DNA from: a bacterium
Lineage (GTDB): Bacteria; Bacillota_I; Bacilli_A; RFN20; CAG-826
DNA length: 64,000 nucleotides
Direction of reading: 5' to 3'
Assembly (NCBI GenBank): GCA_963617535.1
Contig: CAVEPD010000001.1
Span: forward strand, 1,914 to 65,913
This document shows, one piece after another, positions 1-64,000 of the stretch. The notes under the pieces were generated by a model. The model saw only the letters and a list, made by a program, of their open reading frames with translations. It ran no database searches and was not told where the DNA came from. The position numbers and the translations under genes are program-made. Within the stretch, counting starts at the first letter, position 1. Each line of letters begins with the position of its first letter.

Positions 1-83
1 GAGCGCGGTTATCATACACCTATCGCGCTTTCCTAGGCAACGTTTCTTTGTCCTAGTTACCACTAAGTGGTACACTTTCCCCC

Positions 84-1829
84 ATGAGCGAAAGAATCCC
101 GGAACTCCTTTCCAAATATTGGCCGGTTCTAGTGACTGGCATTGTCATTTTCCTTGGGCTTTTGTTCGTGATCATCAGTTTCTGCGTCGACGCGAAGCGC
201 AGGAAAGCCTATGAGAAAGAGCTCTTCGATAAGATCAACAGCGTGCGTGTCTATGTGATCAATCTCCCTCAGAACACGGTCTCTTATTTCAACGCGATCA
301 ATGTGGGCCGCGTCAAAAGAGAAAGCCTCAATGAGTTCTACCGTCATTTTCCTCTTTCTGAGCAAACAAGGGTCATGAACTGGATCAACGCGATTGCCGA
401 TGGCGTGGCGGATGAAAGCGACTTCCTCGAGGTCGACGTCAATGACACCTTCGACAAGAAACAATATTTTTCGATGCTTCAGGCGGATGAGGTGGACACC
501 AGAAGGAAGATCCTCCATCTGCAGTCCTATCTCTTCAAATACATGGCTTCGAGCAAGATGAGCTCAAGCGGGGTGAATCACCACGGCTTATCAACCTCGA
601 AAGACTTCGCGAAGGCGATGAATGGGAAGGGGAAGAAGAAAGGCGTCTCGATCGTTTATCGTTTCCTTTACAAGAAAACCCAGAAGAAAGACAGGGAGAT
701 CGATCCCTTGGTGTTCAACCAGCTTAAGAACGCTTTGTCTTATTTATTGCCTCCTAAGGGGTTCTTGATTGCCTGCTCTGGCAATGAGCTTATGCTTAGC
801 GACACCCAGATAAGCGAAAGGGCAAAGGCCCTGTTCCTTGCGCGCAGCGGGCTCGTGCTTGCTAATCGCTTCCTTTCCTTGAATGCCCTCTCTAGCCAGA
901 TCGAGGTGCGCTGCGGCGCGGTGGAACATTACGCTTATCCCGATAATGCGGAAACCATCATCGCCGAAGCCCAGAAGATGGCGGAACTCGCTTATGAAGA
1001 GGAACAAGCCATCGTTTGGTATGAGAAGGGGAAAGAAAACCAAGACTTCCTCAAGGATTCGAATTACCGCACTGAAGTGGAACGCATCATCAACGAGAAG
1101 AAACTCGTCTATCCCTTCCGCCCCATCTATTCGATCAAAGAAGGCAAACCTATTGGCTACTTCGCTAAAGCCGAGCCCAAAGACACCTACTTCGACTCCA
1201 TGGAGGAGCTAAAGGATTACGCGGCCAGGACGCAGGACGACAAAGAGCTCTTCACCACGGTCGCAAGGAACGTCATCCCTCGCTTCGTCAGCGAACGCCT
1301 TTCCTCCGACGAGAAGCTTTTCCTAGGCATTCGCACGGAAGAGAAATCCTATCTTCTCTCCGTCTTCCCTCGCATCGCCAAAGCCAAAGAGGCGAACCTC
1401 GTCTTCCTTTTCGGCGAGAATGATCTCTTGACCCACATGGATCCGGGCTACCCTAACGGCATCAACAATGACGTTATGGGCATCAAGGCCAAAGGGTTTG
1501 AGGTGGCGTTGCTCCTCGATAAGACCGAGCTTTCCCTTCCTTCCACCGTCTATTCTTGCTTCGATTACTTCGTCTGCTCCTTCGCCAATTCGGGCAATGC
1601 CTCCGAGATGGACGCGCGCATCAGGGCCAAACTCCACGCGCTTGTTGAGAAGCTCCTTAAGTACAACAAGCCCATCATCGCCACGGACATCCAAGGCTGG
1701 GGTCCGATCGAGATCTTGGTCCGTTCTGGACTAAACTATATCTCAAGCCAGGATTTCGCCCCCTATGACGTGATGATATTGCCCATCAATTCCAAGGCAA
1801 TCCGCAAAGTCAACGACATGAAAAAGTAG
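84..1829 (+). CDS. Membrane-anchored protein with degenerate GGDEF-like and EAL-like domains
   Basis: 581-aa ORF with an N-terminal TM helix (YWPVLVTGIVIFLGLLFVIISF). The central part follows GGDEF-domain topology, but the signature is SGNEL (LIACSGNELMLSD). The C-terminal part follows EAL-domain topology, with PIIATDIQGWGPIEILVRSGLNYISSQDF where EGVE...QG is expected. Alignment was done by eye only. Confidence 0.5.
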   Translation: MSERIPELLSKYWPVLVTGIVIFLGLLFVIISFCVDAKRRKAYEKELFDKINSVRVYVINLPQNTVSYFNAINVGRVKRESLNEFYRHFPLSEQTRVMNWINAIADGVADESDFLEVDVNDTFDKKQYFSMLQADEVDTRRKILHLQSYLFKYMASSKMSSSGVNHHGLSTSKDFAKAMNGKGKKKGVSIVYRFLYKKTQKKDREIDPLVFNQLKNALSYLLPPKGFLIACSGNELMLSDTQISERAKALFLARSGLVLANRFLSLNALSSQIEVRCGAVEHYAYPDNAETIIAEAQKMAELAYEEEQAIVWYEKGKENQDFLKDSNYRTEVERIINEKKLVYPFRPIYSIKEGKPIGYFAKAEPKDTYFDSMEELKDYAARTQDDKELFTTVARNVIPRFVSERLSSDEKLFLGIRTEEKSYLLSVFPRIAKAKEANLVFLFGENDLLTHMDPGYPNGINNDVMGIKAKGFEVALLLDKTELSLPSTVYSCFDYFVCSFANSGNASEMDARIRAKLHALVEKLLKYNKPIIATDIQGWGPIEILVRSGLNYISSQDFAPYDVMILPINSKAIRKVNDMKK

Positions 1830-1865
1830 TAAACTATCCCCCGGTTTTTAGAAAGGCAACTCAAC

Positions 1866-3317
1866 ATGGGAAACAACAATAATAAAAAGAACGACGCGAT
1901 CACCGCGCGTGACGTCGATTTTGCCCAATGGTACACGGACGTCTGCCGCAAGGCGGAGCTCATGGACTATGCTTCCGTCAAAGGTTTCATCGACTACCTC
2001 CCTTATAGCTATGCGATTTGGGAGGAGATTCAGAATTACCTCAATAAGCGTTTCAAAGAGGATTTAGGCTCGAGCAACGTTTACCTTCCGATGGTCATCC
2101 CAACTTCCTTGTTCAATAAGGAGAAGGAGCACGTCGAGGGCTTCGCCCCCGAGACGCTCGTGGCGACGATGGGGGGAGGCAAAAAACTCGATGATCCTCT
2201 CGTCATCCGCCCGACCTCCGAGATCCTTTTCACCGATTTATATAAGAGGCTCGTCTCTTCCTATAGGGATCTTCCTAAGTGCTACAACCAGTGGTGCTCG
2301 GTGGTCCGTTGGGAGAAGACCACCCGTCCTTTCCTTAGGGGCTCTGAGTTCCTGTGGCAAGAAGGGCACTGCATCTTCGAGACCGAGCAAGAAGCGGTGG
2401 ATAACGCCCTCAAAGCCAGGCAAGTCTACGAAGACCTTGGCAAAGAGCTTTTGGCGATTCCTTTCCTCACCGGCGAGAAGACCGAGCATGAGCGTTTCGC
2501 CGGCGCCGTCCATACCTATACCGTCGAAGCCTTGATGCACGATGGCAAAACGTTGCAGTCAGGCACTTCCCATTATCTAGGGACGGGCTTCACGAAAGCC
2601 TTCGGGGTCAATTTCCTCGGCAGGCAAAATAAATTAGAAGCCCCTCACCAAACCTCTTGGGGCGTCTCCACCCGTCTTATCGGCGCGGTGATCATGGTGC
2701 ATGGCGACGACAACGGGCTCGTCTTGCCTCCGCGTGTCGCCCCGATTCAGGTCGTGATCGTCCCAATCCGCATGCAGACCCCTGGGGTATTAGAAGCCTG
2801 CCGCAAGATGAGGGACGTCATCAAGGGCGAAGGTGTACGCGTCTACTTAGACGAAGACGATTCTAGGACTCCTGGCTGGAAGTTCGCCCAATATGAGATG
2901 AAGGGCGTCCCCCTTCGCATTGAAGTGGGCCCTCGCGATTTGGAACAAGGCGAAGCCGTGCTCACTAGACGCGTGGACGGACTTAAGCAAACCCTTAAGA
3001 TCGAAGACATCGAAAAGCAGATTCCCTCTGTCCTCGACGAGATCCATGAGGCGATGTATCAGAAAGCCAAAGAGAACCTTGAGAACCACATCTACGAAGT
3101 CTCTTCGATCGAGGAGATGAAAGAGGTGCTCGATAACAAAGGCGGCTTCGCGAAGATGGATTTCTGCGGGGATCCCGATTGCGAAGACCACATCAAAGAG
3201 ATGACCGGCGGCGCGAGCACGCGCTGCATCGCGACAACGGACGTAGACGAAGACGCGACTTGCCCTTGCTGCGGCAAGAAGGCCAAGATGAAGGTCTACT
3301 TCGGCAAAGCCTATTAA
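1866..3317 (+). CDS. proS: Proline--tRNA ligase (archaeal/eukaryote-like class II ProRS without the bacterial insertion editing domain)
   Basis: 483 aa. The N-terminus (ITARDVDFAQWYTDVCRKAELMDY), the class II core motifs and a C-terminal Cys cluster (CGDPDCEDH...CPCCGKK) are typical of this ProRS type. A strong terminator follows. Confidence 0.93.
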   Translation: MGNNNNKKNDAITARDVDFAQWYTDVCRKAELMDYASVKGFIDYLPYSYAIWEEIQNYLNKRFKEDLGSSNVYLPMVIPTSLFNKEKEHVEGFAPETLVATMGGGKKLDDPLVIRPTSEILFTDLYKRLVSSYRDLPKCYNQWCSVVRWEKTTRPFLRGSEFLWQEGHCIFETEQEAVDNALKARQVYEDLGKELLAIPFLTGEKTEHERFAGAVHTYTVEALMHDGKTLQSGTSHYLGTGFTKAFGVNFLGRQNKLEAPHQTSWGVSTRLIGAVIMVHGDDNGLVLPPRVAPIQVVIVPIRMQTPGVLEACRKMRDVIKGEGVRVYLDEDDSRTPGWKFAQYEMKGVPLRIEVGPRDLEQGEAVLTRRVDGLKQTLKIEDIEKQIPSVLDEIHEAMYQKAKENLENHIYEVSSIEEMKEVLDNKGGFAKMDFCGDPDCEDHIKEMTGGASTRCIATTDVDEDATCPCCGKKAKMKVYFGKAY

Positions 3318-3330
3318 TCTGACATCAAAT

Positions 3331-3352
3331 AAACGCCTTCGGGCGTTTTTTT
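3331..3352 (+). terminator. Rho-independent terminator of proS
   Basis: AAACGCC-ttcg-GGCGTTT perfect 7-bp stem followed by a T-run. Confidence 0.75.
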
Positions 3353-3490
3353 GATGGCTGCGTGAGGGCTCACGCACAATATTTGCTTGGCCAAATGGTC
3401 TTGACCACAGACAAACGTTTCGGTAAAGTGACTTTGAGCTTACGAAGTAGGCCCACCAACGGCGGGAAAAAGTCTCGCCTTTTTTGTTCG

Positions 3491-3616
3491 ATGGAAAAGA
3501 CGCTTAGCTTGCTCGTTGACGAATCGGGCGGCTTCGTATTCAAGAAAGGTTCTTCCGGTTTTTACTTTTTGACGTTCGTTTTCTCTTTGCTTATATTCGT
3601 CAATACCTTTATATGA
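3491..3616 (+). pseudogene. Possible N-terminal remnant of a DUF3800-like gene
   Basis: A 41-codon ORF (MEKTLSLLVDESGGFVFKKGSSGFYFLTFVF...) carries the DESG start motif typical of DUF3800 proteins and then stops. It lies in a 550-bp gap between convergent genes. Confidence 0.25.
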
Positions 3617-3730
3617 GAGAAAAAGAATTGTGATAGGTCTCCTCTAAAACTAGAAAGGATCATGGATAAAACCATTGATGCATCCGTGATGCCGCCACGA
3701 TCCTCGTCCAGTTCGCAACTGCTTTTGCGA

Positions 3731-3782
3731 CAAAAGTATGAACGAGTATGAAAATGATTTAAAAGTATGAAAGAGTATGAAA
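3731..3782. repeat. Four copies of AGTATGAA arranged as two pairs with 10-bp spacing
   Basis: AGTATGAA occurs at 3734, 3744, 3763 and 3773. The two 21-bp units are AAAGTATGAAcGAGTATGAAA and AAAGTATGAAaGAGTATGAAA. Confidence 0.8.
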
Positions 3783-3859
3783 GGAATCGGGAAGCACTAA
3801 GACGTCATGGAGCTGACCGCATTCATTTCCCTTTCTTAGATTTAGATTGTCACCTTGAT

Positions 3860-3882
3860 AAAAAAGCGCCTTTTGCGGCGCT
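3860..3882 (-). terminator. Rho-independent terminator of the Na/Pi cotransporter gene
   Basis: The minus strand reads AGCGCC-gcaaaa-GGCGCT followed by TTTTTT, about 20 nt after the stop at 3901. Confidence 0.75.
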
Positions 3883-3900
3883 TCCGATGTTTCCAATCGA

Positions 3901-5637
3901 TTAAGGATGCAAAGTGAGATTGTCTTCCTTGCCTTTGGGGAGGTAGGCGGAGCAGCTTCTTTCGGCGATGAAGTTAAGGTGGTCGCCGCATCTTTCTAGG
4001 TTGGATACGAGGTTTAGATACGTGTTGGAGTTCTGCGGTTTGCAGGTGCCGTTCTCAAGCCTTTCGAGATGGCCTTGGACCATGCTGGTACGGAGGTTAT
4101 CGATCTCGTCTTCGTAAGAGGAGACCTTGTTTAGCTTCTCTAGGCTAGGGGTATCGAATGCCTCTTTGGTGGCCTGGAACATCTCACCTAGCTTCGCTTT
4201 CATGTCCTTGATCTCCGAGATGACGATGTCAGAGAAAGTGAGTTCATCCTCAACTTCGTGGCGGGTGTAGCCGGCGATGTTGTCGGCGATCTCGCTTAGA
4301 CGGACGAGGTCAGCGATGTCTAACTGCATCTTGGAGATCTTCGCGCTGGATTCAGGGGATACGCCTGCGCTGGAGATGGCGACTAAGAAGGAGCTTAGCT
4401 CTTTCGACATCTTAAGCACCTTTGTCTCTTCTTCTTCAATCTCGGCTTTTCTGCTTATGTCCTTGCTTAAGAAAGCGTCTAATGAATCGTTGAGGTTATG
4501 AAGGGCCTCTCCTCCTAAAAGATGATAGAAGGAGATTGCTTGGGACAAAGCAAGCTCCGGGGTGGAGAGGAAGCGTTCGTCGAGGAGATCGCTCTTCTTT
4601 TTGTTCTTTTTGTCTCTCACGATTTTGTTCGAGAGGAAGACGAAGAACTTGGTGAAGGGGAGGAAGATGGCGCTGCAGACGACGTTGAAGAAGGTGTGGA
4701 ACATCGCGATCTGGAGCGCGGGGTTATTGGGGAAGAGCTTCGCAAAAGTCATCTCCATCGCACTAGGCCAGCAGAGCAAGACGATGAAGAAGATGACGGA
4801 GCCGAAGACGTTGAATAAGAGGTGGATGATGGAGGCTCTTTTGCCGTTAGTGGTGGAGCCGATTGCGGAAAGCAATGCGGTGGAGCAAGAACCGATGTTG
4901 GATCCTAAAATCAGGTAAAGTACGCCATTGCCGCTCCCTCCAACGACCGCTCCAGCCATAGCCATGGCGAGAACAATCGAAGTGACCGCGCTAGAAGATT
5001 GGGCGAGAACGGTGAGAAGGATGCCGATGACAAGAAGCAAGAAAGGATTGCTCATCGTGGTGAGGAAATCCTTCAGGTTCTGATTGTTGAGGAAAAGGCC
5101 CTTCATGTTGCTTGTCATGGTCTCTAAACCAAGGAAGAGAAGGCCAAGCCCAGCGATGAGGTCGCCCGCTAACGCAACCTTTGGGTGTTTCTTCGCGAAA
5201 ATCATGCGCAGGACTACGCCAACAAGGGTGAGTGCAATCAAGATTTCCGTCAAAGGGAAGGAGTCGGAGCTAAGTCCGCCTAAAGCGACGAGCTGGGCGG
5301 TGATGGTGGTGCCGATATTGGCGCCCATGATATAAGTGGTTGCCTGCGCAAGGGTCATGGCCCCGGCGTTGACGAAGCCCACGACCATGACGGTTGTGGC
5401 GCCACTAGACTGCATGATCATCGTGGCCAAGGTACCGATGCCTAAGCCCGCGAGCTTGGAATTCGCTGTTTTTGCGAAAAGCTTCCTTAGGCCTTTGGTG
5501 GCAATCTTTTCGGTGGAGGCCTGAAGCATGTTCATGCCAATGAACAAGGCTCCTAATCCGCCACACATCAAAAGGATATAAATCCAAATTGGATTCGGAT
5601 TTGCTGAATCAAGCATCAAGGGAATGAATGTTTGCAT
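3901..5637 (-). CDS. Na+/phosphate cotransporter family protein with a C-terminal PhoU-like domain
   Basis: 578 aa. It has two Na_Pi_cotrans-type hydrophobic repeats (GANIGTTITAQ / GSNIGSCSTAL) followed by a helical PhoU-like tail. Confidence 0.85.
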   Translation of the reverse strand: MQTFIPLMLDSANPNPIWIYILLMCGGLGALFIGMNMLQASTEKIATKGLRKLFAKTANSKLAGLGIGTLATMIMQSSGATTVMVVGFVNAGAMTLAQATTYIMGANIGTTITAQLVALGGLSSDSFPLTEILIALTLVGVVLRMIFAKKHPKVALAGDLIAGLGLLFLGLETMTSNMKGLFLNNQNLKDFLTTMSNPFLLLVIGILLTVLAQSSSAVTSIVLAMAMAGAVVGGSGNGVLYLILGSNIGSCSTALLSAIGSTTNGKRASIIHLLFNVFGSVIFFIVLLCWPSAMEMTFAKLFPNNPALQIAMFHTFFNVVCSAIFLPFTKFFVFLSNKIVRDKKNKKKSDLLDERFLSTPELALSQAISFYHLLGGEALHNLNDSLDAFLSKDISRKAEIEEEETKVLKMSKELSSFLVAISSAGVSPESSAKISKMQLDIADLVRLSEIADNIAGYTRHEVEDELTFSDIVISEIKDMKAKLGEMFQATKEAFDTPSLEKLNKVSSYEDEIDNLRTSMVQGHLERLENGTCKPQNSNTYLNLVSNLERCGDHLNFIAERSCSAYLPKGKEDNLTLHP

Positions 5638-5797
5638 GTTTTTGGCGTTCTTTTTGCGTCACGTTATCATATCGCAAACAAGTTGGGTGTTGTCAGGAAA
5701 GCGTTATCAATAGCCTGCGATGGGGATTTTTCGTCCAAAAGGTTGTTGAATTTGCCCCTACCTTTCTCTTTTCCTTTGTTGTATAGTTTCTCCACGC

Positions 5798-5890
5798 GGA
5801 GGCGTACCCAAGAGGCCGAAGGGGGCAGGTTGCTAACCTGTTAGATCGGTGTATGCCGGTGCTCGGGTTCGAATCCCGACGCCTCCGCCA
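5798..5890 (+). tRNA. tRNA-Ser (anticodon GCU), CCA encoded
   Basis: Acceptor stem GGAGGCG/CGCCTCC, anticodon loop TTGCTAA, long variable arm, T-arm TCGGG-TTCGAAT-CCCGA, discriminator G, then CCA. Total length is 93 nt. Confidence 0.92.
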
Positions 5891-5903
5891 CTTAGAAACG
5901 ATG

Positions 5904-5931
5904 GTCTGATGCAGTTGCGTCAGGCTTTTTT
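5904..5931 (+). terminator. Rho-independent terminator after tRNA-Ser
   Basis: 9-bp stem (GTCTGATGC / GCGTCAGGC, with two G-U pairs) followed by TTTTTT. Confidence 0.6.
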
Positions 5932-6409
5932 CTTTAGGAAGCCAAGCCGAAAAGTGATTCGACCTTGAGCTTTTGCGGATTTTCGGAAGTACCACTGGGG
6001 GGATCCGCAATTCAATTGCAAGTTTTCATGCGTTATTGATTTCCGCTCTATTGGAACATTTAGGCGATTGGATGGAAACGCAAGGATGGGTCTTCTTGTT
6101 TGAAACGCCCCCGTAGGAACCGGCGCTCCACCGAAACGTTTCTTTGACCTGGGTAGCGCGGGTGACTCCGGGAGAAAAAGGAAAGGCATATACTCACCTT
6201 CCCTTTTGGGATATCCGCGAGATGTCATCATGATAAAAGAAAATAGTTTCTTCGCTGTTGCCTCGTTCTCTCCTTTTTCACGCCAATTCCCCATTTTTAG
6301 CCTCGCATTGCTAGAAAGAAAATAGGACTTTTTCGATAGAAAAAGGCAAGTTCGCAAAATACCTTTTGAGTAGCATTTAACCTAACGATAGATCGTAGAA
6401 AGAGCCATT

Positions 6410-8857
6410 ATGAGAATTGTCCAAACCCTGAAGAACTGGAATTTGACTTTAAAAGGCCAAAAGATCAAGGCAGAAGTGCCGGGAGACGTCACAATCGATG
6501 CCTTCAAAGCCGGCATGATTGAGAATCCCTATATCAGGGAGAACTACAAAGACGCCTCTTGGATCGGCAGGGAGGACTTCGTTTATGAAAGCGTATTTGA
6601 CGTAAGCGAAGAAGCTTTCGCCAAAGACAGCCAGACTCTCGTTTTCAAAGGCATCGATCTTTTCGCGGACATCTATCTCAATGACGTTTTGCTAGGCTCT
6701 ACCAAGAACGCTTTCCTCGAATATCGCTTCGACGCGAAAGCCGCTTTAAAAGAAAAGAACAACGTTTTGCGGGTTTTTATGCATAGCACGCTTAGCGCCG
6801 CGGACAAAATCGACACGACTGGCTATAGCGCCACTTTCAATCTTCCCCGCATCTTTTTGAGGAAGCCCCAATGCCATTTCGGCTGGGACTGGGCCCCGAA
6901 GATCTGCGCTTATGGGATCATCGACGACGTCATCCTCGAAAGCGCGGAGCTTTATCAGATCACTGATGTCCACATCAAAGCGGACGACCAAGGCCACGTG
7001 AATTTCTTCGTCGAGACCAATTATTCGAACAACGATCTTCTCGCCCCAGATGGCTCCGTCATCAAAAAAGGCGCGGAGAAAGATGATGACCGCTTGGTCT
7101 TCGAAATCTCCAAGACCCCTTTCAAAGAAGATTATTTCAAAGCGGAAGTCGTTCTTAATGGCAAGAAGAACTTCTATGGCACGAAGCTAGATTCCTTTAA
7201 GAAGTGGTGGCCGGTTGGCTATGGTGATCAGCCTCTTTATCCCTATTGCGTCTCGCTTTATCGCGGGGGCAAGAAACTTGACGAGAAGAAAGGCTATTTC
7301 GCTTTCCGCAAAGTCGAGATCCTCGAAGAAGGAAAAGGAGATGGGCTTCTTGGAATGGACATGCTCATCAATGGCAAGAAGATCTTCCTCAAGGGTTCGA
7401 ACTGGGTGCCCCCTGAATGCTTCTCGGGCACGATGAAAGATGAGAAGTACGTCAAATACATCAACCTTGCGAAGAAGATGAACCTCAATATCCTCCGCGT
7501 TTGGGGTGGTGGCATCTACGAGAAAGACATCTTCTTTGAACTTTGCGACAAAGAGGGCATCTTGGTTTGGCAGGACATTTGCTTCGCCTGCGCGGATATC
7601 CCAGACGATCATCCGGAGTTCGTTGCAAGCGTCGTTGAAGAGGTGACCTACCAAGTCAAAAGACTTCGTAACCACCCTAGCCTTGTCTATTGGTGCGGCG
7701 GAAATGAGAAGACCGGATGCTATGGCAATCTCATCAGCCATGGCGATTTCCTTGTGAACTGCATTCTTTACGGGGTGGTCTATAACCTCGACGATACCCG
7801 TCCTTACCGCAGGCAATCCCCCCATTCCTATAACGACGTTGGAAATGATTGGCATAGTGGCGATTCCCACCATAACTGCTTTGAACCGGCTTTGGAGAGA
7901 GGAATGAAAAACTACCGCGCGCAGGTCGCGGAGAAAATCGTCCCTTTCGTCAGCGAATGCGCGACCTTAGGACCTTCTAGCTATGAGACTCTTCATAAGA
8001 TCTTCGGTGATGAGCATATGTGGCCAATGGACGAGATGTGGAACGACCGCTTCATGGAGAACCCTTATGCTGCCGTTTGCCTTGATTTCCCTCATCGTGA
8101 GCTCTTCTATGCGACCGAGTTCTATGGGGAGCCGACCGACGTCAAAGACTTCATTAAGAAAGCGATGCTCGCGCATTCTGAGGCCCTGACCGCGGAAGCC
8201 GAATATTCTCGCGCCCATCGCGACATCTGCGGGGCTTTCCTCAACTGGATGTTCAATGACATCTGGCCAAGCGGCACCTGGGCCGTCCTTGATTACTACC
8301 TTGAGCCAAAGGAAGTTTATTATGGCCTGGCTCATTCTTACGCCCCTCGCCTTGCTAGCTTCTATCAGGACAAAGAGGGCAAGACCCATCTCTTTGTCGA
8401 TAATTCGACGAGTGAGGACGATGATGTCACGATCGTCTATGGGGCCAAAAAGATTGATGGGACCCTTATCTTTGAGAAAGAAGAAAAGGTCGTTTTCTCC
8501 CCGTCGAAACTTTATGACGTCGTTCTCCCTGTTTCCGAATTTGGCCTAGACACCTATCTTTATGCCTATTCCAAAGACGGGAAATACAAGAAGACCCTTT
8601 ATTCTCCCTATAACTGGAGCGGGGCCAAATTCGAGAATAAGTTCGAATATCATTTGACCGTCGTTGATGAAAGGCACGCGAAGCTCATGGTCAAGGCAAA
8701 GACCTTCGTGAAGTCCCTTTTCATCCAGTTCCCCGAGAACTGTGGATACATCTATAGCGACAACTATCTGAGCCTTGAAGCAGGGGATGAAGCTGTTGTT
8801 GATATCGAATCCTACGAGCCTTCTTCCTTTGAAGGTTTGTCTCTTTCGGCCTTTTAA
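6410..8857 (+). CDS. Glycoside hydrolase family 2, beta-mannosidase-like
   Basis: 815 aa. The N-terminus (W.L......KAEVPGDVTIDAFKAGMIENPY) and the TIM-barrel region (NILRVWGGGIYE..., WQD, YWCGGNE) are typical of GH2 beta-mannosidases. No signal peptide is present. Confidence 0.75.
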   Translation: MRIVQTLKNWNLTLKGQKIKAEVPGDVTIDAFKAGMIENPYIRENYKDASWIGREDFVYESVFDVSEEAFAKDSQTLVFKGIDLFADIYLNDVLLGSTKNAFLEYRFDAKAALKEKNNVLRVFMHSTLSAADKIDTTGYSATFNLPRIFLRKPQCHFGWDWAPKICAYGIIDDVILESAELYQITDVHIKADDQGHVNFFVETNYSNNDLLAPDGSVIKKGAEKDDDRLVFEISKTPFKEDYFKAEVVLNGKKNFYGTKLDSFKKWWPVGYGDQPLYPYCVSLYRGGKKLDEKKGYFAFRKVEILEEGKGDGLLGMDMLINGKKIFLKGSNWVPPECFSGTMKDEKYVKYINLAKKMNLNILRVWGGGIYEKDIFFELCDKEGILVWQDICFACADIPDDHPEFVASVVEEVTYQVKRLRNHPSLVYWCGGNEKTGCYGNLISHGDFLVNCILYGVVYNLDDTRPYRRQSPHSYNDVGNDWHSGDSHHNCFEPALERGMKNYRAQVAEKIVPFVSECATLGPSSYETLHKIFGDEHMWPMDEMWNDRFMENPYAAVCLDFPHRELFYATEFYGEPTDVKDFIKKAMLAHSEALTAEAEYSRAHRDICGAFLNWMFNDIWPSGTWAVLDYYLEPKEVYYGLAHSYAPRLASFYQDKEGKTHLFVDNSTSEDDDVTIVYGAKKIDGTLIFEKEEKVVFSPSKLYDVVLPVSEFGLDTYLYAYSKDGKYKKTLYSPYNWSGAKFENKFEYHLTVVDERHAKLMVKAKTFVKSLFIQFPENCGYIYSDNYLSLEAGDEAVVDIESYEPSSFEGLSLSAF

Positions 8858-8965
8858 TCTTCTTTAGTTGCACTTTTGTTTCGTTGCGCTTTTCTTGCAC
8901 CCTTTTCACGCGCGTGCGCATATATAATCTAGAGGAAAGAGGTATTTTGGCCTTCGAGGAAAAGC

Positions 8966-11764
8966 ATGGACAAGATTGATTCTAAATACAGACCGATTCC
9001 GTTTTGGAGTTGGAATGACGAGCTGGAGCCGGAAGATTGCGCGAAGCAAATTGACTGGATGCACGAGAATGGCATCGGGGGTTTCTTCATGCACGCGCGC
9101 GGCGGGCTTATGACCCCGTATCTAGGCGAGAAGTGGTTCAAGTGCGTTGAAGCTTCGGTGAACGAGGCAGTAAAGCTAGGCATGAATGCCTATGCTTATG
9201 ATGAGAACGGCTGGCCTAGCGGTTTCGCGGGCGGGAAACTCTTAGAAGACGAAGACAATCGCGACCGTTATCTTGAATATTCAATTGGTCCTGCCGATCC
9301 GAAGGCTTTTGCCTGTTATGACATTTCGGGCGAGAAACTTGTCCGAGTGAAAGAAGGGGATAACGTCCTTAACCTCTACAAGAGGATTTCTCCTTCGACG
9401 GTTGATATCTGCAATCCTGAGGTGATCCAAAAGTTCATTAAGATCACCCATGAGGAATATAAGAAGAGAGATAATGGGGGTTTGCGGGGATTTTTCACCG
9501 ATGAACCTCAGTATTTCCGTTGGGGACATCCTTATACGGAGATGCTTCCTGCCTACTTCAAATCTCATTACGGCGTAGACATCGTGGACCAGCTTGGCCT
9601 TGTCTTCGTTGAAAAGGAAGGCTACCGCGAGTTCCGTTACCGTTACTGGAAAGCCATGCAGGACATGATGCTCCATTCCTTCTCGGAACAGATTTACAAC
9701 TGGTGTGATAAGAACAATTACCTCTTTACCGGGCATTACGTCGAAGAGACCACCTTGCCTTATCAGATGAACTGCTGCGCGGGGATCATGCCGATGTATG
9801 AATACGAGCATATCCCTGGCGTGGATTGGCTTGGCAGGTTCTGCCCGGATGTCCTTTCCCCGAAGCAAGTGGGCTCCGTCGCTCAGCAGCTTGGGAAGAA
9901 GCAAGTCATCACCGAGGATTTTGCTTGCTCTGGTTGGGATGTTACTCCGATTGAACTGAAGAGAAACACCGAGGCCCTATATTGGGGCGGCGTCAATCTT
10001 CTTTGCCAGCACCTTCTTCCCTATGCCGAATACGGCCAGAGGAAGAGAGACTATCCTGCCCATTACGTCCCTCTGAACGGCTGGATCAAGAAAGGGTTCA
10101 AGACCTTCAACGATTACGTTTCTTATCTAGGGGAATTCCTTGCAAGTAGCAGCGAAACTCCAAAGATTGCAGTTCTTCAACCGATCCGCAGCGTCTATTT
10201 CGACTTTAAGCGTAATGGCGAATGGCCTTATCTTGGCGTCGAGGCGATCGAGAAACCTTTCCAGGAACTCATTGCTAAGCTCACCGCGATGCATGTCTCT
10301 TGGCACCTCGTCGATGAGACTTTGCTTGCGAAACACGGTTCCATCAAAGACTCGTCTTTAGTTTGCGGCGAACGTTCTTACGACATCCTCGTCCTTCCAA
10401 AGCTCTTCACGATGGATGCTTCCACGGAGAAGCTCATCTCCGAATTCGTGAGCAATGGCGGAAAACTTTGCTTGCCTTATGGGCTTCCGGATTATCTGGA
10501 AGGCCAGCAACATGCCTATTCCTGGAAAGAGAATATCGCGCTTCCTTCTCTTGCCGGAATTGACGGATTCACTTCCAACGAGAGCGAGGGCTATCGTGTT
10601 TCTTGGAGAAAAGACAAAGATGGGAAAGACTACATCTACCTTGTGAACGTCGGAGAAGAAGTGGAAGTCTCTTTCGCGAAAGAGGGGATGCATAGCTTCG
10701 ACTCCTATGACGTAGAAACGAAGACCACGAAGAAAGTCCCGCTTTCCTTCAAACTCGAGAAAGGCGGTTCGAGAATCCTTTATTTCTCCAAAGACGAATG
10801 CGAAGCAAAGAAACCTTTGGAGGAAATCCATTTGCCTTCTTCTTATAAACTAGCCAAGAAAGTGGATAACTTCCTCACGCTTGATCGCGTTTCCTATTCC
10901 TTCAACGGGAAAAATTACACCGAGGAGCTTTATCACCTCGACGCGTTCGCCGATCTCTTGAAGAGCCGTTATAAAGGCACCCTCTATGTTAAATACAACT
11001 TCGAGGTAAAGGACTTGCCTAGCAAGTGCGAGCTTGAGGTTGAGAACCCTCATTTGCTTTCCATTGCCTTAAACGGCAAGGAGCTTAGCAACCCGAAAGC
11101 CTCGGAATACGAGAAGACTCTCTCCGTTTATGACGCCTGCTCTTCTTTGAAAGTTGGCCAAAACGAAGTGATCTTAAAGATGGATTACTTCCAAAAAGAA
11201 GAGGTCTATTACGCGCTCTTCGGCGAGAATGTCACCGAGAGCCTTCGCAACTGCCTCGTTTATGATTCCAATATCGAGCCCATCTATCTGAAGGGCGATT
11301 TCGGGGTCTTTGGCGACTTTGCCGAAGGAAAGGATCCTACTATCGCTTTCGGCAAAAACTTCTACATTGGCAAGCAAAAAACGGAGATTTGCAGGCTTAT
11401 TGAAGATGGCTTCCCCTTCTTCCATGGCGAGCTTCCCTTGCTTGGAACCCTTGAAGCGAGCTCTAAAGACTCTGAACTTGTCGTTACGAAGCGTTTCCAA
11501 ATGCTCGACCTTGCGGTGAACGGCAAGAAAGTCGATTCCTCGATGTTTGATTATCGCTTTGACCTCTCAAAGTACCTTCATGAAGGAAACAACGAGCTTG
11601 CCTTGAACCTTGTCGTGAGCCCTCGCAATTGCATGGGGCCTCATCACAATGGGGAAGAAGACTTAGGGGTTGGTCCTTATAGCTTCGAGGATAAGTACCG
11701 CAAAGACGGCAACGAAAATCCGGAAGAGATGAAGACCTATTGCTTCGTCAGAACCATCATCTAA
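8966..11764 (+). CDS. Large cytoplasmic glycoside hydrolase of the 'PFWSWN' class (GH106-like / glycosylhydrolase-like jelly-roll); family uncertain
   Basis: 932 aa. The N-terminus (YRPIPFWSWNDELEPEDCAKQIDWMHENGIGGFFMHARGG) matches the start of a recurrent bacterial glycosidase family. It is adjacent to the GH2 gene. The exact family cannot be fixed by eye. Confidence 0.5.
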   Translation: MDKIDSKYRPIPFWSWNDELEPEDCAKQIDWMHENGIGGFFMHARGGLMTPYLGEKWFKCVEASVNEAVKLGMNAYAYDENGWPSGFAGGKLLEDEDNRDRYLEYSIGPADPKAFACYDISGEKLVRVKEGDNVLNLYKRISPSTVDICNPEVIQKFIKITHEEYKKRDNGGLRGFFTDEPQYFRWGHPYTEMLPAYFKSHYGVDIVDQLGLVFVEKEGYREFRYRYWKAMQDMMLHSFSEQIYNWCDKNNYLFTGHYVEETTLPYQMNCCAGIMPMYEYEHIPGVDWLGRFCPDVLSPKQVGSVAQQLGKKQVITEDFACSGWDVTPIELKRNTEALYWGGVNLLCQHLLPYAEYGQRKRDYPAHYVPLNGWIKKGFKTFNDYVSYLGEFLASSSETPKIAVLQPIRSVYFDFKRNGEWPYLGVEAIEKPFQELIAKLTAMHVSWHLVDETLLAKHGSIKDSSLVCGERSYDILVLPKLFTMDASTEKLISEFVSNGGKLCLPYGLPDYLEGQQHAYSWKENIALPSLAGIDGFTSNESEGYRVSWRKDKDGKDYIYLVNVGEEVEVSFAKEGMHSFDSYDVETKTTKKVPLSFKLEKGGSRILYFSKDECEAKKPLEEIHLPSSYKLAKKVDNFLTLDRVSYSFNGKNYTEELYHLDAFADLLKSRYKGTLYVKYNFEVKDLPSKCELEVENPHLLSIALNGKELSNPKASEYEKTLSVYDACSSLKVGQNEVILKMDYFQKEEVYYALFGENVTESLRNCLVYDSNIEPIYLKGDFGVFGDFAEGKDPTIAFGKNFYIGKQKTEICRLIEDGFPFFHGELPLLGTLEASSKDSELVVTKRFQMLDLAVNGKKVDSSMFDYRFDLSKYLHEGNNELALNLVVSPRNCMGPHHNGEEDLGVGPYSFEDKYRKDGNENPEEMKTYCFVRTII

Positions 11765-11780
11765 AACCAAAATCTAGCAA

Positions 11781-11806
11781 AGAGGCATCCATGGGGTGCC
11801 TCTTTT
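11781..11806 (+). terminator. Rho-independent terminator after the glycosidase pair
   Basis: AGAGGCATCC-atg-GGGTGCCTCT stem followed by TTTT. Confidence 0.6.
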
Positions 11807-11853
11807 AAGTTCCTCTTTAAGGAGGGAAGACGAAGGACTAAAATTCGGGCCAT

Positions 11854-12678
11854 ATGGAAAAGCCATTAAAGAGAAAACTAATTCTTCTGATTAGTTTAGT
11901 CCTCTATTACATTCTGTTCTCCTACCTACCTTTCCAAATTTGGTTCAGCGAGAAAGGATTCCAAATCGCTCGTATCATCGCCTTTGTGCCAGCGGTGGCT
12001 GTCTTAATTTTTCTTAAGCATCTTTGGCACATTGAAATCAAGCGTCCACATGTTCAGCTGAAATACATATTTTTGCTTCCCCTCATTCTTTTCTGCTTTA
12101 TCAATTTCTTGTCCGTTCCTATCTTCAATTTCCCCAAGTCGCAAGAAGCGCAGGATGTTGGCCTGCTTGTTCTTGAGCTTGTTTCCGACGGTGCGGCGGC
12201 GATTTTCGAAGATCTTTTATTCGTCGATCTCTTTATTTGCTTCTTTTTGGATGTGGTGCACGTCAAACATGCGAAGTCCCTTGCGATTTTCGCTAGCGCA
12301 TTCCTTTTCAGCCTTGCCCATTGCTATATCTTCCTTTACCAAACCTATCCTGGCAGCTTCAACGATCCGTTCTTAGTCAGTTTGTTGCAGATTATCTACA
12401 TCTTCCTGCTGGTTCTTGTCTGCGGGTATCTAGCGATTTACTTCGATTCGGCCATTATTCCAGTGTCGTTCCATTTCTTTTACAACGTCATCAACCACAT
12501 CCTTTTCTACCATTTCTACGAATTCGACATCTCTTGGCCTTATGTCCTCTTCGTGTCGATCTTCGCGGTCTTTGGCATTTTCTACTTCGTCGCGCTTTGG
12601 CACTTGAGCGAAGAGAGACCTTATCGCAAAAATGAAAAACCCCGCAAAAGCGAGGTTAATGAAACGGAAGAGAAGTGA
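11854..12678 (+). CDS. CPBP (CAAX) family intramembrane metalloprotease-like protein
   Basis: 274 aa and polytopic. The motifs appear in order: IFEDLLFVD (a variant of EExxxR), FLFSLAH (FxxxH) and SFHFFYNV (HxxxN). Confidence 0.65.
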   Translation: MEKPLKRKLILLISLVLYYILFSYLPFQIWFSEKGFQIARIIAFVPAVAVLIFLKHLWHIEIKRPHVQLKYIFLLPLILFCFINFLSVPIFNFPKSQEAQDVGLLVLELVSDGAAAIFEDLLFVDLFICFFLDVVHVKHAKSLAIFASAFLFSLAHCYIFLYQTYPGSFNDPFLVSLLQIIYIFLLVLVCGYLAIYFDSAIIPVSFHFFYNVINHILFYHFYEFDISWPYVLFVSIFAVFGIFYFVALWHLSEERPYRKNEKPRKSEVNETEEK

Positions 12679-12680
12679 TT

Positions 12681-13685
12681 TTATTCCGCTTTTGGAGTTT
12701 CTAAGGCAGCTTCGATTTTTTGGATGAGCTTCTTATCTGCCAGATTGGCGGTTTCTAGAATCGTGCCTTCGAAAATTTCCGCGGTGCTCTTGCCGTGAGT
12801 TTTGACAACGAGCTTCTTGGTCCCTAGAAGCGGGGCGCATCCGCGCTTGACGATCTCAAACGGCTTTGTCGCCTCCTTGATTCCTTTGAGCTGGAACAAG
12901 GCGCCGATTTTGCGGATGAAGGTGCCGGCCATCGCGAGCTTCATCTTGTCCTTCATGTAATAGAAGGCCCCTTCGCTGCCCTTGAGGAATACGTTCCCCG
13001 CGAAGCCATCGCAGGTGACGATGTCGGTGGTGCCGTCTAAGACGTGATCCGCCTCGATGTTGCCGATGAAATTGAGGGAGCTCCCTTTTAACATGTCATA
13101 GGCCTCTTTCGAAAGCTCATCGCCTTTTCCTTCTTCAGCCCCGACGTTAAGCAAGCTGACGCGCGGGTTTTCGACGCCGACGCAGTTAAGATAAGTCGTG
13201 GCCATGAGGGCGAACTGATAAAGATATTGGGGCTTGCAGTCCATGTTGGCACCAGAGTCGATGACGCGGACGTAGGAACCGTTTTTCGCTGGCAAAGTAG
13301 TGATAAGCGCAGGTCTTTCGATGCCCGGGATTCTTCCTAAACGAAGGACGGCTCCGGTTAAAACCGCGCCGGTGGGGCCGGCGGTGAGCATGCCGTCGAT
13401 ATCGTCTCTTTTCCTCAAAGCATCATAAGCGACCGCTAAAGTGGATTCGGGTTTCTGCTTCAAGAACATCGCGGGGTGATCGGTGTTCAGAACCGCCTCT
13501 TTCGCGTTCAAAAATTCAACGCGGGTTAAATCTGCGCCAAGCTTGGTAAGTCTTGCTTTGCAATCGTCGGTCGGACCAACGATCACTAAATTCAGGTCCT
13601 TACGGGAACTAAGGGCCTTGGTGGCGCCTTCTAGCACCGCCTGCGGCGCGTTATCGCCGCCTAATGCATCTACTAAAATTTTCAT
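12681..13685 (-). CDS. plsX: Phosphate acyltransferase PlsX
   Basis: 334 aa. It starts MKILVDALGGDNAP and shows PlsX-like similarity over its full length. Confidence 0.92.
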   Translation of the reverse strand: MKILVDALGGDNAPQAVLEGATKALSSRKDLNLVIVGPTDDCKARLTKLGADLTRVEFLNAKEAVLNTDHPAMFLKQKPESTLAVAYDALRKRDDIDGMLTAGPTGAVLTGAVLRLGRIPGIERPALITTLPAKNGSYVRVIDSGANMDCKPQYLYQFALMATTYLNCVGVENPRVSLLNVGAEEGKGDELSKEAYDMLKGSSLNFIGNIEADHVLDGTTDIVTCDGFAGNVFLKGSEGAFYYMKDKMKLAMAGTFIRKIGALFQLKGIKEATKPFEIVKRGCAPLLGTKKLVVKTHGKSTAEIFEGTILETANLADKKLIQKIEAALETPKAE

Positions 13686-13789
13686 GCAAAAATTTTGCCA
13701 CTTTTCTTTGCTAGGTCAATCAAGAGAAAAACGTTCACTTTCTTTAACTGCTTCCTTTCAGGAAGAACAAGTGTGATAAGATAGCCGCG

Positions 13790-15166
13790 ATGACAAAGAA
13801 AGAACGAACAGCCATTTTAGAAGGCTATAAATCCCACAGCCTGAACAACGAAATCGAGATCCTCCGCTCCAAAAAGTGCGGATGCTTTTTTTGCGGGAAG
13901 ACCTTTGATGCGAGAAAAGTCTCGCAATGGGAAGACGGGACGAACGGGGGAGCTTCCGCGATTTGCCCCGAATGTGGCATGGCCACGGTGGTTGGCGATG
14001 CCTCGGGTGTCCCCCTCACCAAAACCGTGCTCAATGAAATGAGCGAGGCTTTTTATGGAGGCGCGGACGGCGATAAAAGTCCCGAGGCTTTGAACAAATA
14101 CATCGACCGTTACGTTGCCGGCAAAATCTCCCAAACGAAGAAGAACGAAACGCTTTTCCTCCATTACCTTATCGATCTTGCGTCTACAAAAGACCCTAGA
14201 GCCTATCTTCTTCTCGGCGATTTTTATTCTGGATCCGCTAAGCACCAGAAGCCTGATTATCAGTTAGCGATTGGCTTTTATTCCGCGCCTTTAGTGGCCC
14301 AGGACCCTTATGCTCTTTGCAGGCTAGGCGTCCTTCTTTTCGATGGCCATGGCCCGAAGAAGAACAAAATGGCTTGCTTTGAATGCTTCTCCAAGGCCGC
14401 GGCTTTAGGATCCCTTGAAGCCGTTTACCGCATTGCCGACTGCTATCACTACGGCCATCCAGTTAAAATTGATGACGATTTTGCCTACCGCGCGGTTTTG
14501 AATGGCTTCTCGCAAAGCTATTCTGATTTTTTGGGCTGCCATTTGCATCAAAGCCTGTTGCCTGAATTCTCCTATCGTCTCGCTAAGTGCGCGCAAAACG
14601 GTTGGGGGATCAACAAGGAAGAGAATTTCGCGCTCAAGTATTATTTGATCGCCCAGTTTTCTGCCGCGGCGAAATGCATTGCCCTTGGCATCGATACGAC
14701 AACTTCTTTCACGGACGACATCAACGCACAAATCGCCATTCTAGGCAAAAAGATTGGCGCGAAGCAGGGGGAGCCCCTATTCGATACGGATACCTTTTTC
14801 GATACCTATGGCGATCCGAACACCCCGGATTATTCCAATAAGAAGTTCCATTTCATTTCCTATGAGAAAGAAACTGGGAATCTCGTCTTCGAAATCGAGA
14901 GTAGCCGCCCTGGCTTGCTCGTGGATGCCGCTAATCTTTATTGCGGCCTCAACAAGCCCAAAATCAAATGGTCTTTCATTGACGTTGTCTCCTTTGATTA
15001 CAATGGCGAGGAGGATTTCGACGAGATTATCGTGACTGACGATGGCTATTCTTTCCTCCGCTATGGAGATGAGGAAGAACTTGATACCGTCATCGCTGAG
15101 ATCCATTTGAGGCAAATAGACGATTCCGAGCCCGCCGATGAAGATGGCCTGCTCGTTTCAAAATAA
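13790..15166 (+). CDS. Sel1-repeat (TPR-like) protein with an N-terminal Cys4 zinc ribbon
   Basis: 458 aa. It has a CGCFFCGK...CPECG cluster followed by Sel1-type repeats (LLGDFY.., ALCRLGVLLFDGHG.., EAVYRIADCYHYGH..). Confidence 0.55.
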   Translation: MTKKERTAILEGYKSHSLNNEIEILRSKKCGCFFCGKTFDARKVSQWEDGTNGGASAICPECGMATVVGDASGVPLTKTVLNEMSEAFYGGADGDKSPEALNKYIDRYVAGKISQTKKNETLFLHYLIDLASTKDPRAYLLLGDFYSGSAKHQKPDYQLAIGFYSAPLVAQDPYALCRLGVLLFDGHGPKKNKMACFECFSKAAALGSLEAVYRIADCYHYGHPVKIDDDFAYRAVLNGFSQSYSDFLGCHLHQSLLPEFSYRLAKCAQNGWGINKEENFALKYYLIAQFSAAAKCIALGIDTTTSFTDDINAQIAILGKKIGAKQGEPLFDTDTFFDTYGDPNTPDYSNKKFHFISYEKETGNLVFEIESSRPGLLVDAANLYCGLNKPKIKWSFIDVVSFDYNGEEDFDEIIVTDDGYSFLRYGDEEELDTVIAEIHLRQIDDSEPADEDGLLVSK

Positions 15167-15178
15167 AGGAACCCATAT

Positions 15179-16936
15179 ATGGAAGAAAACAAAGAAGCTT
15201 ACGTGCACAAGGCTTTCGGCCCGCTTAAAAAATATCGGGTCAAAGTCGTTTTGGCGCCCATTTTCAAACTATTTGAGGCCGTCACGGAACTGATTGTCCC
15301 GATTCTTGTGAGCCGCATCATCGACCAAGGCTTGGATGAAAACGGTGCCCATTACCATGATTGGAATTACATCCTCATTCTTGCCTGCGTCATGTTTGGG
15401 CTAGCGATCGCTGGCTTTGCCGTGACAATGATTACGCAGTATTTGGCCGCGAGGGTGAGCAGTGATTATTCCTACGACCTGAAGAAAGTCATCTACGAGA
15501 GAATCCATTTGCTTTCCTCGAAGCAACTCGACGATTATGGGCGGAACAAGGCGCTTAACCTGCTGAACAATGATTCGTTCTTGGTGCAAAACGGCGTCCA
15601 AATGCTGATGCGTCTCATCGTGAGGGCTCCTTTCTTGGTCCTCGGCTCTATCGTGGCCAGCTTTATCATCAATCCTATTGCTGGCTGCGTCGTTCTTGGG
15701 TCTCTAGTTTTATCGGGCTTAGTGATTGGCTTGGTGGTTTGCTCCACTCCGAAGCAATACGCGAAACTTCAGAAGCAACTAGACATCATCTCTAGCCGCG
15801 GCGAAGACGAGATCGTCGGGGCGAGGGTTGTGCGTTCCTTCAACAAAGAAGCGGTGGAAACAAAAGAGTTCCGCGACGCCAGCGAAAGCTATCGGAAGCA
15901 AGCTCTCGTCATCTCGAAAATCAATGCGCTCATCAATCCGCTTACCTTCGCTTTGATCAACGGTGCGGTTCTCTTGGTTTTCTATATCGGAGGCTTCCAT
16001 AACGATAGCGCTTCGCTTTCCGTCGGCGACATCGTGGCCTTGGTGAACTACCTCACGACCTCTTTGTCCGCGCTCATCATGTTCACCCGTTTGATTACCT
16101 CTCTTTCGAAGGCGTTTACTTCAAAAAAGAGAATCGACGACTTCTTGGCGCTTGAACCCGATATCGTTTCAGGCCCAATCGAGAAAGAAAATGAGTTGAA
16201 AGAAGGGGAGCCTGTCTTCGAATTCAAGAAGGCTTGCCTTAGTTTCGGCGGCGAGAGTCTCGCCCTTCAAGACATCGACATGGTGATTGCGAAAGGCGAA
16301 TCCGTCGGCATCATCGGCGGCACGGGTTCAGGCAAATCAACTTTGCTCAATTTGATGGAACGTTTCTATGATTTGACTAGCGGCGAGCTTCTCTTCCACG
16401 GCCATCCGATTCAGGAAAGCAAACTCGAGAACCTTCGTTCCGAGATCGCTTTGGTAAGCCAAAAGAAACAGCTTTTCCGCGGGACTATCCGCTCCAACAT
16501 GCTTTTAGGAAAGCCTGATGCGAGCGAAGAGGAAATCTGGAAGGCTTTAAAGGATTCTTTAGCGGAAGAATTCGTGACTCGCTACAAAGATGGACTCGAT
16601 CATGAAGTGGAAGAAGGAGGGCAGAACTTCTCAGGCGGGCAAAAGCAACGTCTTTTGATCGCGCGCGCCTTGCTCTCGAATCGCCCTGTCCTATTCCTAG
16701 ATGACGCCACAAGCGCCCTTGATTACAAAAGCGACCTCATGGTCCGCAAAAACATTGCAAAAGTCCAGGATTTGACCTTGGTCATGGTTTCCCAAAGGGC
16801 GACTTCCATCAAGGATTGCAACCATATTTACGTCTTGGACAAAGGGAAAATCGTGGGTCATGGAACCCATGAAGAGCTTCTAGCCTCTTGCCCGATTTAC
16901 CAGGAAATCTATGAAACGCAGGTGAAGACAAAATGA
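15179..16936 (+). CDS. ABC exporter half-transporter (TMD-NBD), subunit with the non-canonical Walker B
   Basis: 585 aa. Walker A is GGTGSGKST and the signature is FSGGQKQR. Walker B reads LFLDDATSALD, so Asp replaces the catalytic Glu. Confidence 0.9.
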   Translation: MEENKEAYVHKAFGPLKKYRVKVVLAPIFKLFEAVTELIVPILVSRIIDQGLDENGAHYHDWNYILILACVMFGLAIAGFAVTMITQYLAARVSSDYSYDLKKVIYERIHLLSSKQLDDYGRNKALNLLNNDSFLVQNGVQMLMRLIVRAPFLVLGSIVASFIINPIAGCVVLGSLVLSGLVIGLVVCSTPKQYAKLQKQLDIISSRGEDEIVGARVVRSFNKEAVETKEFRDASESYRKQALVISKINALINPLTFALINGAVLLVFYIGGFHNDSASLSVGDIVALVNYLTTSLSALIMFTRLITSLSKAFTSKKRIDDFLALEPDIVSGPIEKENELKEGEPVFEFKKACLSFGGESLALQDIDMVIAKGESVGIIGGTGSGKSTLLNLMERFYDLTSGELLFHGHPIQESKLENLRSEIALVSQKKQLFRGTIRSNMLLGKPDASEEEIWKALKDSLAEEFVTRYKDGLDHEVEEGGQNFSGGQKQRLLIARALLSNRPVLFLDDATSALDYKSDLMVRKNIAKVQDLTLVMVSQRATSIKDCNHIYVLDKGKIVGHGTHEELLASCPIYQEIYETQVKTK

Positions 16937-18675
16937 AAAAGAAATCGCTGAACCTCTCTTCTCTCCTTCCCTATATGAAGGGGAACGTCCTATTGCTTAT
17001 TCTCTCTTTCGTCTTGGCTCTTTGCTCCGTGACGGCGAAGATGGCTATTCCTTATGTGACGGGTCTTGCCATCGATTTAATGAGAAGCGACTCCTTCGCC
17101 CCGGACCAGTTAATGCCTTATCTTTTCTTGATCTTTGGCCTCATCATCGTCGGCGCTTTGTTCCGTTATGCCTTTGACTACGCTCTTTCTAAATGCGGTC
17201 AGCGTGTCGTGAAGAACATGAGGGATACGCTTTTCGACGCTCTGAACCAAGTGCCTCTTTCCTATTTGGACACTCATCCGCACGGCGATCTCCTTCTTCG
17301 CCTCACTAACGACATCGAAACTGTTCAGACAGGCCTTATCACAGGCGCGGGCGCTCTTTTTGAAGGCATCGTTCAAATCGCCATCACCCTTTTCTTCATG
17401 TTCTATCTGAACTGGGCGCTTGCTTTGACGGTTGTTTTGCTTACCCCGATCTCGGTGCTTGTCAGCCGCTTCGTCAGCAAATCCAACTCCGTTTACTTCA
17501 AGCAGCAAAACGCCAAGATGGGTGAGCTTACGGCCCATTCCCTGGAATCTCTTTCCAATCTTGAGGCCATCCATTCTTATGGGATGGAAGAAGCGAGAGA
17601 AAGCGACTTCCTAGAAAAGGACGCGGAGGTTAAGAAAGCCAACTTCAAAGCGACCTTCGCCGCCGCTTGGATCAACCCTTCCACGCGTTTGGTAAATAAC
17701 CTCATCTATGCCTCCATCATCCTTTTTGGGGCATATCTCCTAATCGCTTCGCCTGCTTGGCTTGGTATCCAGTTCACGGTTGGGGCACTCTCTTCCTTCC
17801 TTTCTTATTCCTTGCAGTACATGACTCCTTTCAACGAAATCGCGGATGTCGCTAGCGATGTCTTCTACGCGACCGCCTCTCTTGATAGGGTTCAGCAAAC
17901 CGTTCTTTGCGAGAAGGACATCGATAATGGCGCTAAGCCCCTTGGGAAGACCGTCGATACCCTTGAAGCAAAGGATATGAATTTCTCTTATGACGGCAAA
18001 CGTCAGATCATCAAGAACTTCAACCTCGATATCTACAAAGGCCACAAGATTGCTCTTGTCGGTCCGACGGGCTGCGGCAAGACGACCATCATCAATCTTT
18101 TGATGAGATTCTATGACCCTCAGCAAGGCGGATTCGAGATGAACGGCATCCCCACGAGCGAAGTAAAGAAGTCCGAGATGCGAAGCCACATCGGCATGGT
18201 CTTGCAGGAAACCTGGCTTGAGAAAGCCTCCATTCGCGACAACATTGCCTTTGGGAGACCTGATGCAAGCATGGATGAGGTCGTCGAGGCGGCGCAAAAG
18301 GCTCACGCGGACGAATTCATCCGCAGGCTCCCGAATGGCTATGACACGATCGTCAGTAATTCGAGCGGCCTCTCCCAAGGGGAGAAGCAGCTTCTCTGCG
18401 TCGCGCGCATCTTGCTTGTGAAACCTGAGATCGTCTTGCTAGACGAAGCGACGAGCAACATCGACCTTCGCACGGAACTTGCTTTGGGGAAAGCCTTCGA
18501 TGAATTGATGAAAGGGAAAACCTCCCTTGTCGTGGCCCATCGTCTCTCAACGATTCGCAATTCCGACTTGATTCTCGTCTTGAAAGACGGAGAGATCATT
18601 GAGCAAGGCAATTTCGATGAGCTTATGGGACAGAACGGTTTCTTCGCCGAGCTCTATCAAAGCCAGCTTGCCTAA
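16933..18675 (+). CDS. ABC exporter half-transporter (TMD-NBD), subunit with the canonical Walker B
   Basis: 580 aa. Its start overlaps the upstream stop (ATGA). Walker A is GPTGCGKTT, Walker B is VLLDEATSNID, and the signature is degenerate (LSQGEKQ). Confidence 0.9.
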   Translation: MKKKSLNLSSLLPYMKGNVLLLILSFVLALCSVTAKMAIPYVTGLAIDLMRSDSFAPDQLMPYLFLIFGLIIVGALFRYAFDYALSKCGQRVVKNMRDTLFDALNQVPLSYLDTHPHGDLLLRLTNDIETVQTGLITGAGALFEGIVQIAITLFFMFYLNWALALTVVLLTPISVLVSRFVSKSNSVYFKQQNAKMGELTAHSLESLSNLEAIHSYGMEEARESDFLEKDAEVKKANFKATFAAAWINPSTRLVNNLIYASIILFGAYLLIASPAWLGIQFTVGALSSFLSYSLQYMTPFNEIADVASDVFYATASLDRVQQTVLCEKDIDNGAKPLGKTVDTLEAKDMNFSYDGKRQIIKNFNLDIYKGHKIALVGPTGCGKTTIINLLMRFYDPQQGGFEMNGIPTSEVKKSEMRSHIGMVLQETWLEKASIRDNIAFGRPDASMDEVVEAAQKAHADEFIRRLPNGYDTIVSNSSGLSQGEKQLLCVARILLVKPEIVLLDEATSNIDLRTELALGKAFDELMKGKTSLVVAHRLSTIRNSDLILVLKDGEIIEQGNFDELMGQNGFFAELYQSQLA

Positions 18676-18680
18676 TCGCT

Positions 18681-19199
18681 TCAGAAAGAAGGATTCGCGC
18701 AGAGTCCTTCTTTTTCTTTTTTGCGGATCAAAATCAAAGACCGGTTTGGGGCATAGTCATAAGGCTTAAACCCGATGGTCTTGAAAAAAGGCAAAAGAGA
18801 AAAGCGCGTGGAAGGTAACAAAGCAAGCCAAGTCGCCTCTTTGTGGGAAGAGACGAGAGAAAGGAATAAAGCTTTCGCGTTCCCTTTCTTTTTGTAGAAG
18901 GGGTCCGTGAAAATGGACTCTAAGAAAAGTAGGGGCTCACCATAATAGCCAATCTGATCTAATAATTCGTTTTGCTTTGGGATGTCGTTCCCGTAGATTT
19001 CTTCCAAAGGGAAAAAGGAAAACGATGCGAGGGAAAGAACCTTTAAACCGTCTTTCAAGACGTAGGCTCTTCTTTCATTCACGGCTTGAAGGAATTTCTC
19101 CTCGTCAAAGAAGCTGTCTTCGAAATCCATATCAGCACGCCTGGCGGCTTTTTCGACGTTGGAGAGCTGATTGGATGAAATTAAGGTGATTCGCTGCAT
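18681..19199 (-). CDS. GNAT-family N-acetyltransferase-like protein
   Basis: 172 aa. It has a motif-A-like segment (FTDPFYKKKGNAKALFLSLV, matching R/Q-x-x-G-x-A) and a length typical of GNAT proteins. Confidence 0.45.
   Translation of the reverse strand: MQRITLISSNQLSNVEKAARRADMDFEDSFFDEEKFLQAVNERRAYVLKDGLKVLSLASFSFFPLEEIYGNDIPKQNELLDQIGYYGEPLLFLESIFTDPFYKKKGNAKALFLSLVSSHKEATWLALLPSTRFSLLPFFKTIGFKPYDYAPNRSLILIRKKEKEGLCANPSF
18688..18716 (+). terminator. Terminator of the ABC operon, embedded in the 3' end of the convergent gene
   Basis: GAAGGA-ttcgcgcagag-TCCTTC stem followed by TTTTT. Confidence 0.5.
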
Positions 19200-19295
19200 G
19201 GGGTCATTTTAACGAAAAAAGGGTATATGTGCCTGTTTTTCGTGAAGGGAAATGGGCTACAATAAGTACGATAGCCGTTTTGGCGAGGAGGGTTT

Positions 19296-20843
19296 ATGAA
19301 ACAGGCGATTTATTTATATCAGGCAGTCCCTTCTCGGGGCGAGATGCTTCTTGCAAATGATTCCTCATCCTTCACGCTTCCTTTTTTTGAGGAAGCTCAA
19401 GAAATCCTTGCAAAAGTCCATTGTTTTCCTCTTTCTGAGGATGCTTCTTTCTATCCGAACAACATGAGCGAAGATTCGGTGATGGAGCTTTCAAGGACGG
19501 ATTTCCATTTATCTGAATGGTTATTGCCGGCGCTTATCGTCGATCAGAATGATGAGCCTAGCACCGCCTTGCTGATAAATCGCGCGCACCCTGAAAGTGT
19601 TCTCGTCATCTCCTTGAAAGATAAAGAGGCGATTGTGCGCTGCCTCAATGGCGTTGAAATCTGCGAGGAAGAAGGGGAGCCGATGAACGGAAAGGAATTC
19701 CTTTCGACTCTCTCTTTGGCAACGAATCCGACTTCTTTCTCCCCAGAGAAACAAAATAGGCCTGCCGATCTTGGCTACTATGTTCCTAACGATGAAGCTC
19801 AAGAAAGCGACGACGATGGCCCTGTCTATATCGACATTGCACGCCCTGCTTTTGAGCCTTCCTCCAAAAAAGGAACTTTGGATTTAGGCTCCTCCTATAA
19901 CGTTAACGAGCCTGCGGAAGAAGAGGAGAGCGACCAGCCCGTTCATATCGATGTGGTCAAAGAATCCTTTTCAGCAGGCTCCAGCAAGAAGCCCCGTGAT
20001 TTGGGATCTTACTCAAGGAATAGGAGAACTTTTGCCCCTAATCCCGAAGAGGGAAAAGAGGGGCCCAGTCAAGAAGAGATTGTCAATTCGCTTGTTCGCC
20101 CTGCCTTTGAACCCAACGTTCAGCCCAAGGCTCCAGCTTCACAAGCTTCCTTCACCGCCCCCAAAGTTCCTAACCAAAGGAAATATGGCTCAAAAGGAAT
20201 CGAAAAGCCTGCTGAACCGGCCTCAGGAAAGAAAGAACAGGCTCCACAGGCCACGTTTGTTAAACCTGATTTTGTTCCTAATAACAACAAAAAGCCCGAG
20301 AATGTTCCTGACCCAAGCAAGACAAGGAATCAGCGTCCTTATCAAGCCAAAAATGAGGAACGCCCAGAGGCAAAAGCGGTCGCGCAGCCCTCTCTTCCTC
20401 CAAAGGTTGAGAAGGTTTACGCCTTCTGCAGGAAAAAGGATATTCATGGCTCAAGCACCATATTCAACGATCCTGCTTTGATGTTCGTGTCTCGCAAATT
20501 CGCTCGCGAAGGGGAGCGTCGTTTCGGCTCTGCCCCCGAGAACATCGACTCCTCGAAAACTACCTTTATCGCGATCGACGAGAAGGAGAGGCAGTCTTTC
20601 TTGGAGAAAGCCCTTGCTCCGACACTCGATGCTTGGGATCTGCTTGCCTTAAACGTTGAAAAGAACGGCATGCCCTATGCGTATTTGCTTTCAAGCAAGG
20701 ATGATCAGCTTCTCTGCGCGGTTTACGAAGTGGATGAGAATGACAACCTTTCTCTTGCTTATCTCACCCATAACGGAATTTCCGTCGAAGATCCTTCCTT
20801 GGACTATAAGGCGCTTCGTTCCCTTTGCTTCCCTAGCAAATAA
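19296..20843 (+). CDS. Hypothetical protein with a long P/E/K-rich disordered centre carrying repeated short motifs
   Basis: 515 aa with a good SD (GAGGAGGG). Structured N- and C-terminal parts are separated by about 200 aa of low complexity. Confidence 0.6.
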   Translation: MKQAIYLYQAVPSRGEMLLANDSSSFTLPFFEEAQEILAKVHCFPLSEDASFYPNNMSEDSVMELSRTDFHLSEWLLPALIVDQNDEPSTALLINRAHPESVLVISLKDKEAIVRCLNGVEICEEEGEPMNGKEFLSTLSLATNPTSFSPEKQNRPADLGYYVPNDEAQESDDDGPVYIDIARPAFEPSSKKGTLDLGSSYNVNEPAEEEESDQPVHIDVVKESFSAGSSKKPRDLGSYSRNRRTFAPNPEEGKEGPSQEEIVNSLVRPAFEPNVQPKAPASQASFTAPKVPNQRKYGSKGIEKPAEPASGKKEQAPQATFVKPDFVPNNNKKPENVPDPSKTRNQRPYQAKNEERPEAKAVAQPSLPPKVEKVYAFCRKKDIHGSSTIFNDPALMFVSRKFAREGERRFGSAPENIDSSKTTFIAIDEKERQSFLEKALAPTLDAWDLLALNVEKNGMPYAYLLSSKDDQLLCAVYEVDENDNLSLAYLTHNGISVEDPSLDYKALRSLCFPSK

Positions 20844-20849
20844 CAAACC

Positions 20850-21824
20850 ATGGCTAGCCGCGACCCCAAAGTCATTTCCTACACGATGTCGCGCATCCGC
20901 GGGAAAGACACAGGAATAGAACTTATTCTCCGCAAGGCGCTTTCCCGCTCCGGCGTGCATTACAGACTGTATTCCTCTAAAGTCTTTGGACATCCCGATA
21001 TCTGCATCGAGAAACTAAAAATCGCTATTTTCTGCGATTCTGAGTTTTGGCATGGCTACCATTTCGAGGAGAACAAAACCAAAATCCACTCAAACCTCTC
21101 CTATTGGATTCCGAAAATCGAACGGAACATTGCTAGGGACAAGGAAGTGAATGAAACCCTGAAAAGGCAAGGCTACCTGGTTTTGCGCTATTGGGGAAAA
21201 GAGATTGAAAAGGAATTAGACCGGGTTCTTGCGGAGATTTTGGAGAAAATCAAAGAAAGAGAAGCTCTTTTTGCCTGGCAAAAGCAGATTAAGATAAAGA
21301 CAACTTTGGCTTATATTGAAAACGAGGGGAGCTATTTGCTTCTTCATCGCATCAAAAAGAAGAACGACCTAAATGAGGGAAAATGGATTGGGGTTGGAGG
21401 CAAAATCGAAGAAGGGGAATCCGTGGTTCACGCTTTCAAAAGGGAAATCAAAGAAGAGACTGGTTTGGACGTGAATGCCTATTCCTACTTAGGCAAAATC
21501 GATTTCTTGAATGACGCCTACCCTCCAGAAAGAATGTTCCTCTTTAAAGTCACCTCCTTTTCGGGAGAGCTGATTGACTGCGACGAAGGGGAACTCGCGT
21601 GGGTTAAGAAAGAGGAAATGTCTTCCCTTCCTATGTGGGAAGGGGACAAGGCTTTCTTGCCTCTTCTTGAGAAAAAGGAAACGCGGCCCTTCTCTTTAAT
21701 CCTTGAATATCGCGGGGGTGAGCTATACGCTACCCACGGGCCTTATTACCCTAAAGAAACCAAAAAGAAAGGTGCTAAGAAAAAGAAGAAAAAAGGACTT
21801 GATGAAAATAGGAAGCGTGCTTGA
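20850..21824 (+). CDS. Fusion protein: Vsr-like (very short patch repair / PD-(D/E)XK) endonuclease domain + MutX/MutT-type Nudix hydrolase domain + Lys-rich tail
   Basis: 324 aa. The N-terminal part (SRIRGKDTGIELILRKAL...HPDICIEKLKIAIFCDSEFWHGY...YWIPKIERNIARD...GYLVLRYW) is Vsr-like. The C-terminal part (LLLHRIKKKNDLNEGKWIGVGGKIEEGESVVHAFKREIKEETGL...IDCDEGELAWV...WEGDKAF) has a perfect Nudix box and closely resembles streptococcal MutX. Confidence 0.75.
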   Translation: MASRDPKVISYTMSRIRGKDTGIELILRKALSRSGVHYRLYSSKVFGHPDICIEKLKIAIFCDSEFWHGYHFEENKTKIHSNLSYWIPKIERNIARDKEVNETLKRQGYLVLRYWGKEIEKELDRVLAEILEKIKEREALFAWQKQIKIKTTLAYIENEGSYLLLHRIKKKNDLNEGKWIGVGGKIEEGESVVHAFKREIKEETGLDVNAYSYLGKIDFLNDAYPPERMFLFKVTSFSGELIDCDEGELAWVKKEEMSSLPMWEGDKAFLPLLEKKETRPFSLILEYRGGELYATHGPYYPKETKKKGAKKKKKKGLDENRKRA

Positions 21825-21887
21825 ATATGCATGCTTTTGGAAGGCGATTAACCCCAGCTTTCCGAAAGCTTTTTTAGGAGAGAGAAT

Positions 21888-22490
21888 ATGAAAATCGAAC
21901 GTGAGAAGGTCGCGATTGACCAACTAGATATGCTTGACCAAGCCACGGGCTTTGGCCTCTTTTGCAAGGTGGTGGAAGATATGCTTCCGAAGAATGCAAC
22001 CAGCGAAGAGAAGCAAATGATCCCAGCCCTGGTGGGTTCCCTCATGGGCCGCATGCATTTTGGAAACGATGGCTTCCGCGCTTTGTTGATTGCCCTTATT
22101 GACGCAGGAGTGAACCGCGGGGTTTTGCTTGGAACGAAAAACGCGGTCAGATGGCCTGATTGGGATCCCGAGGATCACAGCAATGAAGATTGTCATCCTC
22201 TCTGCGACGTCTTCTTCTCTTATTATTCCTATGTCCTTTACTCCCAAAAGAAAGTGGTGGTTCCCGATTTTGCCTTAGGGCCGATCTTCACACTCTCCGG
22301 CATCGCCATGGAAGGCATTGCCAGGGGCTACCATGTCGTTGACGACAACATGAAAGAGCTCTACCCAAAGTTCAAAGAGACCGTAGAAAAAAGCTTTGCT
22401 GAGCACGGAGATCCTAGCTTGGATCTTCAATCAACCCTGCAAAGCCTGGCTCTTTTTGGCGATACACGTCGAATCAAGCACTCCGCCTAA
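21888..22490 (+). CDS. Hypothetical protein
   Basis: 200 aa with an AGGAG SD and no recognisable motifs. Confidence 0.55.
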   Translation: MKIEREKVAIDQLDMLDQATGFGLFCKVVEDMLPKNATSEEKQMIPALVGSLMGRMHFGNDGFRALLIALIDAGVNRGVLLGTKNAVRWPDWDPEDHSNEDCHPLCDVFFSYYSYVLYSQKKVVVPDFALGPIFTLSGIAMEGIARGYHVVDDNMKELYPKFKETVEKSFAEHGDPSLDLQSTLQSLALFGDTRRIKHSA

Positions 22491-23023
22491 TCTTTGAATT
22501 CGTACTTGGCGATTTCGCAATTATCGAGGCCGAAGTTCACGAATTCCTCGTTTCCCATATCGTGGAAATAGGAATTGAGCACTCTGGACATGCCACCATG
22601 GCAGACGAGCAAGACGTTTTCGTTCCGTCTTCTTGCCTTGATTTCATTCAGGAAGGGATAAACCCTAGCGACGACGTCGAGATAGCTTTCCCCGTTGGGG
22701 TAGCGTTTGAAGAAGCTTTTTCGCTGGGTCAGATAAGCTTCTCCGGACCGAGGTTTTCCTTCCATGTCCCCATAGAATTCCTCAATGATTCGCTCGTCGA
22801 CGATAACGGGTGCATGGCGGTCTTCGTTGATGATTTCCGCGGTTTGCCTCGCTCTTTGCAAAGGGGAGACGTAAATCACATCGATCTTGATGTTCGCTAA
22901 TTTTTCTTTCGTGAGTTTCGCTTGCTTGATCCCCTCTTCGTTCAAAGGGATATCAATCCTTCCTTGAATCAGCATTTTTTTGTTCCAATCGGTTTGGCCA
23001 TGCCTTACTACGTATAGACTCAT
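22487..23023 (-). CDS. Histidine phosphatase (phosphoglycerate mutase) family protein
   Basis: 178 aa. It has the RHGQTDWN catalytic motif and a later CHGG motif. Confidence 0.85.
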   Translation of the reverse strand: MSLYVVRHGQTDWNKKMLIQGRIDIPLNEEGIKQAKLTKEKLANIKIDVIYVSPLQRARQTAEIINEDRHAPVIVDERIIEEFYGDMEGKPRSGEAYLTQRKSFFKRYPNGESYLDVVARVYPFLNEIKARRRNENVLLVCHGGMSRVLNSYFHDMGNEEFVNFGLDNCEIAKYEFKD

Positions 23024-24504
23024 TCGTGATTTGCCTCCGGTTTATCTTTCCATTTTGAAGCGGTTTTGAATAGGGCGGGGAGCAGGAACGCGCAGGCGGC
23101 GATCCAAGCCAAAGCGTCCGCGAGGCAGACGGAGATGAAGGCGGCTTCGCTCGCCTCGCTCGTGATGACTCCTCCATTGACTAGGCTAGGCAAGAACAGG
23201 CAGATCAAAACGCGCGCGACAAGTTCACCGACTCCTGCGAGGAAAGGGAACAAAGGCTTTTCTAGACCCTGCAATTCATTGCGACCCAAGAAAAGCAAGG
23301 CAAGGACACCCATGAAAGGCATAACGGTGAACAAATAGGTGTTTCCATAGCGGAGACTCTCATCGTTGATCTTGTCCGCGGAAAGGAAGATTCTTTGGTA
23401 AGCGCCGTCAATCATAAGCAATAAGCCAATCGCGCAAACGATGACCCAAATGATAAGGGCCAAGATAATAGAAGCCCTGTATCCTTTTCTAAGCCTCTCT
23501 TTGTTGTTCGCTCCAAGATTTTGCCCCATGTAGGAGAGCATCGCGGTACCGAGTCCGCTCATCGGGGCCATCATGATGTTGAAAACCTTGCTTGCCGCCC
23601 CGTAGCCAAGCTGGGCAGGGGTGGAAGCGATCATCGCTCCCGTTGCATCCGTATCGAAAGAGATGACCGCGGCTTGCATAACGATGATGCCGATTTCGAG
23701 AATGGAGAACTGAAAAGCCAAAGGCAGACCATCTTTTAAATGGCGGACAATGAAACTCATGGACAAATGACAATCGCTTTTCTTGATGCGCATTTTGGGG
23801 TAGCGGATCGCCGCGTAAGCCATCGCGCCGAAGGCGGATAAAGCCTGCGAAATAACGGTCGCCCAGGCGCTTCCTGCGACGCCCCAATGGAAGACGACGA
23901 TGAACAGGAGATCGAGCCCGACGTTTGCCGCAGCCGAGAAAATCAGGAACAAAAACGGGGTGAAAGAGTCCCCATAACTCCGCAAAACCCCAAAAATCAT
24001 GTTGAAAAAGGCGGTCGCGAAAGTTCCGATGTACAAAATAAGGATATAGGTTTTCGCTGCTTCGTATTCGGCTTGCATCGAAGGGTCGCCCGTGCCACCT
24101 TTGATGCCGATAAGCGACAAAAGTGGATCTATCATAAGACAGCCAATCCCCGCCAAAACGACGGAGATGATAACCATCAGAATAATCTGGGTCAGATAAC
24201 TCTTTCTTGCCCCTTCTTCGTCGCCTGCTCCGAAACGCTCGGCGGTGATGACGGAGAATCCGCTTGCCGCGCCGATTGCGAATTGCATGATGATCCAAAC
24301 CGCTGGGGCGCTGCTATTGACTCCAGCCACTTCGGCCGCGCCGAGGTTTTGCCCGACGATGATCGTGTCGGTCAAGGTATAAATTTGCTGAAGGATGAGC
24401 GAGAGGACAATTGGAAAGAAGAACAAAAGTATCCCTTTCCAAATATTCCCCTTGGTGAGGTCAATCGGGTCGAATAGTTTCCTGAAGCGCTTAAGAAGTT
24501 TCAT
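23020..24504 (-). CDS. MATE family efflux transporter
   Basis: 494 aa with 12 TM-like segments. The N-terminus (IWKGILLFFFPIVLSLILQQIYTLTDTIIVGQ) is typical of MATE proteins. Confidence 0.85.
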   Translation of the reverse strand: MKLLKRFRKLFDPIDLTKGNIWKGILLFFFPIVLSLILQQIYTLTDTIIVGQNLGAAEVAGVNSSAPAVWIIMQFAIGAASGFSVITAERFGAGDEEGARKSYLTQIILMVIISVVLAGIGCLMIDPLLSLIGIKGGTGDPSMQAEYEAAKTYILILYIGTFATAFFNMIFGVLRSYGDSFTPFLFLIFSAAANVGLDLLFIVVFHWGVAGSAWATVISQALSAFGAMAYAAIRYPKMRIKKSDCHLSMSFIVRHLKDGLPLAFQFSILEIGIIVMQAAVISFDTDATGAMIASTPAQLGYGAASKVFNIMMAPMSGLGTAMLSYMGQNLGANNKERLRKGYRASIILALIIWVIVCAIGLLLMIDGAYQRIFLSADKINDESLRYGNTYLFTVMPFMGVLALLFLGRNELQGLEKPLFPFLAGVGELVARVLICLFLPSLVNGGVITSEASEAAFISVCLADALAWIAACAFLLPALFKTASKWKDKPEANHE

Positions 24505-24577
24505 AAGCGCCGTTATTCTAGGCAGGTCAAGTGAAAAGAAAACACCTTTTTAAAGGTGCTTCCTTGAAAACGCTTCC

Positions 24578-25912
24578 TTAATCTAAGGCCGACCAAAGCC
24601 CGTTGAAGGGTTCGCATTCTTTGATGGGGGATTCTTCGTATTGCTTTACCAAATCCGCGGGGAGATATTTCTTCCTCACGATGATTTGGTAGACATAGGA
24701 GTCGAACCAAGCGGCATCGCAGATATAGAAGCCTCCATCGCCGTTGTCTCTCCCCCAAGAGTTCTCGATTTTGTAACGGTTTGGTTTATTGCCGACGAGA
24801 TTCACCCCGGTGAACGCCATTGCGTGGCTGCAGTAGGTGGACTGGTAGTTGAGCTGTTCGCCTTTGCTAAGCTTGTCTTTTATGCCGAAGAGCAAATCCT
24901 CACGAATGAGACTCGGACTCATGAAGCCGGCTTTTCTAAGGGATTTCGCGCCTACTTCAGCGGCGAACCAGACGATTTCTCCTCCTTTCAAGGAAGAAAC
25001 GACTGCTTTTCTCATTTCGCTTACCGGCACATCGAAGAAAGTGACGGGATCTCCTCCGACGACGTTGCCGACGTAAGGAGAGACATAACGGACGCCTTTT
25101 TCCCAACCAAGCGTTCCCGCGTCGCTTAAGGAAATCCAATCGTCTAAGTCAATGCCGATGTATTTCTCGTAGAACTCGACTCCGCTCATCTCCGGGAGAC
25201 GGACGAATTTGCCGTCCTTGTCTTTGTATTCAAAGATGAATTTTTTTGGAGGCACGCCTAGCGAGATGGCTAGAATTCGATAGACTTCTTCTAGCATTCC
25301 TTCCTTTTTCTTGCGCATGTCCTCTTTGCTTTTGCCTTTCTCCGCCATATCGTGGAAGACTTTGACGTCGTTAGCGATGACGTTTTGAAGAACGTTGTTT
25401 AGCTCGCTGGTGGATCTGCTGGTGATGGTGTCTTTCATGAGAGAGCTAGGGATGACGCCGTATTTCTTTACTAGGGAAGTGAACATCGCCCAATGCCCGC
25501 CATCTGCGATGCCATTGTTGAGAAGATAAGCGTTAAGGCGGCTGCTGATGGGCTGATCGACGATGTCAATGGCCTTCTCGAGAGTGAAATTTGCTTTCTC
25601 TAATTTGTCGTAGAATTGCAAATAAGCCTGAGAAAGCTCGATGCTTTTAACTCCGAGCTTCTCAAAAAGGGTTTTCCTGAGAACGTTGAGTCCAGCGAAC
25701 ATCCAGCAACGTCCGGATTGGTTTTGGTTGGTGATGTCTCCAGCGTCGACTTCGATTGAAAAGACGTTTTGCAAGGACATCATCACATTGCTGTCGATGC
25801 AGCTATTGACGATTCCGTTGTATCTCACGGCCATTTCTTTGGCGGGGTCGATCTTGCCTTCTTGTGAGGCGGCGATTTTCTCAATATCTTTGAGGGTCAA
25901 TTCTTGTTGCAT
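24578..25912 (-). CDS. pepC: Aminopeptidase C (bleomycin hydrolase-type C1 cysteine peptidase)
   Basis: 444 aa. It has the active-site context QNQSGRCWMFAG, and the C-terminal part contains HAMAFTGV and ENSWG. Confidence 0.9.
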   Translation of the reverse strand: MQQELTLKDIEKIAASQEGKIDPAKEMAVRYNGIVNSCIDSNVMMSLQNVFSIEVDAGDITNQNQSGRCWMFAGLNVLRKTLFEKLGVKSIELSQAYLQFYDKLEKANFTLEKAIDIVDQPISSRLNAYLLNNGIADGGHWAMFTSLVKKYGVIPSSLMKDTITSRSTSELNNVLQNVIANDVKVFHDMAEKGKSKEDMRKKKEGMLEEVYRILAISLGVPPKKFIFEYKDKDGKFVRLPEMSGVEFYEKYIGIDLDDWISLSDAGTLGWEKGVRYVSPYVGNVVGGDPVTFFDVPVSEMRKAVVSSLKGGEIVWFAAEVGAKSLRKAGFMSPSLIREDLLFGIKDKLSKGEQLNYQSTYCSHAMAFTGVNLVGNKPNRYKIENSWGRDNGDGGFYICDAAWFDSYVYQIIVRKKYLPADLVKQYEESPIKECEPFNGLWSALD

Positions 25913-26025
25913 AGGTACTCCTTAAAAGTTAAGCAAAATTAAAGATATACTTCTTCGCCGATTTGTCGAGGCGGTTTTTGAGATTTAAATCTTGACTTGA
26001 TTGGCCCCTTGCCTATCCTTTTCCT

Positions 26026-27459
26026 GTGAAAAACCGTAAGTCCACCTTCTTGTTTTGCGCGGCATTATCCTCTCTCGCTCTTTTGTCTTGCGCTCTAGTT
26101 AATGCGCTTTCCCGAGAAGGCTTAACTCTTGCTAATCAAAGTCAATCTACTTATTGCGCTGACATCACGTTCGGGCAAAGCTCGCACGACGAAACCAATC
26201 TTTTGTCGGGAACCTCCAGCTTTTCTACAAAAAACATCGATATTTCAGAAGTTACTGATGTTTCGAAATGTTATGTTGGGAGTGGCTGTGGTGAATGTGC
26301 CTTAAAGATGGGAAGCAGCTCGAAGAGCGGAATCTTTACTCTGAAATTTAGTTCATCCCTTCCTATCACGTCCTTGAGGGTTCTCGCCTATCAATACAAA
26401 AATAATAGTTCCACCTTATCTGTTTACGAGGATTCCTCCTTTAAACCTTCGAACGACGTGAATGCGGTAGATGGAGGTAGCATTTACGATTGCCTGAGTT
26501 CGGATTGGCTTTGCTATACGGGATTTGACGGGAGTGTCAGTTCTTTAACCTTCGAGTCGAGCGCAAGACTTTACTTAGCTAAAGTTGTTTTCGTTTTGTC
26601 GGATACGCCAGCTTACTCTTCGGACTATTCTTCCTATTCTTCTTCCTCCGAAGAGAGGAGTTCGTCCAGCTCTTCTTCTAGCGAGGTCACATCACCTGAA
26701 TCAAGTTCAAAGAGTTCTTCTTCGAATTCAAGCTCCGAAGAAAACGAGCATAGCTATCCTTTTGATACGAGCGAGTATTACACCTCCTATTCAAGCGGTG
26801 CCTTTACGAATTACATCGATCTTTCGCCTTCTACCGATACCCGTGTTGAGCCCGTCGTTTCCGAAGACGGGGAGAGCGTTGATTGCTACGCGAAGAACAG
26901 CAACGGGCGTTACTACGTCGTGGAGACGATTTACAAAGGCGGCGTCTATACCGATTCAAACGAAGTCGCTTGTTATATCAACGCCTTCGGAGAATGCCCT
27001 GCGAATTACGTTCTTTATTCGAACAGCAGATATTCCAATTTCCCGGATGGAACGTTGTCTTCAAGCAAGGCCAAGGAATACGTTTATAACACCTACGGGA
27101 GCAAAGGGAGACTTTACACTTATTACAGTCAGTTGGATGGTTATGTCACTTCAGTTCCGGTGAATTCGAAAAACAGCGATTTCCATTATTGGGAAGTTGA
27201 TATCGCGGTGACGGACGCTTATGCGAGTTCGACCAGTTTTAATCGCGGCGGTGGACGTCTTGTCGTTTTCCCTTATGGGGTGACCACGAGCACCTACGAT
27301 TCCGGCAAGACCTTCATCGTGAAGACGATTGATCATTATCAGCACGCCCGCGAATTCGCGAACTATCTTGAGGGTTGGGGAGCGAATTTCGATATGGAGT
27401 GCACACATTCCGATTACGAAAGTTATTCTTCCTTAACAACGGAGTCTCTTACTTTCTGA
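26026..27459 (+). CDS. Predicted lipoprotein with an unknown N-terminal domain, a Ser-rich linker and a C-terminal barnase/N1-T1-type ribonuclease domain
   Basis: 477 aa with a GTG start. Signal peptide plus lipobox: LALLSC. The C-terminal part aligns by eye to barnase: VACYINAFGECPANY ~ VADYLQTYHKLPDNY, YWEVDI ~ WREADI, FNRGGGRLVVF ~ FRNSDRILYS, and VKTIDHYQHAREF ~ YKTTDHYQTFTKI. Confidence 0.65.
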   Translation: MKNRKSTFLFCAALSSLALLSCALVNALSREGLTLANQSQSTYCADITFGQSSHDETNLLSGTSSFSTKNIDISEVTDVSKCYVGSGCGECALKMGSSSKSGIFTLKFSSSLPITSLRVLAYQYKNNSSTLSVYEDSSFKPSNDVNAVDGGSIYDCLSSDWLCYTGFDGSVSSLTFESSARLYLAKVVFVLSDTPAYSSDYSSYSSSSEERSSSSSSSSEVTSPESSSKSSSSNSSSEENEHSYPFDTSEYYTSYSSGAFTNYIDLSPSTDTRVEPVVSEDGESVDCYAKNSNGRYYVVETIYKGGVYTDSNEVACYINAFGECPANYVLYSNSRYSNFPDGTLSSSKAKEYVYNTYGSKGRLYTYYSQLDGYVTSVPVNSKNSDFHYWEVDIAVTDAYASSTSFNRGGGRLVVFPYGVTTSTYDSGKTFIVKTIDHYQHAREFANYLEGWGANFDMECTHSDYESYSSLTTESLTF

Positions 27460-27499
27460 ACTGAGTCTATAATTACGCCGACCCAAGGAGGGTGACGCA

Positions 27500-29254
27500 A
27501 TGATTTCCTATTCTGATACCCATGTTGATTTGCTTCGGAAGCAGATGAAAAAAGATGGCCTTAAGGCTTATCTTATTGTCACGGGGGATCCTCATAATTC
27601 AGAAGAACCAGCGCCATATTTCGCCGCAGAACGCCGTTATTTTTGTCCTTTTGACGGAGACAACGCCTATGTGATCATCACGGAAAATGAGGCGCTTCTT
27701 TTCACGGATGGGCGTTTTTTCGTATCCGCGGAGAAGGAACTTAAGGGCTCTTACTTCAAGCTCATGAAACTCTACACCCCTGGTTACCCTAGTCCGGAGG
27801 AATACATTCTTAGAAATGGGCTATATCCTTTGGGGACGAATTTTCTTTTGATTTCTCCGGAAGAAGAAAAAGAGCTCAAGAGGGGAGGGGAGACTAGGGA
27901 TGTTGATTATTCTTCTTTCGTGGAGAATCGCCCATCCCTACCCGATGATAAACTCTGGAGATTTGACGATTCTGAGTTCAATGACTTATCTAGGGATGAA
28001 AAGCTAGAAAAAGTCAAAGAGGGCATCTCGAAAGCGGGCGCGGAAGCTCATCTTCTCACCACGCTTGATGATATTGCCTACCTGCTCAATATCCGCGGAA
28101 ACGATATTCCTTATACCCCTGTATTCTATTCTTACCTCTACGTTTCGTTAAAAGAGGGAACGCATCTATTCATCGAAGAAGGGCGTCTGGATTTTCCACT
28201 TGATGGGATTGAGATCCATCCTTATGGGTCGTTGCCTGATTTCTTGAAGGAAAGAGAAGGCGTTTTGACTTTAGTTGACCCAAGCCAGGCGAACGCGAAA
28301 GTTTGCTCTATTCTTAAAAATCAAATACATGCCCCCTCTCCTTCGCGCTTAATGAAAGCCATCAAAGGGCCGAAGGAAATTGATAACATCAAGAAAGCTC
28401 AAGCCGAGGATGGCGTCGCTCTTCTTAAGTTCATTGACTTCGTTGATGAACATAAAGAAGATGGCCTATCTGAATGGGATTTCGCCACAAAACTAGGTGA
28501 GTTCAGAAAGGAAGGGAGGCACTATATCGAAGACTCTTTCCAGACTATCGCCGCTACCGGGCCTAATGCCGCCATGATGCACTACGCCCCTAATGAGACT
28601 GTCCATGATGTCGTAAAAGAAGGACCAGAGCTCCTTGTGGATTCTGGCGGCCAGTATTACTGCGGTACAACCGATACGACGCGTACTTTTCCTTTAGGCG
28701 CGGTGACTCCCGAATTCATTCATGATTACACCTTGACTTTGAAGTCTGTCATCGCGCTTTCGAATTGCCTGTTCCTTGAAGGCTCTTCAGGCAGGCCCAT
28801 TGACATGATGGCAAGGCAAATCATGTGGAAAGAGGGGATGGACTACAAATGCGGGACTGGCCACGGCATTGGCTACGTGAATGTGGTGCACGAATCGCCG
28901 AATGGTTTCCGTTATAAGGCGTCAAAAGGGAAGGACGATGGTTGCGAGATCATGCCGGGCATGATCACGTCTATTGAGCCTGGCGTTTATAAAGCGGGGA
29001 AATATGGAATCCGAATTGAAAACAACATTCTCGCTGTTAAGGCCTTCTCGACCCCCGATGGGAATTTCTTCCGTTTCGAAAACATCACTTATGTTCCAAT
29101 TGATACCTCGGCTTTGGATTTATCCATCATGAGCGATGAAGAAATCGATTATCTCAATGAGTATCACGCTCTTGTAAGAGAAAAACTCTCGCCTTTGGTG
29201 GAAGGTCACCTAAAAGACGTTTTAATCAAAAAGACCGAACCCATACATCGGTAA
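27500..29254 (+). CDS. Xaa-Pro aminopeptidase (M24B family)
   Basis: 584 aa. It has a creatinase-like N-terminal part plus the M24 pita-bread domain (DSGGQY..GTTDTTRT, HGIGY, SIEPG, IRIEN). Confidence 0.85.
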   Translation: MISYSDTHVDLLRKQMKKDGLKAYLIVTGDPHNSEEPAPYFAAERRYFCPFDGDNAYVIITENEALLFTDGRFFVSAEKELKGSYFKLMKLYTPGYPSPEEYILRNGLYPLGTNFLLISPEEEKELKRGGETRDVDYSSFVENRPSLPDDKLWRFDDSEFNDLSRDEKLEKVKEGISKAGAEAHLLTTLDDIAYLLNIRGNDIPYTPVFYSYLYVSLKEGTHLFIEEGRLDFPLDGIEIHPYGSLPDFLKEREGVLTLVDPSQANAKVCSILKNQIHAPSPSRLMKAIKGPKEIDNIKKAQAEDGVALLKFIDFVDEHKEDGLSEWDFATKLGEFRKEGRHYIEDSFQTIAATGPNAAMMHYAPNETVHDVVKEGPELLVDSGGQYYCGTTDTTRTFPLGAVTPEFIHDYTLTLKSVIALSNCLFLEGSSGRPIDMMARQIMWKEGMDYKCGTGHGIGYVNVVHESPNGFRYKASKGKDDGCEIMPGMITSIEPGVYKAGKYGIRIENNILAVKAFSTPDGNFFRFENITYVPIDTSALDLSIMSDEEIDYLNEYHALVREKLSPLVEGHLKDVLIKKTEPIHR

Positions 29255-29261
29255 ATGACGC

Positions 29262-29600
29262 TTATTCGCCTTTGATTTCCGTGATCTCGAACTCAAAGCC
29301 GTTCTCTAGCTCTTTTTCTTCGGAACCGCAGTGGGGGCATTTTGGGTTATTCGCGGTCAAATAATCTTTGCCACAGTTTTTGCAATGGGCCTTCCCGGGG
29401 ATGAAGTCTATTTTGAGTACGGCCCCCTCTAATAAAGTGCCTTCGCTTGCTGGTCCCCAGCATTCTTTCATATAACGGGGCAACACCCCGGTGATTTCCC
29501 CAATCTCCACGGTTATTTCCTTGATGGACTTGAGGCCTTCTTTTTTCATTAAGTCCTCAAGGGTATGGACCATCTCGTTGCATAATCCCAATTCGTGCAT
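29262..29600 (-). CDS. hypA: Hydrogenase/urease nickel-insertion metallochaperone HypA
   Basis: 113 aa from the internal ATG, giving the canonical MHE start (MHELGLCNEMV...) and the CxxC...CxxC zinc site (CKNCG...CPHCG). The 154-aa ORF in the track is over-extended and would overlap the divergent gene. Confidence 0.85.
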   Translation of the reverse strand: MHELGLCNEMVHTLEDLMKKEGLKSIKEITVEIGEITGVLPRYMKECWGPASEGTLLEGAVLKIDFIPGKAHCKNCGKDYLTANNPKCPHCGSEEKELENGFEFEITEIKGE

Positions 29601-29694
29601 AAATCTTTTCCTGCTTGGAAATCCTAATCCCATCCCCTTTTCTTGGGAAGCGCATTCATTAGGAAGAGAAGGCGAATTCGCATAAAATGCTTTT

Positions 29695-30495
29695 ATGAAA
29701 TTAGCTTGCTTCGATATTGATGGCACCTTGCTTCCGAACTATAAGGATCCCATTCCTCAAGAAAACATTGATGCCGTTCAGCGCTTCGCGGATTTGGGGA
29801 ATGCGATTGCTATTGCTTCCGGAAGACCTTTTGGCTCCTGCAAGAAATTTTTAGACTGCTTCAAGTCGGATAAGCGCTTCGTGATTGCCGCTGGGGGCTC
29901 TGTGGCCTGCGACTACGATGGCAATTTGCTTTGGAAAAAGACTCTCTCGAAAGAAGACTTCCTTCATTTCAGGAAAGAGTTCTCAAACCATAAAGGCGTT
30001 GGCGTCTATTGCTACATCGGAGATGATTCCATGGGCTCTTACTTCCCAGAACCTTGGGCGGACTTTGAATATGGCATCAATGCTTTTTCTCGGCATAGAG
30101 ATTTGAACCTAGGATTAGAGGCGATTGATGAGTTTGGGGTGACCAAAATCATGATTGCCGCTTTTCCGGATATATCAAAAGACATTGTCTTTAAATCAGA
30201 GGACTATGAGAAATACACGATTGTAAGAAGCAGCCCCTATTTTTTGGAAGTCATGCCTAAAGGCGTGAGCAAAGCTTCGGGCGCTTATGCGATTTGCAAG
30301 AAGTTAGGCATCAAGAAAGAAGATGTCTATGCCTTTGGGGACTCGGGGAACGATATTGGAATGATCCAGGAATTTGAAGGCGTGGCGATGGGAAATGCGA
30401 TGGAAGAAGTTAAGGCGGTGGCCAAATATGTCACCAAAAGTTGCGTAGACTGCGGCGTTGCTTACGCCTTAAAAGACATTCTCCATCTGATATAA
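29695..30495 (+). CDS. Cof-type HAD-IIB family hydrolase
   Basis: 266 aa. It has the DIDGTLL motif I and the GDSGND motif IV. Confidence 0.85.
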   Translation: MKLACFDIDGTLLPNYKDPIPQENIDAVQRFADLGNAIAIASGRPFGSCKKFLDCFKSDKRFVIAAGGSVACDYDGNLLWKKTLSKEDFLHFRKEFSNHKGVGVYCYIGDDSMGSYFPEPWADFEYGINAFSRHRDLNLGLEAIDEFGVTKIMIAAFPDISKDIVFKSEDYEKYTIVRSSPYFLEVMPKGVSKASGAYAICKKLGIKKEDVYAFGDSGNDIGMIQEFEGVAMGNAMEEVKAVAKYVTKSCVDCGVAYALKDILHLI

Positions 30496-30523
30496 AAAAG
30501 AAGGCTCGCGCCTTCCTTTTTTC
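30494..30523. terminator. Bidirectional Rho-independent terminator
   Basis: An A-run, then GAAGGC-tcgc-GCCTTC, then a T-run, lying between convergent genes. Confidence 0.7.
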
Positions 30524-30531
30524 GTTTTAGC

Positions 30532-31170
30532 TTACGCGACGTTTTTCCTGCGGAACAAGACGAATAGGACATTTACAACGGTTAAACCATCCGCGATGCC
30601 AGCGACGAGTTTCACGGTTAGCCAGTCAAGACGGAAATTTAGCGCCTGCGATACGATTGTCTCATCGTTTTGAATGGTTTCAACATTGAGGATATAACGG
30701 AGACCTTCGTTTAAATTGCCATCCATAAAGATGCAGACGGAACCGCCGATAAGAATAATCGCGCCTAGGACCGTCGCGACTTTCGAACCATATCCGACCT
30801 CGGAAAGGAAGAAACCGATTCCGAAGACGACGATGCCGATAATGGAAAGAAGCTGCAAAGCGATTTTCACCTGATCGCTAAGAGTTATAGGGTTTGCCGC
30901 CGAACTGACATCTTTTAAAGTCAAGGTTAATTCGGTGACGGAAAACGAATATTGAAAGGTCTTGGCGAGATTGGCCTGAAAGTTTTCGACCGTGAAGACG
31001 ATCCCGTTCAAGTTGACAAGGCAATTCGCGTTGACTCCAACGGTACTCCCGTTAACGGCAGCAGTCGAAGCCATGGTCATCGTTCCCTCAAACGATAAGC
31101 AAATCGCCAGCAAGGCAATGAACAAAACTGGCATGGCTAGAAGATAAAAAATTCGGAATGCTTTTCTCAT
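30532..31170 (-). CDS. Hypothetical membrane protein
   Basis: 212 aa from the ATG at 31170, which is preceded by GGAGG at good spacing. It has one N-terminal TM, an extracytoplasmic segment, then 3-4 further TMs. Confidence 0.6.
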   Translation of the reverse strand: MRKAFRIFYLLAMPVLFIALLAICLSFEGTMTMASTAAVNGSTVGVNANCLVNLNGIVFTVENFQANLAKTFQYSFSVTELTLTLKDVSSAANPITLSDQVKIALQLLSIIGIVVFGIGFFLSEVGYGSKVATVLGAIILIGGSVCIFMDGNLNEGLRYILNVETIQNDETIVSQALNFRLDWLTVKLVAGIADGLTVVNVLFVLFRRKNVA

Positions 31171-31206
31171 AAAATACCTCCGGCGCATAGTTTAGAATAA
31201 ACTCCG

Positions 31207-32193
31207 ATGAAAAGAAAACAACTTGAAACAATTTCTTATCTTCCTAAAAAGGACCTTCCTTTTTGGTGGGGGGAAGCAGTGGAAGCAAGTGAGCTTTTGC
31301 GTCTTCAAAACGTTGGCATGAACTGTGGCTTGGAATATACATCATTCCCTATTTTCAAGGGCATCGATTCTTACTCTAGATATATCCATTCAATAGGGGT
31401 TGGGGAAATTGTTTGGCGTTTCACTCATGACCCAAAGCAAGCCCTTGCTGGTCTATATCACGATATCGCTAGCCCTTGCTTCGCTCATGTCATCGACTTC
31501 CTTCATGGCGATTATGAATCTCAGGAATCGACGGAAATAGGAACTTCCGAAATCATTGCAAAAAGTAAAGATATCCAGGATTTGCTGGGTTTTCTAAACC
31601 TTAAATCCGAAGACGTGGATGATTACCATAAATATCCAATTGCAGATAATGACTCGCCTAGACTATCCGCGGATCGTCTGGAATACACCTTGTCGAATGC
31701 TTTGAATCTTCTTCGTTTGGGCCGCGATGAAGTTCAACGGATTTATGATTCCATAACCGTCTTGCCTAGTGGTGAAATTGGATTCGTGGCGCTTGAGCCG
31801 GCGAAGCGCTTTGGGCGTATTGCCCTGTCTTTGGGACGCATCTATTGCTGCGATGAAGACCGCTATTCCATGGAGGTCTTAGCTAGACTCATCAAGGAGG
31901 TCATTCGTCTTGGCGTTTTAAAAGAAAGCGACTTATACGGCGGGGAGTCCGCGGTCATTGCCAAGCTTATCTCTTCCCCCTTAAAAGAAGAGTGGACGTC
32001 TTATACCAAAATGAAAGAACTTGATAAGAGCCCCTTTGCTAAAGAAGGGTATCTAAGGATCTCCGCGAAGAAACGTTATATTGACCCGCTTGTTGGCGAT
32101 AAGCGGCTTTCTGAAATCGATGAGGGCTTTGCCTCGGAAATAAAAAGCTATCTTTCCCAAACTTTCGACGTTTATCTAAGAAATAAGGATTAG
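31207..32193 (+). CDS. HD-domain metal-dependent phosphohydrolase (dGTPase/SAMHD1-like signature)
   Basis: 328 aa. The SRYIHSIGVGEI ... GLYHDIASPCFAHVIDF segment matches the H...HD...H arrangement of HD phosphohydrolases. Confidence 0.6.
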   Translation: MKRKQLETISYLPKKDLPFWWGEAVEASELLRLQNVGMNCGLEYTSFPIFKGIDSYSRYIHSIGVGEIVWRFTHDPKQALAGLYHDIASPCFAHVIDFLHGDYESQESTEIGTSEIIAKSKDIQDLLGFLNLKSEDVDDYHKYPIADNDSPRLSADRLEYTLSNALNLLRLGRDEVQRIYDSITVLPSGEIGFVALEPAKRFGRIALSLGRIYCCDEDRYSMEVLARLIKEVIRLGVLKESDLYGGESAVIAKLISSPLKEEWTSYTKMKELDKSPFAKEGYLRISAKKRYIDPLVGDKRLSEIDEGFASEIKSYLSQTFDVYLRNKD

Positions 32194-33026
32194 TTATTAA
32201 TCAAAGATTTAATTTCCTCGACTGAGTATTCGTATTTTTTTAAGCAGGAGCCGCAGATGACTTCGATGGGCTTGCTTTCTTTGATCATCGCCTCGAGCTC
32301 AGCCTTTCCGGCTTTCTTTAAAGTGGCCAGACCTTTCTTCCTGGAACAGTTGCAATGGAAACGAACTTCTTTCTCTTCCGTTTTCACTTGGCTTAATCCC
32401 TCTAGAAGATAAGAAGCGATCTCTTCGGGGGGCAATCTGCGGGCGAGGATCTCTTCTTTGGAAGGCCCCTTCCCTAGGTTGTCCGCGATTTTCTCCATGA
32501 TTTCTTTTTTGGCGAATGGCAAGGCTTGGACCATATAGCCATAGCTATAGGTGACTTCTTTCTTTTCATTCAAAGTAACCCCTAACGAAAAGAAGGTGGG
32601 GAGCTGCTCGGAGCCAGCGTAGTAATACATAAGGTTGTTTTCGACGTCGTCTACGACCAGAGGCATCGTGGTGTGATAAGGGACCTTGAGCCCTTGATCC
32701 TTCGTGACTCCTAAAAAACCATTGCCTATTCCACCATTTGAGGCGGGTTTTGCGGCGAAACCTTTGACGCTCCCTTTGCTATCCGCGATTGCAATCACCT
32801 TGTTTAATGGTCCATTCCCTTCTAGTTCTAAAGTTAGCGTCTCTTTGCTGTCTTTTGCGGAATCCTCCATCAGCAAAGCGGCTGTTAAAAGATTCCCTAA
32901 ATAGGTGATCGCACTTTCGCCGTAGTCCGCGATCTTCTGAGCATGCGCAACAAGACGCGTCGTAATGGCAATCTTGATGATATATTCGTCTTCTGCCCCG
33001 AGGTAACGGATCAGCTTATCTTTCAT
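32190..33026 (-). CDS. hslO: Redox-regulated chaperone Hsp33
   Basis: 278 aa. The C-terminal zinc centre is CNCS...CGSC (CxC...CxxC), and the rest follows the Hsp33 fold. Confidence 0.9.
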   Translation of the reverse strand: MKDKLIRYLGAEDEYIIKIAITTRLVAHAQKIADYGESAITYLGNLLTAALLMEDSAKDSKETLTLELEGNGPLNKVIAIADSKGSVKGFAAKPASNGGIGNGFLGVTKDQGLKVPYHTTMPLVVDDVENNLMYYYAGSEQLPTFFSLGVTLNEKKEVTYSYGYMVQALPFAKKEIMEKIADNLGKGPSKEEILARRLPPEEIASYLLEGLSQVKTEEKEVRFHCNCSRKKGLATLKKAGKAELEAMIKESKPIEVICGSCLKKYEYSVEEIKSLINN

Positions 33027-33753
33027 CTTGGTTCTTTTCTCTGAATTGCAGACGCGCTAAGAAACGCTCCTCCCCGTTTACTTTTCCAACAAGCATATAG
33101 GGGTTTTCTTCTTGGGAAGACAGGCAAAGCGAAACCTCTTCGCCTTCTTGAATCTCCTTCACGAAATTCAAAACGATGGAGACGGGTGTGTGCTTTTCGT
33201 AGAAGGCACGGTTTTTCGCGTCGACAATCAGCTCCAGATAACGGGTATTGTTCAAGTGGCCATTTAAATCGCACATCGAATAGGTGATTTTTCTCTTTTC
33301 AACCTCAATCATGTTTTCGGAGGCTTGAAGCTTCTCAGGACGTCCGAGTTCTCCATCGGCCTTTTCAGGGGTTAGGGGATGAGGAAAAGGGCAACGCATC
33401 ACAACCTTGCGGGTAGAGGCCTGAAGCAAAGCCCAGGTCGAGGCGACGCGCAATAAAATCTCTCCGCTTTTGTTTTTTGCGAAGAAATGGCGGAAGTAGA
33501 AACAGCCGACCTGTTCCCCGGGATAGGTGGTCAATTCAATTTCTTCCATATAACGGGGCATCTTGCTGATTTCCACGTCCATGCGGGTCAAAACCCACAT
33601 AAAGCCCTTGTCGGTTGTCTCCTCTTTGCCTGTTCCTATTGCTTCGGCGCCTGTTCCTGCGATCGCCTGAAGCAACCGGAAGAGACCAGGAATAGACAAG
33701 TCGAGGAAGGGATCAACCTCGTTGGAATCGATTAGAAATTTTTCGGAATACAT
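33016..33753 (-). CDS. Acyl-ACP thioesterase
   Basis: 245 aa with double hotdog organisation. The sequence IDSNEVDPFLDLSIPGLFRLLQ... and CDLNGHLNNTRYLE is typical of FatA/B-like bacterial thioesterases. Confidence 0.7.
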   Translation of the reverse strand: MYSEKFLIDSNEVDPFLDLSIPGLFRLLQAIAGTGAEAIGTGKEETTDKGFMWVLTRMDVEISKMPRYMEEIELTTYPGEQVGCFYFRHFFAKNKSGEILLRVASTWALLQASTRKVVMRCPFPHPLTPEKADGELGRPEKLQASENMIEVEKRKITYSMCDLNGHLNNTRYLELIVDAKNRAFYEKHTPVSIVLNFVKEIQEGEEVSLCLSSQEENPYMLVGKVNGEERFLARLQFREKNQDER

Positions 33754-33826
33754 GCCGAGATTTTACTTCGCTCTTCTGCAAAATGAAACGGGTAGAGGAA
33801 GGATGCTTTTAATACAAATAATACAG

Positions 33827-33832
33827 TATAAT
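33827..33832 (+). promoter_or_regulatory. Candidate -10 box (TATAAT) only 6 nt upstream of the GntR start codon
   Basis: A perfect TATAAT lies at 33827-33832 and the ATG at 33839. No convincing -35 box is present. Confidence 0.3.
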
Positions 33833-33838
33833 CCGCTC

Positions 33839-34177
33839 ATGGCTAACTATGACCACAAGAACCCAACTTTTCTTGAATTGGCGTTACGCTATGAGCATCT
33901 GATCGATGCCGGGGCTTACAAAGAAGGCGATCGCTTGCCTTCAGTGAGGGAGGTCGCTATTTCCGAGCGGCTGAATCCCAATACTGTCGCCCGCGCTTTT
34001 CAGAAAATCGCCGCGGACGGTTATTGCACCGCGATAGAGAAGCGCGGTTATTTCGTCAACAAAAAGACGCTGAAGAATCCTCTCGTTGACCTCTTTATAT
34101 CTCTATTAAAAGAAGGGAAAACAGAGCAAGAGATTCAAAAGGCTCTTAAAACCGCATTGAAGGAGGTCAATTCATGA
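33839..34177 (+). CDS. GntR family transcriptional regulator (short YtrA-like subfamily)
   Basis: 112 aa from the ATG at 33839. The wHTH signature is GDRLPSVREVAISERLNPNTVARAFQKIAADGY. An alternative ATG lies at 33803. The ORF in the track (from 33722) overlaps the divergent thioesterase start. Confidence 0.8.
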   Translation: MANYDHKNPTFLELALRYEHLIDAGAYKEGDRLPSVREVAISERLNPNTVARAFQKIAADGYCTAIEKRGYFVNKKTLKNPLVDLFISLLKEGKTEQEIQKALKTALKEVNS

Positions 34178-35052
34178 TCGAGATCCAGTACGTCAGCAAA
34201 AACTTCGGATCAACGAAGGCGCTTGATAGGCTCCAACTTTCCATTGGAGACGGCATCACGGGTTTGGTGGGCGAGAATGGCGCAGGAAAATCCACGCTTC
34301 TCCGCTGCATCGCCGGGGTGCTTAACCCCGAGGAAGGCTCCATCCATATCGACGGCAAAGAAAGAAAAGACGTCGAGGCGAAAAAAGAGATTTATTTCCT
34401 TTCCGATTTCCCTTACGCCCCGGCGAATTCGACGATTGATAAGGTCTATGAATTCTATTCTTGCTTCTACGATTTTGATTTGGACCGTTTCCATGAGGTC
34501 TTAACCAATTTCTCTTTGCCTCCCACCGGGAAGATCAATAACTTCTCAAAAGGCATGAGGCGACAGCTTTTCGTCGCCCTCGCTTTGGCGGCGAAAACGA
34601 AGTACCTCTTGATGGATGAGGCTTTCGATGGCCTTGACCCGATTGCTTTAGATGCGATTAAGGGAGAGATCATCAAAGAAAAGGAAAATGGCAGGAACAT
34701 CATTATCTCTAGCCACAATATCTCGACCTTAGAGAAGCTCGCGGATCGCTTTGTGATGCTTTCGAAAGGGCATCTCGCCGAAAACCAGGAAACCCAATCC
34801 TTAGGCAAAAACTTCGTGAAATTCCAAGCGTTCTTTGAAACCAACCCCACGGAAGAGGAACTTTCCTCCTTGTGCTCATTGATTTCCTATCGGAAGGTAG
34901 GCTCCGTGCTTAACTTCGTCATGGAAGAAGACACGGCTGCCTTGGAGAAAATCAAAGAAACCTTCAAGCCCAAGTTCATTGAGAACGTGAACATCGACGG
35001 GGATGAGCTTGTCACCTTGGCGATGATCAAAGCCAGAAAGGAGGGCAAATAA
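34174..35052 (+). CDS. ABC transporter ATP-binding protein
   Basis: 292 aa. Walker A is GENGAGKST, the signature is FSKGMRRQ and Walker B is LLMDEAFDGLD. Its start overlaps the GntR stop. Confidence 0.9.
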   Translation: MIEIQYVSKNFGSTKALDRLQLSIGDGITGLVGENGAGKSTLLRCIAGVLNPEEGSIHIDGKERKDVEAKKEIYFLSDFPYAPANSTIDKVYEFYSCFYDFDLDRFHEVLTNFSLPPTGKINNFSKGMRRQLFVALALAAKTKYLLMDEAFDGLDPIALDAIKGEIIKEKENGRNIIISSHNISTLEKLADRFVMLSKGHLAENQETQSLGKNFVKFQAFFETNPTEEELSSLCSLISYRKVGSVLNFVMEEDTAALEKIKETFKPKFIENVNIDGDELVTLAMIKARKEGK

Positions 35053-35053
35053 G

Positions 35054-36286
35054 ATGAAAGTTAAACAGTTTGTTCGTTTCCAACTGAAAGCCTGGCTGCC
35101 GATGATCATCGCGATTGGCGCCCTCGTCGTCACTTCGACGCTGATCGTCGGGCTAAATGCCCAGCCTTATATCAGTCTCAGAGTTTCTGATAGTGCTAGT
35201 TATATCTATTACCGCCAGCTGTATCTGCTTAACAGCAACCCTGTCTCTTGTATTGCTTTGATGATGATTCCCTCAATGCTCGCGGCCTGCGTTATGCCTT
35301 TCTTCGCCTATTCGCACCGCTATGGCAAGACGCGGGCGGACTGCTTTTTGTCTTTGCCGGTGAAAGATGGGAAAATCTCGCAGACCCGCATTCTTTTGAT
35401 GGGCGTAATCCTCCTCGCCTTCTATTTGACGGCCTATCTTTTTGGCTCGATTGGCGCGATTCTTAAGCAAATCGTCTCCGTGAACTCCGCGAGCGTGATG
35501 GCGAAAACTTATTCTGAATATGTGGAGAGTTTCTCGGCTTCGACTGGCTCTTTTGGCTGGTACTTTTTGGCTTGGCCCTTAGGAGCGGTGGTGGTAATGA
35601 CCCTCTATTTCATCAACTGCTTCTTGATCGGACAGGGAAGCAATGTGCTTCAAGGCATCATCGCGATGATCGCTGGGCATATCGTTCTTTGCTTGCTTAT
35701 CCCCGTCACAATTTATGTGCCCGGCGGAAGAAATTACGACTCGGAATGGATGGAAAAAATCTTCGGTTACGGATATTCCTTCTTTGATGTGCCGGCATTC
35801 TACGTTCCGATGGTTCTGATTGAAGGAACCGTCGGGACCTTAGAAAGGAATATGCCCAATTGCTGGAAAGAGTGCGTGACGTTCCTTTCTGGCTCACATT
35901 GGAGCCTTTGGGTGGGGTCGATTTCCTTCTTGCTTCTAGGCGGAGGCGCTTTGACTTGGGTTTTGCTTGGCAAAGAGCCGGGCGGAGAATTCGCCGGAGA
36001 GAACCGTCCGCGCAATTTCTTCGCGACCCTGCTTCCTCACCTTGCCTTCTTGACCGTCCTTCTTGGCGAAACCATTCTCATGTCTTCTTTGCTCGGCTAT
36101 GGAAGCGGAGCTTTCTTCATCCTGGAATTCACGAATTTCATTTGGACGGGAGGCCTCTATTACGTTGCACTTTCGCTCTTTAATCATTCGTTCAAACTGG
36201 ATCTCAAGAACTGGATGATGTTCGCTGGGGTGAATGCGTTTTCCTTCCTCGCCTTGATCGTTAATGTTTTCAACGTAGGATACTGA
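35054..36286 (+). CDS. Polytopic membrane protein, putative permease partner of the YtrA-type ABC module
   Basis: 410 aa with at least 8 hydrophobic segments. It starts 2 nt after the ATPase stop. Confidence 0.6.
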   Translation: MKVKQFVRFQLKAWLPMIIAIGALVVTSTLIVGLNAQPYISLRVSDSASYIYYRQLYLLNSNPVSCIALMMIPSMLAACVMPFFAYSHRYGKTRADCFLSLPVKDGKISQTRILLMGVILLAFYLTAYLFGSIGAILKQIVSVNSASVMAKTYSEYVESFSASTGSFGWYFLAWPLGAVVVMTLYFINCFLIGQGSNVLQGIIAMIAGHIVLCLLIPVTIYVPGGRNYDSEWMEKIFGYGYSFFDVPAFYVPMVLIEGTVGTLERNMPNCWKECVTFLSGSHWSLWVGSISFLLLGGGALTWVLLGKEPGGEFAGENRPRNFFATLLPHLAFLTVLLGETILMSSLLGYGSGAFFILEFTNFIWTGGLYYVALSLFNHSFKLDLKNWMMFAGVNAFSFLALIVNVFNVGY

Positions 36287-36297
36287 CCTTAAGGATT

Positions 36298-36320
36298 GGC
36301 CGCCAAGCGCGGCTTTTCTT
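36298..36320 (+). terminator. Candidate terminator
   Basis: GCCGC-caagc-GCGGC stem followed by TTTTCTTTTT. Confidence 0.5.
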
Positions 36321-36356
36321 TTTCTTTCTTGCATTACTTGGCCTTACAATAGCCTC

Positions 36357-38063
36357 ATGAAAAAACAGTGGTTTCTTTCTTTCTCCTGCTTGCCTTTGCT
36401 TCTCTCGATCTCCGGGTGCAATTTCTTTAGCGTTCCTACTTCAAATTACGAAGACGATATCACGGTGAAAAGCGTCTATCATCGTCTCTATAACTACAAT
36501 AATGAGTATTCGATTCAAACCAAGGGACTCACAACTTATTATGTGAATGGTGGCTCATTGCCTTATGTGGATGTCTCCACTTTCATCTCGGCTTTAGAAG
36601 GCCTTTATCAAACGAAATATATTTCTTATTCCACTCCTTCGGAGAGGAAGCTCGTAGCCACTTGGCGAACTCAGACAGCGAAATACACTCTTACGATAGA
36701 TGATGAGAAGAACACCATCACGGCAAATTCCATGACTTTCTTCGATTTGGTCTACAGCACTTCGGGGACCAATTACAGTTTTGCTTTGAAGACCGTAGAT
36801 ACGAAAACAACGCAAGAGTCCCCTAAAACATTTGATTTAGGGACTTACGGAATTGAAATTTACCGCAAAAAGGACTTGGTTTTGATCCCTTTTTGCGTGG
36901 CGAATACCCTTTTTTGCTCCAGCAATTATTACAATTTCTACTTTAATGGGAACGCCTATTACGGGACCTATTTTGGCTTTGCCATGGACTCTAGCGACGC
37001 TTTGGAGGATTCCTTCACAAGCCGCAGCTGGTATGGGGGAAGCATCCCAAACGACATTGCTTCGATGAACGCCAAACATTTCCTTTTCATCATGGATAAC
37101 TACTATGGCTTGAAAGATTACTACAAGATCGATTCTTTTGCCTCGTACCTTGGGGATGAAGTGGTGAATAAGCTTTCCTCTACGAACGAGGAAAGCGCGA
37201 GAAGCGGGTTCTATGCCTCTTTGTTTGAAAAACTTGATGAGCTTCATACGAGTTTCGATTACTATTCCTTCTTTTGCAATTCAACTTCCCTGAAACCTAC
37301 TTATGGCCCTGTTAGGACGTCATACCGCGAGGAAAGCTCCGAGCTTGAAGCGGCTTATGCCTCCGCTTATCCTGGCAACGAGCCCGTCCGCTTCTATGAC
37401 GATACGGCAATCATCGTCGCACAAAGCCCCATTCAGACAGGCGCTTCCTCCGACTTGCATGACGATAGTGGGAATTTAAAAGAAGACGCCTACACGAAGG
37501 ACTCTTTCTACTACATGAAAGAGATGCTTTCCCGCATCGAAAAGCATGGGGGCATCAATAACGTCCTTCTTGATATGAGCAGGAATGGGGGAGGCAATAT
37601 GGGAGCGGCCTTCCGGATGCTTGGGATAATGAATGATAAAGACGTCGTATATGGAAGCACGAATAGGCTTTCGGATTCTGGCTATGCAATCACGATGAGA
37701 ATCGATGTGAACGAAGATGGAAGCTATGACGACGATGACGCCTATGGCTCCTATAACTGGGGCATTCTGACTTCTGCGGTAACTTTCTCTGCGGCCAACT
37801 ATTTAGCCTGCAACGCCTCTTACTCGGGGGCCGCAAAAATATACGGAGAAAGAAGCGGTGGCGGAGCTTGCCCAATCGTCGGCTTCGTGAACGCGGATGG
37901 TTCTTCCTTCCACATGTCTGGACCCTCAATGCTTCAATGCGCTGAGGTGAAGAACGATTCGATTAACTTCAAGGAAGTTCAATCTGGAGCCACCCTAGAC
38001 AAGGAATTGAACACGGATTACTTCTATGGGCACGACGATATGCTAGATACCCTCTTTGATTGA
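36357..38063 (+). CDS. Lipoprotein with a C-terminal peptidase S41 (tail-specific protease-like) domain
   Basis: 568 aa with lipobox LSISGC. S41-type motifs are present: VLLDMSRNGGGN and LTSAVTFSAANYL. Confidence 0.65.
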   Translation: MKKQWFLSFSCLPLLLSISGCNFFSVPTSNYEDDITVKSVYHRLYNYNNEYSIQTKGLTTYYVNGGSLPYVDVSTFISALEGLYQTKYISYSTPSERKLVATWRTQTAKYTLTIDDEKNTITANSMTFFDLVYSTSGTNYSFALKTVDTKTTQESPKTFDLGTYGIEIYRKKDLVLIPFCVANTLFCSSNYYNFYFNGNAYYGTYFGFAMDSSDALEDSFTSRSWYGGSIPNDIASMNAKHFLFIMDNYYGLKDYYKIDSFASYLGDEVVNKLSSTNEESARSGFYASLFEKLDELHTSFDYYSFFCNSTSLKPTYGPVRTSYREESSELEAAYASAYPGNEPVRFYDDTAIIVAQSPIQTGASSDLHDDSGNLKEDAYTKDSFYYMKEMLSRIEKHGGINNVLLDMSRNGGGNMGAAFRMLGIMNDKDVVYGSTNRLSDSGYAITMRIDVNEDGSYDDDDAYGSYNWGILTSAVTFSAANYLACNASYSGAAKIYGERSGGGACPIVGFVNADGSSFHMSGPSMLQCAEVKNDSINFKEVQSGATLDKELNTDYFYGHDDMLDTLFD

Positions 38064-38079
38064 TTAAGCCGAGTTTTGC

Positions 38080-38110
38080 GGGTTTTCTCTTTACAAAACC
38101 CTATTATTTT
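38080..38110 (+). terminator. Candidate terminator after the S41 lipoprotein gene
   Basis: GGGTTTT-ctctttac-AAAACCC stem followed by a T-rich tract. Confidence 0.5.
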
Positions 38111-38169
38111 CCCCATGTAATGCGTGCGTATGAGGGCGGTTTTCGTTTTGAAAACAAATTTTCAAGAAA

Positions 38170-38196
38170 TTAGCACTCTACCCTTGCGAGTGCTAA
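38170..38196 (+). promoter_or_regulatory. CIRCE operator (HrcA binding site)
   Basis: TTAGCACTC-N9-GAGTGCTAA, a perfect match to the CIRCE consensus, 53 nt upstream of clpB. Confidence 0.92.
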
Positions 38197-38211
38197 AAAA
38201 TGGATTATAGT
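38184..38211 (+). promoter_or_regulatory. Candidate sigma-A promoter overlapping CIRCE
   Basis: TTGCGA, a 16-nt spacer, then TATAGT. The -35 box lies inside the operator. Confidence 0.4.
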
Positions 38212-38248
38212 TTCCCTGTCCGATTTAGTTCGGAGAAAGGAGAACTCT

Positions 38249-40378
38249 ATGGATAACATGGAACAACCGATTGATTATTCTCGCGATCCCGATGTCTTGA
38301 AGAAATTTGGCAGGGATCTTAATGAAGCCGTCTCTAGCGGCAAAGTCGACCCTGTAATTGGCAGGGACGAAGAAATAAGGAAAGTCATACAAGTCTTGGC
38401 CAGAAAGACCAAGAACAATGTCGTTTTACTAGGTGAGCCTGGCGTGGGCAAAACCGCGATTGTCGAAGGTCTTGCTGAGCGTATCGTAAAGAAGGACGTC
38501 CCGGTCTCGCTTCAAGGAAAAACGATTTACGAGCTTGATATGGGCGCCCTAGTCGCAGGCGCGAAATACCGCGGCGAATTCGAGGAGCGTCTGAAAGCCG
38601 TCCTTAACAAGATAAAGGAAAGCAATCACAAGACAATTCTCTTCATCGATGAGATCCATTTGATCGTCGGCGCAGGCAAAAGTGAGGGCGCGATGGACGC
38701 GGCGAACCTCTTAAAACCTCTTTTGGCTAGAGGCGATATCGACTGCATTGGCGCGACTACCCTTAATGAGTACCGCGAATACATCGAAAAAGACCGCGCT
38801 TTGGAAAGACGTTTCCAAACCGTTATGGTGGGTGAGCCGACCGTTGAAGATACCATCACAATCCTTCGTGGTCTGAAGGAACGCTTCGAGTCTTACCATG
38901 GCGTGCAGATAACCGACGGGGCGCTTATTTCCGCGGCTACTCTCTCGAATCGTTACATCACAAATCGCTTCTTGCCGGATAAAGCAATCGATCTCTTGGA
39001 TGAGGCTTGCGCCTCCATCAAAGTTGAAATCGAATCGATGCCGACTGAACTCGATGAGGTTTCTCGCAAAATCAGAAGCCTTGAGATCGAGAAGGTCGCC
39101 CTGGCTAAGGAAAAAGACGAATCCTCTTTGCGCCGCATGGAGGCCCTTGAGAAAGAACTGGCTGAGGACAAGGAGAAATTCGATTCTTTGAATAAGGAAT
39201 GGCAAAAAGAAAAAGAGGAGGTCAGCGAGGCTAAGAATCTCAAAAAGGAGATTGAAGACGCGAAGCGCAACCTCTCCAACTATTTCGCTCAGGGCGATTA
39301 CAAGAAAGCCTCTGAACTTCAATACAAGACGATTCCTGAACTTCAACAAAGGCTTCATGACGTCTCCGTTGCTAGCAAAGACAAGGAGAGACTCGTCAAC
39401 GAGGTCGTGGATGAAGAGGAAATTGCCAAAATCGTCGGCAGAATGACCGGCATTCCCGTATCCCGAATTAAGAAGGGCGACAGGGAGAAGGTCTTGGACC
39501 TCAAGAAGACACTTCAACAAAGAGTCATTGGTCAAGACGAGGCGATCACGCTTGTCTCTAACGCGATCATCCGTCAAAGAGCGGGCATCAAGAACCCCAA
39601 TCGCCCGATTGGCTCCTTCTTGTTCCTTGGCCCCACAGGCGTAGGCAAAACAGAGGTCTCTAAAGCCCTCGCGGAAGCCTTGTTCGATAACGAGAATTCC
39701 ATTATTCGAATTGATATGTCCGAGTATATGGAGAAATTCTCCGTCTCGCGTCTAGTGGGCGCGCCCCCGGGATATGTGGGATACGAAGAAGGCGGTCAGC
39801 TTACTGAAAAAGTTCGCAGATCCCCGTATTCGATTGTCCTCTTCGATGAAGTCGAAAAGGCGAATCCCGAAGTCTTCAACCTCTTGCTGCAGGTCCTAGA
39901 CGAAGGCCGCTTGACCGATAGCCAGGGTCGCCTCATTGATTTCCGGAACACGGTCATCATTATGACGAGCAACCTCGGCAGCGAATATTTGCTTTCTGGG
40001 CAAAAGGAAAGGGTCGAGGACTTGCTTCACAAGACCTTCAAACCTGAGTTCCTGAACCGCATCGACGAGATCGTCTACTTCAATCCTTTGGACGAAGACG
40101 TTCAAAAGAAGATCGTCAGAAAGATGCTTGTCGAACTCGAGAACCGCTTGAAAGAGCAATATGTCTCGGTGGGCTTTACCCCGAAGGTCGAGGATTATGT
40201 TCTCCATAACGCCTACAGCATGGAGTTCGGAGCACGTCCTTTGAAGAGATTCATCCAGGACAAGATCGAGACCTTCCTTGCGAATAAGATCGTTGATGGG
40301 AGCCTTGGTACGGAGTCCAAATACGTCCTTGATATGGAGGGCGACGAATTGCTTCTAAAGAAAGCAAACGCCGCCTAA
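38249..40378 (+). CDS. clpB: ATP-dependent chaperone ClpB, short form lacking the N-terminal domain
   Basis: 709 aa. It starts directly before NBD1 (...[43 protein letters not shown]). A coiled-coil middle domain and NBD2 (GPTGVGKTE) are both present. Confidence 0.9.
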
Positions 40379-40382
40379 AACA

Positions 40383-40422
40383 AAAAAAAGAGGGAAGACG
40401 TGAACGCGTTTTCCCTCTTTTG
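40383..40422. terminator. Bidirectional terminator between clpB and pepF
   Basis: An A-run, then GAGGGAA-N14-TTCCCTC, then TTTT. Confidence 0.65.
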
Positions 40423-40424
40423 CG

Positions 40425-42197
40425 TTATTCGTTCAGCAACTTATCAAGCTGATCGACGAGCTCCTCCATGCGGTGGATGACCGAGAGGAAGGGCTCTTTC
40501 GTAGTTAGGTCAACTCCGCCGAGTTTAACCTCTTCAATCGGCCAATCGCTGCCTCCAGCGGAGAGCATTTTGATGTAGTTTTCGAAGGCGTTCTTCTCGC
40601 CTTTCTTCACTTTTTCATAGATAAGCATGGAGGAAGTGAAACTCGTCGCATATTGGTATACGTAGAAGGGGGTGTAGAAAAGATGAGGGATATAGGCCCA
40701 GACCATCGGCTTCACTTTTTCTTCGGTGATGTCGATGCCGTAATAGGTCTTATAGAGTTTTATCATTTCTTCATTTAAGACGGAGTAGTTGATAGGCTTG
40801 CCCTCTTCAGCGAGCTTAGCGATATCGTATTCGTAATGTCCGAATAAAGTCTGACGGTAGAAGGTCGAGACAATTTGGTCGATGGCTTTTTGGAGCAAGA
40901 CGATTTTGTCGTCTTTATTGAGCTTGTCGGAAGAAAGCAAATAATCGAGGAGGTTGTGCTCGTTGAAAGTTGAAGCAATCTCGGCGACGAAGATGGCGTA
41001 GCCTTGCTTTAAGTTCGGCTGGTTCTCTTCGCTATAAAGCGTGTGAATGGAATGACCGGATTCGTGAGCAAGGGTGAAGACATCTTCAAGATTGCCGACA
41101 AAGTTCAGAAGAATGTAGGGGTGGACGCCGCTGCCTCCATTGCTATAGGCTCCGCTGCGCTTTCCTGAGCCTGGATAGACATCCACGTAACCAGGCTTTA
41201 ACACCTCGTGGGCCTTGTCTTGAAAGTCTTGAGGGAAGGAAGAGATGGAATCGAAGAAGAGATCCTTTGCCTCTTCGTAGGTATATTGCTTGTCAGACTT
41301 CGCCAAAGGCATGAAGCGGTCGTAGCTGCGGTGCTTTTCTAAGCCAAGAGCCTTCGCTCTGATTTTGTAGTAACGATGAAGGGGCTCAGCGTGAGTGGAA
41401 GCTACTTCCACGAGGTTCATGAAGACGCTTTCGGGGATCGCGTTTCCGGAAAGGTGCTCGGACAAGATGGAAGAATAACCTCTAGCCTTCATTTCGGCGA
41501 GCTCGCTTTGCACGGTTAGGTTATAGATTTCACCATAGACATTCTTGTGGCTTTCGAACTGCGAATATAAGGCTTCGAAAATCGCCGCCCGGTCTTCTTG
41601 CTTGGGCTCTTTGCTGATGAGGTCGGTCCAGTTCGATGTGCTGACCTCAATTTCCCTGCCGTCGCTTAACTTAGTCTTCGCGGGAACATAATCCCCAACG
41701 GAGAGCTTGCTATAAAGCTCGCCCCCTTCTCCCGTGATTGGGGAGAAGGCCGCCATGAGTTTTTCCTTCTCAGGGGAAAGGACGTATTTCTGGTTGTTAA
41801 AGAGCTTCTCGAAGATGAAGGAATAGTCATTGAATTCCGGATTTCTCCGCAAAAAGTCCTCCAATTTCTCTTTTCCAAGGGCAATAAGCTCAGGCGATTC
41901 GAAACTTGTCTTCGCGTTGATGTCCTGTAAAACCAAGAAGACTTTGCTCTCGGTCTCGGTGTAAGAGACGTTCTTCTTGTCCTTGTCGCTTTGCATCCCG
42001 GCGAACATATAAAGATGCTCGAGAAGGTCGTTCATCTCTCTTTCGAGGGTGAGATATTCTTTTAGCTTCTCCTCGTCGCCTAATTTGCCGGCGTATCCGC
42101 CCATTTGATCGGCAATGCCTTTTAATTTCTCTAGATCCGCGTCGAACTTCTCTTGGCTCGGGTAGATTCGGCTCAGATCCCAAACTTTTTCATCCAT
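40425..42197 (-). CDS. pepF: Oligoendopeptidase F (M3B)
   Basis: 590 aa. It has the HESGH zinc motif (LAHESGHSIH) and M3B-like similarity over its full length. Confidence 0.9.
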   Translation of the reverse strand: MDEKVWDLSRIYPSQEKFDADLEKLKGIADQMGGYAGKLGDEEKLKEYLTLEREMNDLLEHLYMFAGMQSDKDKKNVSYTETESKVFLVLQDINAKTSFESPELIALGKEKLEDFLRRNPEFNDYSFIFEKLFNNQKYVLSPEKEKLMAAFSPITGEGGELYSKLSVGDYVPAKTKLSDGREIEVSTSNWTDLISKEPKQEDRAAIFEALYSQFESHKNVYGEIYNLTVQSELAEMKARGYSSILSEHLSGNAIPESVFMNLVEVASTHAEPLHRYYKIRAKALGLEKHRSYDRFMPLAKSDKQYTYEEAKDLFFDSISSFPQDFQDKAHEVLKPGYVDVYPGSGKRSGAYSNGGSGVHPYILLNFVGNLEDVFTLAHESGHSIHTLYSEENQPNLKQGYAIFVAEIASTFNEHNLLDYLLSSDKLNKDDKIVLLQKAIDQIVSTFYRQTLFGHYEYDIAKLAEEGKPINYSVLNEEMIKLYKTYYGIDITEEKVKPMVWAYIPHLFYTPFYVYQYATSFTSSMLIYEKVKKGEKNAFENYIKMLSAGGSDWPIEEVKLGGVDLTTKEPFLSVIHRMEELVDQLDKLLNE

Positions 42198-42259
42198 GTT
42201 TTTGCCTCCATGAAAAAATCACCTAGAAGCCTAATGGAGGAAGGCTTGCCTTGCAAGGA

Positions 42260-42886
42260 TTAGCCGCGTTTATATTTGGCGAGAAGGACCAAAATGATCT
42301 GAATCGGGATGCCTACGACCAAGATGAACCAGACGTTCTCGCTTGGCTCCCTAAAGAATTGGAAATAGAAGCAGAACGCCAAAAGAAGAGTCCATAAGAA
42401 GGAGCTTGCAAGAATCCAAAAAGCGAGGCGGTTATGATAAAACCAACGTACCTCCCACGCGGAGAGGAAACACATGACGGGAATCATCCAGACATAGACT
42501 GACCAAACGCCGACGGGGACGTCTTTTCCCTCGTGAATGAAATAAGAGGAGAAGAAGATCGACATCGCGACCAGTAAAACAAACGTTAGGGTCATTGCGA
42601 GGATAACGGCTTTGTTAGAGGCATTCTCGTCTCGCTTCTTTTCTTCCGCGACATGTTGTTCGATGGCTTCTGGAAGATGTTCCTGCGTCAAATAATCGAT
42701 AGTAACCCCATAGAAATGGGCGATGTCGAGCATGACATCGACCGAAGGCAATGCGTAGCCAAGTTCCCATTTGGAAAGGGATTTATCGCTGTAATTGATC
42801 TGCTGCGCGAGCTCTTGCTGCGTGAGGCCCTTGGCTTTGCGTAGGGCTGAGAGGTTCTTTCCAACCGTTAGGGCGAGGTTTTCCAT
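42260..42886 (-). CDS. Membrane-bound XRE-family HTH transcriptional regulator
   Basis: 208 aa. An N-terminal HTH_3 domain (LRKAKGLTQQELAQQINYSDKSLSKWELG) is followed by about 4 TM helices. Confidence 0.75.
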   Translation of the reverse strand: MENLALTVGKNLSALRKAKGLTQQELAQQINYSDKSLSKWELGYALPSVDVMLDIAHFYGVTIDYLTQEHLPEAIEQHVAEEKKRDENASNKAVILAMTLTFVLLVAMSIFFSSYFIHEGKDVPVGVWSVYVWMIPVMCFLSAWEVRWFYHNRLAFWILASSFLWTLLLAFCFYFQFFREPSENVWFILVVGIPIQIILVLLAKYKRG

Positions 42887-42928
42887 GCCGCTATTTTAGG
42901 CGCGAGAAAACCTTTGGGCAAATTTTCC

Positions 42929-45900
42929 TTAACTGATGGGGTAAGTCACGTAAGTGGTGGCGGAAGCGAAGTTGCCGCTAGTCACGTATCCGTTGTCGTA
43001 ATAATTCGAGGCGTAAGCATCGGCCGCTTGGAGGCTGGTCGTGCTGATTTTCTTTTTGTTGGGAGAACGCAAAGTGATTTGACCTTCGGATGAACCGGAA
43101 CCCTTATTCCAAACGGAAACGTATGTTCCCGTAGAGACATTAGCCAAAGATGCGCTGAAAGAAACGGTAATCACGGAAACTAAGCCAACGCTTCCGCTCA
43201 AAGCCGTTAAAGTCTTTTGCTTATCGCTGCCTACATTGACTTCTTTCCCCTCGATTTTGATTTCCAAAGCTGATGTCAAAGAGCTGGATAAAGAGCTAAG
43301 ATCCATTTTTGCGTTCCAAGCGTGGACGCCGCTGCTCTCTGAATGAGAATAGGAAGAAACCATCTCCTCGCCATGCAAGGAAGTTCCTTTGGTTGACTCG
43401 GATGTGCTAATTTTATCCATGATGGTTGAACTCATGCCCATCACATAGCCTAGCATCCAATTCATGATGTTTGCGGTAAAATCGCTGGCTTTGACCTTGG
43501 CCCAGTCTTCCGAGATGGTCTCGCGCGTGATTCCCGCGGTTTGCTTTTGATTAACGCGATGGAAAAAGATAATCCCGTCCGAATCGTCTCCAGACGTGTG
43601 GAAATAGAATTCGACGTAACGAGTCCCGCCGCCAATGGCTCCACCTCCGCCATTAACTGCGACTATCATGGGGACTTCAATAGTCCCTATAGCCTTTACT
43701 TCGGCCCCGTTCAAGGATACCCAAAGCGAGAATGGGACGTCTTTGTCAAATATGGAGACGTCTTTGTCAAATATGGATAGGATCTTCAATGTTGCGGTTC
43801 CGCTTAAGTGGTAAGTGGAGACATTGTTTTCGTCTTCTCCCAAAGTTGCCGATCCGAGAACATACTCGAGTAGCGTTGAAAGTGAGGAGAAATCCGTCAT
43901 TGAATCCCGCTTTGCCTGAAGATCAGAAACCTGCAAATCCGTTTCTAACAAGGCCGTTTGAGGGACTTCTGCGTCGATTTTGAAATAAATCTCTTTGGAT
44001 TCGGTGATCAATTTGAAATCGATGGAAGAAAGGCCGTTCTCGTTGAATTCGATGTTGAGGGGGACGTCTTCCTCGCTGCCTAGGACATCCTTAGAAATAA
44101 CGGCGGCAATCTTATCGCCTGTGCGGGTAACGCTTACGAGTATCTTCTCGCTGAGAAGTGGCGCGAACTGACCTTGGGAGATTTTGGCGACAAGGGTCGT
44201 AGCCAAAGTGTCGGCCGCGGAGGTGAACTTGGTGAAACGAGGATCGTCGGAGCTGAGCAAGGTTGTCGCTAACTCCAAGATATCATTTAAGGAGGAGACG
44301 CTGAACTTGCCATAAAGCGTGTCTGCATCGGGCTCGCTGATGTTTCCGTAATCCAAGTCTTTGTAGCCTTCGGCGTTGCCGTTTTTCAAAGTGTTACTCG
44401 AATCATAAGAGAAAAGCATGTCGCCTGTTTCAGTGCTTGCACCGATCTCTCCGTCTAGTTGCAAGGCGAGGGCGTGCTCATTTAGATAATCCGCTTTGCG
44501 ATCAAGGACGACGGCGTTGGCACACGCCGCCTTTTCTTGCAGATTAAAGGCGAAATTTCCCTCAAGACTGAACCCTTGCTCGGTGATGGTTTTGCCGCTT
44601 AAGGAAGCAAAGCGGGAATCGCTGCTAACTGCGGTTGTGCCACGGTCAAGAACATAGCCTTGCACGCTCGCCTTCATGGAATGATGCTGAAATAGATTCT
44701 CGACTTGGTCGGTTAAGGTGGGCAGATGGTCCATCTCCTGATATTCGTCTTTGTTGAAAGATACGGAGCCTGTGTAATCGCTTATTTTTAACGTGCCTTC
44801 TACTCCGAAACCCCCGATGGAGAAGCCGTCGAAAGTAAGGGAAGCCAAAGCGAAATCGCTGCTGCTCAAACGGAAAATCAGTTTTCCTTCTCCGCCTGCC
44901 TTGCTGAAATCGAAAGTTGCTTCGATCTGGTTCTCTTTGCTTTCCAAGGAAATCAAGGCTTCTAAGAAATGCTCGTAATGCTTTTCGGAAATGTCTTTGC
45001 CGATGAGGCTATTTTTCACGCTTTCAAAGGCGTCGCTGATGGAGCCGATTGAAGAAAATAAGGCGGAGAGGTATTCGTTTTTGATGGATTCATCGCCCAA
45101 TAGATCTGCGAAAGCACTGAAGAAAGCGTCCGCGGTCGTTTTGCTAGTCTTTACTTTTAAGATGCTATTTACGTCGACATAGGCTTCCTTATCAGCTTCC
45201 CCTTGAATGTAATGACCGGCGAGCTTCTTGGTTTGCTTATCGCCTTTGAAGACGGCGCTGATTGAAAGATCGTTGATTTTTTGATTTTGGAAATTGGCTC
45301 CCCCGTTTAGCGAGAAGGTGAGCTTCTCGTCGAATCCCTGGTGACCGATTGTAGTCGCGGTGCTTTCGACCGTGTCTTCGTGATGAGTGAGCAAAAGCCC
45401 CTCTTCCTCGTTTCCGTTCTCCGTGTGGGTGGTGGAAATATCAAAAGAAAGCTTGCCGGCATAGGTCGCGATCCTTTCCCAAAGGTCGATGGAGTTATCT
45501 AAGGGCAGATAAGAAGAAGCATTCTCGGGGGCGCTTATTTGGGCTCCGTTGTAATCAAAGGACGCGGAGAGGCTTAGCTCCATGCCGTTGCTCAATTTGT
45601 TTGACGCCCCTGTGCCTTTCGCGGGGAAGTCAATCTTGGAGAGATAATAGTCCTCATCGCCTTGCAAACCGACGGAATAAACGTTCTCTCCAATTGGTAG
45701 ATTCCAAACAAAATAATGGCTTTCTGCGTCGATTTCGTTTAAATCGTCTAAAGAAGAGGAAATTTTTTCAAAGTCAATCGTAGAGGTGTCATCGAAATCG
45801 GGCTTCACATCATAGCCATAGGAAGAAAGGATCTGGAGAATATCTTCCAAAACCCAGTCAAGCTTTCCGAATTCGTATTGAGTGATACCTCCGGTTACGG

Positions 45901-46426
45901 AGTCACGGCCGTCTTCCTCGCCATACTGGTAAGAGGCAGTGGAAACCTTATAAGCCACGTTATAGGTGGCGCTGTCTGATCCTGGCGCTTCTAAAGCGAA
46001 ATAAAGCTCGTCATCCACGAGCCTTGCGTCAATGGACCTTCCTCCGCTGGCGTTGTAGTTGACCTCGGCCTGCAAGCTTAGGTTCAAGCCATGAAGCGAC
46101 AATTCTTTTAGGTCGAAGGATAAGGAGCCGTTGCTGAACTCGAAGACGTTATTCTCATCCGCCTTCAAAGTCATTTGGTCTAGTTTGAGCGACAAGCCAG
46201 AGGTGAGAGAATTCGTGAGGCTCTCCGCGAGGCGCTTCGCTCCGACGCTTTCGCTTGTGCGGATTTCCTCGGAAGTCCCGTTTTCTTGGTAATTGGCTTT
46301 TGCGACGTTAGGAGAGACGCAGGAAGATAAAGAAAAAGCTAAAGCGCCTAGGGCTAGGCGCTTTAAAGGAGCGAAGGGTTTCCTCCGCTCCCAAAAAGAG
46401 TTGTTCGCTTTTTCTTTTTCGTGCAT
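42929..46426 (-). CDS. Giant (1,165 aa) predicted lipoprotein of unknown function; paralog of the upstream gene
   Basis: Signal peptide plus lipobox (LAFSLSSC). It is collinear with the 1,210-aa neighbour. No known domain is recognised. The start lies 1 nt after the upstream stop. Confidence 0.8.
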   Translation of the reverse strand: MHEKEKANNSFWERRKPFAPLKRLALGALAFSLSSCVSPNVAKANYQENGTSEEIRTSESVGAKRLAESLTNSLTSGLSLKLDQMTLKADENNVFEFSNGSLSFDLKELSLHGLNLSLQAEVNYNASGGRSIDARLVDDELYFALEAPGSDSATYNVAYKVSTASYQYGEEDGRDSVTGGITQYEFGKLDWVLEDILQILSSYGYDVKPDFDDTSTIDFEKISSSLDDLNEIDAESHYFVWNLPIGENVYSVGLQGDEDYYLSKIDFPAKGTGASNKLSNGMELSLSASFDYNGAQISAPENASSYLPLDNSIDLWERIATYAGKLSFDISTTHTENGNEEEGLLLTHHEDTVESTATTIGHQGFDEKLTFSLNGGANFQNQKINDLSISAVFKGDKQTKKLAGHYIQGEADKEAYVDVNSILKVKTSKTTADAFFSAFADLLGDESIKNEYLSALFSSIGSISDAFESVKNSLIGKDISEKHYEHFLEALISLESKENQIEATFDFSKAGGEGKLIFRLSSSDFALASLTFDGFSIGGFGVEGTLKISDYTGSVSFNKDEYQEMDHLPTLTDQVENLFQHHSMKASVQGYVLDRGTTAVSSDSRFASLSGKTITEQGFSLEGNFAFNLQEKAACANAVVLDRKADYLNEHALALQLDGEIGASTETGDMLFSYDSSNTLKNGNAEGYKDLDYGNISEPDADTLYGKFSVSSLNDILELATTLLSSDDPRFTKFTSAADTLATTLVAKISQGQFAPLLSEKILVSVTRTGDKIAAVISKDVLGSEEDVPLNIEFNENGLSSIDFKLITESKEIYFKIDAEVPQTALLETDLQVSDLQAKRDSMTDFSSLSTLLEYVLGSATLGEDENNVSTYHLSGTATLKILSIFDKDVSIFDKDVPFSLWVSLNGAEVKAIGTIEVPMIVAVNGGGGAIGGGTRYVEFYFHTSGDDSDGIIFFHRVNQKQTAGITRETISEDWAKVKASDFTANIMNWMLGYVMGMSSTIMDKISTSESTKGTSLHGEEMVSSYSHSESSGVHAWNAKMDLSSLSSSLTSALEIKIEGKEVNVGSDKQKTLTALSGSVGLVSVITVSFSASLANVSTGTYVSVWNKGSGSSEGQITLRSPNKKKISTTSLQAADAYASNYYDNGYVTSGNFASATTYVTYPIS
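43736..43777. repeat. Perfect in-frame 21-bp tandem duplication inside the 1,165-aa gene
   Basis: GACGTCTTTGTCAAATATGGA occurs twice (43736-43756 and 43757-43777), encoding SIFDKDV-SIFDKDV on the minus strand. Confidence 0.97.
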
Positions 46427-46427
46427 T

Positions 46428-49400
46428 TTAGCAAGTCACGCCAACGTAATAGTTGCCAGGCAAGAAGGAAGAATCGCCATCCTTCTTGTAATGTTTCGTG
46501 TAGTCGTCGCCATAGGAGAAGCTAACCGCGCCTTCATCGTCGTAAGAGACGACGGAGGTGAAGTCGTTCACGGAGACGTTTTCCCAAGTGTTTTGGTAGA
46601 CGCCGGTGGAGACGTTATCTAGAGCCAATTCGACTTCCGCGGAAGCTGGGACGATTTGATGCGAGCCGTCGGGATTGCCAAGGACTAAGCCGAAGCTGAT
46701 ATTGAGCCCGCTTAAGGTCTTCCAAGAGGTCGAGGCGTCGTTAGAAGTAACGTTTTTGCCGGCAAGAGAGACCATGGCGTCGCCAAGCAAGGCTCTTTCA
46801 TCAAGCAAGGAACCCACATCGACGCCAAGCGACCAAGAAGTATTCGCCTCGTCGTATTGGTATTCTTTGAGGAAGTCTTCGGGATGGGGGAAGGCGTTAT
46901 CGAAAAGGCTGCTGCCTTCTTCTTGGCTCGCTTCCGCGACGGTTCCTTCTTCCTCCACGGGAGCGTTATCCTTCCTAAGATAGCTTTCGTTGATGCCGAG
47001 GACGTATTCAAGGAGCCAGCCGAGGCCGTTATAGGAATAGGTTCCGCCTTCGTCGCCCGTCTTCTCAATGAGATCTTTGCCAGTCAGCTGAACCGTGTCT
47101 TTGACTTCGGTCACTTTGCCATAGCTTGAATTGCGGGTGATGTAGAGATCGCCATAGCTCTCGTCCCCTTTCTTATAGGAATAATAGAGGTCCACGGCGC
47201 GCTTGCCCTCGTATTCGTGATCGCGGAAATAGACGGAGCTATCGGGCGCGTTCACTCCCTTGATTAAAGGCATATACGGAATGGAAAGATGGGCTTTGAC
47301 ATAGTCTTTTTCGCTAGCGAGGTTGAGACTTACGCCGATGAGGTCGATCTTCGTTTTGCCGATGTTGAGTGCGACATTGAGCGAGACGTCATAAGTAGAG
47401 GAATCGCCTGAAGCGACCTGACCAAGTTTCGTGGAGCCCGTTGCGTATTCGACGAGGGTCTTCACGGTGTTGAAATCGGTGTAGGCAGAGGTGTCTTCGC
47501 CGTTTAGAGGATTGAGAATCGTTTCGCTGACGTCCTTCGTGGCGTCGATGCCAAGCCCGATGCTCACTTTGCTCATCGCGAAGCCAAGACTCTTGAATCC
47601 GCCATTAGCCTCTTCACTATTCGCTGCGTAAGAAATAGAAACGGTGGGGTTCTCGTCTAAGCCGAACAGAGCGCCATTGAGCACGAACTTGTTCTCGTCT
47701 CCGCCAAGGCTTGCTTTCTCAGCGAGGATTTTCTTTTCAAAGAGTCCGGAATACTTCTTGTTGATGAGATCGCTTGCCAGATCGCCTCCGACGAGGCTGC
47801 CGATAGAGCTAGCAATCTTCTGGAAGGAAGAGGTGTCATCCTCTTCTTCCTCGGGGATGACGCTCTTGACGGTGGAGACGATGTCTTTCATCGAGGAGAT
47901 GGACATTTGCCCAGTGATGGGGCTTGAGGAACGCGGATTGGTTCTTGCTTTGCCCTCGCTGTCTAAGCCCGATTCATTATCGATAGAAGAATCGTTCACG
48001 GAGTCGTATTTGAAAGCGGTCTCGGTGAAATCGGTGCCGTCGCCAGAAAGAGCGAACTTGAAGTGATGGTCTTGCGAATAGTTCTTGGAGACTTGGTTTG
48101 CAGTCAAGGAAACACCGGCCGATTTCTTATCATAAGAGAAACCGAGATTGCCGGAGAAAGAGACCCCAGTGTCTTTGCCTAAGGTGTCCGTCTTTCCGGT
48201 TTTGACGTTGCCTGTTAAGGATAGCGCGGCTTCTTTTGAAGAGGTCACTTCTTCAATCTGGTCTTTGATGCCGGGGAGGTGGGTCAATTCGTCGTAGTCG
48301 CTTGCTTCAACGCTAGGCAACGAATAAGCGTCTAGAGACAAAGTTCCGTCTAGCTGGAAGGCGCTTAGCTTAACGCCATTGAAGGTGATGCCGGTGAGAT
48401 AGGTGTCCACGCCGTTATCTTCATCCGTGTAGGTGCCGTCGATGCTGACGATGACCTCACCATCAATCTTCACGGGGCTTAGATCGAAGGTGATGCTGAG
48501 GTTATTGTCGGTTCCGTCAATGGATTTGATGAAGTCGAAAGCTTTCTCGTAATGCCCTTCGGTGAAACTTTTGATGGTGGGGAAATTGTCGAGAACGGTG
48601 GAAATGAGGTCGGTGACGGCGCTTGCTTCTTCAACGCTTTCTTCGACTTCGCTATTCTCGGAGACCGCGGTGACGGTCTTGGCGAACAAGGCATCGAGAT
48701 TGGTCTTGCTGACTTTGGCCATCAAGAGGTCATCGATGTTGAGATAGGCGTTATCTTCGAGATAGGCCGCGGAGATATTGGCCGAAGCGTTATCCGCGGA
48801 GAAAGAGATATCCGCGAGGAAATTCTGAAGGCCGCCTGAGAAATCGGCGCAGGCGGAAAGATCAAGCGAAGCGGTTTCGATAACATCGGAAGTGACGCTG
48901 TCGCCGTCTTTTTTATAGTGGGTGAGAGCAAGGCCATTCCCTGAATTGATGTCCAAAGAATTCGTGGTCTTAAGGCCGAATTGGGGATTCGCGATGTAAC
49001 GCGCGACTTTGCGGAAAAGCGAAGCGCTGTCCTTGATATCGTGATATTCGGTAAGCTCGCCTGGAATGAAAGAGGTCCAGGAGATTGCTTCGGCACCGGT
49101 TTCGACGGTTGCGCTCGCGCGAATCGTTCCAATCAAGGCATCGCCGTTTTTGATGGAATAGTTAGATTGCTCCGCGCCATCGAAAGTCTTCGCGGGGAAA
49201 TCGATGCCGCTTAGGTAGTAGTCGCTATCGTAAGTGAAACCGATGGAGAGAGTCTCTTCTCCTAAAGGAAGGTTCCAAGTGAAATAAGAATGAGCGGTGT
49301 CTTCCTCCATGTCGTTCAGCGAGCCCAAGATGTCTGACATGGCATTAGAGCCATCTTCGTCGGAAGCGCTTGAAGAAGAACCGGAAGAGGAAGTAAGGCT

Positions 49401-50060
49401 ATTTAAGTCAATCGAGGGGAAGTCGACTTTGATGCCCCCGTTCGATAGGATTTCCAAAACGTCGGAGATAATCCAATCAACGTCGCCGTATTCGTATTGG
49501 AGGATGCCTCCGGTGGTTTCGTCGCGTTCGCCGGTGACTTTAGGCTCGATGGATGCTTTGTATTTGAAATTGTAGGTCTCATTATCCAAGTCGTTGATGG
49601 CGAAATAAATGTCATCGAGGCACTTGGCGAGGCTGAGCTGCCTCTTGTAGCCGTTGTAATCGAGCTTGGCTTTCAACCCAAGACTGATGCCGTGGAGAGA
49701 AATCTCGTCCATCGCGAAGGCGACTTGGGTGCCCTCGCCGTTGATGAGATTTCCCTTTGAGGTGTCGTCTTTATCTTTGCCAGGGAAGTAAGCGTCCAAG
49801 ACATCGAATTTGAGATTTAAACCTGAAGTGGCGCTGTTGGTGAGATTCGAAATGAAACGTTGTTTGCCGGTCAAAGTGACGTCGCCGTCATCGATGTCCT
49901 CGGCGTCGCTGATGTCCTCGTCTTCCGCCATTCCCTTCTTCGGGATGATTAGATAAGTGGTTCCTGCCGTGATGCCGAAGAGGGCAAGAAATAGCCCGGA
50001 GTTGAAGAGAAGGGTCTTTTTCTTCGAGCTTAGATGTTTTTGATTTTTGTTGGTTTTCAT
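46428..50060 (-). CDS. Giant (1,210 aa) N-terminally membrane-anchored protein of unknown function; paralog of the downstream gene
   Basis: It has a basic N-terminus and one TM (LLFNSGLFLALFGITAGTTYLII). An AAAGGA SD is present. It is collinear with the 1,165-aa protein. Confidence 0.8.
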   Translation of the reverse strand: MKTNKNQKHLSSKKKTLLFNSGLFLALFGITAGTTYLIIPKKGMAEDEDISDAEDIDDGDVTLTGKQRFISNLTNSATSGLNLKFDVLDAYFPGKDKDDTSKGNLINGEGTQVAFAMDEISLHGISLGLKAKLDYNGYKRQLSLAKCLDDIYFAINDLDNETYNFKYKASIEPKVTGERDETTGGILQYEYGDVDWIISDVLEILSNGGIKVDFPSIDLNSLTSSSGSSSSASDEDGSNAMSDILGSLNDMEEDTAHSYFTWNLPLGEETLSIGFTYDSDYYLSGIDFPAKTFDGAEQSNYSIKNGDALIGTIRASATVETGAEAISWTSFIPGELTEYHDIKDSASLFRKVARYIANPQFGLKTTNSLDINSGNGLALTHYKKDGDSVTSDVIETASLDLSACADFSGGLQNFLADISFSADNASANISAAYLEDNAYLNIDDLLMAKVSKTNLDALFAKTVTAVSENSEVEESVEEASAVTDLISTVLDNFPTIKSFTEGHYEKAFDFIKSIDGTDNNLSITFDLSPVKIDGEVIVSIDGTYTDEDNGVDTYLTGITFNGVKLSAFQLDGTLSLDAYSLPSVEASDYDELTHLPGIKDQIEEVTSSKEAALSLTGNVKTGKTDTLGKDTGVSFSGNLGFSYDKKSAGVSLTANQVSKNYSQDHHFKFALSGDGTDFTETAFKYDSVNDSSIDNESGLDSEGKARTNPRSSSPITGQMSISSMKDIVSTVKSVIPEEEEDDTSSFQKIASSIGSLVGGDLASDLINKKYSGLFEKKILAEKASLGGDENKFVLNGALFGLDENPTVSISYAANSEEANGGFKSLGFAMSKVSIGLGIDATKDVSETILNPLNGEDTSAYTDFNTVKTLVEYATGSTKLGQVASGDSSTYDVSLNVALNIGKTKIDLIGVSLNLASEKDYVKAHLSIPYMPLIKGVNAPDSSVYFRDHEYEGKRAVDLYYSYKKGDESYGDLYITRNSSYGKVTEVKDTVQLTGKDLIEKTGDEGGTYSYNGLGWLLEYVLGINESYLRKDNAPVEEEGTVAEASQEEGSSLFDNAFPHPEDFLKEYQYDEANTSWSLGVDVGSLLDERALLGDAMVSLAGKNVTSNDASTSWKTLSGLNISFGLVLGNPDGSHQIVPASAEVELALDNVSTGVYQNTWENVSVNDFTSVVSYDDEGAVSFSYGDDYTKHYKKDGDSSFLPGNYYVGVTC

Positions 50061-50078
50061 AATCGTTTCCTTTCAAAT

Positions 50079-51176
50079 TCAATTGGCGTTCAGGCTTCGG
50101 TATACGGATTGGGTTTCGGTCTCTAAGGTTGGGATATCGTAGATTTCCCCATGGTAGAAGTAGGTGGTTAGGTTTCCTTCAATGGTGGTGGATATTCCAA
50201 CTTCTTTTTTTGTCGCTTGGTATTTCTCGTAGGAGGTGTAATCAAGCGGCATCAGGTCTTCGTCTAGGTGGAAGGTCAAATGGCAATATTCGAAGGTCGG
50301 ATAACCAGTGAGGCCGGAGATGTTTTTCATTTGCTTCACGTAGTTCACCACGGACTTCTTCCTTTGAAGTTCGAGGTCAACCGTGTAGCCGTTCTTCTCT
50401 TTGACGATCCGCGAGGCGCCTCTCCCTGATTTAACTTTGCTTTCGTCCATGATTGAGGTCTTCGTGGAGATGACGTAGATCATGGAGTCGCTTACCTTGC
50501 GCCCCATGAGTTCGGCGTAGTCCTCGTTCGTGTAGATTTTTTCTTCATGTGAAGCGTAATCACTGCTTTTGCCCCAATAAGTTTTCGTTGTTTCACCTTC
50601 TTGGTACATCCGGTCGTAGAGGTTCACGAAGGCTGAGGTGGAATTCGATTCCTCAAAGTATTTGTCCCCTCGTTTGATCTGAATGGATTGGATGATCTGA
50701 TTGACGCCCATGGAGTAGGCCGAACCAAGCCCGACTGCCTTTGTGGACTCCAGAGAGGAGAAGAGATCAAGCGATATGTTTACCATCTCACATGGTTTCA
50801 AGGCTTCTTCTAGGGGCGTTCCTGCTTTTTTGGCGGCTTCATATTTCTTTCGCGTCTGGGCGATGTCATCCGTTAAGGCGTTCGCATCGACGTTTGAGTA
50901 ATCGCCTCCTGCGGTGTTGAAGAAACTATTAGCCATGAATCCCGCGACCACCCCTAGAGCAATTGCCGCGGTCCCTATGATTGATGAGGTAATGATGAAT
51001 TTCTTGCTTATCGGAGCCTTTTCCTTCTTTTCGTTGGAATCGGCTTTTAGCTCATCCGAATGAGCATTTTGCTCTTCGGGGGGCGTGTTTGCCTCTTCCT
51101 TTACGTTTTCTTCTTGCACGTTGGGAGACGCCGTTTTTTCCTCGTTTTTCTTTTTTCTAAACTTTTCGAATAGCAT
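50079..51176 (-). CDS. Bitopic membrane protein of unknown function (first gene of the giant-paralog operon)
   Basis: About 365 aa from the ATG at 51176 (MLFEKFRKKKNEEK...). The ORF in the track starts at a TTG at 51281, so the start is uncertain. It has a K/E-rich cytoplasmic head, one TM (IITSSIIGTAAIALGVVAGFMA) and a beta-rich ectodomain of about 270 aa. Confidence 0.7.
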   Translation of the reverse strand: MLFEKFRKKKNEEKTASPNVQEENVKEEANTPPEEQNAHSDELKADSNEKKEKAPISKKFIITSSIIGTAAIALGVVAGFMANSFFNTAGGDYSNVDANALTDDIAQTRKKYEAAKKAGTPLEEALKPCEMVNISLDLFSSLESTKAVGLGSAYSMGVNQIIQSIQIKRGDKYFEESNSTSAFVNLYDRMYQEGETTKTYWGKSSDYASHEEKIYTNEDYAELMGRKVSDSMIYVISTKTSIMDESKVKSGRGASRIVKEKNGYTVDLELQRKKSVVNYVKQMKNISGLTGYPTFEYCHLTFHLDEDLMPLDYTSYEKYQATKKEVGISTTIEGNLTTYFYHGEIYDIPTLETETQSVYRSLNAN

Positions 51177-51508
51177 GGTCGCAAATCTCGACGATGCGAT
51201 TTTACGCAAACCTTTGTCAAAGGCACTCTCGTGTGCGTATCGCGTGCGTAGAAAGGCAATTCTACGATTTGGAGAATCCAAAAAACTTCGTAACTGTCGG
51301 AATTATTTAGACAGAGGCATAAGCATAGGAGAATTCATATATCGTCAATTTATCGAAAAAGATTTAAAAACTGAATTTCGAAAACGCATACACCTCCCTC
51401 TTCTTTTTTGAATGGCTTTTTCGGCTTGCCTTTGACCTAAGATGAATTTCTTGGTTCGCCTTTTGCTATTTCCTTTAATATATACGGGCACCAAGAGAGG
51501 GAATAACC

Positions 51509-52183
51509 ATGTCAGAAATACGCGTCATTAAAGTAAAACAGTCTGTTCTTGCTAACAACGATAGCAGGGCCGAACTGCTTAGGGCCGAGCTTAAGGAAAA
51601 GAAAGTCTTCTTGATTAATGTCATGTCCTCTCCTGGTTCTGGCAAAACCACATTGCTCGTTAATCTTATTAATAAGTTAAAGGATAAGGGATATCGCATC
51701 GGCGTGATGGAGGCGGATATGGATGCGGTGGTGGATGCCGAGACCGTGGGCAAACTCACCGGCGTCAGGACAATCCAACTTCACACCTCAGGCGAATGCC
51801 ACCTTGATGCAAAGATGGTCTCGGAAGGCGTGCAAGCAATCGGCGAAGACGGCCTGGACATTATTTTCCTCGAGAACATCGGGAATCTTGTTTGCCCTGC
51901 GGAATTCGACACGGGCGCGGCCTTGAAACTAATTTTGCTCTCGATCCCTGAGGGAGACGACAAGCCTCTTAAGTATCCTTTGATGTTCAGGGTGGGCGAT
52001 TTCTTCGCCTTTACGAAGATGGACGCTAAAGCCGTGTTCGACTTTGACGTTGATCTTGCAGAAAGCCATATTCTTAAGCTTAACCCCAACGCGAAATTCT
52101 TCCCCGTTTCGGCGAAGAAAGATATTGGCGTAGACGTCTTGGCAAGCGCGATTGACGAGAAGGTAAAAAGCTTCATTTCTTAG
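51509..52183 (+). CDS. hypB: Nickel-incorporation GTPase HypB
   Basis: 224 aa. It has the P-loop SSPGSGKTTLL, the ENIGNLVCPAEFD motif and a TKMD segment (NKxD-like). Confidence 0.9.
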   Translation: MSEIRVIKVKQSVLANNDSRAELLRAELKEKKVFLINVMSSPGSGKTTLLVNLINKLKDKGYRIGVMEADMDAVVDAETVGKLTGVRTIQLHTSGECHLDAKMVSEGVQAIGEDGLDIIFLENIGNLVCPAEFDTGAALKLILLSIPEGDDKPLKYPLMFRVGDFFAFTKMDAKAVFDFDVDLAESHILKLNPNAKFFPVSAKKDIGVDVLASAIDEKVKSFIS

Positions 52184-52261
52184 GTAAAATCAGTTTTCAA
52201 AGTTATTTTGCGATAAAATGTCCTTTATTTTCGTAAATATAGGGCAAATTTACGGGAATTT

Positions 52262-52290
52262 TTGCTTTTTTGGTTCATTTTCGATATAAT
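52262..52290 (+). promoter_or_regulatory. Candidate sigma-A promoter of the CarD-like gene
   Basis: TTGCTT, a 17-nt spacer, then TATAAT, about 70 nt upstream of the ATG. A GGAG SD is present. Confidence 0.5.
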
Positions 52291-52358
52291 TTGCGTGGCT
52301 TGGGGCAAAAACAACATTTCGTTAATTTGTGATTGGCCTCCGCTAGAAGGAGAATGCT

Positions 52359-52847
52359 ATGACGTTTCAAGTTAGCGAGTACGTTTTTCATCGGCATTGT
52401 GGCGTTTGCCTGATCCAGGCGATCGCTCCGCTTCCGGGTGACGAATCCGGTTCTTTGTATTATGTTTTGTCGCCTCTTTTTGGAGATGACAAAGGCAACA
52501 TCGTCCGCGTACCCGTGAACTTCTCTTCCTCTTTGCAGAAACCTATTACCAAAGAAGATGCCATTGAAATGGTAAACCATTGGCCCTCCCCGAATAAGGA
52601 TTGGTACATCACCGATTCCAAGAAGCGCAAATTGACTTACGAGGAAGCTCTCAAGAACGGTACACTCGCTGATCTTGCGCCTCTGTTAGAAGGTGCCATG
52701 CAAAGAAAAAAGAAGGATGGACATCTCAATTCCATGGATTCCCAGTTTGTTGGGCGCGCCCAACCCTTGATTTACGGGGCTCTCTCCTTGGCTTTGGACA
52801 TCAATTACGACGACGTCCCTAAGTTCATCCTTGACCATCTAGCCTAA
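52359..52847 (+). CDS. CarD/CdnL/TRCF-RID family transcriptional regulator-like protein
   Basis: 162 aa. The N-terminus (FQVSEYVFHRHCGVCLIQAI...YYVL) is a Tudor-like CarD_TRCF domain, as in the Bacillus YdeB-type proteins. Confidence 0.65.
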   Translation: MTFQVSEYVFHRHCGVCLIQAIAPLPGDESGSLYYVLSPLFGDDKGNIVRVPVNFSSSLQKPITKEDAIEMVNHWPSPNKDWYITDSKKRKLTYEEALKNGTLADLAPLLEGAMQRKKKDGHLNSMDSQFVGRAQPLIYGALSLALDINYDDVPKFILDHLA

Positions 52848-52865
52848 TTCCAAATGCATATCTTC

Positions 52866-52887
52866 GCCCGGCATAAGCCGGGCTTTT
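52866..52887 (+). terminator. Rho-independent terminator
   Basis: GCCCGGC-ataa-GCCGGGC stem followed by TTTT. Confidence 0.8.
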
Positions 52888-52893
52888 CAAATG

Positions 52894-52915
52894 AAAAAGC
52901 CCTCTAACGAGGGCT
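52894..52915 (-). terminator. Rho-independent terminator of the convergent membrane-protein gene
   Basis: The minus strand reads AGCCCTC-gtta-GAGGGCT followed by TTTTT. Confidence 0.8.
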
Positions 52916-52934
52916 GAAGTTTCAGTTCGTTCGA

Positions 52935-53393
52935 TTAGGCTTTCCAATTGCTGTAGGCCCCGTAAAGGCTAAGCAAGGCGCCGACGAAGGCGAAGACGAC
53001 AGTGCAAATCGAACCGCTGCCAAGGGAAATCGTATCCATGCCGTGATAAGCGTTGACCCCGTTATAGAGGTTTACCCCATTCAAGAAGAGGATACCAGCG
53101 GCAAGCAAGAAAGCGAAGGTAAGACCGAAGAGCAAAGCACTGAGCTTGCCCTTGAAAATCCCAGCGGCGATGCCGAAGACAAAGCCGGCGAGCTCGAGGG
53201 AGAAAGCGACAATCAAGCCTGGAACGGCGCCCAAATCGCGGTTTTTGTTCCCGAACATCGCGGTGAAGACGCTAGCTCCGTTGTAGCCCAGATCCTGCGT
53301 GTCATTAAAGGCGTAGGAGAAAAGGACGAATACGGCGACGGCCGCCATAAGGGCAACGCCTAAGCCAAGCAATACATTAACTTTACGGTTCAT
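52935..53393 (-). CDS. Small Gly-rich membrane protein (4 TM), unknown function
   Basis: 152 aa with four hydrophobic helices. Confidence 0.6.
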   Translation of the reverse strand: MNRKVNVLLGLGVALMAAVAVFVLFSYAFNDTQDLGYNGASVFTAMFGNKNRDLGAVPGLIVAFSLELAGFVFGIAAGIFKGKLSALLFGLTFAFLLAAGILFLNGVNLYNGVNAYHGMDTISLGSGSICTVVFAFVGALLSLYGAYSNWKA

Positions 53394-53490
53394 AAAAAAT
53401 ACCTACCGCGGAGTAATATACGCTACATATAAAAAAGGAACAAGGCGCTTTTCTCTTCCTTAGAAGAGAGTTTGATAGGATAATAACCCT

Positions 53491-55302
53491 ATGAACCATA
53501 AAATCCGCGCCACGCTTGGACTCCTCGTTCTCTCTTCCGCCATGTTGTCTTGCACTACGATGGCTGATGCGGATGTTTATACGATTGAGTTTTACACGGA
53601 TTATGCAGGCATCGAGTACGCTCCTGGCAAGCTTGATAAGACTAGGGCCAAGAAGGTAGGCGAGGGATATGTGGTGAAGGGGAAAGCTAATCAAACCGCA
53701 AGATTGACCAGCCTTGTAAAAGAAGAGGGCAAAGCGATTGACTATGAGAATAGTCGCCAAGCAGTGGAAGGCCATACTTACACTTGGGATTCCTGGGTGG
53801 GCTATTACGATGAAGAAAGCCTTAAGGCAATGGACTCGGAAGGGAACGTTTCCTTTGAGGAGGGCGCGGAAGATTTAGTCGGAAACCCCATTAGTTTGTC
53901 GGAAATAAAGGGGAATTGCGCAGTTTTTGCTCACTTTTCCGATGTGATTAATACCTATAGCGTCACAATCCAAAACGGCGATACCGAAATTTTTGAAGCA
54001 AGTGAACCGCTTGAATACGGAACGAAATTAGGCGATGCCTTAGCTGCTAAATATGAGTCTAAAGAAGCCGCCATAGAAGCTCTGACTTTAGATTCGTCTG
54101 ATTACAATCTCCCGAAATATTATTATCAAGTTTACACTTTCGCCGGTTACGAAGACGGAGACGGAAATGCCTATACCGTTGATGAACTCTTCAATGTTGT
54201 GATCAAGGACGAATTGAAACTCTCCGCGGTCTTCAATGGCCCAAGCACGGAAACTTACACGGTTTCTTTCTATAAGAATCCAAAGGATTCGAGTGGCAAT
54301 GAGTTGCTTCCCGAGACTGAAAATGAGGAAGTCGCTTATGGCGCGGACGTTAAGAAGGTGCTGCCTGACTACACTTCCGATCATAAGGTTTACGCCTTCA
54401 AAGGCTGGGAAGGCGAATATTCTGAAGATGCCCCAAACGAAATCAAAGGAAAATCCGTTGATTATAAACACATCCTTTACGATTGCGCCTTATATCCAGT
54501 CTTCGAGTCTTCCCCGGAAGAGCTCACCATTACTTTCCGGAACAATGACGGCTCTTTAATCGATGAGAAAACGGCCTTTTATGGATCTTCTTTGGAAGAC
54601 GTTCTTCTCGCGGAGATCGATGCTAGCTTCGTGCCTAGCGATGAGGTCTTCACTGGGCTTTGGAGCGAAGCGCAAAACGATGTGAGCAAAGCCGGGGTAA
54701 TTGATTCTTCCAAAAAAGCGGAGGAGGAACTTACCTTGTATCCTGTCACTGTTCAAAAATCCATAGACGCGACAGGAGCAAAAGGAGATTTGCTTACTTA
54801 CGAATATTCTCTTGATTGGGATGGATATCTTCTGACGAAGTTCTCCCCCTCTTCTTCGCGAAGCGATACGGAACTCAGCGAGGGCGACATGAGTCTTTCC
54901 TCTCTTCCTGGCGCGTTTGATCTCGTGGGGATTAAGAAATTCAACGATGGCACGGATGGGTATTCCTCTTCTCTTACGAAAGCCATCTTCCCTGGCTCTG
55001 TTGAATACGTCGCCTCCAATGCCTTCCGAGGGAACAAGGCTCTTGAGACATTAGAACTCTCCGGCCTTCAGAAAATTGACTCCTTTGCTTTTTCTCAGCT
55101 TTACTCTTTGTCTGGTTTCACCATTCCTTCAAGCCTCGTTTCGATTGGCTCGCGCGCCTTTTATGGCTGCACAAAACTTGGCCAGGCTGGGAATAAGATT
55201 ATCGTGAAGATGAGCGAAGACTATTTTGAAAACAACGTTGAGCATTCCTCCGAATGGAACAAAATCGGAGAAGGGTTGGCAAACGTTGAATATCAGTCCT
55301 GA
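53491..55302 (+). CDS. Surface lipoprotein with InlB-B/Listeria-Bacteroides-type repeats and a C-terminal BspA-type leucine-rich repeat
   Basis: 603 aa with lipobox AMLSC. It has repeats of the type Y.V.F......YAFKGWEGEY and FTGLWSE. The C-terminal part (VEYVASNAFRGNKALETLEL..IDSFAFSQ..SLVSIGSRAFYGCTKL) is an LRR_5-like pattern. Confidence 0.65.
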   Translation: MNHKIRATLGLLVLSSAMLSCTTMADADVYTIEFYTDYAGIEYAPGKLDKTRAKKVGEGYVVKGKANQTARLTSLVKEEGKAIDYENSRQAVEGHTYTWDSWVGYYDEESLKAMDSEGNVSFEEGAEDLVGNPISLSEIKGNCAVFAHFSDVINTYSVTIQNGDTEIFEASEPLEYGTKLGDALAAKYESKEAAIEALTLDSSDYNLPKYYYQVYTFAGYEDGDGNAYTVDELFNVVIKDELKLSAVFNGPSTETYTVSFYKNPKDSSGNELLPETENEEVAYGADVKKVLPDYTSDHKVYAFKGWEGEYSEDAPNEIKGKSVDYKHILYDCALYPVFESSPEELTITFRNNDGSLIDEKTAFYGSSLEDVLLAEIDASFVPSDEVFTGLWSEAQNDVSKAGVIDSSKKAEEELTLYPVTVQKSIDATGAKGDLLTYEYSLDWDGYLLTKFSPSSSRSDTELSEGDMSLSSLPGAFDLVGIKKFNDGTDGYSSSLTKAIFPGSVEYVASNAFRGNKALETLELSGLQKIDSFAFSQLYSLSGFTIPSSLVSIGSRAFYGCTKLGQAGNKIIVKMSEDYFENNVEHSSEWNKIGEGLANVEYQS

Positions 55303-56642
55303 TTTGGTTTTTCCTTGGCTTTCTTGTTCGCGAGGATAAGCCAAATAGACGGGATAATCGTCAATAAGCAAGAGATGCAGGTCACGAGGAACATCCATTG
55401 ATCTGGCGTTTTTGTTTCTTGCCCATAGGCGTCCAGACCGGGTTGCTGGAAGACCGTCAAAGAGATGTTGCTCCCGATAATCATGGGGAGCATTACCGCG
55501 AAGACCATGCGCACGCCTTGCAAAGACCCCGCTTTCTCCTCCGGGGTTTGGTCGCGGATTTCTGCGCCTAGAACCGCGGTGCCAACGAGATAGCCAAGCA
55601 TTAAGAGACAGCCCCCGAGAATTAACCCCCAAGGGGCCTGGCTTAAAAAGAGCAGGAGAGCGCCGCTAGCCATGACTAGAATCGCGGGGATCAGGACTTT
55701 CAAATGCCCAATCTTATCGAGGAAAGCACCGATGGCAATGGAACCTATAACCGCCACAGCGACGATGATTCCCATCGCAAGATAGAAATTCACCTCTTCG
55801 AAGCTTTGGAAATAGACCATGTAGTAGGGCATAAAGGAATCGACGGCGATATTGAAGAAAAGGAAAGCGAGAAGGGCGATATAGAAACGTCCATGTTTCT
55901 TAATGGAGCTTGGCAAGAAGCCATAGGCGAGATTTTTGAAATAGCCACTTCTTTGATCTTTGATTGCCTTGTCTTTTGGAAGAATAAAGAAACTAGCCAC
56001 CCCAACTAGAGTGGTGATGACGCCGCAAACGAGGAAGAAATAGAGCCATGGACTTGAGACGCGCGAAGCGTATTCAGCCATTGTTTCTGCGTCTAACTTA
56101 GTACCGGGAACCCCGAAAATCATCCCAATCCCCATCATCATGATCAAAGCGACGAGGGGCAAAACGGAAAGGACGGTTTCAACGAATGGGCGGTTCTTCT
56201 CATTGGTTTGCTCAGTGACCATCGCGTTGAAACAAGCGTCATTTCCAGTTGAGCCTAGGAAGGTCATCACACAGTCGATGATTACGTTCATAATCCCAAC
56301 CCAAAGGAGAGCGTTTGTCCCCTCTCCGCATATGCTCACCCCATTTTGAAGAGAAGCGAGCGCAAAGGCGAAGACAAAGAAGCCCCAGATGGTGTAGCCT
56401 CCTGCGATGAAGATTCTTCTTTTGCCAAGGCGATCAGACAGGGCGCCCATCAAGAAGGTCGTCACAGTAGCGACAATCGCGCTAGCTACGGTCATCCAAT
56501 TGATGAAATCCGCGCGGCCTGATTGGGAATAGACCCATAGATTGATGTAATTGTTCTCAATAGCCCAGGCTAATTGCCCTGCAAGTCCCACCAAAATGAA
56601 AGCGATCCATTTTTTCGCGCCGAGTTTTTTATTGTCGTCCAT
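55293..56642 (-). CDS. MFS-type transporter
   Basis: 449 aa with about 12 TMs. A motif-A-like loop (GALSDRLGKRR) is present. The 3' end overlaps the convergent lipoprotein gene by 10 nt. Confidence 0.8.
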   Translation of the reverse strand: MDDNKKLGAKKWIAFILVGLAGQLAWAIENNYINLWVYSQSGRADFINWMTVASAIVATVTTFLMGALSDRLGKRRIFIAGGYTIWGFFVFAFALASLQNGVSICGEGTNALLWVGIMNVIIDCVMTFLGSTGNDACFNAMVTEQTNEKNRPFVETVLSVLPLVALIMMMGIGMIFGVPGTKLDAETMAEYASRVSSPWLYFFLVCGVITTLVGVASFFILPKDKAIKDQRSGYFKNLAYGFLPSSIKKHGRFYIALLAFLFFNIAVDSFMPYYMVYFQSFEEVNFYLAMGIIVAVAVIGSIAIGAFLDKIGHLKVLIPAILVMASGALLLFLSQAPWGLILGGCLLMLGYLVGTAVLGAEIRDQTPEEKAGSLQGVRMVFAVMLPMIIGSNISLTVFQQPGLDAYGQETKTPDQWMFLVTCISCLLTIIPSIWLILANKKAKEKPNQD

Positions 56643-56719
56643 GCTTATCCGCCTCTTTTGATTGATTATACGAAGCGTGGTGGAAGATAGAAGCGAAAAT
56701 CGCTATCATTAAAGCACAT

Positions 56720-57397
56720 ATGGATAACTCTATTTTCGCCACCATCCCGGTGACTGCTTACGTTTTCTTTGGTTTGTCGGTCCTTGCGACGATCGTGGAA
56801 CTTTATTTTGCCTTCGTTGAGAATGAGCTTGGCAGAAAAATCACGAAATGCTTCTGCGTGGGCTTTTTGGTTGCGATGGCCGCATGTTGGAAAAGCGATG
56901 CTTGGCCGATTTATGTTGGCGCCGCTTTAGGGGTACTTGGGGACTTCCTTTTGCTTAAGAAGCACAAGGTCTATCCGATGGTCTTCGGGACCTTTTCCTT
57001 TTTCCTCGGGCATATCTTTTATATTGTAGGATATTGCTTGATATGCTCTTTCCCATGGGAAGTTTATGTGGGTTTTGCGGTGTTTTACATCCTTTTCTGC
57101 TTCTTGGGATATCATGTTATCCACAAGGCCGTCAAAGAGCCCCATATGGCTTTTGGGGCAACCATATATTTCGGGATGCTCGTCTTGGATTTCCTCTTTG
57201 CCGTGGTTGGATGCTTCTTTGGGAAATTCGAGTTCCTCTTCCTCTGCGCTTTGGGCGGGGTGAGCTTCATCGTTTCGGACTGTTTCTTAATCAAAACATC
57301 CTTCATAAGGGACGTCAAAAGAAGAGACTTCTTCATCATGGGCACCTACGTCTTGGCGCAAGCGCTTATCATCATCGGACTTTGCCTTACTTGGTAA
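56720..57397 (+). CDS. YhhN (lysoplasmalogenase-like) family membrane protein
   Basis: 225 aa with about 8 TMs. It contains LGDFLLL and VSFIVSDCFL segments typical of YhhN proteins. Confidence 0.55.
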   Translation: MDNSIFATIPVTAYVFFGLSVLATIVELYFAFVENELGRKITKCFCVGFLVAMAACWKSDAWPIYVGAALGVLGDFLLLKKHKVYPMVFGTFSFFLGHIFYIVGYCLICSFPWEVYVGFAVFYILFCFLGYHVIHKAVKEPHMAFGATIYFGMLVLDFLFAVVGCFFGKFEFLFLCALGGVSFIVSDCFLIKTSFIRDVKRRDFFIMGTYVLAQALIIIGLCLTW

Positions 57398-57977
57398 GAA
57401 GATATTCTTTGAGCTTTTGGGACGCCTTCCCGCGGTGTGAATATTTGTTTTTAATTTCTTCGCTGGCCGTCCCGAAATCCTCGTCTGCTTCATAACTGTG
57501 GAATATTGGGTCGTAACCGAATCCTTTGCTTCCTTTAGCTTCAAGAAGTATTTCTCCGGGGCAGACGCCTTCAAAGAACAAAGGCTCTTCACCCTTGCCT
57601 GGAATCAGACATAAGCAGCAATGAAACGCGGCCTTGCGATTTTCTTGGCCCTTAAGATTGGCGAAGACCGTATCGAAAACGGCGGGGAAGCCGCCTTGTT
57701 CCTTTGCGTATCTTGCCGTGTGAATACCAGGCTCATTTCCCATGGCCTCGATTTCAATGCCCGAATCATCCGCAAGGACGGGAAGACTCGTCTGCAAGGA
57801 AGCGTCGTGAGCTTTGATATAACTGTTCTCTTTGTAGGTTTTCCCGTTCTCGATGGGATTAGAGACGATACCTGCCTCTTTTAAAGAAATTACTTTGTAT
57901 CCGATGGGGCCAAGGAGATCTACAAACTCCTTCACTTTGCCCTGGTTGCTGGTTGCTAGAATAATAGTTTTTTGCAT
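57387..57977 (-). CDS. rdgB: Non-canonical purine NTP pyrophosphatase (RdgB/HAM1)
   Basis: 196 aa. The sequence shows IILATSNQGKVKEF, ..ADDSGIE.. and ..GFGYDPIF..SHR, which are the RdgB signature segments. Confidence 0.9.
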   Translation of the reverse strand: MQKTIILATSNQGKVKEFVDLLGPIGYKVISLKEAGIVSNPIENGKTYKENSYIKAHDASLQTSLPVLADDSGIEIEAMGNEPGIHTARYAKEQGGFPAVFDTVFANLKGQENRKAAFHCCLCLIPGKGEEPLFFEGVCPGEILLEAKGSKGFGYDPIFHSYEADEDFGTASEEIKNKYSHRGKASQKLKEYLLTK

Positions 57978-58035
57978 GCGTATAAGGATATATTGTTTAA
58001 CTAGGTTTTGCAGGGTTTTTAATTGATTTGCTCAT

Positions 58036-58060
58036 AAAAGAAAACCCCGCAAACCGGGGC
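58036..58060 (-). terminator. Terminator after the tRNA pair
   Basis: The minus strand reads CCCCG-gtttg-CGGGG followed by TTTTCTTTT. Confidence 0.6.
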
Positions 58061-58072
58061 TTAATTCGCTGT

Positions 58073-58146
58073 TGGAGCAGGTGACGGGAATCGGACCCGC
58101 ATAACCAGCTTGGAAGGCTGGTGTTCTACCACTGAACTACACCTGC
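58073..58146 (-). tRNA. tRNA-Gly (anticodon UCC), CCA encoded
   Basis: Acceptor stem GCAGGTG/CACCTGC and anticodon loop CTTCCAA. Total length is 74 nt. The T-loop reads TCCGATT, which puts a non-canonical C at position 55. Confidence 0.88.
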
Positions 58147-58151
58147 AGCTT

Positions 58152-58228
58152 TGGCGGACCATACGAGATTCGAACTCGTGATCTTCTCCGTGACAGGGAG
58201 ACATGTTAGGCCGCTACACCAATGGTCC
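58152..58228 (-). tRNA. tRNA-Asp (anticodon GUC), CCA encoded
   Basis: Acceptor stem GGACCAT/ATGGTCC, anticodon loop CTGTCAC, and T-arm ACGAG-TTCGAAT-CTCGT. Total length is 77 nt. Confidence 0.9.
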
Positions 58229-58240
58229 GTAGCGGGGCTT

Positions 58241-58268
58241 AATATATCACAAAAAGGCTTGTTGTCCA
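58241..58268 (-). promoter_or_regulatory. Candidate extended -10 promoter of the tRNA-Asp/tRNA-Gly unit
   Basis: The minus strand reads TGGACA, a 16-nt spacer ending in TGA, then TATATT. The -10 box ends about 12 nt before the mature tRNA-Asp 5' end. Confidence 0.5.
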
Positions 58269-58295
58269 ACGCTTTTTTGCAAAGCCCGCGGGTGC

Positions 58296-58598
58296 TTAGA
58301 TGCCGAGGAATTTCTTGAATCCGGCTTCGGGAAGGTAGCCGACGTTCCTCTTAACCTCTTTGCCGTCTTTGAAGATGATGACGGTGGGGATGGAGAAGAC
58401 GCCTAGTTTCTCACAGGGCGAGGGGACCTCATCAACGTCAAGAGAAAGGATGTTGAGTTCTGGATGCTCCTCGGCGATTTTCTCGATGATGGGCTTAAGC
58501 ATTTGGCAAGGGCCGCACCAAGTGGCATTAAAGTCGACGATCGCTTCGCCTTTAATCTCGTTATTGAATTCGTCTGCGCTATGAATAATTTTGACCAT
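58296..58598 (-). CDS. trxA: Thioredoxin
   Basis: 100 aa with the WCGPC active site. Confidence 0.92.
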   Translation of the reverse strand: MVKIIHSADEFNNEIKGEAIVDFNATWCGPCQMLKPIIEKIAEEHPELNILSLDVDEVPSPCEKLGVFSIPTVIIFKDGKEVKRNVGYLPEAGFKKFLGI

Positions 58599-58609
58599 GA
58601 TTGTTCTCC

Positions 58610-59524
58610 TTATAGTTCAAATATTAAGTAAAAGATCGCGAAAATGATAGCGATATGCATCGGATAATAAATGTAGGTGGAGATGCGGAACGCCTTGCTG
58701 TCCGGCCCTCTTTTGCCGTTATAGAGAAGAATCGGCAAAATGGCGAGCAAGCACCATGATTCGGCAACTTGGCCGGTTTGGCTTGCGTGCATGACCACGA
58801 CATCGAACTGAATCCCTGGAATATATGAGATGCCCCAACTAATGATGGTCACTAAAAACAAGACGCAGGCACTGAGCATGTTAAGCAAGCCTTGGTAGGA
58901 CTTTGTTTCCTGAAAGGATTCTAGGGATTGCCCGGAGCCATCGAGGTATTTCGCGGAGATTTTGTCCACGATGCTCTTCGCGTAATAAAAGCCCACGACC
59001 ATTGAAAAGCCGAATAATGAGTAGCCTGGGGCCAAGAAATAAGGGGCGTTTGATAGGCTTGGGATATTGATAACGCAAACTTGGAAGGCATAGGAACCTA
59101 GAACAAGGACAAGGGGGATTAAAGCAAATAGCTTCTTCTTTCCCTGAAGATAATTAAGGCAATAAAGGAAAACCCCTCCAACCAAAAGATCAGCAAAGGC
59201 ATTGCTCGAAGTCTTGATCTCGGTGAAGCCGAAGCCGTAGTAAAGAATGGTTTGCGCGATGAGAATAAGTGCCCACATCAAGCCGAGGCGAAGAAGGTAT
59301 TTCTCTTTATGATGGCTCTTGCGAATCCCTTCCGCGAGCATGAAAGCAAACAAGGGGAAAGCGATTCTCCCTAGGGTGCGGAAGATGATTCCAACCGTGT
59401 TCGCGCTTCCTAGGTAAGTGAGCAAAAACAAGCCTACGTGATCGAGGGTCATGAAAATCAAAGCGAGGATCTTTAAGACCAATTCGTTGAGGATTTGCGC
59501 CTTTTCTCTCCAGGTTTCGTTCAT
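58610..59524 (-). CDS. TraX family membrane protein
   Basis: 304 aa and polytopic. The N-terminal LKILALIFMTLDHVG segment is typical of TraX proteins. Confidence 0.65.
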   Translation of the reverse strand: MNETWREKAQILNELVLKILALIFMTLDHVGLFLLTYLGSANTVGIIFRTLGRIAFPLFAFMLAEGIRKSHHKEKYLLRLGLMWALILIAQTILYYGFGFTEIKTSSNAFADLLVGGVFLYCLNYLQGKKKLFALIPLVLVLGSYAFQVCVINIPSLSNAPYFLAPGYSLFGFSMVVGFYYAKSIVDKISAKYLDGSGQSLESFQETKSYQGLLNMLSACVLFLVTIISWGISYIPGIQFDVVVMHASQTGQVAESWCLLAILPILLYNGKRGPDSKAFRISTYIYYPMHIAIIFAIFYLIFEL

Positions 59525-59525
59525 T

Positions 59526-60404
59526 TTATTTTCCCTGCACGATGATGAGGATGACGGATTGGAGATTGTTCAACGCGTGCCCAACCCAGGATCCGCAGAT
59601 GCCAAACTTGTCATAAAGGAAGCAAAGGACGGCTCCGGAAACTAGGTAATTCGGCAGGGAGATGAGCTCGGAAATGATTCCTTCGCTTCCGATTTTCGTG
59701 AAGTCGAAATGGATGAAGGCAAACACGAGGATCCCTAAGATATAACCCGCCCATTTGCCTAGTCTCGAGGCGAGTCCGAAAAGACCGACGCGATAAGCGA
59801 GCTCTTCTGTGAATGGCCCGATGAGACCAATGACGAACGCGCAGGCTACCGGTCCATAAAGCACCATTGAGACGACGTTGCTTTGATTCACGTTATCTCC
59901 GGGCACGCTCGTTCCGTTGGCGTTGAATATCGCGTTGATGATTAGGTTATAGGCAATGGAGAAAACCATAATCACCGCATAACCGATGAAACCAGCGACG
60001 TAGGCTTTCCAATTTTTGAAGGAAGCCCTGACGTTCTTCCAATCTTTCCAAAGAAGAAGGCCCATCACCGCAAATAGGAGGGGATAGGCGAAAACATAGG
60101 TCCAGAAAAGTCCTTCTCCGCTGCTTAGATAAGCGCTTTGATCGGCGGGTCTAGCCACTAAAAGAACAATGAGTTCGATAAAGAAAACCAAAACGGATAG
60201 GCCGAACAGCCCCAAAGCGATGAAACCGACCTCTTTCAAGGGGCTGACGTGCAGAAAATTTTTGAAGCTAAGCGAACGCTTGTCGGGGTTTTTCGCGCCG
60301 CAATTTGGGCAAGAATCTAGGGTAGGGTCACATTTGCATCCGCACTCTTGGCAAACCCTCCTCGCAAAGTAGATTTTCGGACTTGAATGCTGATTTCCTG
60401 CCAT
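59526..60404 (-). CDS. CPBP family intramembrane metalloprotease with an N-terminal zinc ribbon
   Basis: 292 aa. It has a CQECGC...CPNCG ribbon and canonical CPBP motifs: FTEELAYR (EExxxR), FAFIHF (FxxxH) and HALNN (HxxxN). Confidence 0.8.
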   Translation of the reverse strand: MAGNQHSSPKIYFARRVCQECGCKCDPTLDSCPNCGAKNPDKRSLSFKNFLHVSPLKEVGFIALGLFGLSVLVFFIELIVLLVARPADQSAYLSSGEGLFWTYVFAYPLLFAVMGLLLWKDWKNVRASFKNWKAYVAGFIGYAVIMVFSIAYNLIINAIFNANGTSVPGDNVNQSNVVSMVLYGPVACAFVIGLIGPFTEELAYRVGLFGLASRLGKWAGYILGILVFAFIHFDFTKIGSEGIISELISLPNYLVSGAVLCFLYDKFGICGSWVGHALNNLQSVILIIVQGK

Positions 60405-60511
60405 AACGCGGAAAACTATATCACAGGGTGATAAAAAGGGGATTACTCAATAATTTTATGTGCGTACGCGCGCTTGCGCGAAAGCCCTTTCTACCGCATA
60501 ATTTTGACTAT

Positions 60512-63500
60512 ATGGAACCTTTACTCAAACTGGCCTGTCTAATCGACACGCAGAGCATTCTCAAATACGTCAATATCGGTTTGACCGTGCTCCTTATCCT
60601 CGTTCTCGGGGTGCTGGTACTGGTTTTCTTAAGAGGACTTCTAAGAGGCTGGAAATACGGCACCTACCGTTTGATTTTCTTCGCAATCATGGTGACCGTC
60701 GTCTTGGCCACCCTTGGGGCGCAGGCGAATGCCTTAGGAGGGATGGATCTGACGAGATTTAACCTTCCTAGTCTGAATTTCACCCTCACGATCGACGAGG
60801 TGGAGCATGCGATTTCCGTCAAGTGGACGACCTTGCAGGACAGTTTGGAAGATCTCATCATCCAAGTCGCCGAAGCCTTTGGGGCGAATGGCAGCTATTC
60901 CGGGATGCTCTCTTACGCGAGCGTTCTTGCGACCTCGTTCATTAAGCTTCTCTTGATTTTCTTTTGGGGCATTCTTCTTTCCACTCTTGGTTTGCTCCTC
61001 ATCATGTTGCTTTGGCACATCATCTTCAAACGTTTCACTCCGATCGACCGAAGGAAAATCAAGAAGCTTCGTGTGGTTTCCGCCTTTGAAGAACTTCTTA
61101 TCGGCGCGGCTTGCCTAGGCATGCTCCTCTCCCCTTTCACGAGCATCGTGAACTCAATGAATAGCAACTTCAAAGTCGAGGATGAGCAAGCGAAACAAAA
61201 CGAGACCGTCTCGATGATCACCGACATCCTTGGCGTCTATGACCAAAGCGCCTTTGCTAAGACCTTCTTCTCCTGGAATTCGATGGATGGCTCGACCACT
61301 TTCGATCAGCAGCTTATTTCCTTCTTGACCCAAAGCGAGGTCAAGGAAGTCAAAACGGATCTGGTCTCGGAAATCTCCGCGATTGCGAACGTCTCCTCCA
61401 AAGCCATCAATGCGGGACTTCTTTCGGCGCAGGGAAGCGAGGGCATCCGGTGGTATTTGCTTCTTTCTTCTTCCTCAATCCCTGAGCTCATCTATGCCTT
61501 ATCGGAGACGAAGCTCATCCAATGCGCTTTGCCTTTCGCTGTCTCTTTGGCCGTCAATCTCGACGCGGTTAAGAGCGTCCTCGGCGAAGAAACCTGCAAA
61601 TATCTTTCGGATACGGAAGTCGACTGGACGGAAGCCATTCAATCCATGAGCCGCATCTATGAGAATATTCTTGATGCCGGCATCATCGACTGCGTGGTAG
61701 ATGTTGAAAACGGCTCTGCCACTCCAATGTTTGATTGGACTCAGCTTCAGTACGTTTTCTCTGGCAAGGACGCGAACGGGAATGAACGCGATGCGAAGAC
61801 GGCCATGCATAATCTCACCTCGGAATTCGAGGATTCCGCGCTTTTCTCTCACCTTATGGCGGGCTTGCTAAGCCAATTAGGGAAAACCGAGCTAGAAAAG
61901 GAAACACGTGCCGACCTTTCGATTCTTGATTTCTTGCCTCTTGCCGAGGATGGGAAAAGCATCGATTACCAAGCCCTCGTGAATTTAAATTACACGAAGG
62001 AGTTCAATCTCCTTTATGACACGATCTACTCAATTAACGACGTCTCTCCCGAAGTCGTTAGTGGCGTCTTGGATCTCGTGCAGAATCCCCCGACGGAAGA
62101 GGACTCGCAGGATAAATACCGCAGCCTCCTTTCCAAAAGCGCCAAATACGCGGAGAGCTACGTTGAGCTTGTCGTTGGGGAAAGGGACGAGAATGGCGAG
62201 CCGAAAGACGATTCGAAGGATTGCTTATTCGATTCCGTCTTCGTGGGGAACGCCCTTCCTGCTTTGGTGCCTTACATTGAGAAGGCTGGCAGTTCTGCTT
62301 TGGATATGGATTTGAAGCTTACGAACACGAAGGAGGAGCTGAAGGGCTGGGAGTTAAAAGACTACAAGAGGGAATTCGGCGCTACTTTGGATGTCGCCGC
62401 AAAGTTTGCCTCGAGTGATGCCGGGCTCGCCTTCCTAGAAGACGGCACGGGGATGGCTTACAAAGACAAAAAGCTCATCTCCATCGACCCCGAGCTCGTG
62501 AAAGCCCTGCAAAACTCTCTTGAATTGGGCGACAAGTCCAAAATCATGACCGAGGCCTTGCCTCAAGTGGCCGAGAAGTACTTTGAGGACTTCAGGACAA
62601 CCCTTTCCGAATTCGGCATCGAGGACGTTGATTTCAAATGCGAGAATTTTGGATCGGAGCTTTCCTACCTTTTGAATCTCCTCTCCTATTCGGGCGACCT
62701 GATCTTGGCGCTTAATAATATCCAGGGGGCTTCCACGCATCTTATGGCGACGATGCTTCTAGAGGAAAAGGATTCCCTCGTCCGCGTCTTGGACATCTTC
62801 GCCGGCTCGAAGATCCTCAATCCGGTAGATTCGGACAGCGGGAAAACGAACATGAACATCGCTTCCTTACTGAATTACGTTTTCTCTTCCGCGGGTTTAG
62901 AGGATTTCAAGCTGGAAGCCGACGCTCTTGACGGGATGATCCTCGTCAGCGAACGCGTCAATAATGACATCGGAGGGGAAGTCACATCGCCTCATGAGAA
63001 CGCCTTGATCGTCGATGCCATCACCTCGGTCCCTCTTTCGGAGCTCATGGCCTTAGGGGGTGCAAGCAGTAGCGAGATGATGAAGGCTCTTTCGAAGATC
63101 GACGTAGAGACGCTTTTCACGAACATTGGCAAATCCGAGGTCATGCGCTCGGTCGCGGGCAGCGCGATGGACAAATATTTCACCTCCATGCTTGATGTGG
63201 GGGAAGGGGATGGCATCTCTTTCAAGAATCTGGTGACCGCCGAAGAATGGGAAAAGGAAGGGAGAACAATCCAAAAGATCGTGAACCTCGCCACGAACGG
63301 CATCGACATCAGCGATTTCGACATTAATGATGTTTCTCCAAGCCTGGTGAAGGATCTTTTCTCCAACCTGGCAAATAGCCAAATCTTCTTGAAGAAAACA
63401 ACGGGCGCGGATGGAACAGTCATGACAGAGTATATGTTCCCCAAGTTCTTCTCCTCGAAGATCCTCGGGATGCTCGATAAGGACTCTCTTCCGTATTTCT

Positions 63501-64000
63501 TAGACAAAGACGCAACCCTTCCTTCTGATTTGGATGACCTTGACGCGAAGAAAAATTCCTGCAAAACCTTCGTGGATAACTGCCTGGCTTTGGAGGAGGC
63601 TTCCGATTGGACCAAATCAGGAGGGGAAATCGATATTTTCTCCAAGGTCCTTAGCGGCGTGCAGTCTTTAGGGGGTTTCGCTTCCATTTCTTCTTTCTCT
63701 AGAGACAATTTGCCGAAGGTGCGTGGGCTCCTAGAGAACATCGCTTCCTCTTCTTGCTTTGGGCAGGTGCTTCTTGCGAATGCCTTAGGGCAGGCCCTTT
63801 CCTCCATGGGCTCTTCTACTTCTTCGTCTTCCTTGGATTTGTCTTTAGCGAATTCCGACGTCTTCTTTGACGGTGAATTCAAAGACGTGGAGGCGAGAAA
63901 AGGCGAAGTAGGAACATTGTGCGACGTTATGGATGTCCTCTTCGACCAAAACTATGGTTTGCTTAACGCGGATGGCAGCTTCAACGACAGCAGCCTCAAC
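60512..64000 (+). CDS. Giant membrane-anchored protein of unknown function, 5' partial view (continues beyond the window)
   Basis: My own translation of frame 2 from the ATG at 60512 gives 1,163 codons with no stop up to the window end. It is absent from the ORF track because it never closes. It has N-terminal TM helices (NIGLTVLLILVLGVLVLVF, LIFFAIMVTVVLATLG, LLLIFFWGILLSTLGLLLIMLLW, LLIGAACLGMLLSPF) followed by a long, helix-rich acidic region. Alternative in-frame starts are an ATG at 60458 and a GTG at 60428. Confidence 0.75.
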   Translation, partial: MEPLLKLACLIDTQSILKYVNIGLTVLLILVLGVLVLVFLRGLLRGWKYGTYRLIFFAIMVTVVLATLGAQANALGGMDLTRFNLPSLNFTLTIDEVEHAISVKWTTLQDSLEDLIIQVAEAFGANGSYSGMLSYASVLATSFIKLLLIFFWGILLSTLGLLLIMLLWHIIFKRFTPIDRRKIKKLRVVSAFEELLIGAACLGMLLSPFTSIVNSMNSNFKVEDEQAKQNETVSMITDILGVYDQSAFAKTFFSWNSMDGSTTFDQQLISFLTQSEVKEVKTDLVSEISAIANVSSKAINAGLLSAQGSEGIRWYLLLSSSSIPELIYALSETKLIQCALPFAVSLAVNLDAVKSVLGEETCKYLSDTEVDWTEAIQSMSRIYENILDAGIIDCVVDVENGSATPMFDWTQLQYVFSGKDANGNERDAKTAMHNLTSEFEDSALFSHLMAGLLSQLGKTELEKETRADLSILDFLPLAEDGKSIDYQALVNLNYTKEFNLLYDTIYSINDVSPEVVSGVLDLVQNPPTEEDSQDKYRSLLSKSAKYAESYVELVVGERDENGEPKDDSKDCLFDSVFVGNALPALVPYIEKAGSSALDMDLKLTNTKEELKGWELKDYKREFGATLDVAAKFASSDAGLAFLEDGTGMAYKDKKLISIDPELVKALQNSLELGDKSKIMTEALPQVAEKYFEDFRTTLSEFGIEDVDFKCENFGSELSYLLNLLSYSGDLILALNNIQGASTHLMATMLLEEKDSLVRVLDIFAGSKILNPVDSDSGKTNMNIASLLNYVFSSAGLEDFKLEADALDGMILVSERVNNDIGGEVTSPHENALIVDAITSVPLSELMALGGASSSEMMKALSKIDVETLFTNIGKSEVMRSVAGSAMDKYFTSMLDVGEGDGISFKNLVTAEEWEKEGRTIQKIVNLATNGIDISDFDINDVSPSLVKDLFSNLANSQIFLKKTTGADGTVMTEYMFPKFFSSKILGMLDKDSLPYFLDKDATLPSDLDDLDAKKNSCKTFVDNCLALEEASDWTKSGGEIDIFSKVLSGVQSLGGFASISSFSRDNLPKVRGLLENIASSSCFGQVLLANALGQALSSMGSSTSSSSLDLSLANSDVFFDGEFKDVEARKGEVGTLCDVMDVLFDQNYGLLNADGSFNDSSLN

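Follow-up and report, generated by a model that had tools for sequence, protein, structure and literature searches.

A conserved envelope module with two giant surface paralogs and predicted LolA-like folds in uncultured gut Bacilli

Lipid carriers and sensors described so far

LprG and LppX are mycobacterial lipoproteins that carry glycolipids or triacylglycerides, and LolA and LolB are carriers of lipoproteins; LprG is encoded in an operon dedicated to the handling of envelope lipids. RseB/MucB is a periplasmic sensor that binds the anti-sigma factor RseA and lipids. GerS of C. difficile is a LolA-like lipoprotein that activates the amidase CwlD (bioRxiv 10.1101/2025.01.13.632879). P116 of Mycoplasma pneumoniae is a large surface protein with an N-terminal transmembrane (TM) anchor, whose hydrophobic cavities extract and deliver lipids without ATP; it forms a homodimer with a unique fold of helical 'fingers' and a five-strand 'palm' (PMC12487902).

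Gene structure, conservation and regulator of the module

The window (the whole 64-kb stretch of DNA that was analysed) contains a minus-strand triad of closely packed genes, C-B-A, followed by a regulator gene. The ORF listing revealed all three genes at the coordinates claimed by an earlier sequence-only reading (C, 50079-51176 or 50079-51281; B, 46428-50060; A, 42929-46426). The features are as follows.

42260..42886, minus strand: XRE-family membrane regulator (Pfam HTH_3, TM prediction, synteny)
42929..46426, minus strand: gene A, 1,165 aa, predicted giant lipoprotein, paralog of B (ORF, BLASTP, lipobox)
43937..44716, minus strand: module 3 of A, second repeat copy, residues 571-830 (hhalign)
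44747..45490, minus strand: module 2 of A, internal repeat copy, residues 313-560 (hhalign)
46428..50060, minus strand: gene B, 1,210 aa, TM-anchored giant (ORF, BLASTP, TM prediction)
50079..51176, minus strand: gene C, 365 aa, bitopic (ORF, TM prediction, AlphaFold2, Foldseek)
51177..51281, minus strand: conserved non-coding leader/promoter region of C, formerly read as a TTG-started extension (upstream DNA alignment)
51259..51277, no strand: 19-bp inverted repeat ATTCTCCAAATCGTAGAAT, then a TTCTAC half-site (motif scans)

The gene junctions were real as well: the 18-nt gap between C and B contains the claimed Shine-Dalgarno sequence, GAAAGGAAA, ahead of the B start codon, and the gaps from B to A and from A to the XRE gene are 1 nt and 42 nt, respectively. 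Of the two starts that had been offered for C, the true one is the ATG at 51176, where the orthologs begin, whereas the extension from the TTG at 51281 overlaps a conserved non-coding palindrome and is leader DNA. Alignment of the DNA upstream of C revealed conserved blocks (the palindrome, TTCTA, GATAC, GAGAG, TTGACA and TAAAAT) up to the common ATG, and the leader region had no match in Rfam.

The nearest relatives with a name were Candidatus Enteromonas/Alloenteromonas (Bacilli, order RFN20, family CAG-826), a placement that agrees with the Mollicutes-like lineage proposed from the letters of the sequence. All relatives of A, B and C, including the 30 orthologs of C, were metagenomic proteins without an assigned name. 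Family CAG-826 is predicted to be peptidoglycan-deficient, that is, to have no cell wall, and a single membrane is assumed for the host. The same window also encodes PlsX and an acyl-ACP thioesterase and, close by, a BspA-type LRR lipoprotein.

The XRE gene, C and one or two giants were found in 21 complete close loci and together in six of the six module-bearing distant loci, in which the XRE gene was mostly transcribed divergently and adjoined C. This linkage was present in all examined loci uncut by contig ends, with the exception of L034. Both giants were single-copy and syntenic across all related species, and the gene set was conserved in order among relatives, in line with the synteny expected beforehand. 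We found no transporter, acyltransferase or lipase that consistently adjoined the module loci. Judged by gene order, these genes make up a conserved module without a name, in which the two giant surface paralogs are accompanied by a small anchored protein and by a regulator bound to the membrane, and this is best explained as a chromosomal, core-genome envelope module of uncultured gut Bacilli related to RFN20/CAG-826.

An end-to-end BLASTP alignment of A and B (28% identity, ~1,200 columns, E=8e-87) established their paralogy and contained every anchor block on which the claim of collinear, diverged copies had been based. B has an N-terminal TM helix (residues 21-39) followed by a conserved juxtamembrane motif, TTY..P, and is predicted to be external and acidic (pI 4.3) beyond this anchor. 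In the signal peptide of A, a basic n-region and a hydrophobic h-region precede the lipobox LSSC at residues 33-36, which ends in Cys36 and matches the pattern [LVI][ASTVI][GAS]C of bacterial lipoproteins. The different anchors of the two giants proved to be a conserved split: 25 of the 26 A-type relatives carried a lipobox, while the B-type relatives carried a TM helix and no lipobox. In C, a K/E-rich cytoplasmic head (residues 1-58) precedes the one predicted TM helix (residues 60-78), which is the single TM segment reported earlier, and an external alpha/beta domain of ~280 aa follows. The head had also been reported and does exist, but it is disordered and differs in length between orthologs. 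A, B and C are all predicted to be external and membrane-anchored.

The dN/dS values were 0.057 for B, measured against L001, and 0.062 for A, with a range of 0.06-0.12 for the comparisons, which indicates that both giants are under strong purifying selection. The duplication is old and each copy is intact at a dN/dS of ~0.06, in line with the earlier claim that both had been kept. Both giants are very large, acidic and S/T/D/G-rich. A relative of 4,042 aa contains eight CBM5/12 modules and adjoins a Lipase_3 gene, an arrangement consistent with an extracellular, possibly lipid-linked role.

The XRE gene had been regarded as a mere downstream neighbour; we found instead that no other partner is linked to the module as consistently, and that a conserved operator-like palindrome accompanies it. 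Its product has an N-terminal Cro/C1-type helix-turn-helix within residues ~1-70 (HTH_3, E=1.9e-15, residues 13-66, 54 of 55 profile positions), after which four TM helices are predicted, and it shares 36% identity with the copy in the distant locus L032 over its full length, including the TM region. The synteny indicates that this gene is a dedicated partner that belongs to the module. The palindrome has the consensus ATTCTC-N7-GAGAAT and precedes the start codon of C by ~85 nt, where it is the single match in the window (expected, 0.12). In each of 18 loci, including the distant loci L032 and L035-L039, the motif matched once, and every time immediately upstream of C; with up to two mismatches the palindrome was found in 28 of 32 loci, compared with 62 of 780 random windows. 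We regard the palindrome as a candidate operator that the XRE-TM regulator may bind.

Predicted folds of C and the giants compared with known systems

A, B and C had no matches in Pfam, NCBIfam, PHROGs or PADLOC, nor to any PDB sequence with either single sequences or a profile, and their description as uncharacterised therefore stands. The LolA, LolB, LppX_LprAFG and MucB_RseB profiles and related Pfam/NCBIfam models matched none of the three proteins, nor any of their aligned relatives (26 + 39), at a threshold as loose as E<=1. The domain and profile searches likewise revealed no adhesin repeat, Ig-like or LPXTG feature, no known catalytic motif and no Pfam enzyme match.

The AlphaFold2 model of the C ectodomain (pLDDT >90 for residues 90-365) contains 11 strands and helices, and it is predicted to form the unclosed antiparallel barrel or half-barrel of ~11 strands, with helices over the concave face, that characterizes the LolA type. 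A Foldseek search of the PDB matched this model to LprG, LolA, LolB, RseB and MucB with probabilities of 0.9-1.0 and target-normalised TM-scores of 0.35-0.51. The top matches were nearly all LolA-superfold carriers of lipids or lipoproteins, including LprG with and without PIM or triacylglyceride, and further matches were the beta-barrels of ApoB, MTP and lipovitellin. Weaker matches were 25-phosphosteroid lyase and AttH (probability 0.75-0.87). The invariant residues of C are mostly polar (FEESNS, DRMY, GRK, H299 and E317), and invariant acidic, basic and histidine residues form a cluster (E175, E176, R189, R226, E269, H299 and E317).

The AlphaFold2 model of giant A (mean pLDDT 72.8, pTM 0.48) revealed a helix-6β-helices-5β pattern that occurs four times, and the 6+5 strands of each module add up to 11, as in the 11-strand C domain. 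Homology was evident between modules 2 and 3 (hhalign probability 98%, E=1.4e-13, 208 collinear columns), and modules 1 (residues 59-305) and 4 (residues 849-1110) have the secondary-structure pattern in common with no detectable sequence similarity. Local Foldseek matches of giant A were LolA (2w7q, probability 1.0), RseB (2v42, 0.99) and LprG (3mh8, 0.99); giant A partly resembles the LolA-type half-barrel in the model, with local probabilities of 0.97-1.0 and target-normalised TM-scores of 0.3-0.44. The giants carry few invariant polar residues per module. They are best explained as ~4 tandem alpha/beta modules of ~250 aa each, predicted to share one general fold. The LolA/LppX-like fold suggested for examination was thus recovered by Foldseek for the C ectodomain and, locally, for giant A.

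LprG/LppX and LolA/LolB, the best structural matches of C and a local match of giant A, resemble the module proteins as external, membrane-anchored alpha/beta half-barrels with ~11 strands and helices. In contrast, sequence-profile similarity to them is absent, C has a TM anchor and is neither periplasmic nor lipidated, and ~4 modules are strung into giants of 1,100-1,200 aa that form a pair of TM-anchored and lipid-anchored paralogs. Additionally, no LolCDE-type or MFS partner adjoins the module, the regulator is a membrane XRE protein, and the host, assumed to have a single membrane, would have no second membrane as a delivery target. Membership in the Lol pathway was rejected, as the conserved module has no ABC transporter and CAG-826 is predicted to be peptidoglycan-deficient, with one membrane assumed. 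RseB/MucB is similar at the fold level, and RseB is genetically tied to a membrane-bound transcription regulator, while GerS is a Firmicute lipoprotein with a LolA fold. However, the module lacks a sigma/anti-sigma pair, a site-1 protease and an amidase partner, and the size and modular repetition of the giants are very different.

P116 is a conceptual analogue, being a large anchored surface protein of a wall-less bacterium, but its fold is a different one by the published description; the PDB sequence searches gave no match to it (PDB 8A9A) and it was outside the top 50 structural matches of giant A, so membership was rejected. The AsmA/TamB/YhdP beta-taco proteins and the LptC-LptA-LptD bridges resemble the module in the N-terminal TM helix of a giant (B) and in long runs of antiparallel strands, and LptC, like C, is a small bitopic partner. 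By its predicted secondary structure, giant A nevertheless reads as a row of separate modules broken up by helices instead of a single continuous groove, and the host presumably lacks an outer membrane at which a bridge could end. The N-terminal anchor of B was the only tested membership feature in common with AsmA/TamB/YhdP, which gave no Pfam or NCBIfam match and did not appear among the top 50 Foldseek PDB matches of A. An LptD model was the top Foldseek entry by E-value, yet its probability of 0.38 and TM-score of 0.07-0.10 were not meaningful. The earlier suggestions of AsmA/TamB/YhdP-like or P116-like proteins were accordingly dropped, since neither sequence nor fold searches revealed any similarity.

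Possible functions of the module

The reading that we favour, tentatively and at somewhat less than an even chance, is a machine at the cell surface, under regulation, with lipids or other lipophilic molecules as its bound cargo. We infer this function from the predicted folds; the nature of the cargo, the direction in which it moves, the assembly of a complex and binding to DNA are likewise putative. The giants would stand out from the naked membrane, their half-barrels serving as pockets for hydrophobic cargo. Such cargo might be fatty acids, sterols, glycerolipids, or glycolipids or lipoglycans of the cell itself. C, through its membrane-proximal domain, would exchange cargo between the bilayer and the giants, as LprG or LolA/LolB do with acylated molecules, and the XRE-TM regulator, as a repressor or an activator, would sense the state of the membrane or cargo in the bilayer and tune transcription through the palindrome.

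The confident model of C matches carriers, and giant A independently matches LolA, RseB and LprG, which suggests such a role. The external anchored proteins, the predicted lack of peptidoglycan in the lineage, the linked loci, the conserved palindrome, the dN/dS of 0.06-0.12, the fourfold strand pattern of A with its homologous modules 2 and 3, and the 4,042-aa relative beside Lipase_3 are also consistent with it. The carrier proposed in the sequence-only reading has thus gained ground at the level of fold, as the C ectodomain and part of A are LolA/LolB/LprG/RseB-like, but not at the level of sequence, as no LolA-clan family is linked there. Against a carrier, the fold similarity is moderate (TM-score 0.3-0.5, rmsd 6-8 Å, E 1e-5 to 1e-3), the pTM of giant A is only 0.48, and no transporter, acyltransferase or lipase adjoins consistently. 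The LolA-like fold also serves roles other than transport in Firmicutes, as in GerS, and RseB is a sensor; the polar invariants of C are easier to reconcile with a specific site for binding or catalysis than with a greasy pocket. Because the window holds PlsX and an acyl-ACP thioesterase, lipid auxotrophy is unproven, which also counts against this reading.

In another reading, C, possibly together with the giants, would be an extracellular enzyme or processing complex in which half-barrels catalyse a reaction on a hydrophobic or polymeric substrate, with 25-phosphosteroid lyase and AttH/CrtC-type hydratases as precedents among the fold relatives. The invariant acidic, basic and histidine cluster in C and the matches to the lyase and AttH point this way, but these matches are weaker than those to carrier proteins, no catalytic motif or Pfam enzyme match was recognised, and the giants' modules have few invariant polar residues; we regard this as improbable. 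The conserved polar motifs of C also suggest a specific interface, as in a possible envelope-signalling module, where C and the giants would be extracellular RseB-like or GerS-like sensors or modulators that recognise a ligand or a partner protein and, through TM contacts, set the activity of the membrane-embedded XRE factor, with the operon as one target of the circuit. RseB/MucB is among the best fold matches of C and giant A, the XRE-TM gene is the most invariant neighbour with a TM region conserved (36% identity) between distant lineages, and GerS provides a regulatory LolA-like precedent in Firmicutes. However, ~2,400 residues of conserved ectodomain far exceed the needs of known sensor modules, anti-sigma and protease components are absent, and an XRE gene beside the operon with an operator is most simply a local autoregulator, which makes signalling quite unlikely.

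Somewhat less unlikely is a surface coat, scaffold or adhesin, in which the giants would have a structural or adhesive role on a wall-less cell (mechanical protection, antigenic shielding, or attachment to mucus, food particles or cells), C would be a membrane docking subunit, and the LolA-like half-barrels would merely be handy beta-rich building blocks. The size, acidity, S/T/D/G-rich composition, external location and two anchoring modes of the giants fit a coat, as do the modular tandem architecture of giant A and the fusion of the 4,042-aa relative to eight carbohydrate-binding CBM5/12 modules. BspA-type LRR lipoproteins are typical of surface-interaction repertoires, and one lies near in the window. 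Adhesins, however, mostly evolve fast and vary in copy number, whereas every related species has one copy of each giant in conserved gene order, at a dN/dS of ~0.06; the searches found no adhesin repeat, Ig-like or LPXTG feature, and a dedicated LolA/LprG-like partner with a membrane-sensing regulator is not expected of a simple adhesin.

Within the favoured reading of a cargo-binding surface machine, a bolder and rather doubtful version is a tower in which B and A, as a heteromer, line up LolA-like pockets in tandem. Via C, hydrophobic molecules would travel between the surroundings and the cell membrane, under a regulator that reads the bilayer. If true, the module would be a previously unknown apparatus for lipid acquisition or lipid export in bacteria of a predicted wall-less lineage with, as assumed, a single membrane. 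Its function would parallel that of Mycoplasma P116 or the Gram-negative Lol/Lpt relays, with an independent origin in a large uncultured gut lineage.

Organization and upstream region of the module

The ORF listing confirmed that three minus-strand ORFs lay where the sequence-only reading had placed them. They encode C (a bitopic protein of 365 aa), the TM-anchored giant B and its lipoprotein paralog A. Together with the gene of a membrane-embedded XRE-family regulator (XRE-TM) and a palindrome upstream of C, they form a module of ~9 kb.

Features of the module, in order from the palindrome
51259-51277: palindrome ATTCTCCAAATCGTAGAAT, consensus ATTCTC-N7-GAGAAT followed by TTCTAC, the most prominent conserved block upstream of C
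50079-51176 (ATG) or 50079-51281 (TTG), minus strand: C
46428-50060, minus strand: B, 1,210 aa
42929-46426, minus strand: A, 1,165 aa
42260-42886, minus strand: XRE-TM, 208 aa, HTH_3 domain (E=1.9e-15) and four TM helices

The spacer between C and B was 18 nt and included GAAAGGAAA, while those between B and A and between A and XRE-TM were 1 nt and 42 nt, respectively. A and B aligned over their full lengths with an identity of 28% (E=8e-87), and this alignment recovered every one of the anchor blocks that had been matched by eye. The anchoring modes read from the sequence were also seen: B contained a single N-terminal TM helix (residues 21-39), A had a signal peptide with the lipobox LSSC (residues 33-36), and C revealed a K/E-rich head followed by a single TM helix (residues 60-78). 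The membrane-bound XRE regulator reported downstream was borne out by its HTH_3 domain and TM helices. Both giants were acidic, with a pI of 4.3-4.6 and abundant Ser, Asp, Gly and Thr.

One earlier suggestion, the alternative start of C at 51281, was not upheld. When the DNA upstream of C was aligned across relatives, its conserved blocks ended at a common ATG (window position 51176), and the TTG-initiated 400-aa version is therefore an artefact; the orthologs begin at this ATG, and the extension is conserved non-coding DNA that holds the palindrome. A degenerate pattern of the palindrome matched once in the 64-kb window, compared with 0.12 matches expected. Eighteen loci each had exactly one copy, in every case a short distance upstream of C; among them were the distant loci L032 and L035-L039, in which the flanking DNA is not alignable. 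When up to two mismatches were allowed, 28 of 32 loci had the palindrome upstream of C, compared with 62 of 780 random windows. An RNA element was ruled out, as the region upstream of C matched no family in an Rfam search. Cro/CI-type operators classically take the form of a dyad of this size beside an XRE gene, and we infer that the palindrome is a candidate operator to which the XRE-TM protein would bind.

Conservation and host lineage

In each of the 21 close-relative loci not cut by contig ends, XRE-TM, C and one giant of each type (A and B) were adjacent. Most often the genes ran C-B-A-XRE; in three loci (L013, L024 and L027) the regulator gene separated B from A, and in L011 it stood upstream of C. 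Among the close relatives, A-type giants carried a lipobox and B-type giants a TM helix, with essentially no exceptions. Six distant loci (L032, L035, L036, L037, L038 and L039) were reached via HMM matches, and each contained an XRE/HTH_3 gene of ~200 aa, usually divergently transcribed, a ~293-358-aa protein without a Pfam family, and one giant (L032, L036, L037 and L039) or two (L035 and L038). Upon profile comparison, the small protein of L032 matched C with a probability of 100%, and its XRE protein was 36% identical to that of the window over the full length, including the TM region. In L038, the first giant was TM-anchored, had a TTY..P-type juxtamembrane motif and scored with the B model only, and the second had a lipobox and scored with the A model only, indicating that the TM-plus-lipoprotein pair predates the close lineage. 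Synteny of the gene set, a condition of the sequence-only reading, was found in the close loci and, with one or two giants, in the distant ones, and the module was kept with its regulator and operator-like palindrome across species only 25-35% identical.

Beyond XRE-TM, no recurrent functional neighbours were found. The neighbouring GTPase, PepF and ClpB genes were conserved within the close lineage only, and their adjacency looks like general synteny. In particular, a CobW/HypB/UreG-type GTPase (51509-52183, plus strand) diverges from the module and keeps its position in most close relatives with 67-98% identity; it was missing from the distant loci, so that it probably reflects lineage synteny and not a functional link. 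The ClpB homologue (38249-40378, plus strand) was only 709 aa long, with 77-97% identity and a syntenic position downstream of PepF across the lineage; a short form of ClpB without the N-terminal domain occurs in Mollicutes. A locus of a different kind, L034, encoded a giant-related protein of 4,042 aa (8001-20129) with 11 profile-matched stretches and eight carbohydrate-binding CBM5/12 modules; a Lipase_3 gene (20143-21597) follows directly, and neither an XRE nor a C gene adjoins it.

Selection was examined against the closest locus, L001, for which dS was ~0.65-0.84 and thus not saturated. The dN/dS values were 0.062 for A, 0.057 for B, 0.122 for C and 0.036 for XRE-TM, and 0.025 for the housekeeping neighbour PepF. 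The sequence-only reading had raised the case that one paralog might be a pseudogene in relatives; zero stop codons were present in any gene of five loci examined, and neither giant is decaying.

The genome scan yielded 31 loci from species-representative genomes, the informative titles of which were Candidatus Enteromonas, Candidatus Alloenteromonas, 'Bacilli bacterium' and 'Erysipelotrichaceae bacterium'. Four loci that were 53-89% identical to the window (L001, L003, L010 and L004) were titled Parasutterella excrementihominis, Paludibacteraceae, Lachnospiraceae or Bacteroidales, with an identity of 79-89% for the loci under the Parasutterella, Paludibacteraceae and Lachnospiraceae titles; such titles are evidently binning or labelling errors on RFN20-type genomes. 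The guess of a 'Mollicutes-like' lineage proved right, because Candidatus Enteromonas belongs to the GTDB order RFN20, family CAG-826, with a genome of ~1.2 Mb in one species (PMC8035907), and peptidoglycan deficiency is predicted for CAG-826 (PMC10868615).

Sequence families and predicted structures

The description of these proteins as uncharacterised held throughout the sequence searches. A and B matched no family in Pfam, NCBIfam, PHROGs or PADLOC, C gave only sub-threshold matches in these libraries, and 65 aligned relatives scanned at E<=1 likewise matched no known family. The weak Pfam matches of C (DUF5724, ETRAMP and PknB linker) were rejected, being below the cut-off and either confined to the low-complexity head or inconsistent in extent; C also had one weak match each in PHROGs and PADLOC (E 0.05 and 6e-4). 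A phage or defence origin was dismissed, as the giants had no PHROGs or PADLOC matches and the XRE protein matched generic HTH models only; a BFVD fold search gave just low-probability noise. Searches of PDB sequences with single sequences and the family profile returned nothing meaningful. Word-indexed searches revealed few relatives (B, 21; A, 26; C, 30), and every one was a metagenome or MAG protein without a name. When 1.84 billion representatives were searched exhaustively with an HMM, 290 proteins scored at E<=1e-3, 173 of them at E<=1e-30; most were 950-1,350 aa long, and the sampled clusters were annotated no further than 'hypothetical protein [Bacilli bacterium]'.

Other ORFs observed in the window
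60407-64000, plus strand: third giant ORF, at least 1,198 aa and open to the window end; N-terminal part with multiple TM segments, matching neither Pfam nor the A/B family profile
53491-55302, plus strand: 603-aa predicted lipoprotein with a candidate lipobox MLSC and a C-terminal BspA-type LRR (LRR_5, E=6e-14), a candidate surface-interaction protein
20850-21824, plus strand: unusual fusion of a Vsr mismatch endonuclease/DUF559 domain with a NUDIX hydrolase domain

C was modelled from a 26-sequence alignment with a mean pLDDT of 81, which exceeded 90 for residues 90-365. The modelled domain contained four N-terminal helices, 11 strands and two inserted helices. Foldseek against the PDB matched it to LprG (apo, PIM-bound and triacylglyceride-bound), LolA of several species, LolB, RseB/MucB, the ependymin-like EPD-BCP1, and the β-barrels of ApoB, MTP and lipovitellin, with probabilities of 0.9-1.0, E-values of 3e-5 to 1e-3 and target-normalised TM-scores of 0.35-0.51.

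The model of giant A, built from a 39-sequence alignment, had a mean pLDDT of 72.8 and a pTM of 0.48. Its meaningful Foldseek matches were local, namely P. aeruginosa LolA (probability 1.0), RseB (0.99), LprG (0.99) and other LolA proteins (0.96-0.98). An LptD model ranked first but was discounted (probability 0.38, TM-score 0.07-0.10). Of the folds put forward in the sequence-only reading, the LolA/LppX-like one was thus recovered for C and, locally, for giant A; P116 and AsmA/TamB-type proteins were absent from the 50 best matches of giant A. DSSP assigned giant A a pattern of a helix, ~6 strands, 2-4 helices and 5 strands that occurred four times.

Modules of giant A defined by the DSSP pattern
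Module 1: residues 59-305
Module 2: residues 313-560, homologous to module 3
Module 3: residues 571-830, homologous to module 2
Module 4: residues 849-1110

Each module had ~11 strands with helix interruptions, much like the C domain in number. In a profile-profile comparison using a 173-sequence alignment, modules 2 and 3 matched with a probability of 98% (E=1.4e-13) over 208 collinear columns, while first-half versus second-half controls all remained <1%. A four-fold sequence repeat was rejected, since modules 2 and 3 alone were detectably homologous, and 1 and 4 shared the secondary-structure pattern only. Homology of C to the giants by sequence was also ruled out (hhalign probability 1%). 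Of the description 'four tandem LolA-like modules', what was observed is a repeat, a periodic secondary structure and local fold matches; the single modules are putatively LolA-like in fold.

Possible function and significance

We tentatively propose that the module may work at the cell surface as an apparatus for binding hydrophobic molecules and passing them on. Such cargo would be handed between the surface proteins and the membrane via C, a putative membrane-proximal acceptor or donor. A lipophilic cargo was the best explanation because the three proteins are external and membrane-tethered, the predicted folds of C and, locally, giant A are of the carrier type, the host is predicted to be wall-less, and the regulator lies almost wholly in the bilayer. 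Caution is needed, as the fold similarity was moderate and without sequence support, and Firmicutes put LolA-like lipoproteins to other uses, such as the non-carrier purpose of GerS (bioRxiv 10.1101/2025.01.13.632879). The invariant residues of C (173-179, 188-190, 225-226 and 279-301) also call for caution, being mostly polar; the motifs YFEESNS, DRMY, MGRK, NYVKQMKNISGL and CHLTF were unexpected and out of line with a non-specific lipid pocket. A structural or adhesive surface coat, the other option of the sequence-only reading, is unlikely, and a sensor role of the module, with control over the XRE-TM factor, less likely still; that these proteins form an extracellular enzyme appears improbable.

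Three lipid-related genes, relevant to a possible auxotrophy for lipids, were present elsewhere in the window.

12681-13685, minus strand: PlsX
33016-33753, minus strand: acyl-ACP thioesterase
56720-57397, plus strand: YhhN-family membrane protein

As a further reason for caution, the window encodes PlsX and the thioesterase, so that dependence on external lipid is hypothetical.

The module may work like the LprG/LolA-type carriers, with the LolA-like superfold as the only fold correspondence found, and its likeness to P116 is conceptual, as comparisons with P116 failed in both sequence and fold. Membership by sequence failed for all carrier families compared (LprG/LolA-type and P116), and the context of the Lol and LprG pathways is absent, with no LolCDE or MFS partner in the conserved module and presumably no outer membrane; the module is not a member of these families. 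In the libraries and literature searched, we found no described counterpart of tandem modules within 1,100-1,200-aa proteins, of a conserved pair of TM-anchored and lipid-anchored paralogs, of the bitopic partner, or of a membrane XRE regulator with a conserved candidate operator.

To our knowledge, RFN20 and related 'Mollicutes-like' Bacilli are common in the gut and have never been cultured, and how wall-less cells build and feed their membranes is largely unknown outside Mycoplasma. The ~9 kb of the module would be a substantial share of the genome if the latter is no larger than the 1.2 Mb reported for one related species (PMC8035907). Two families merit definition, the giants (~290 representatives at 50% identity) and the C family. 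Even if the module does not handle lipids, the palindrome and the membrane XRE protein offer a cleanly testable regulatory circuit. If it does, it would represent a new architecture for non-vesicular lipid traffic, with giant surface proteins made by multimerising the LolA fold, and cultivation strategies could target it, for instance through lipid supplements.
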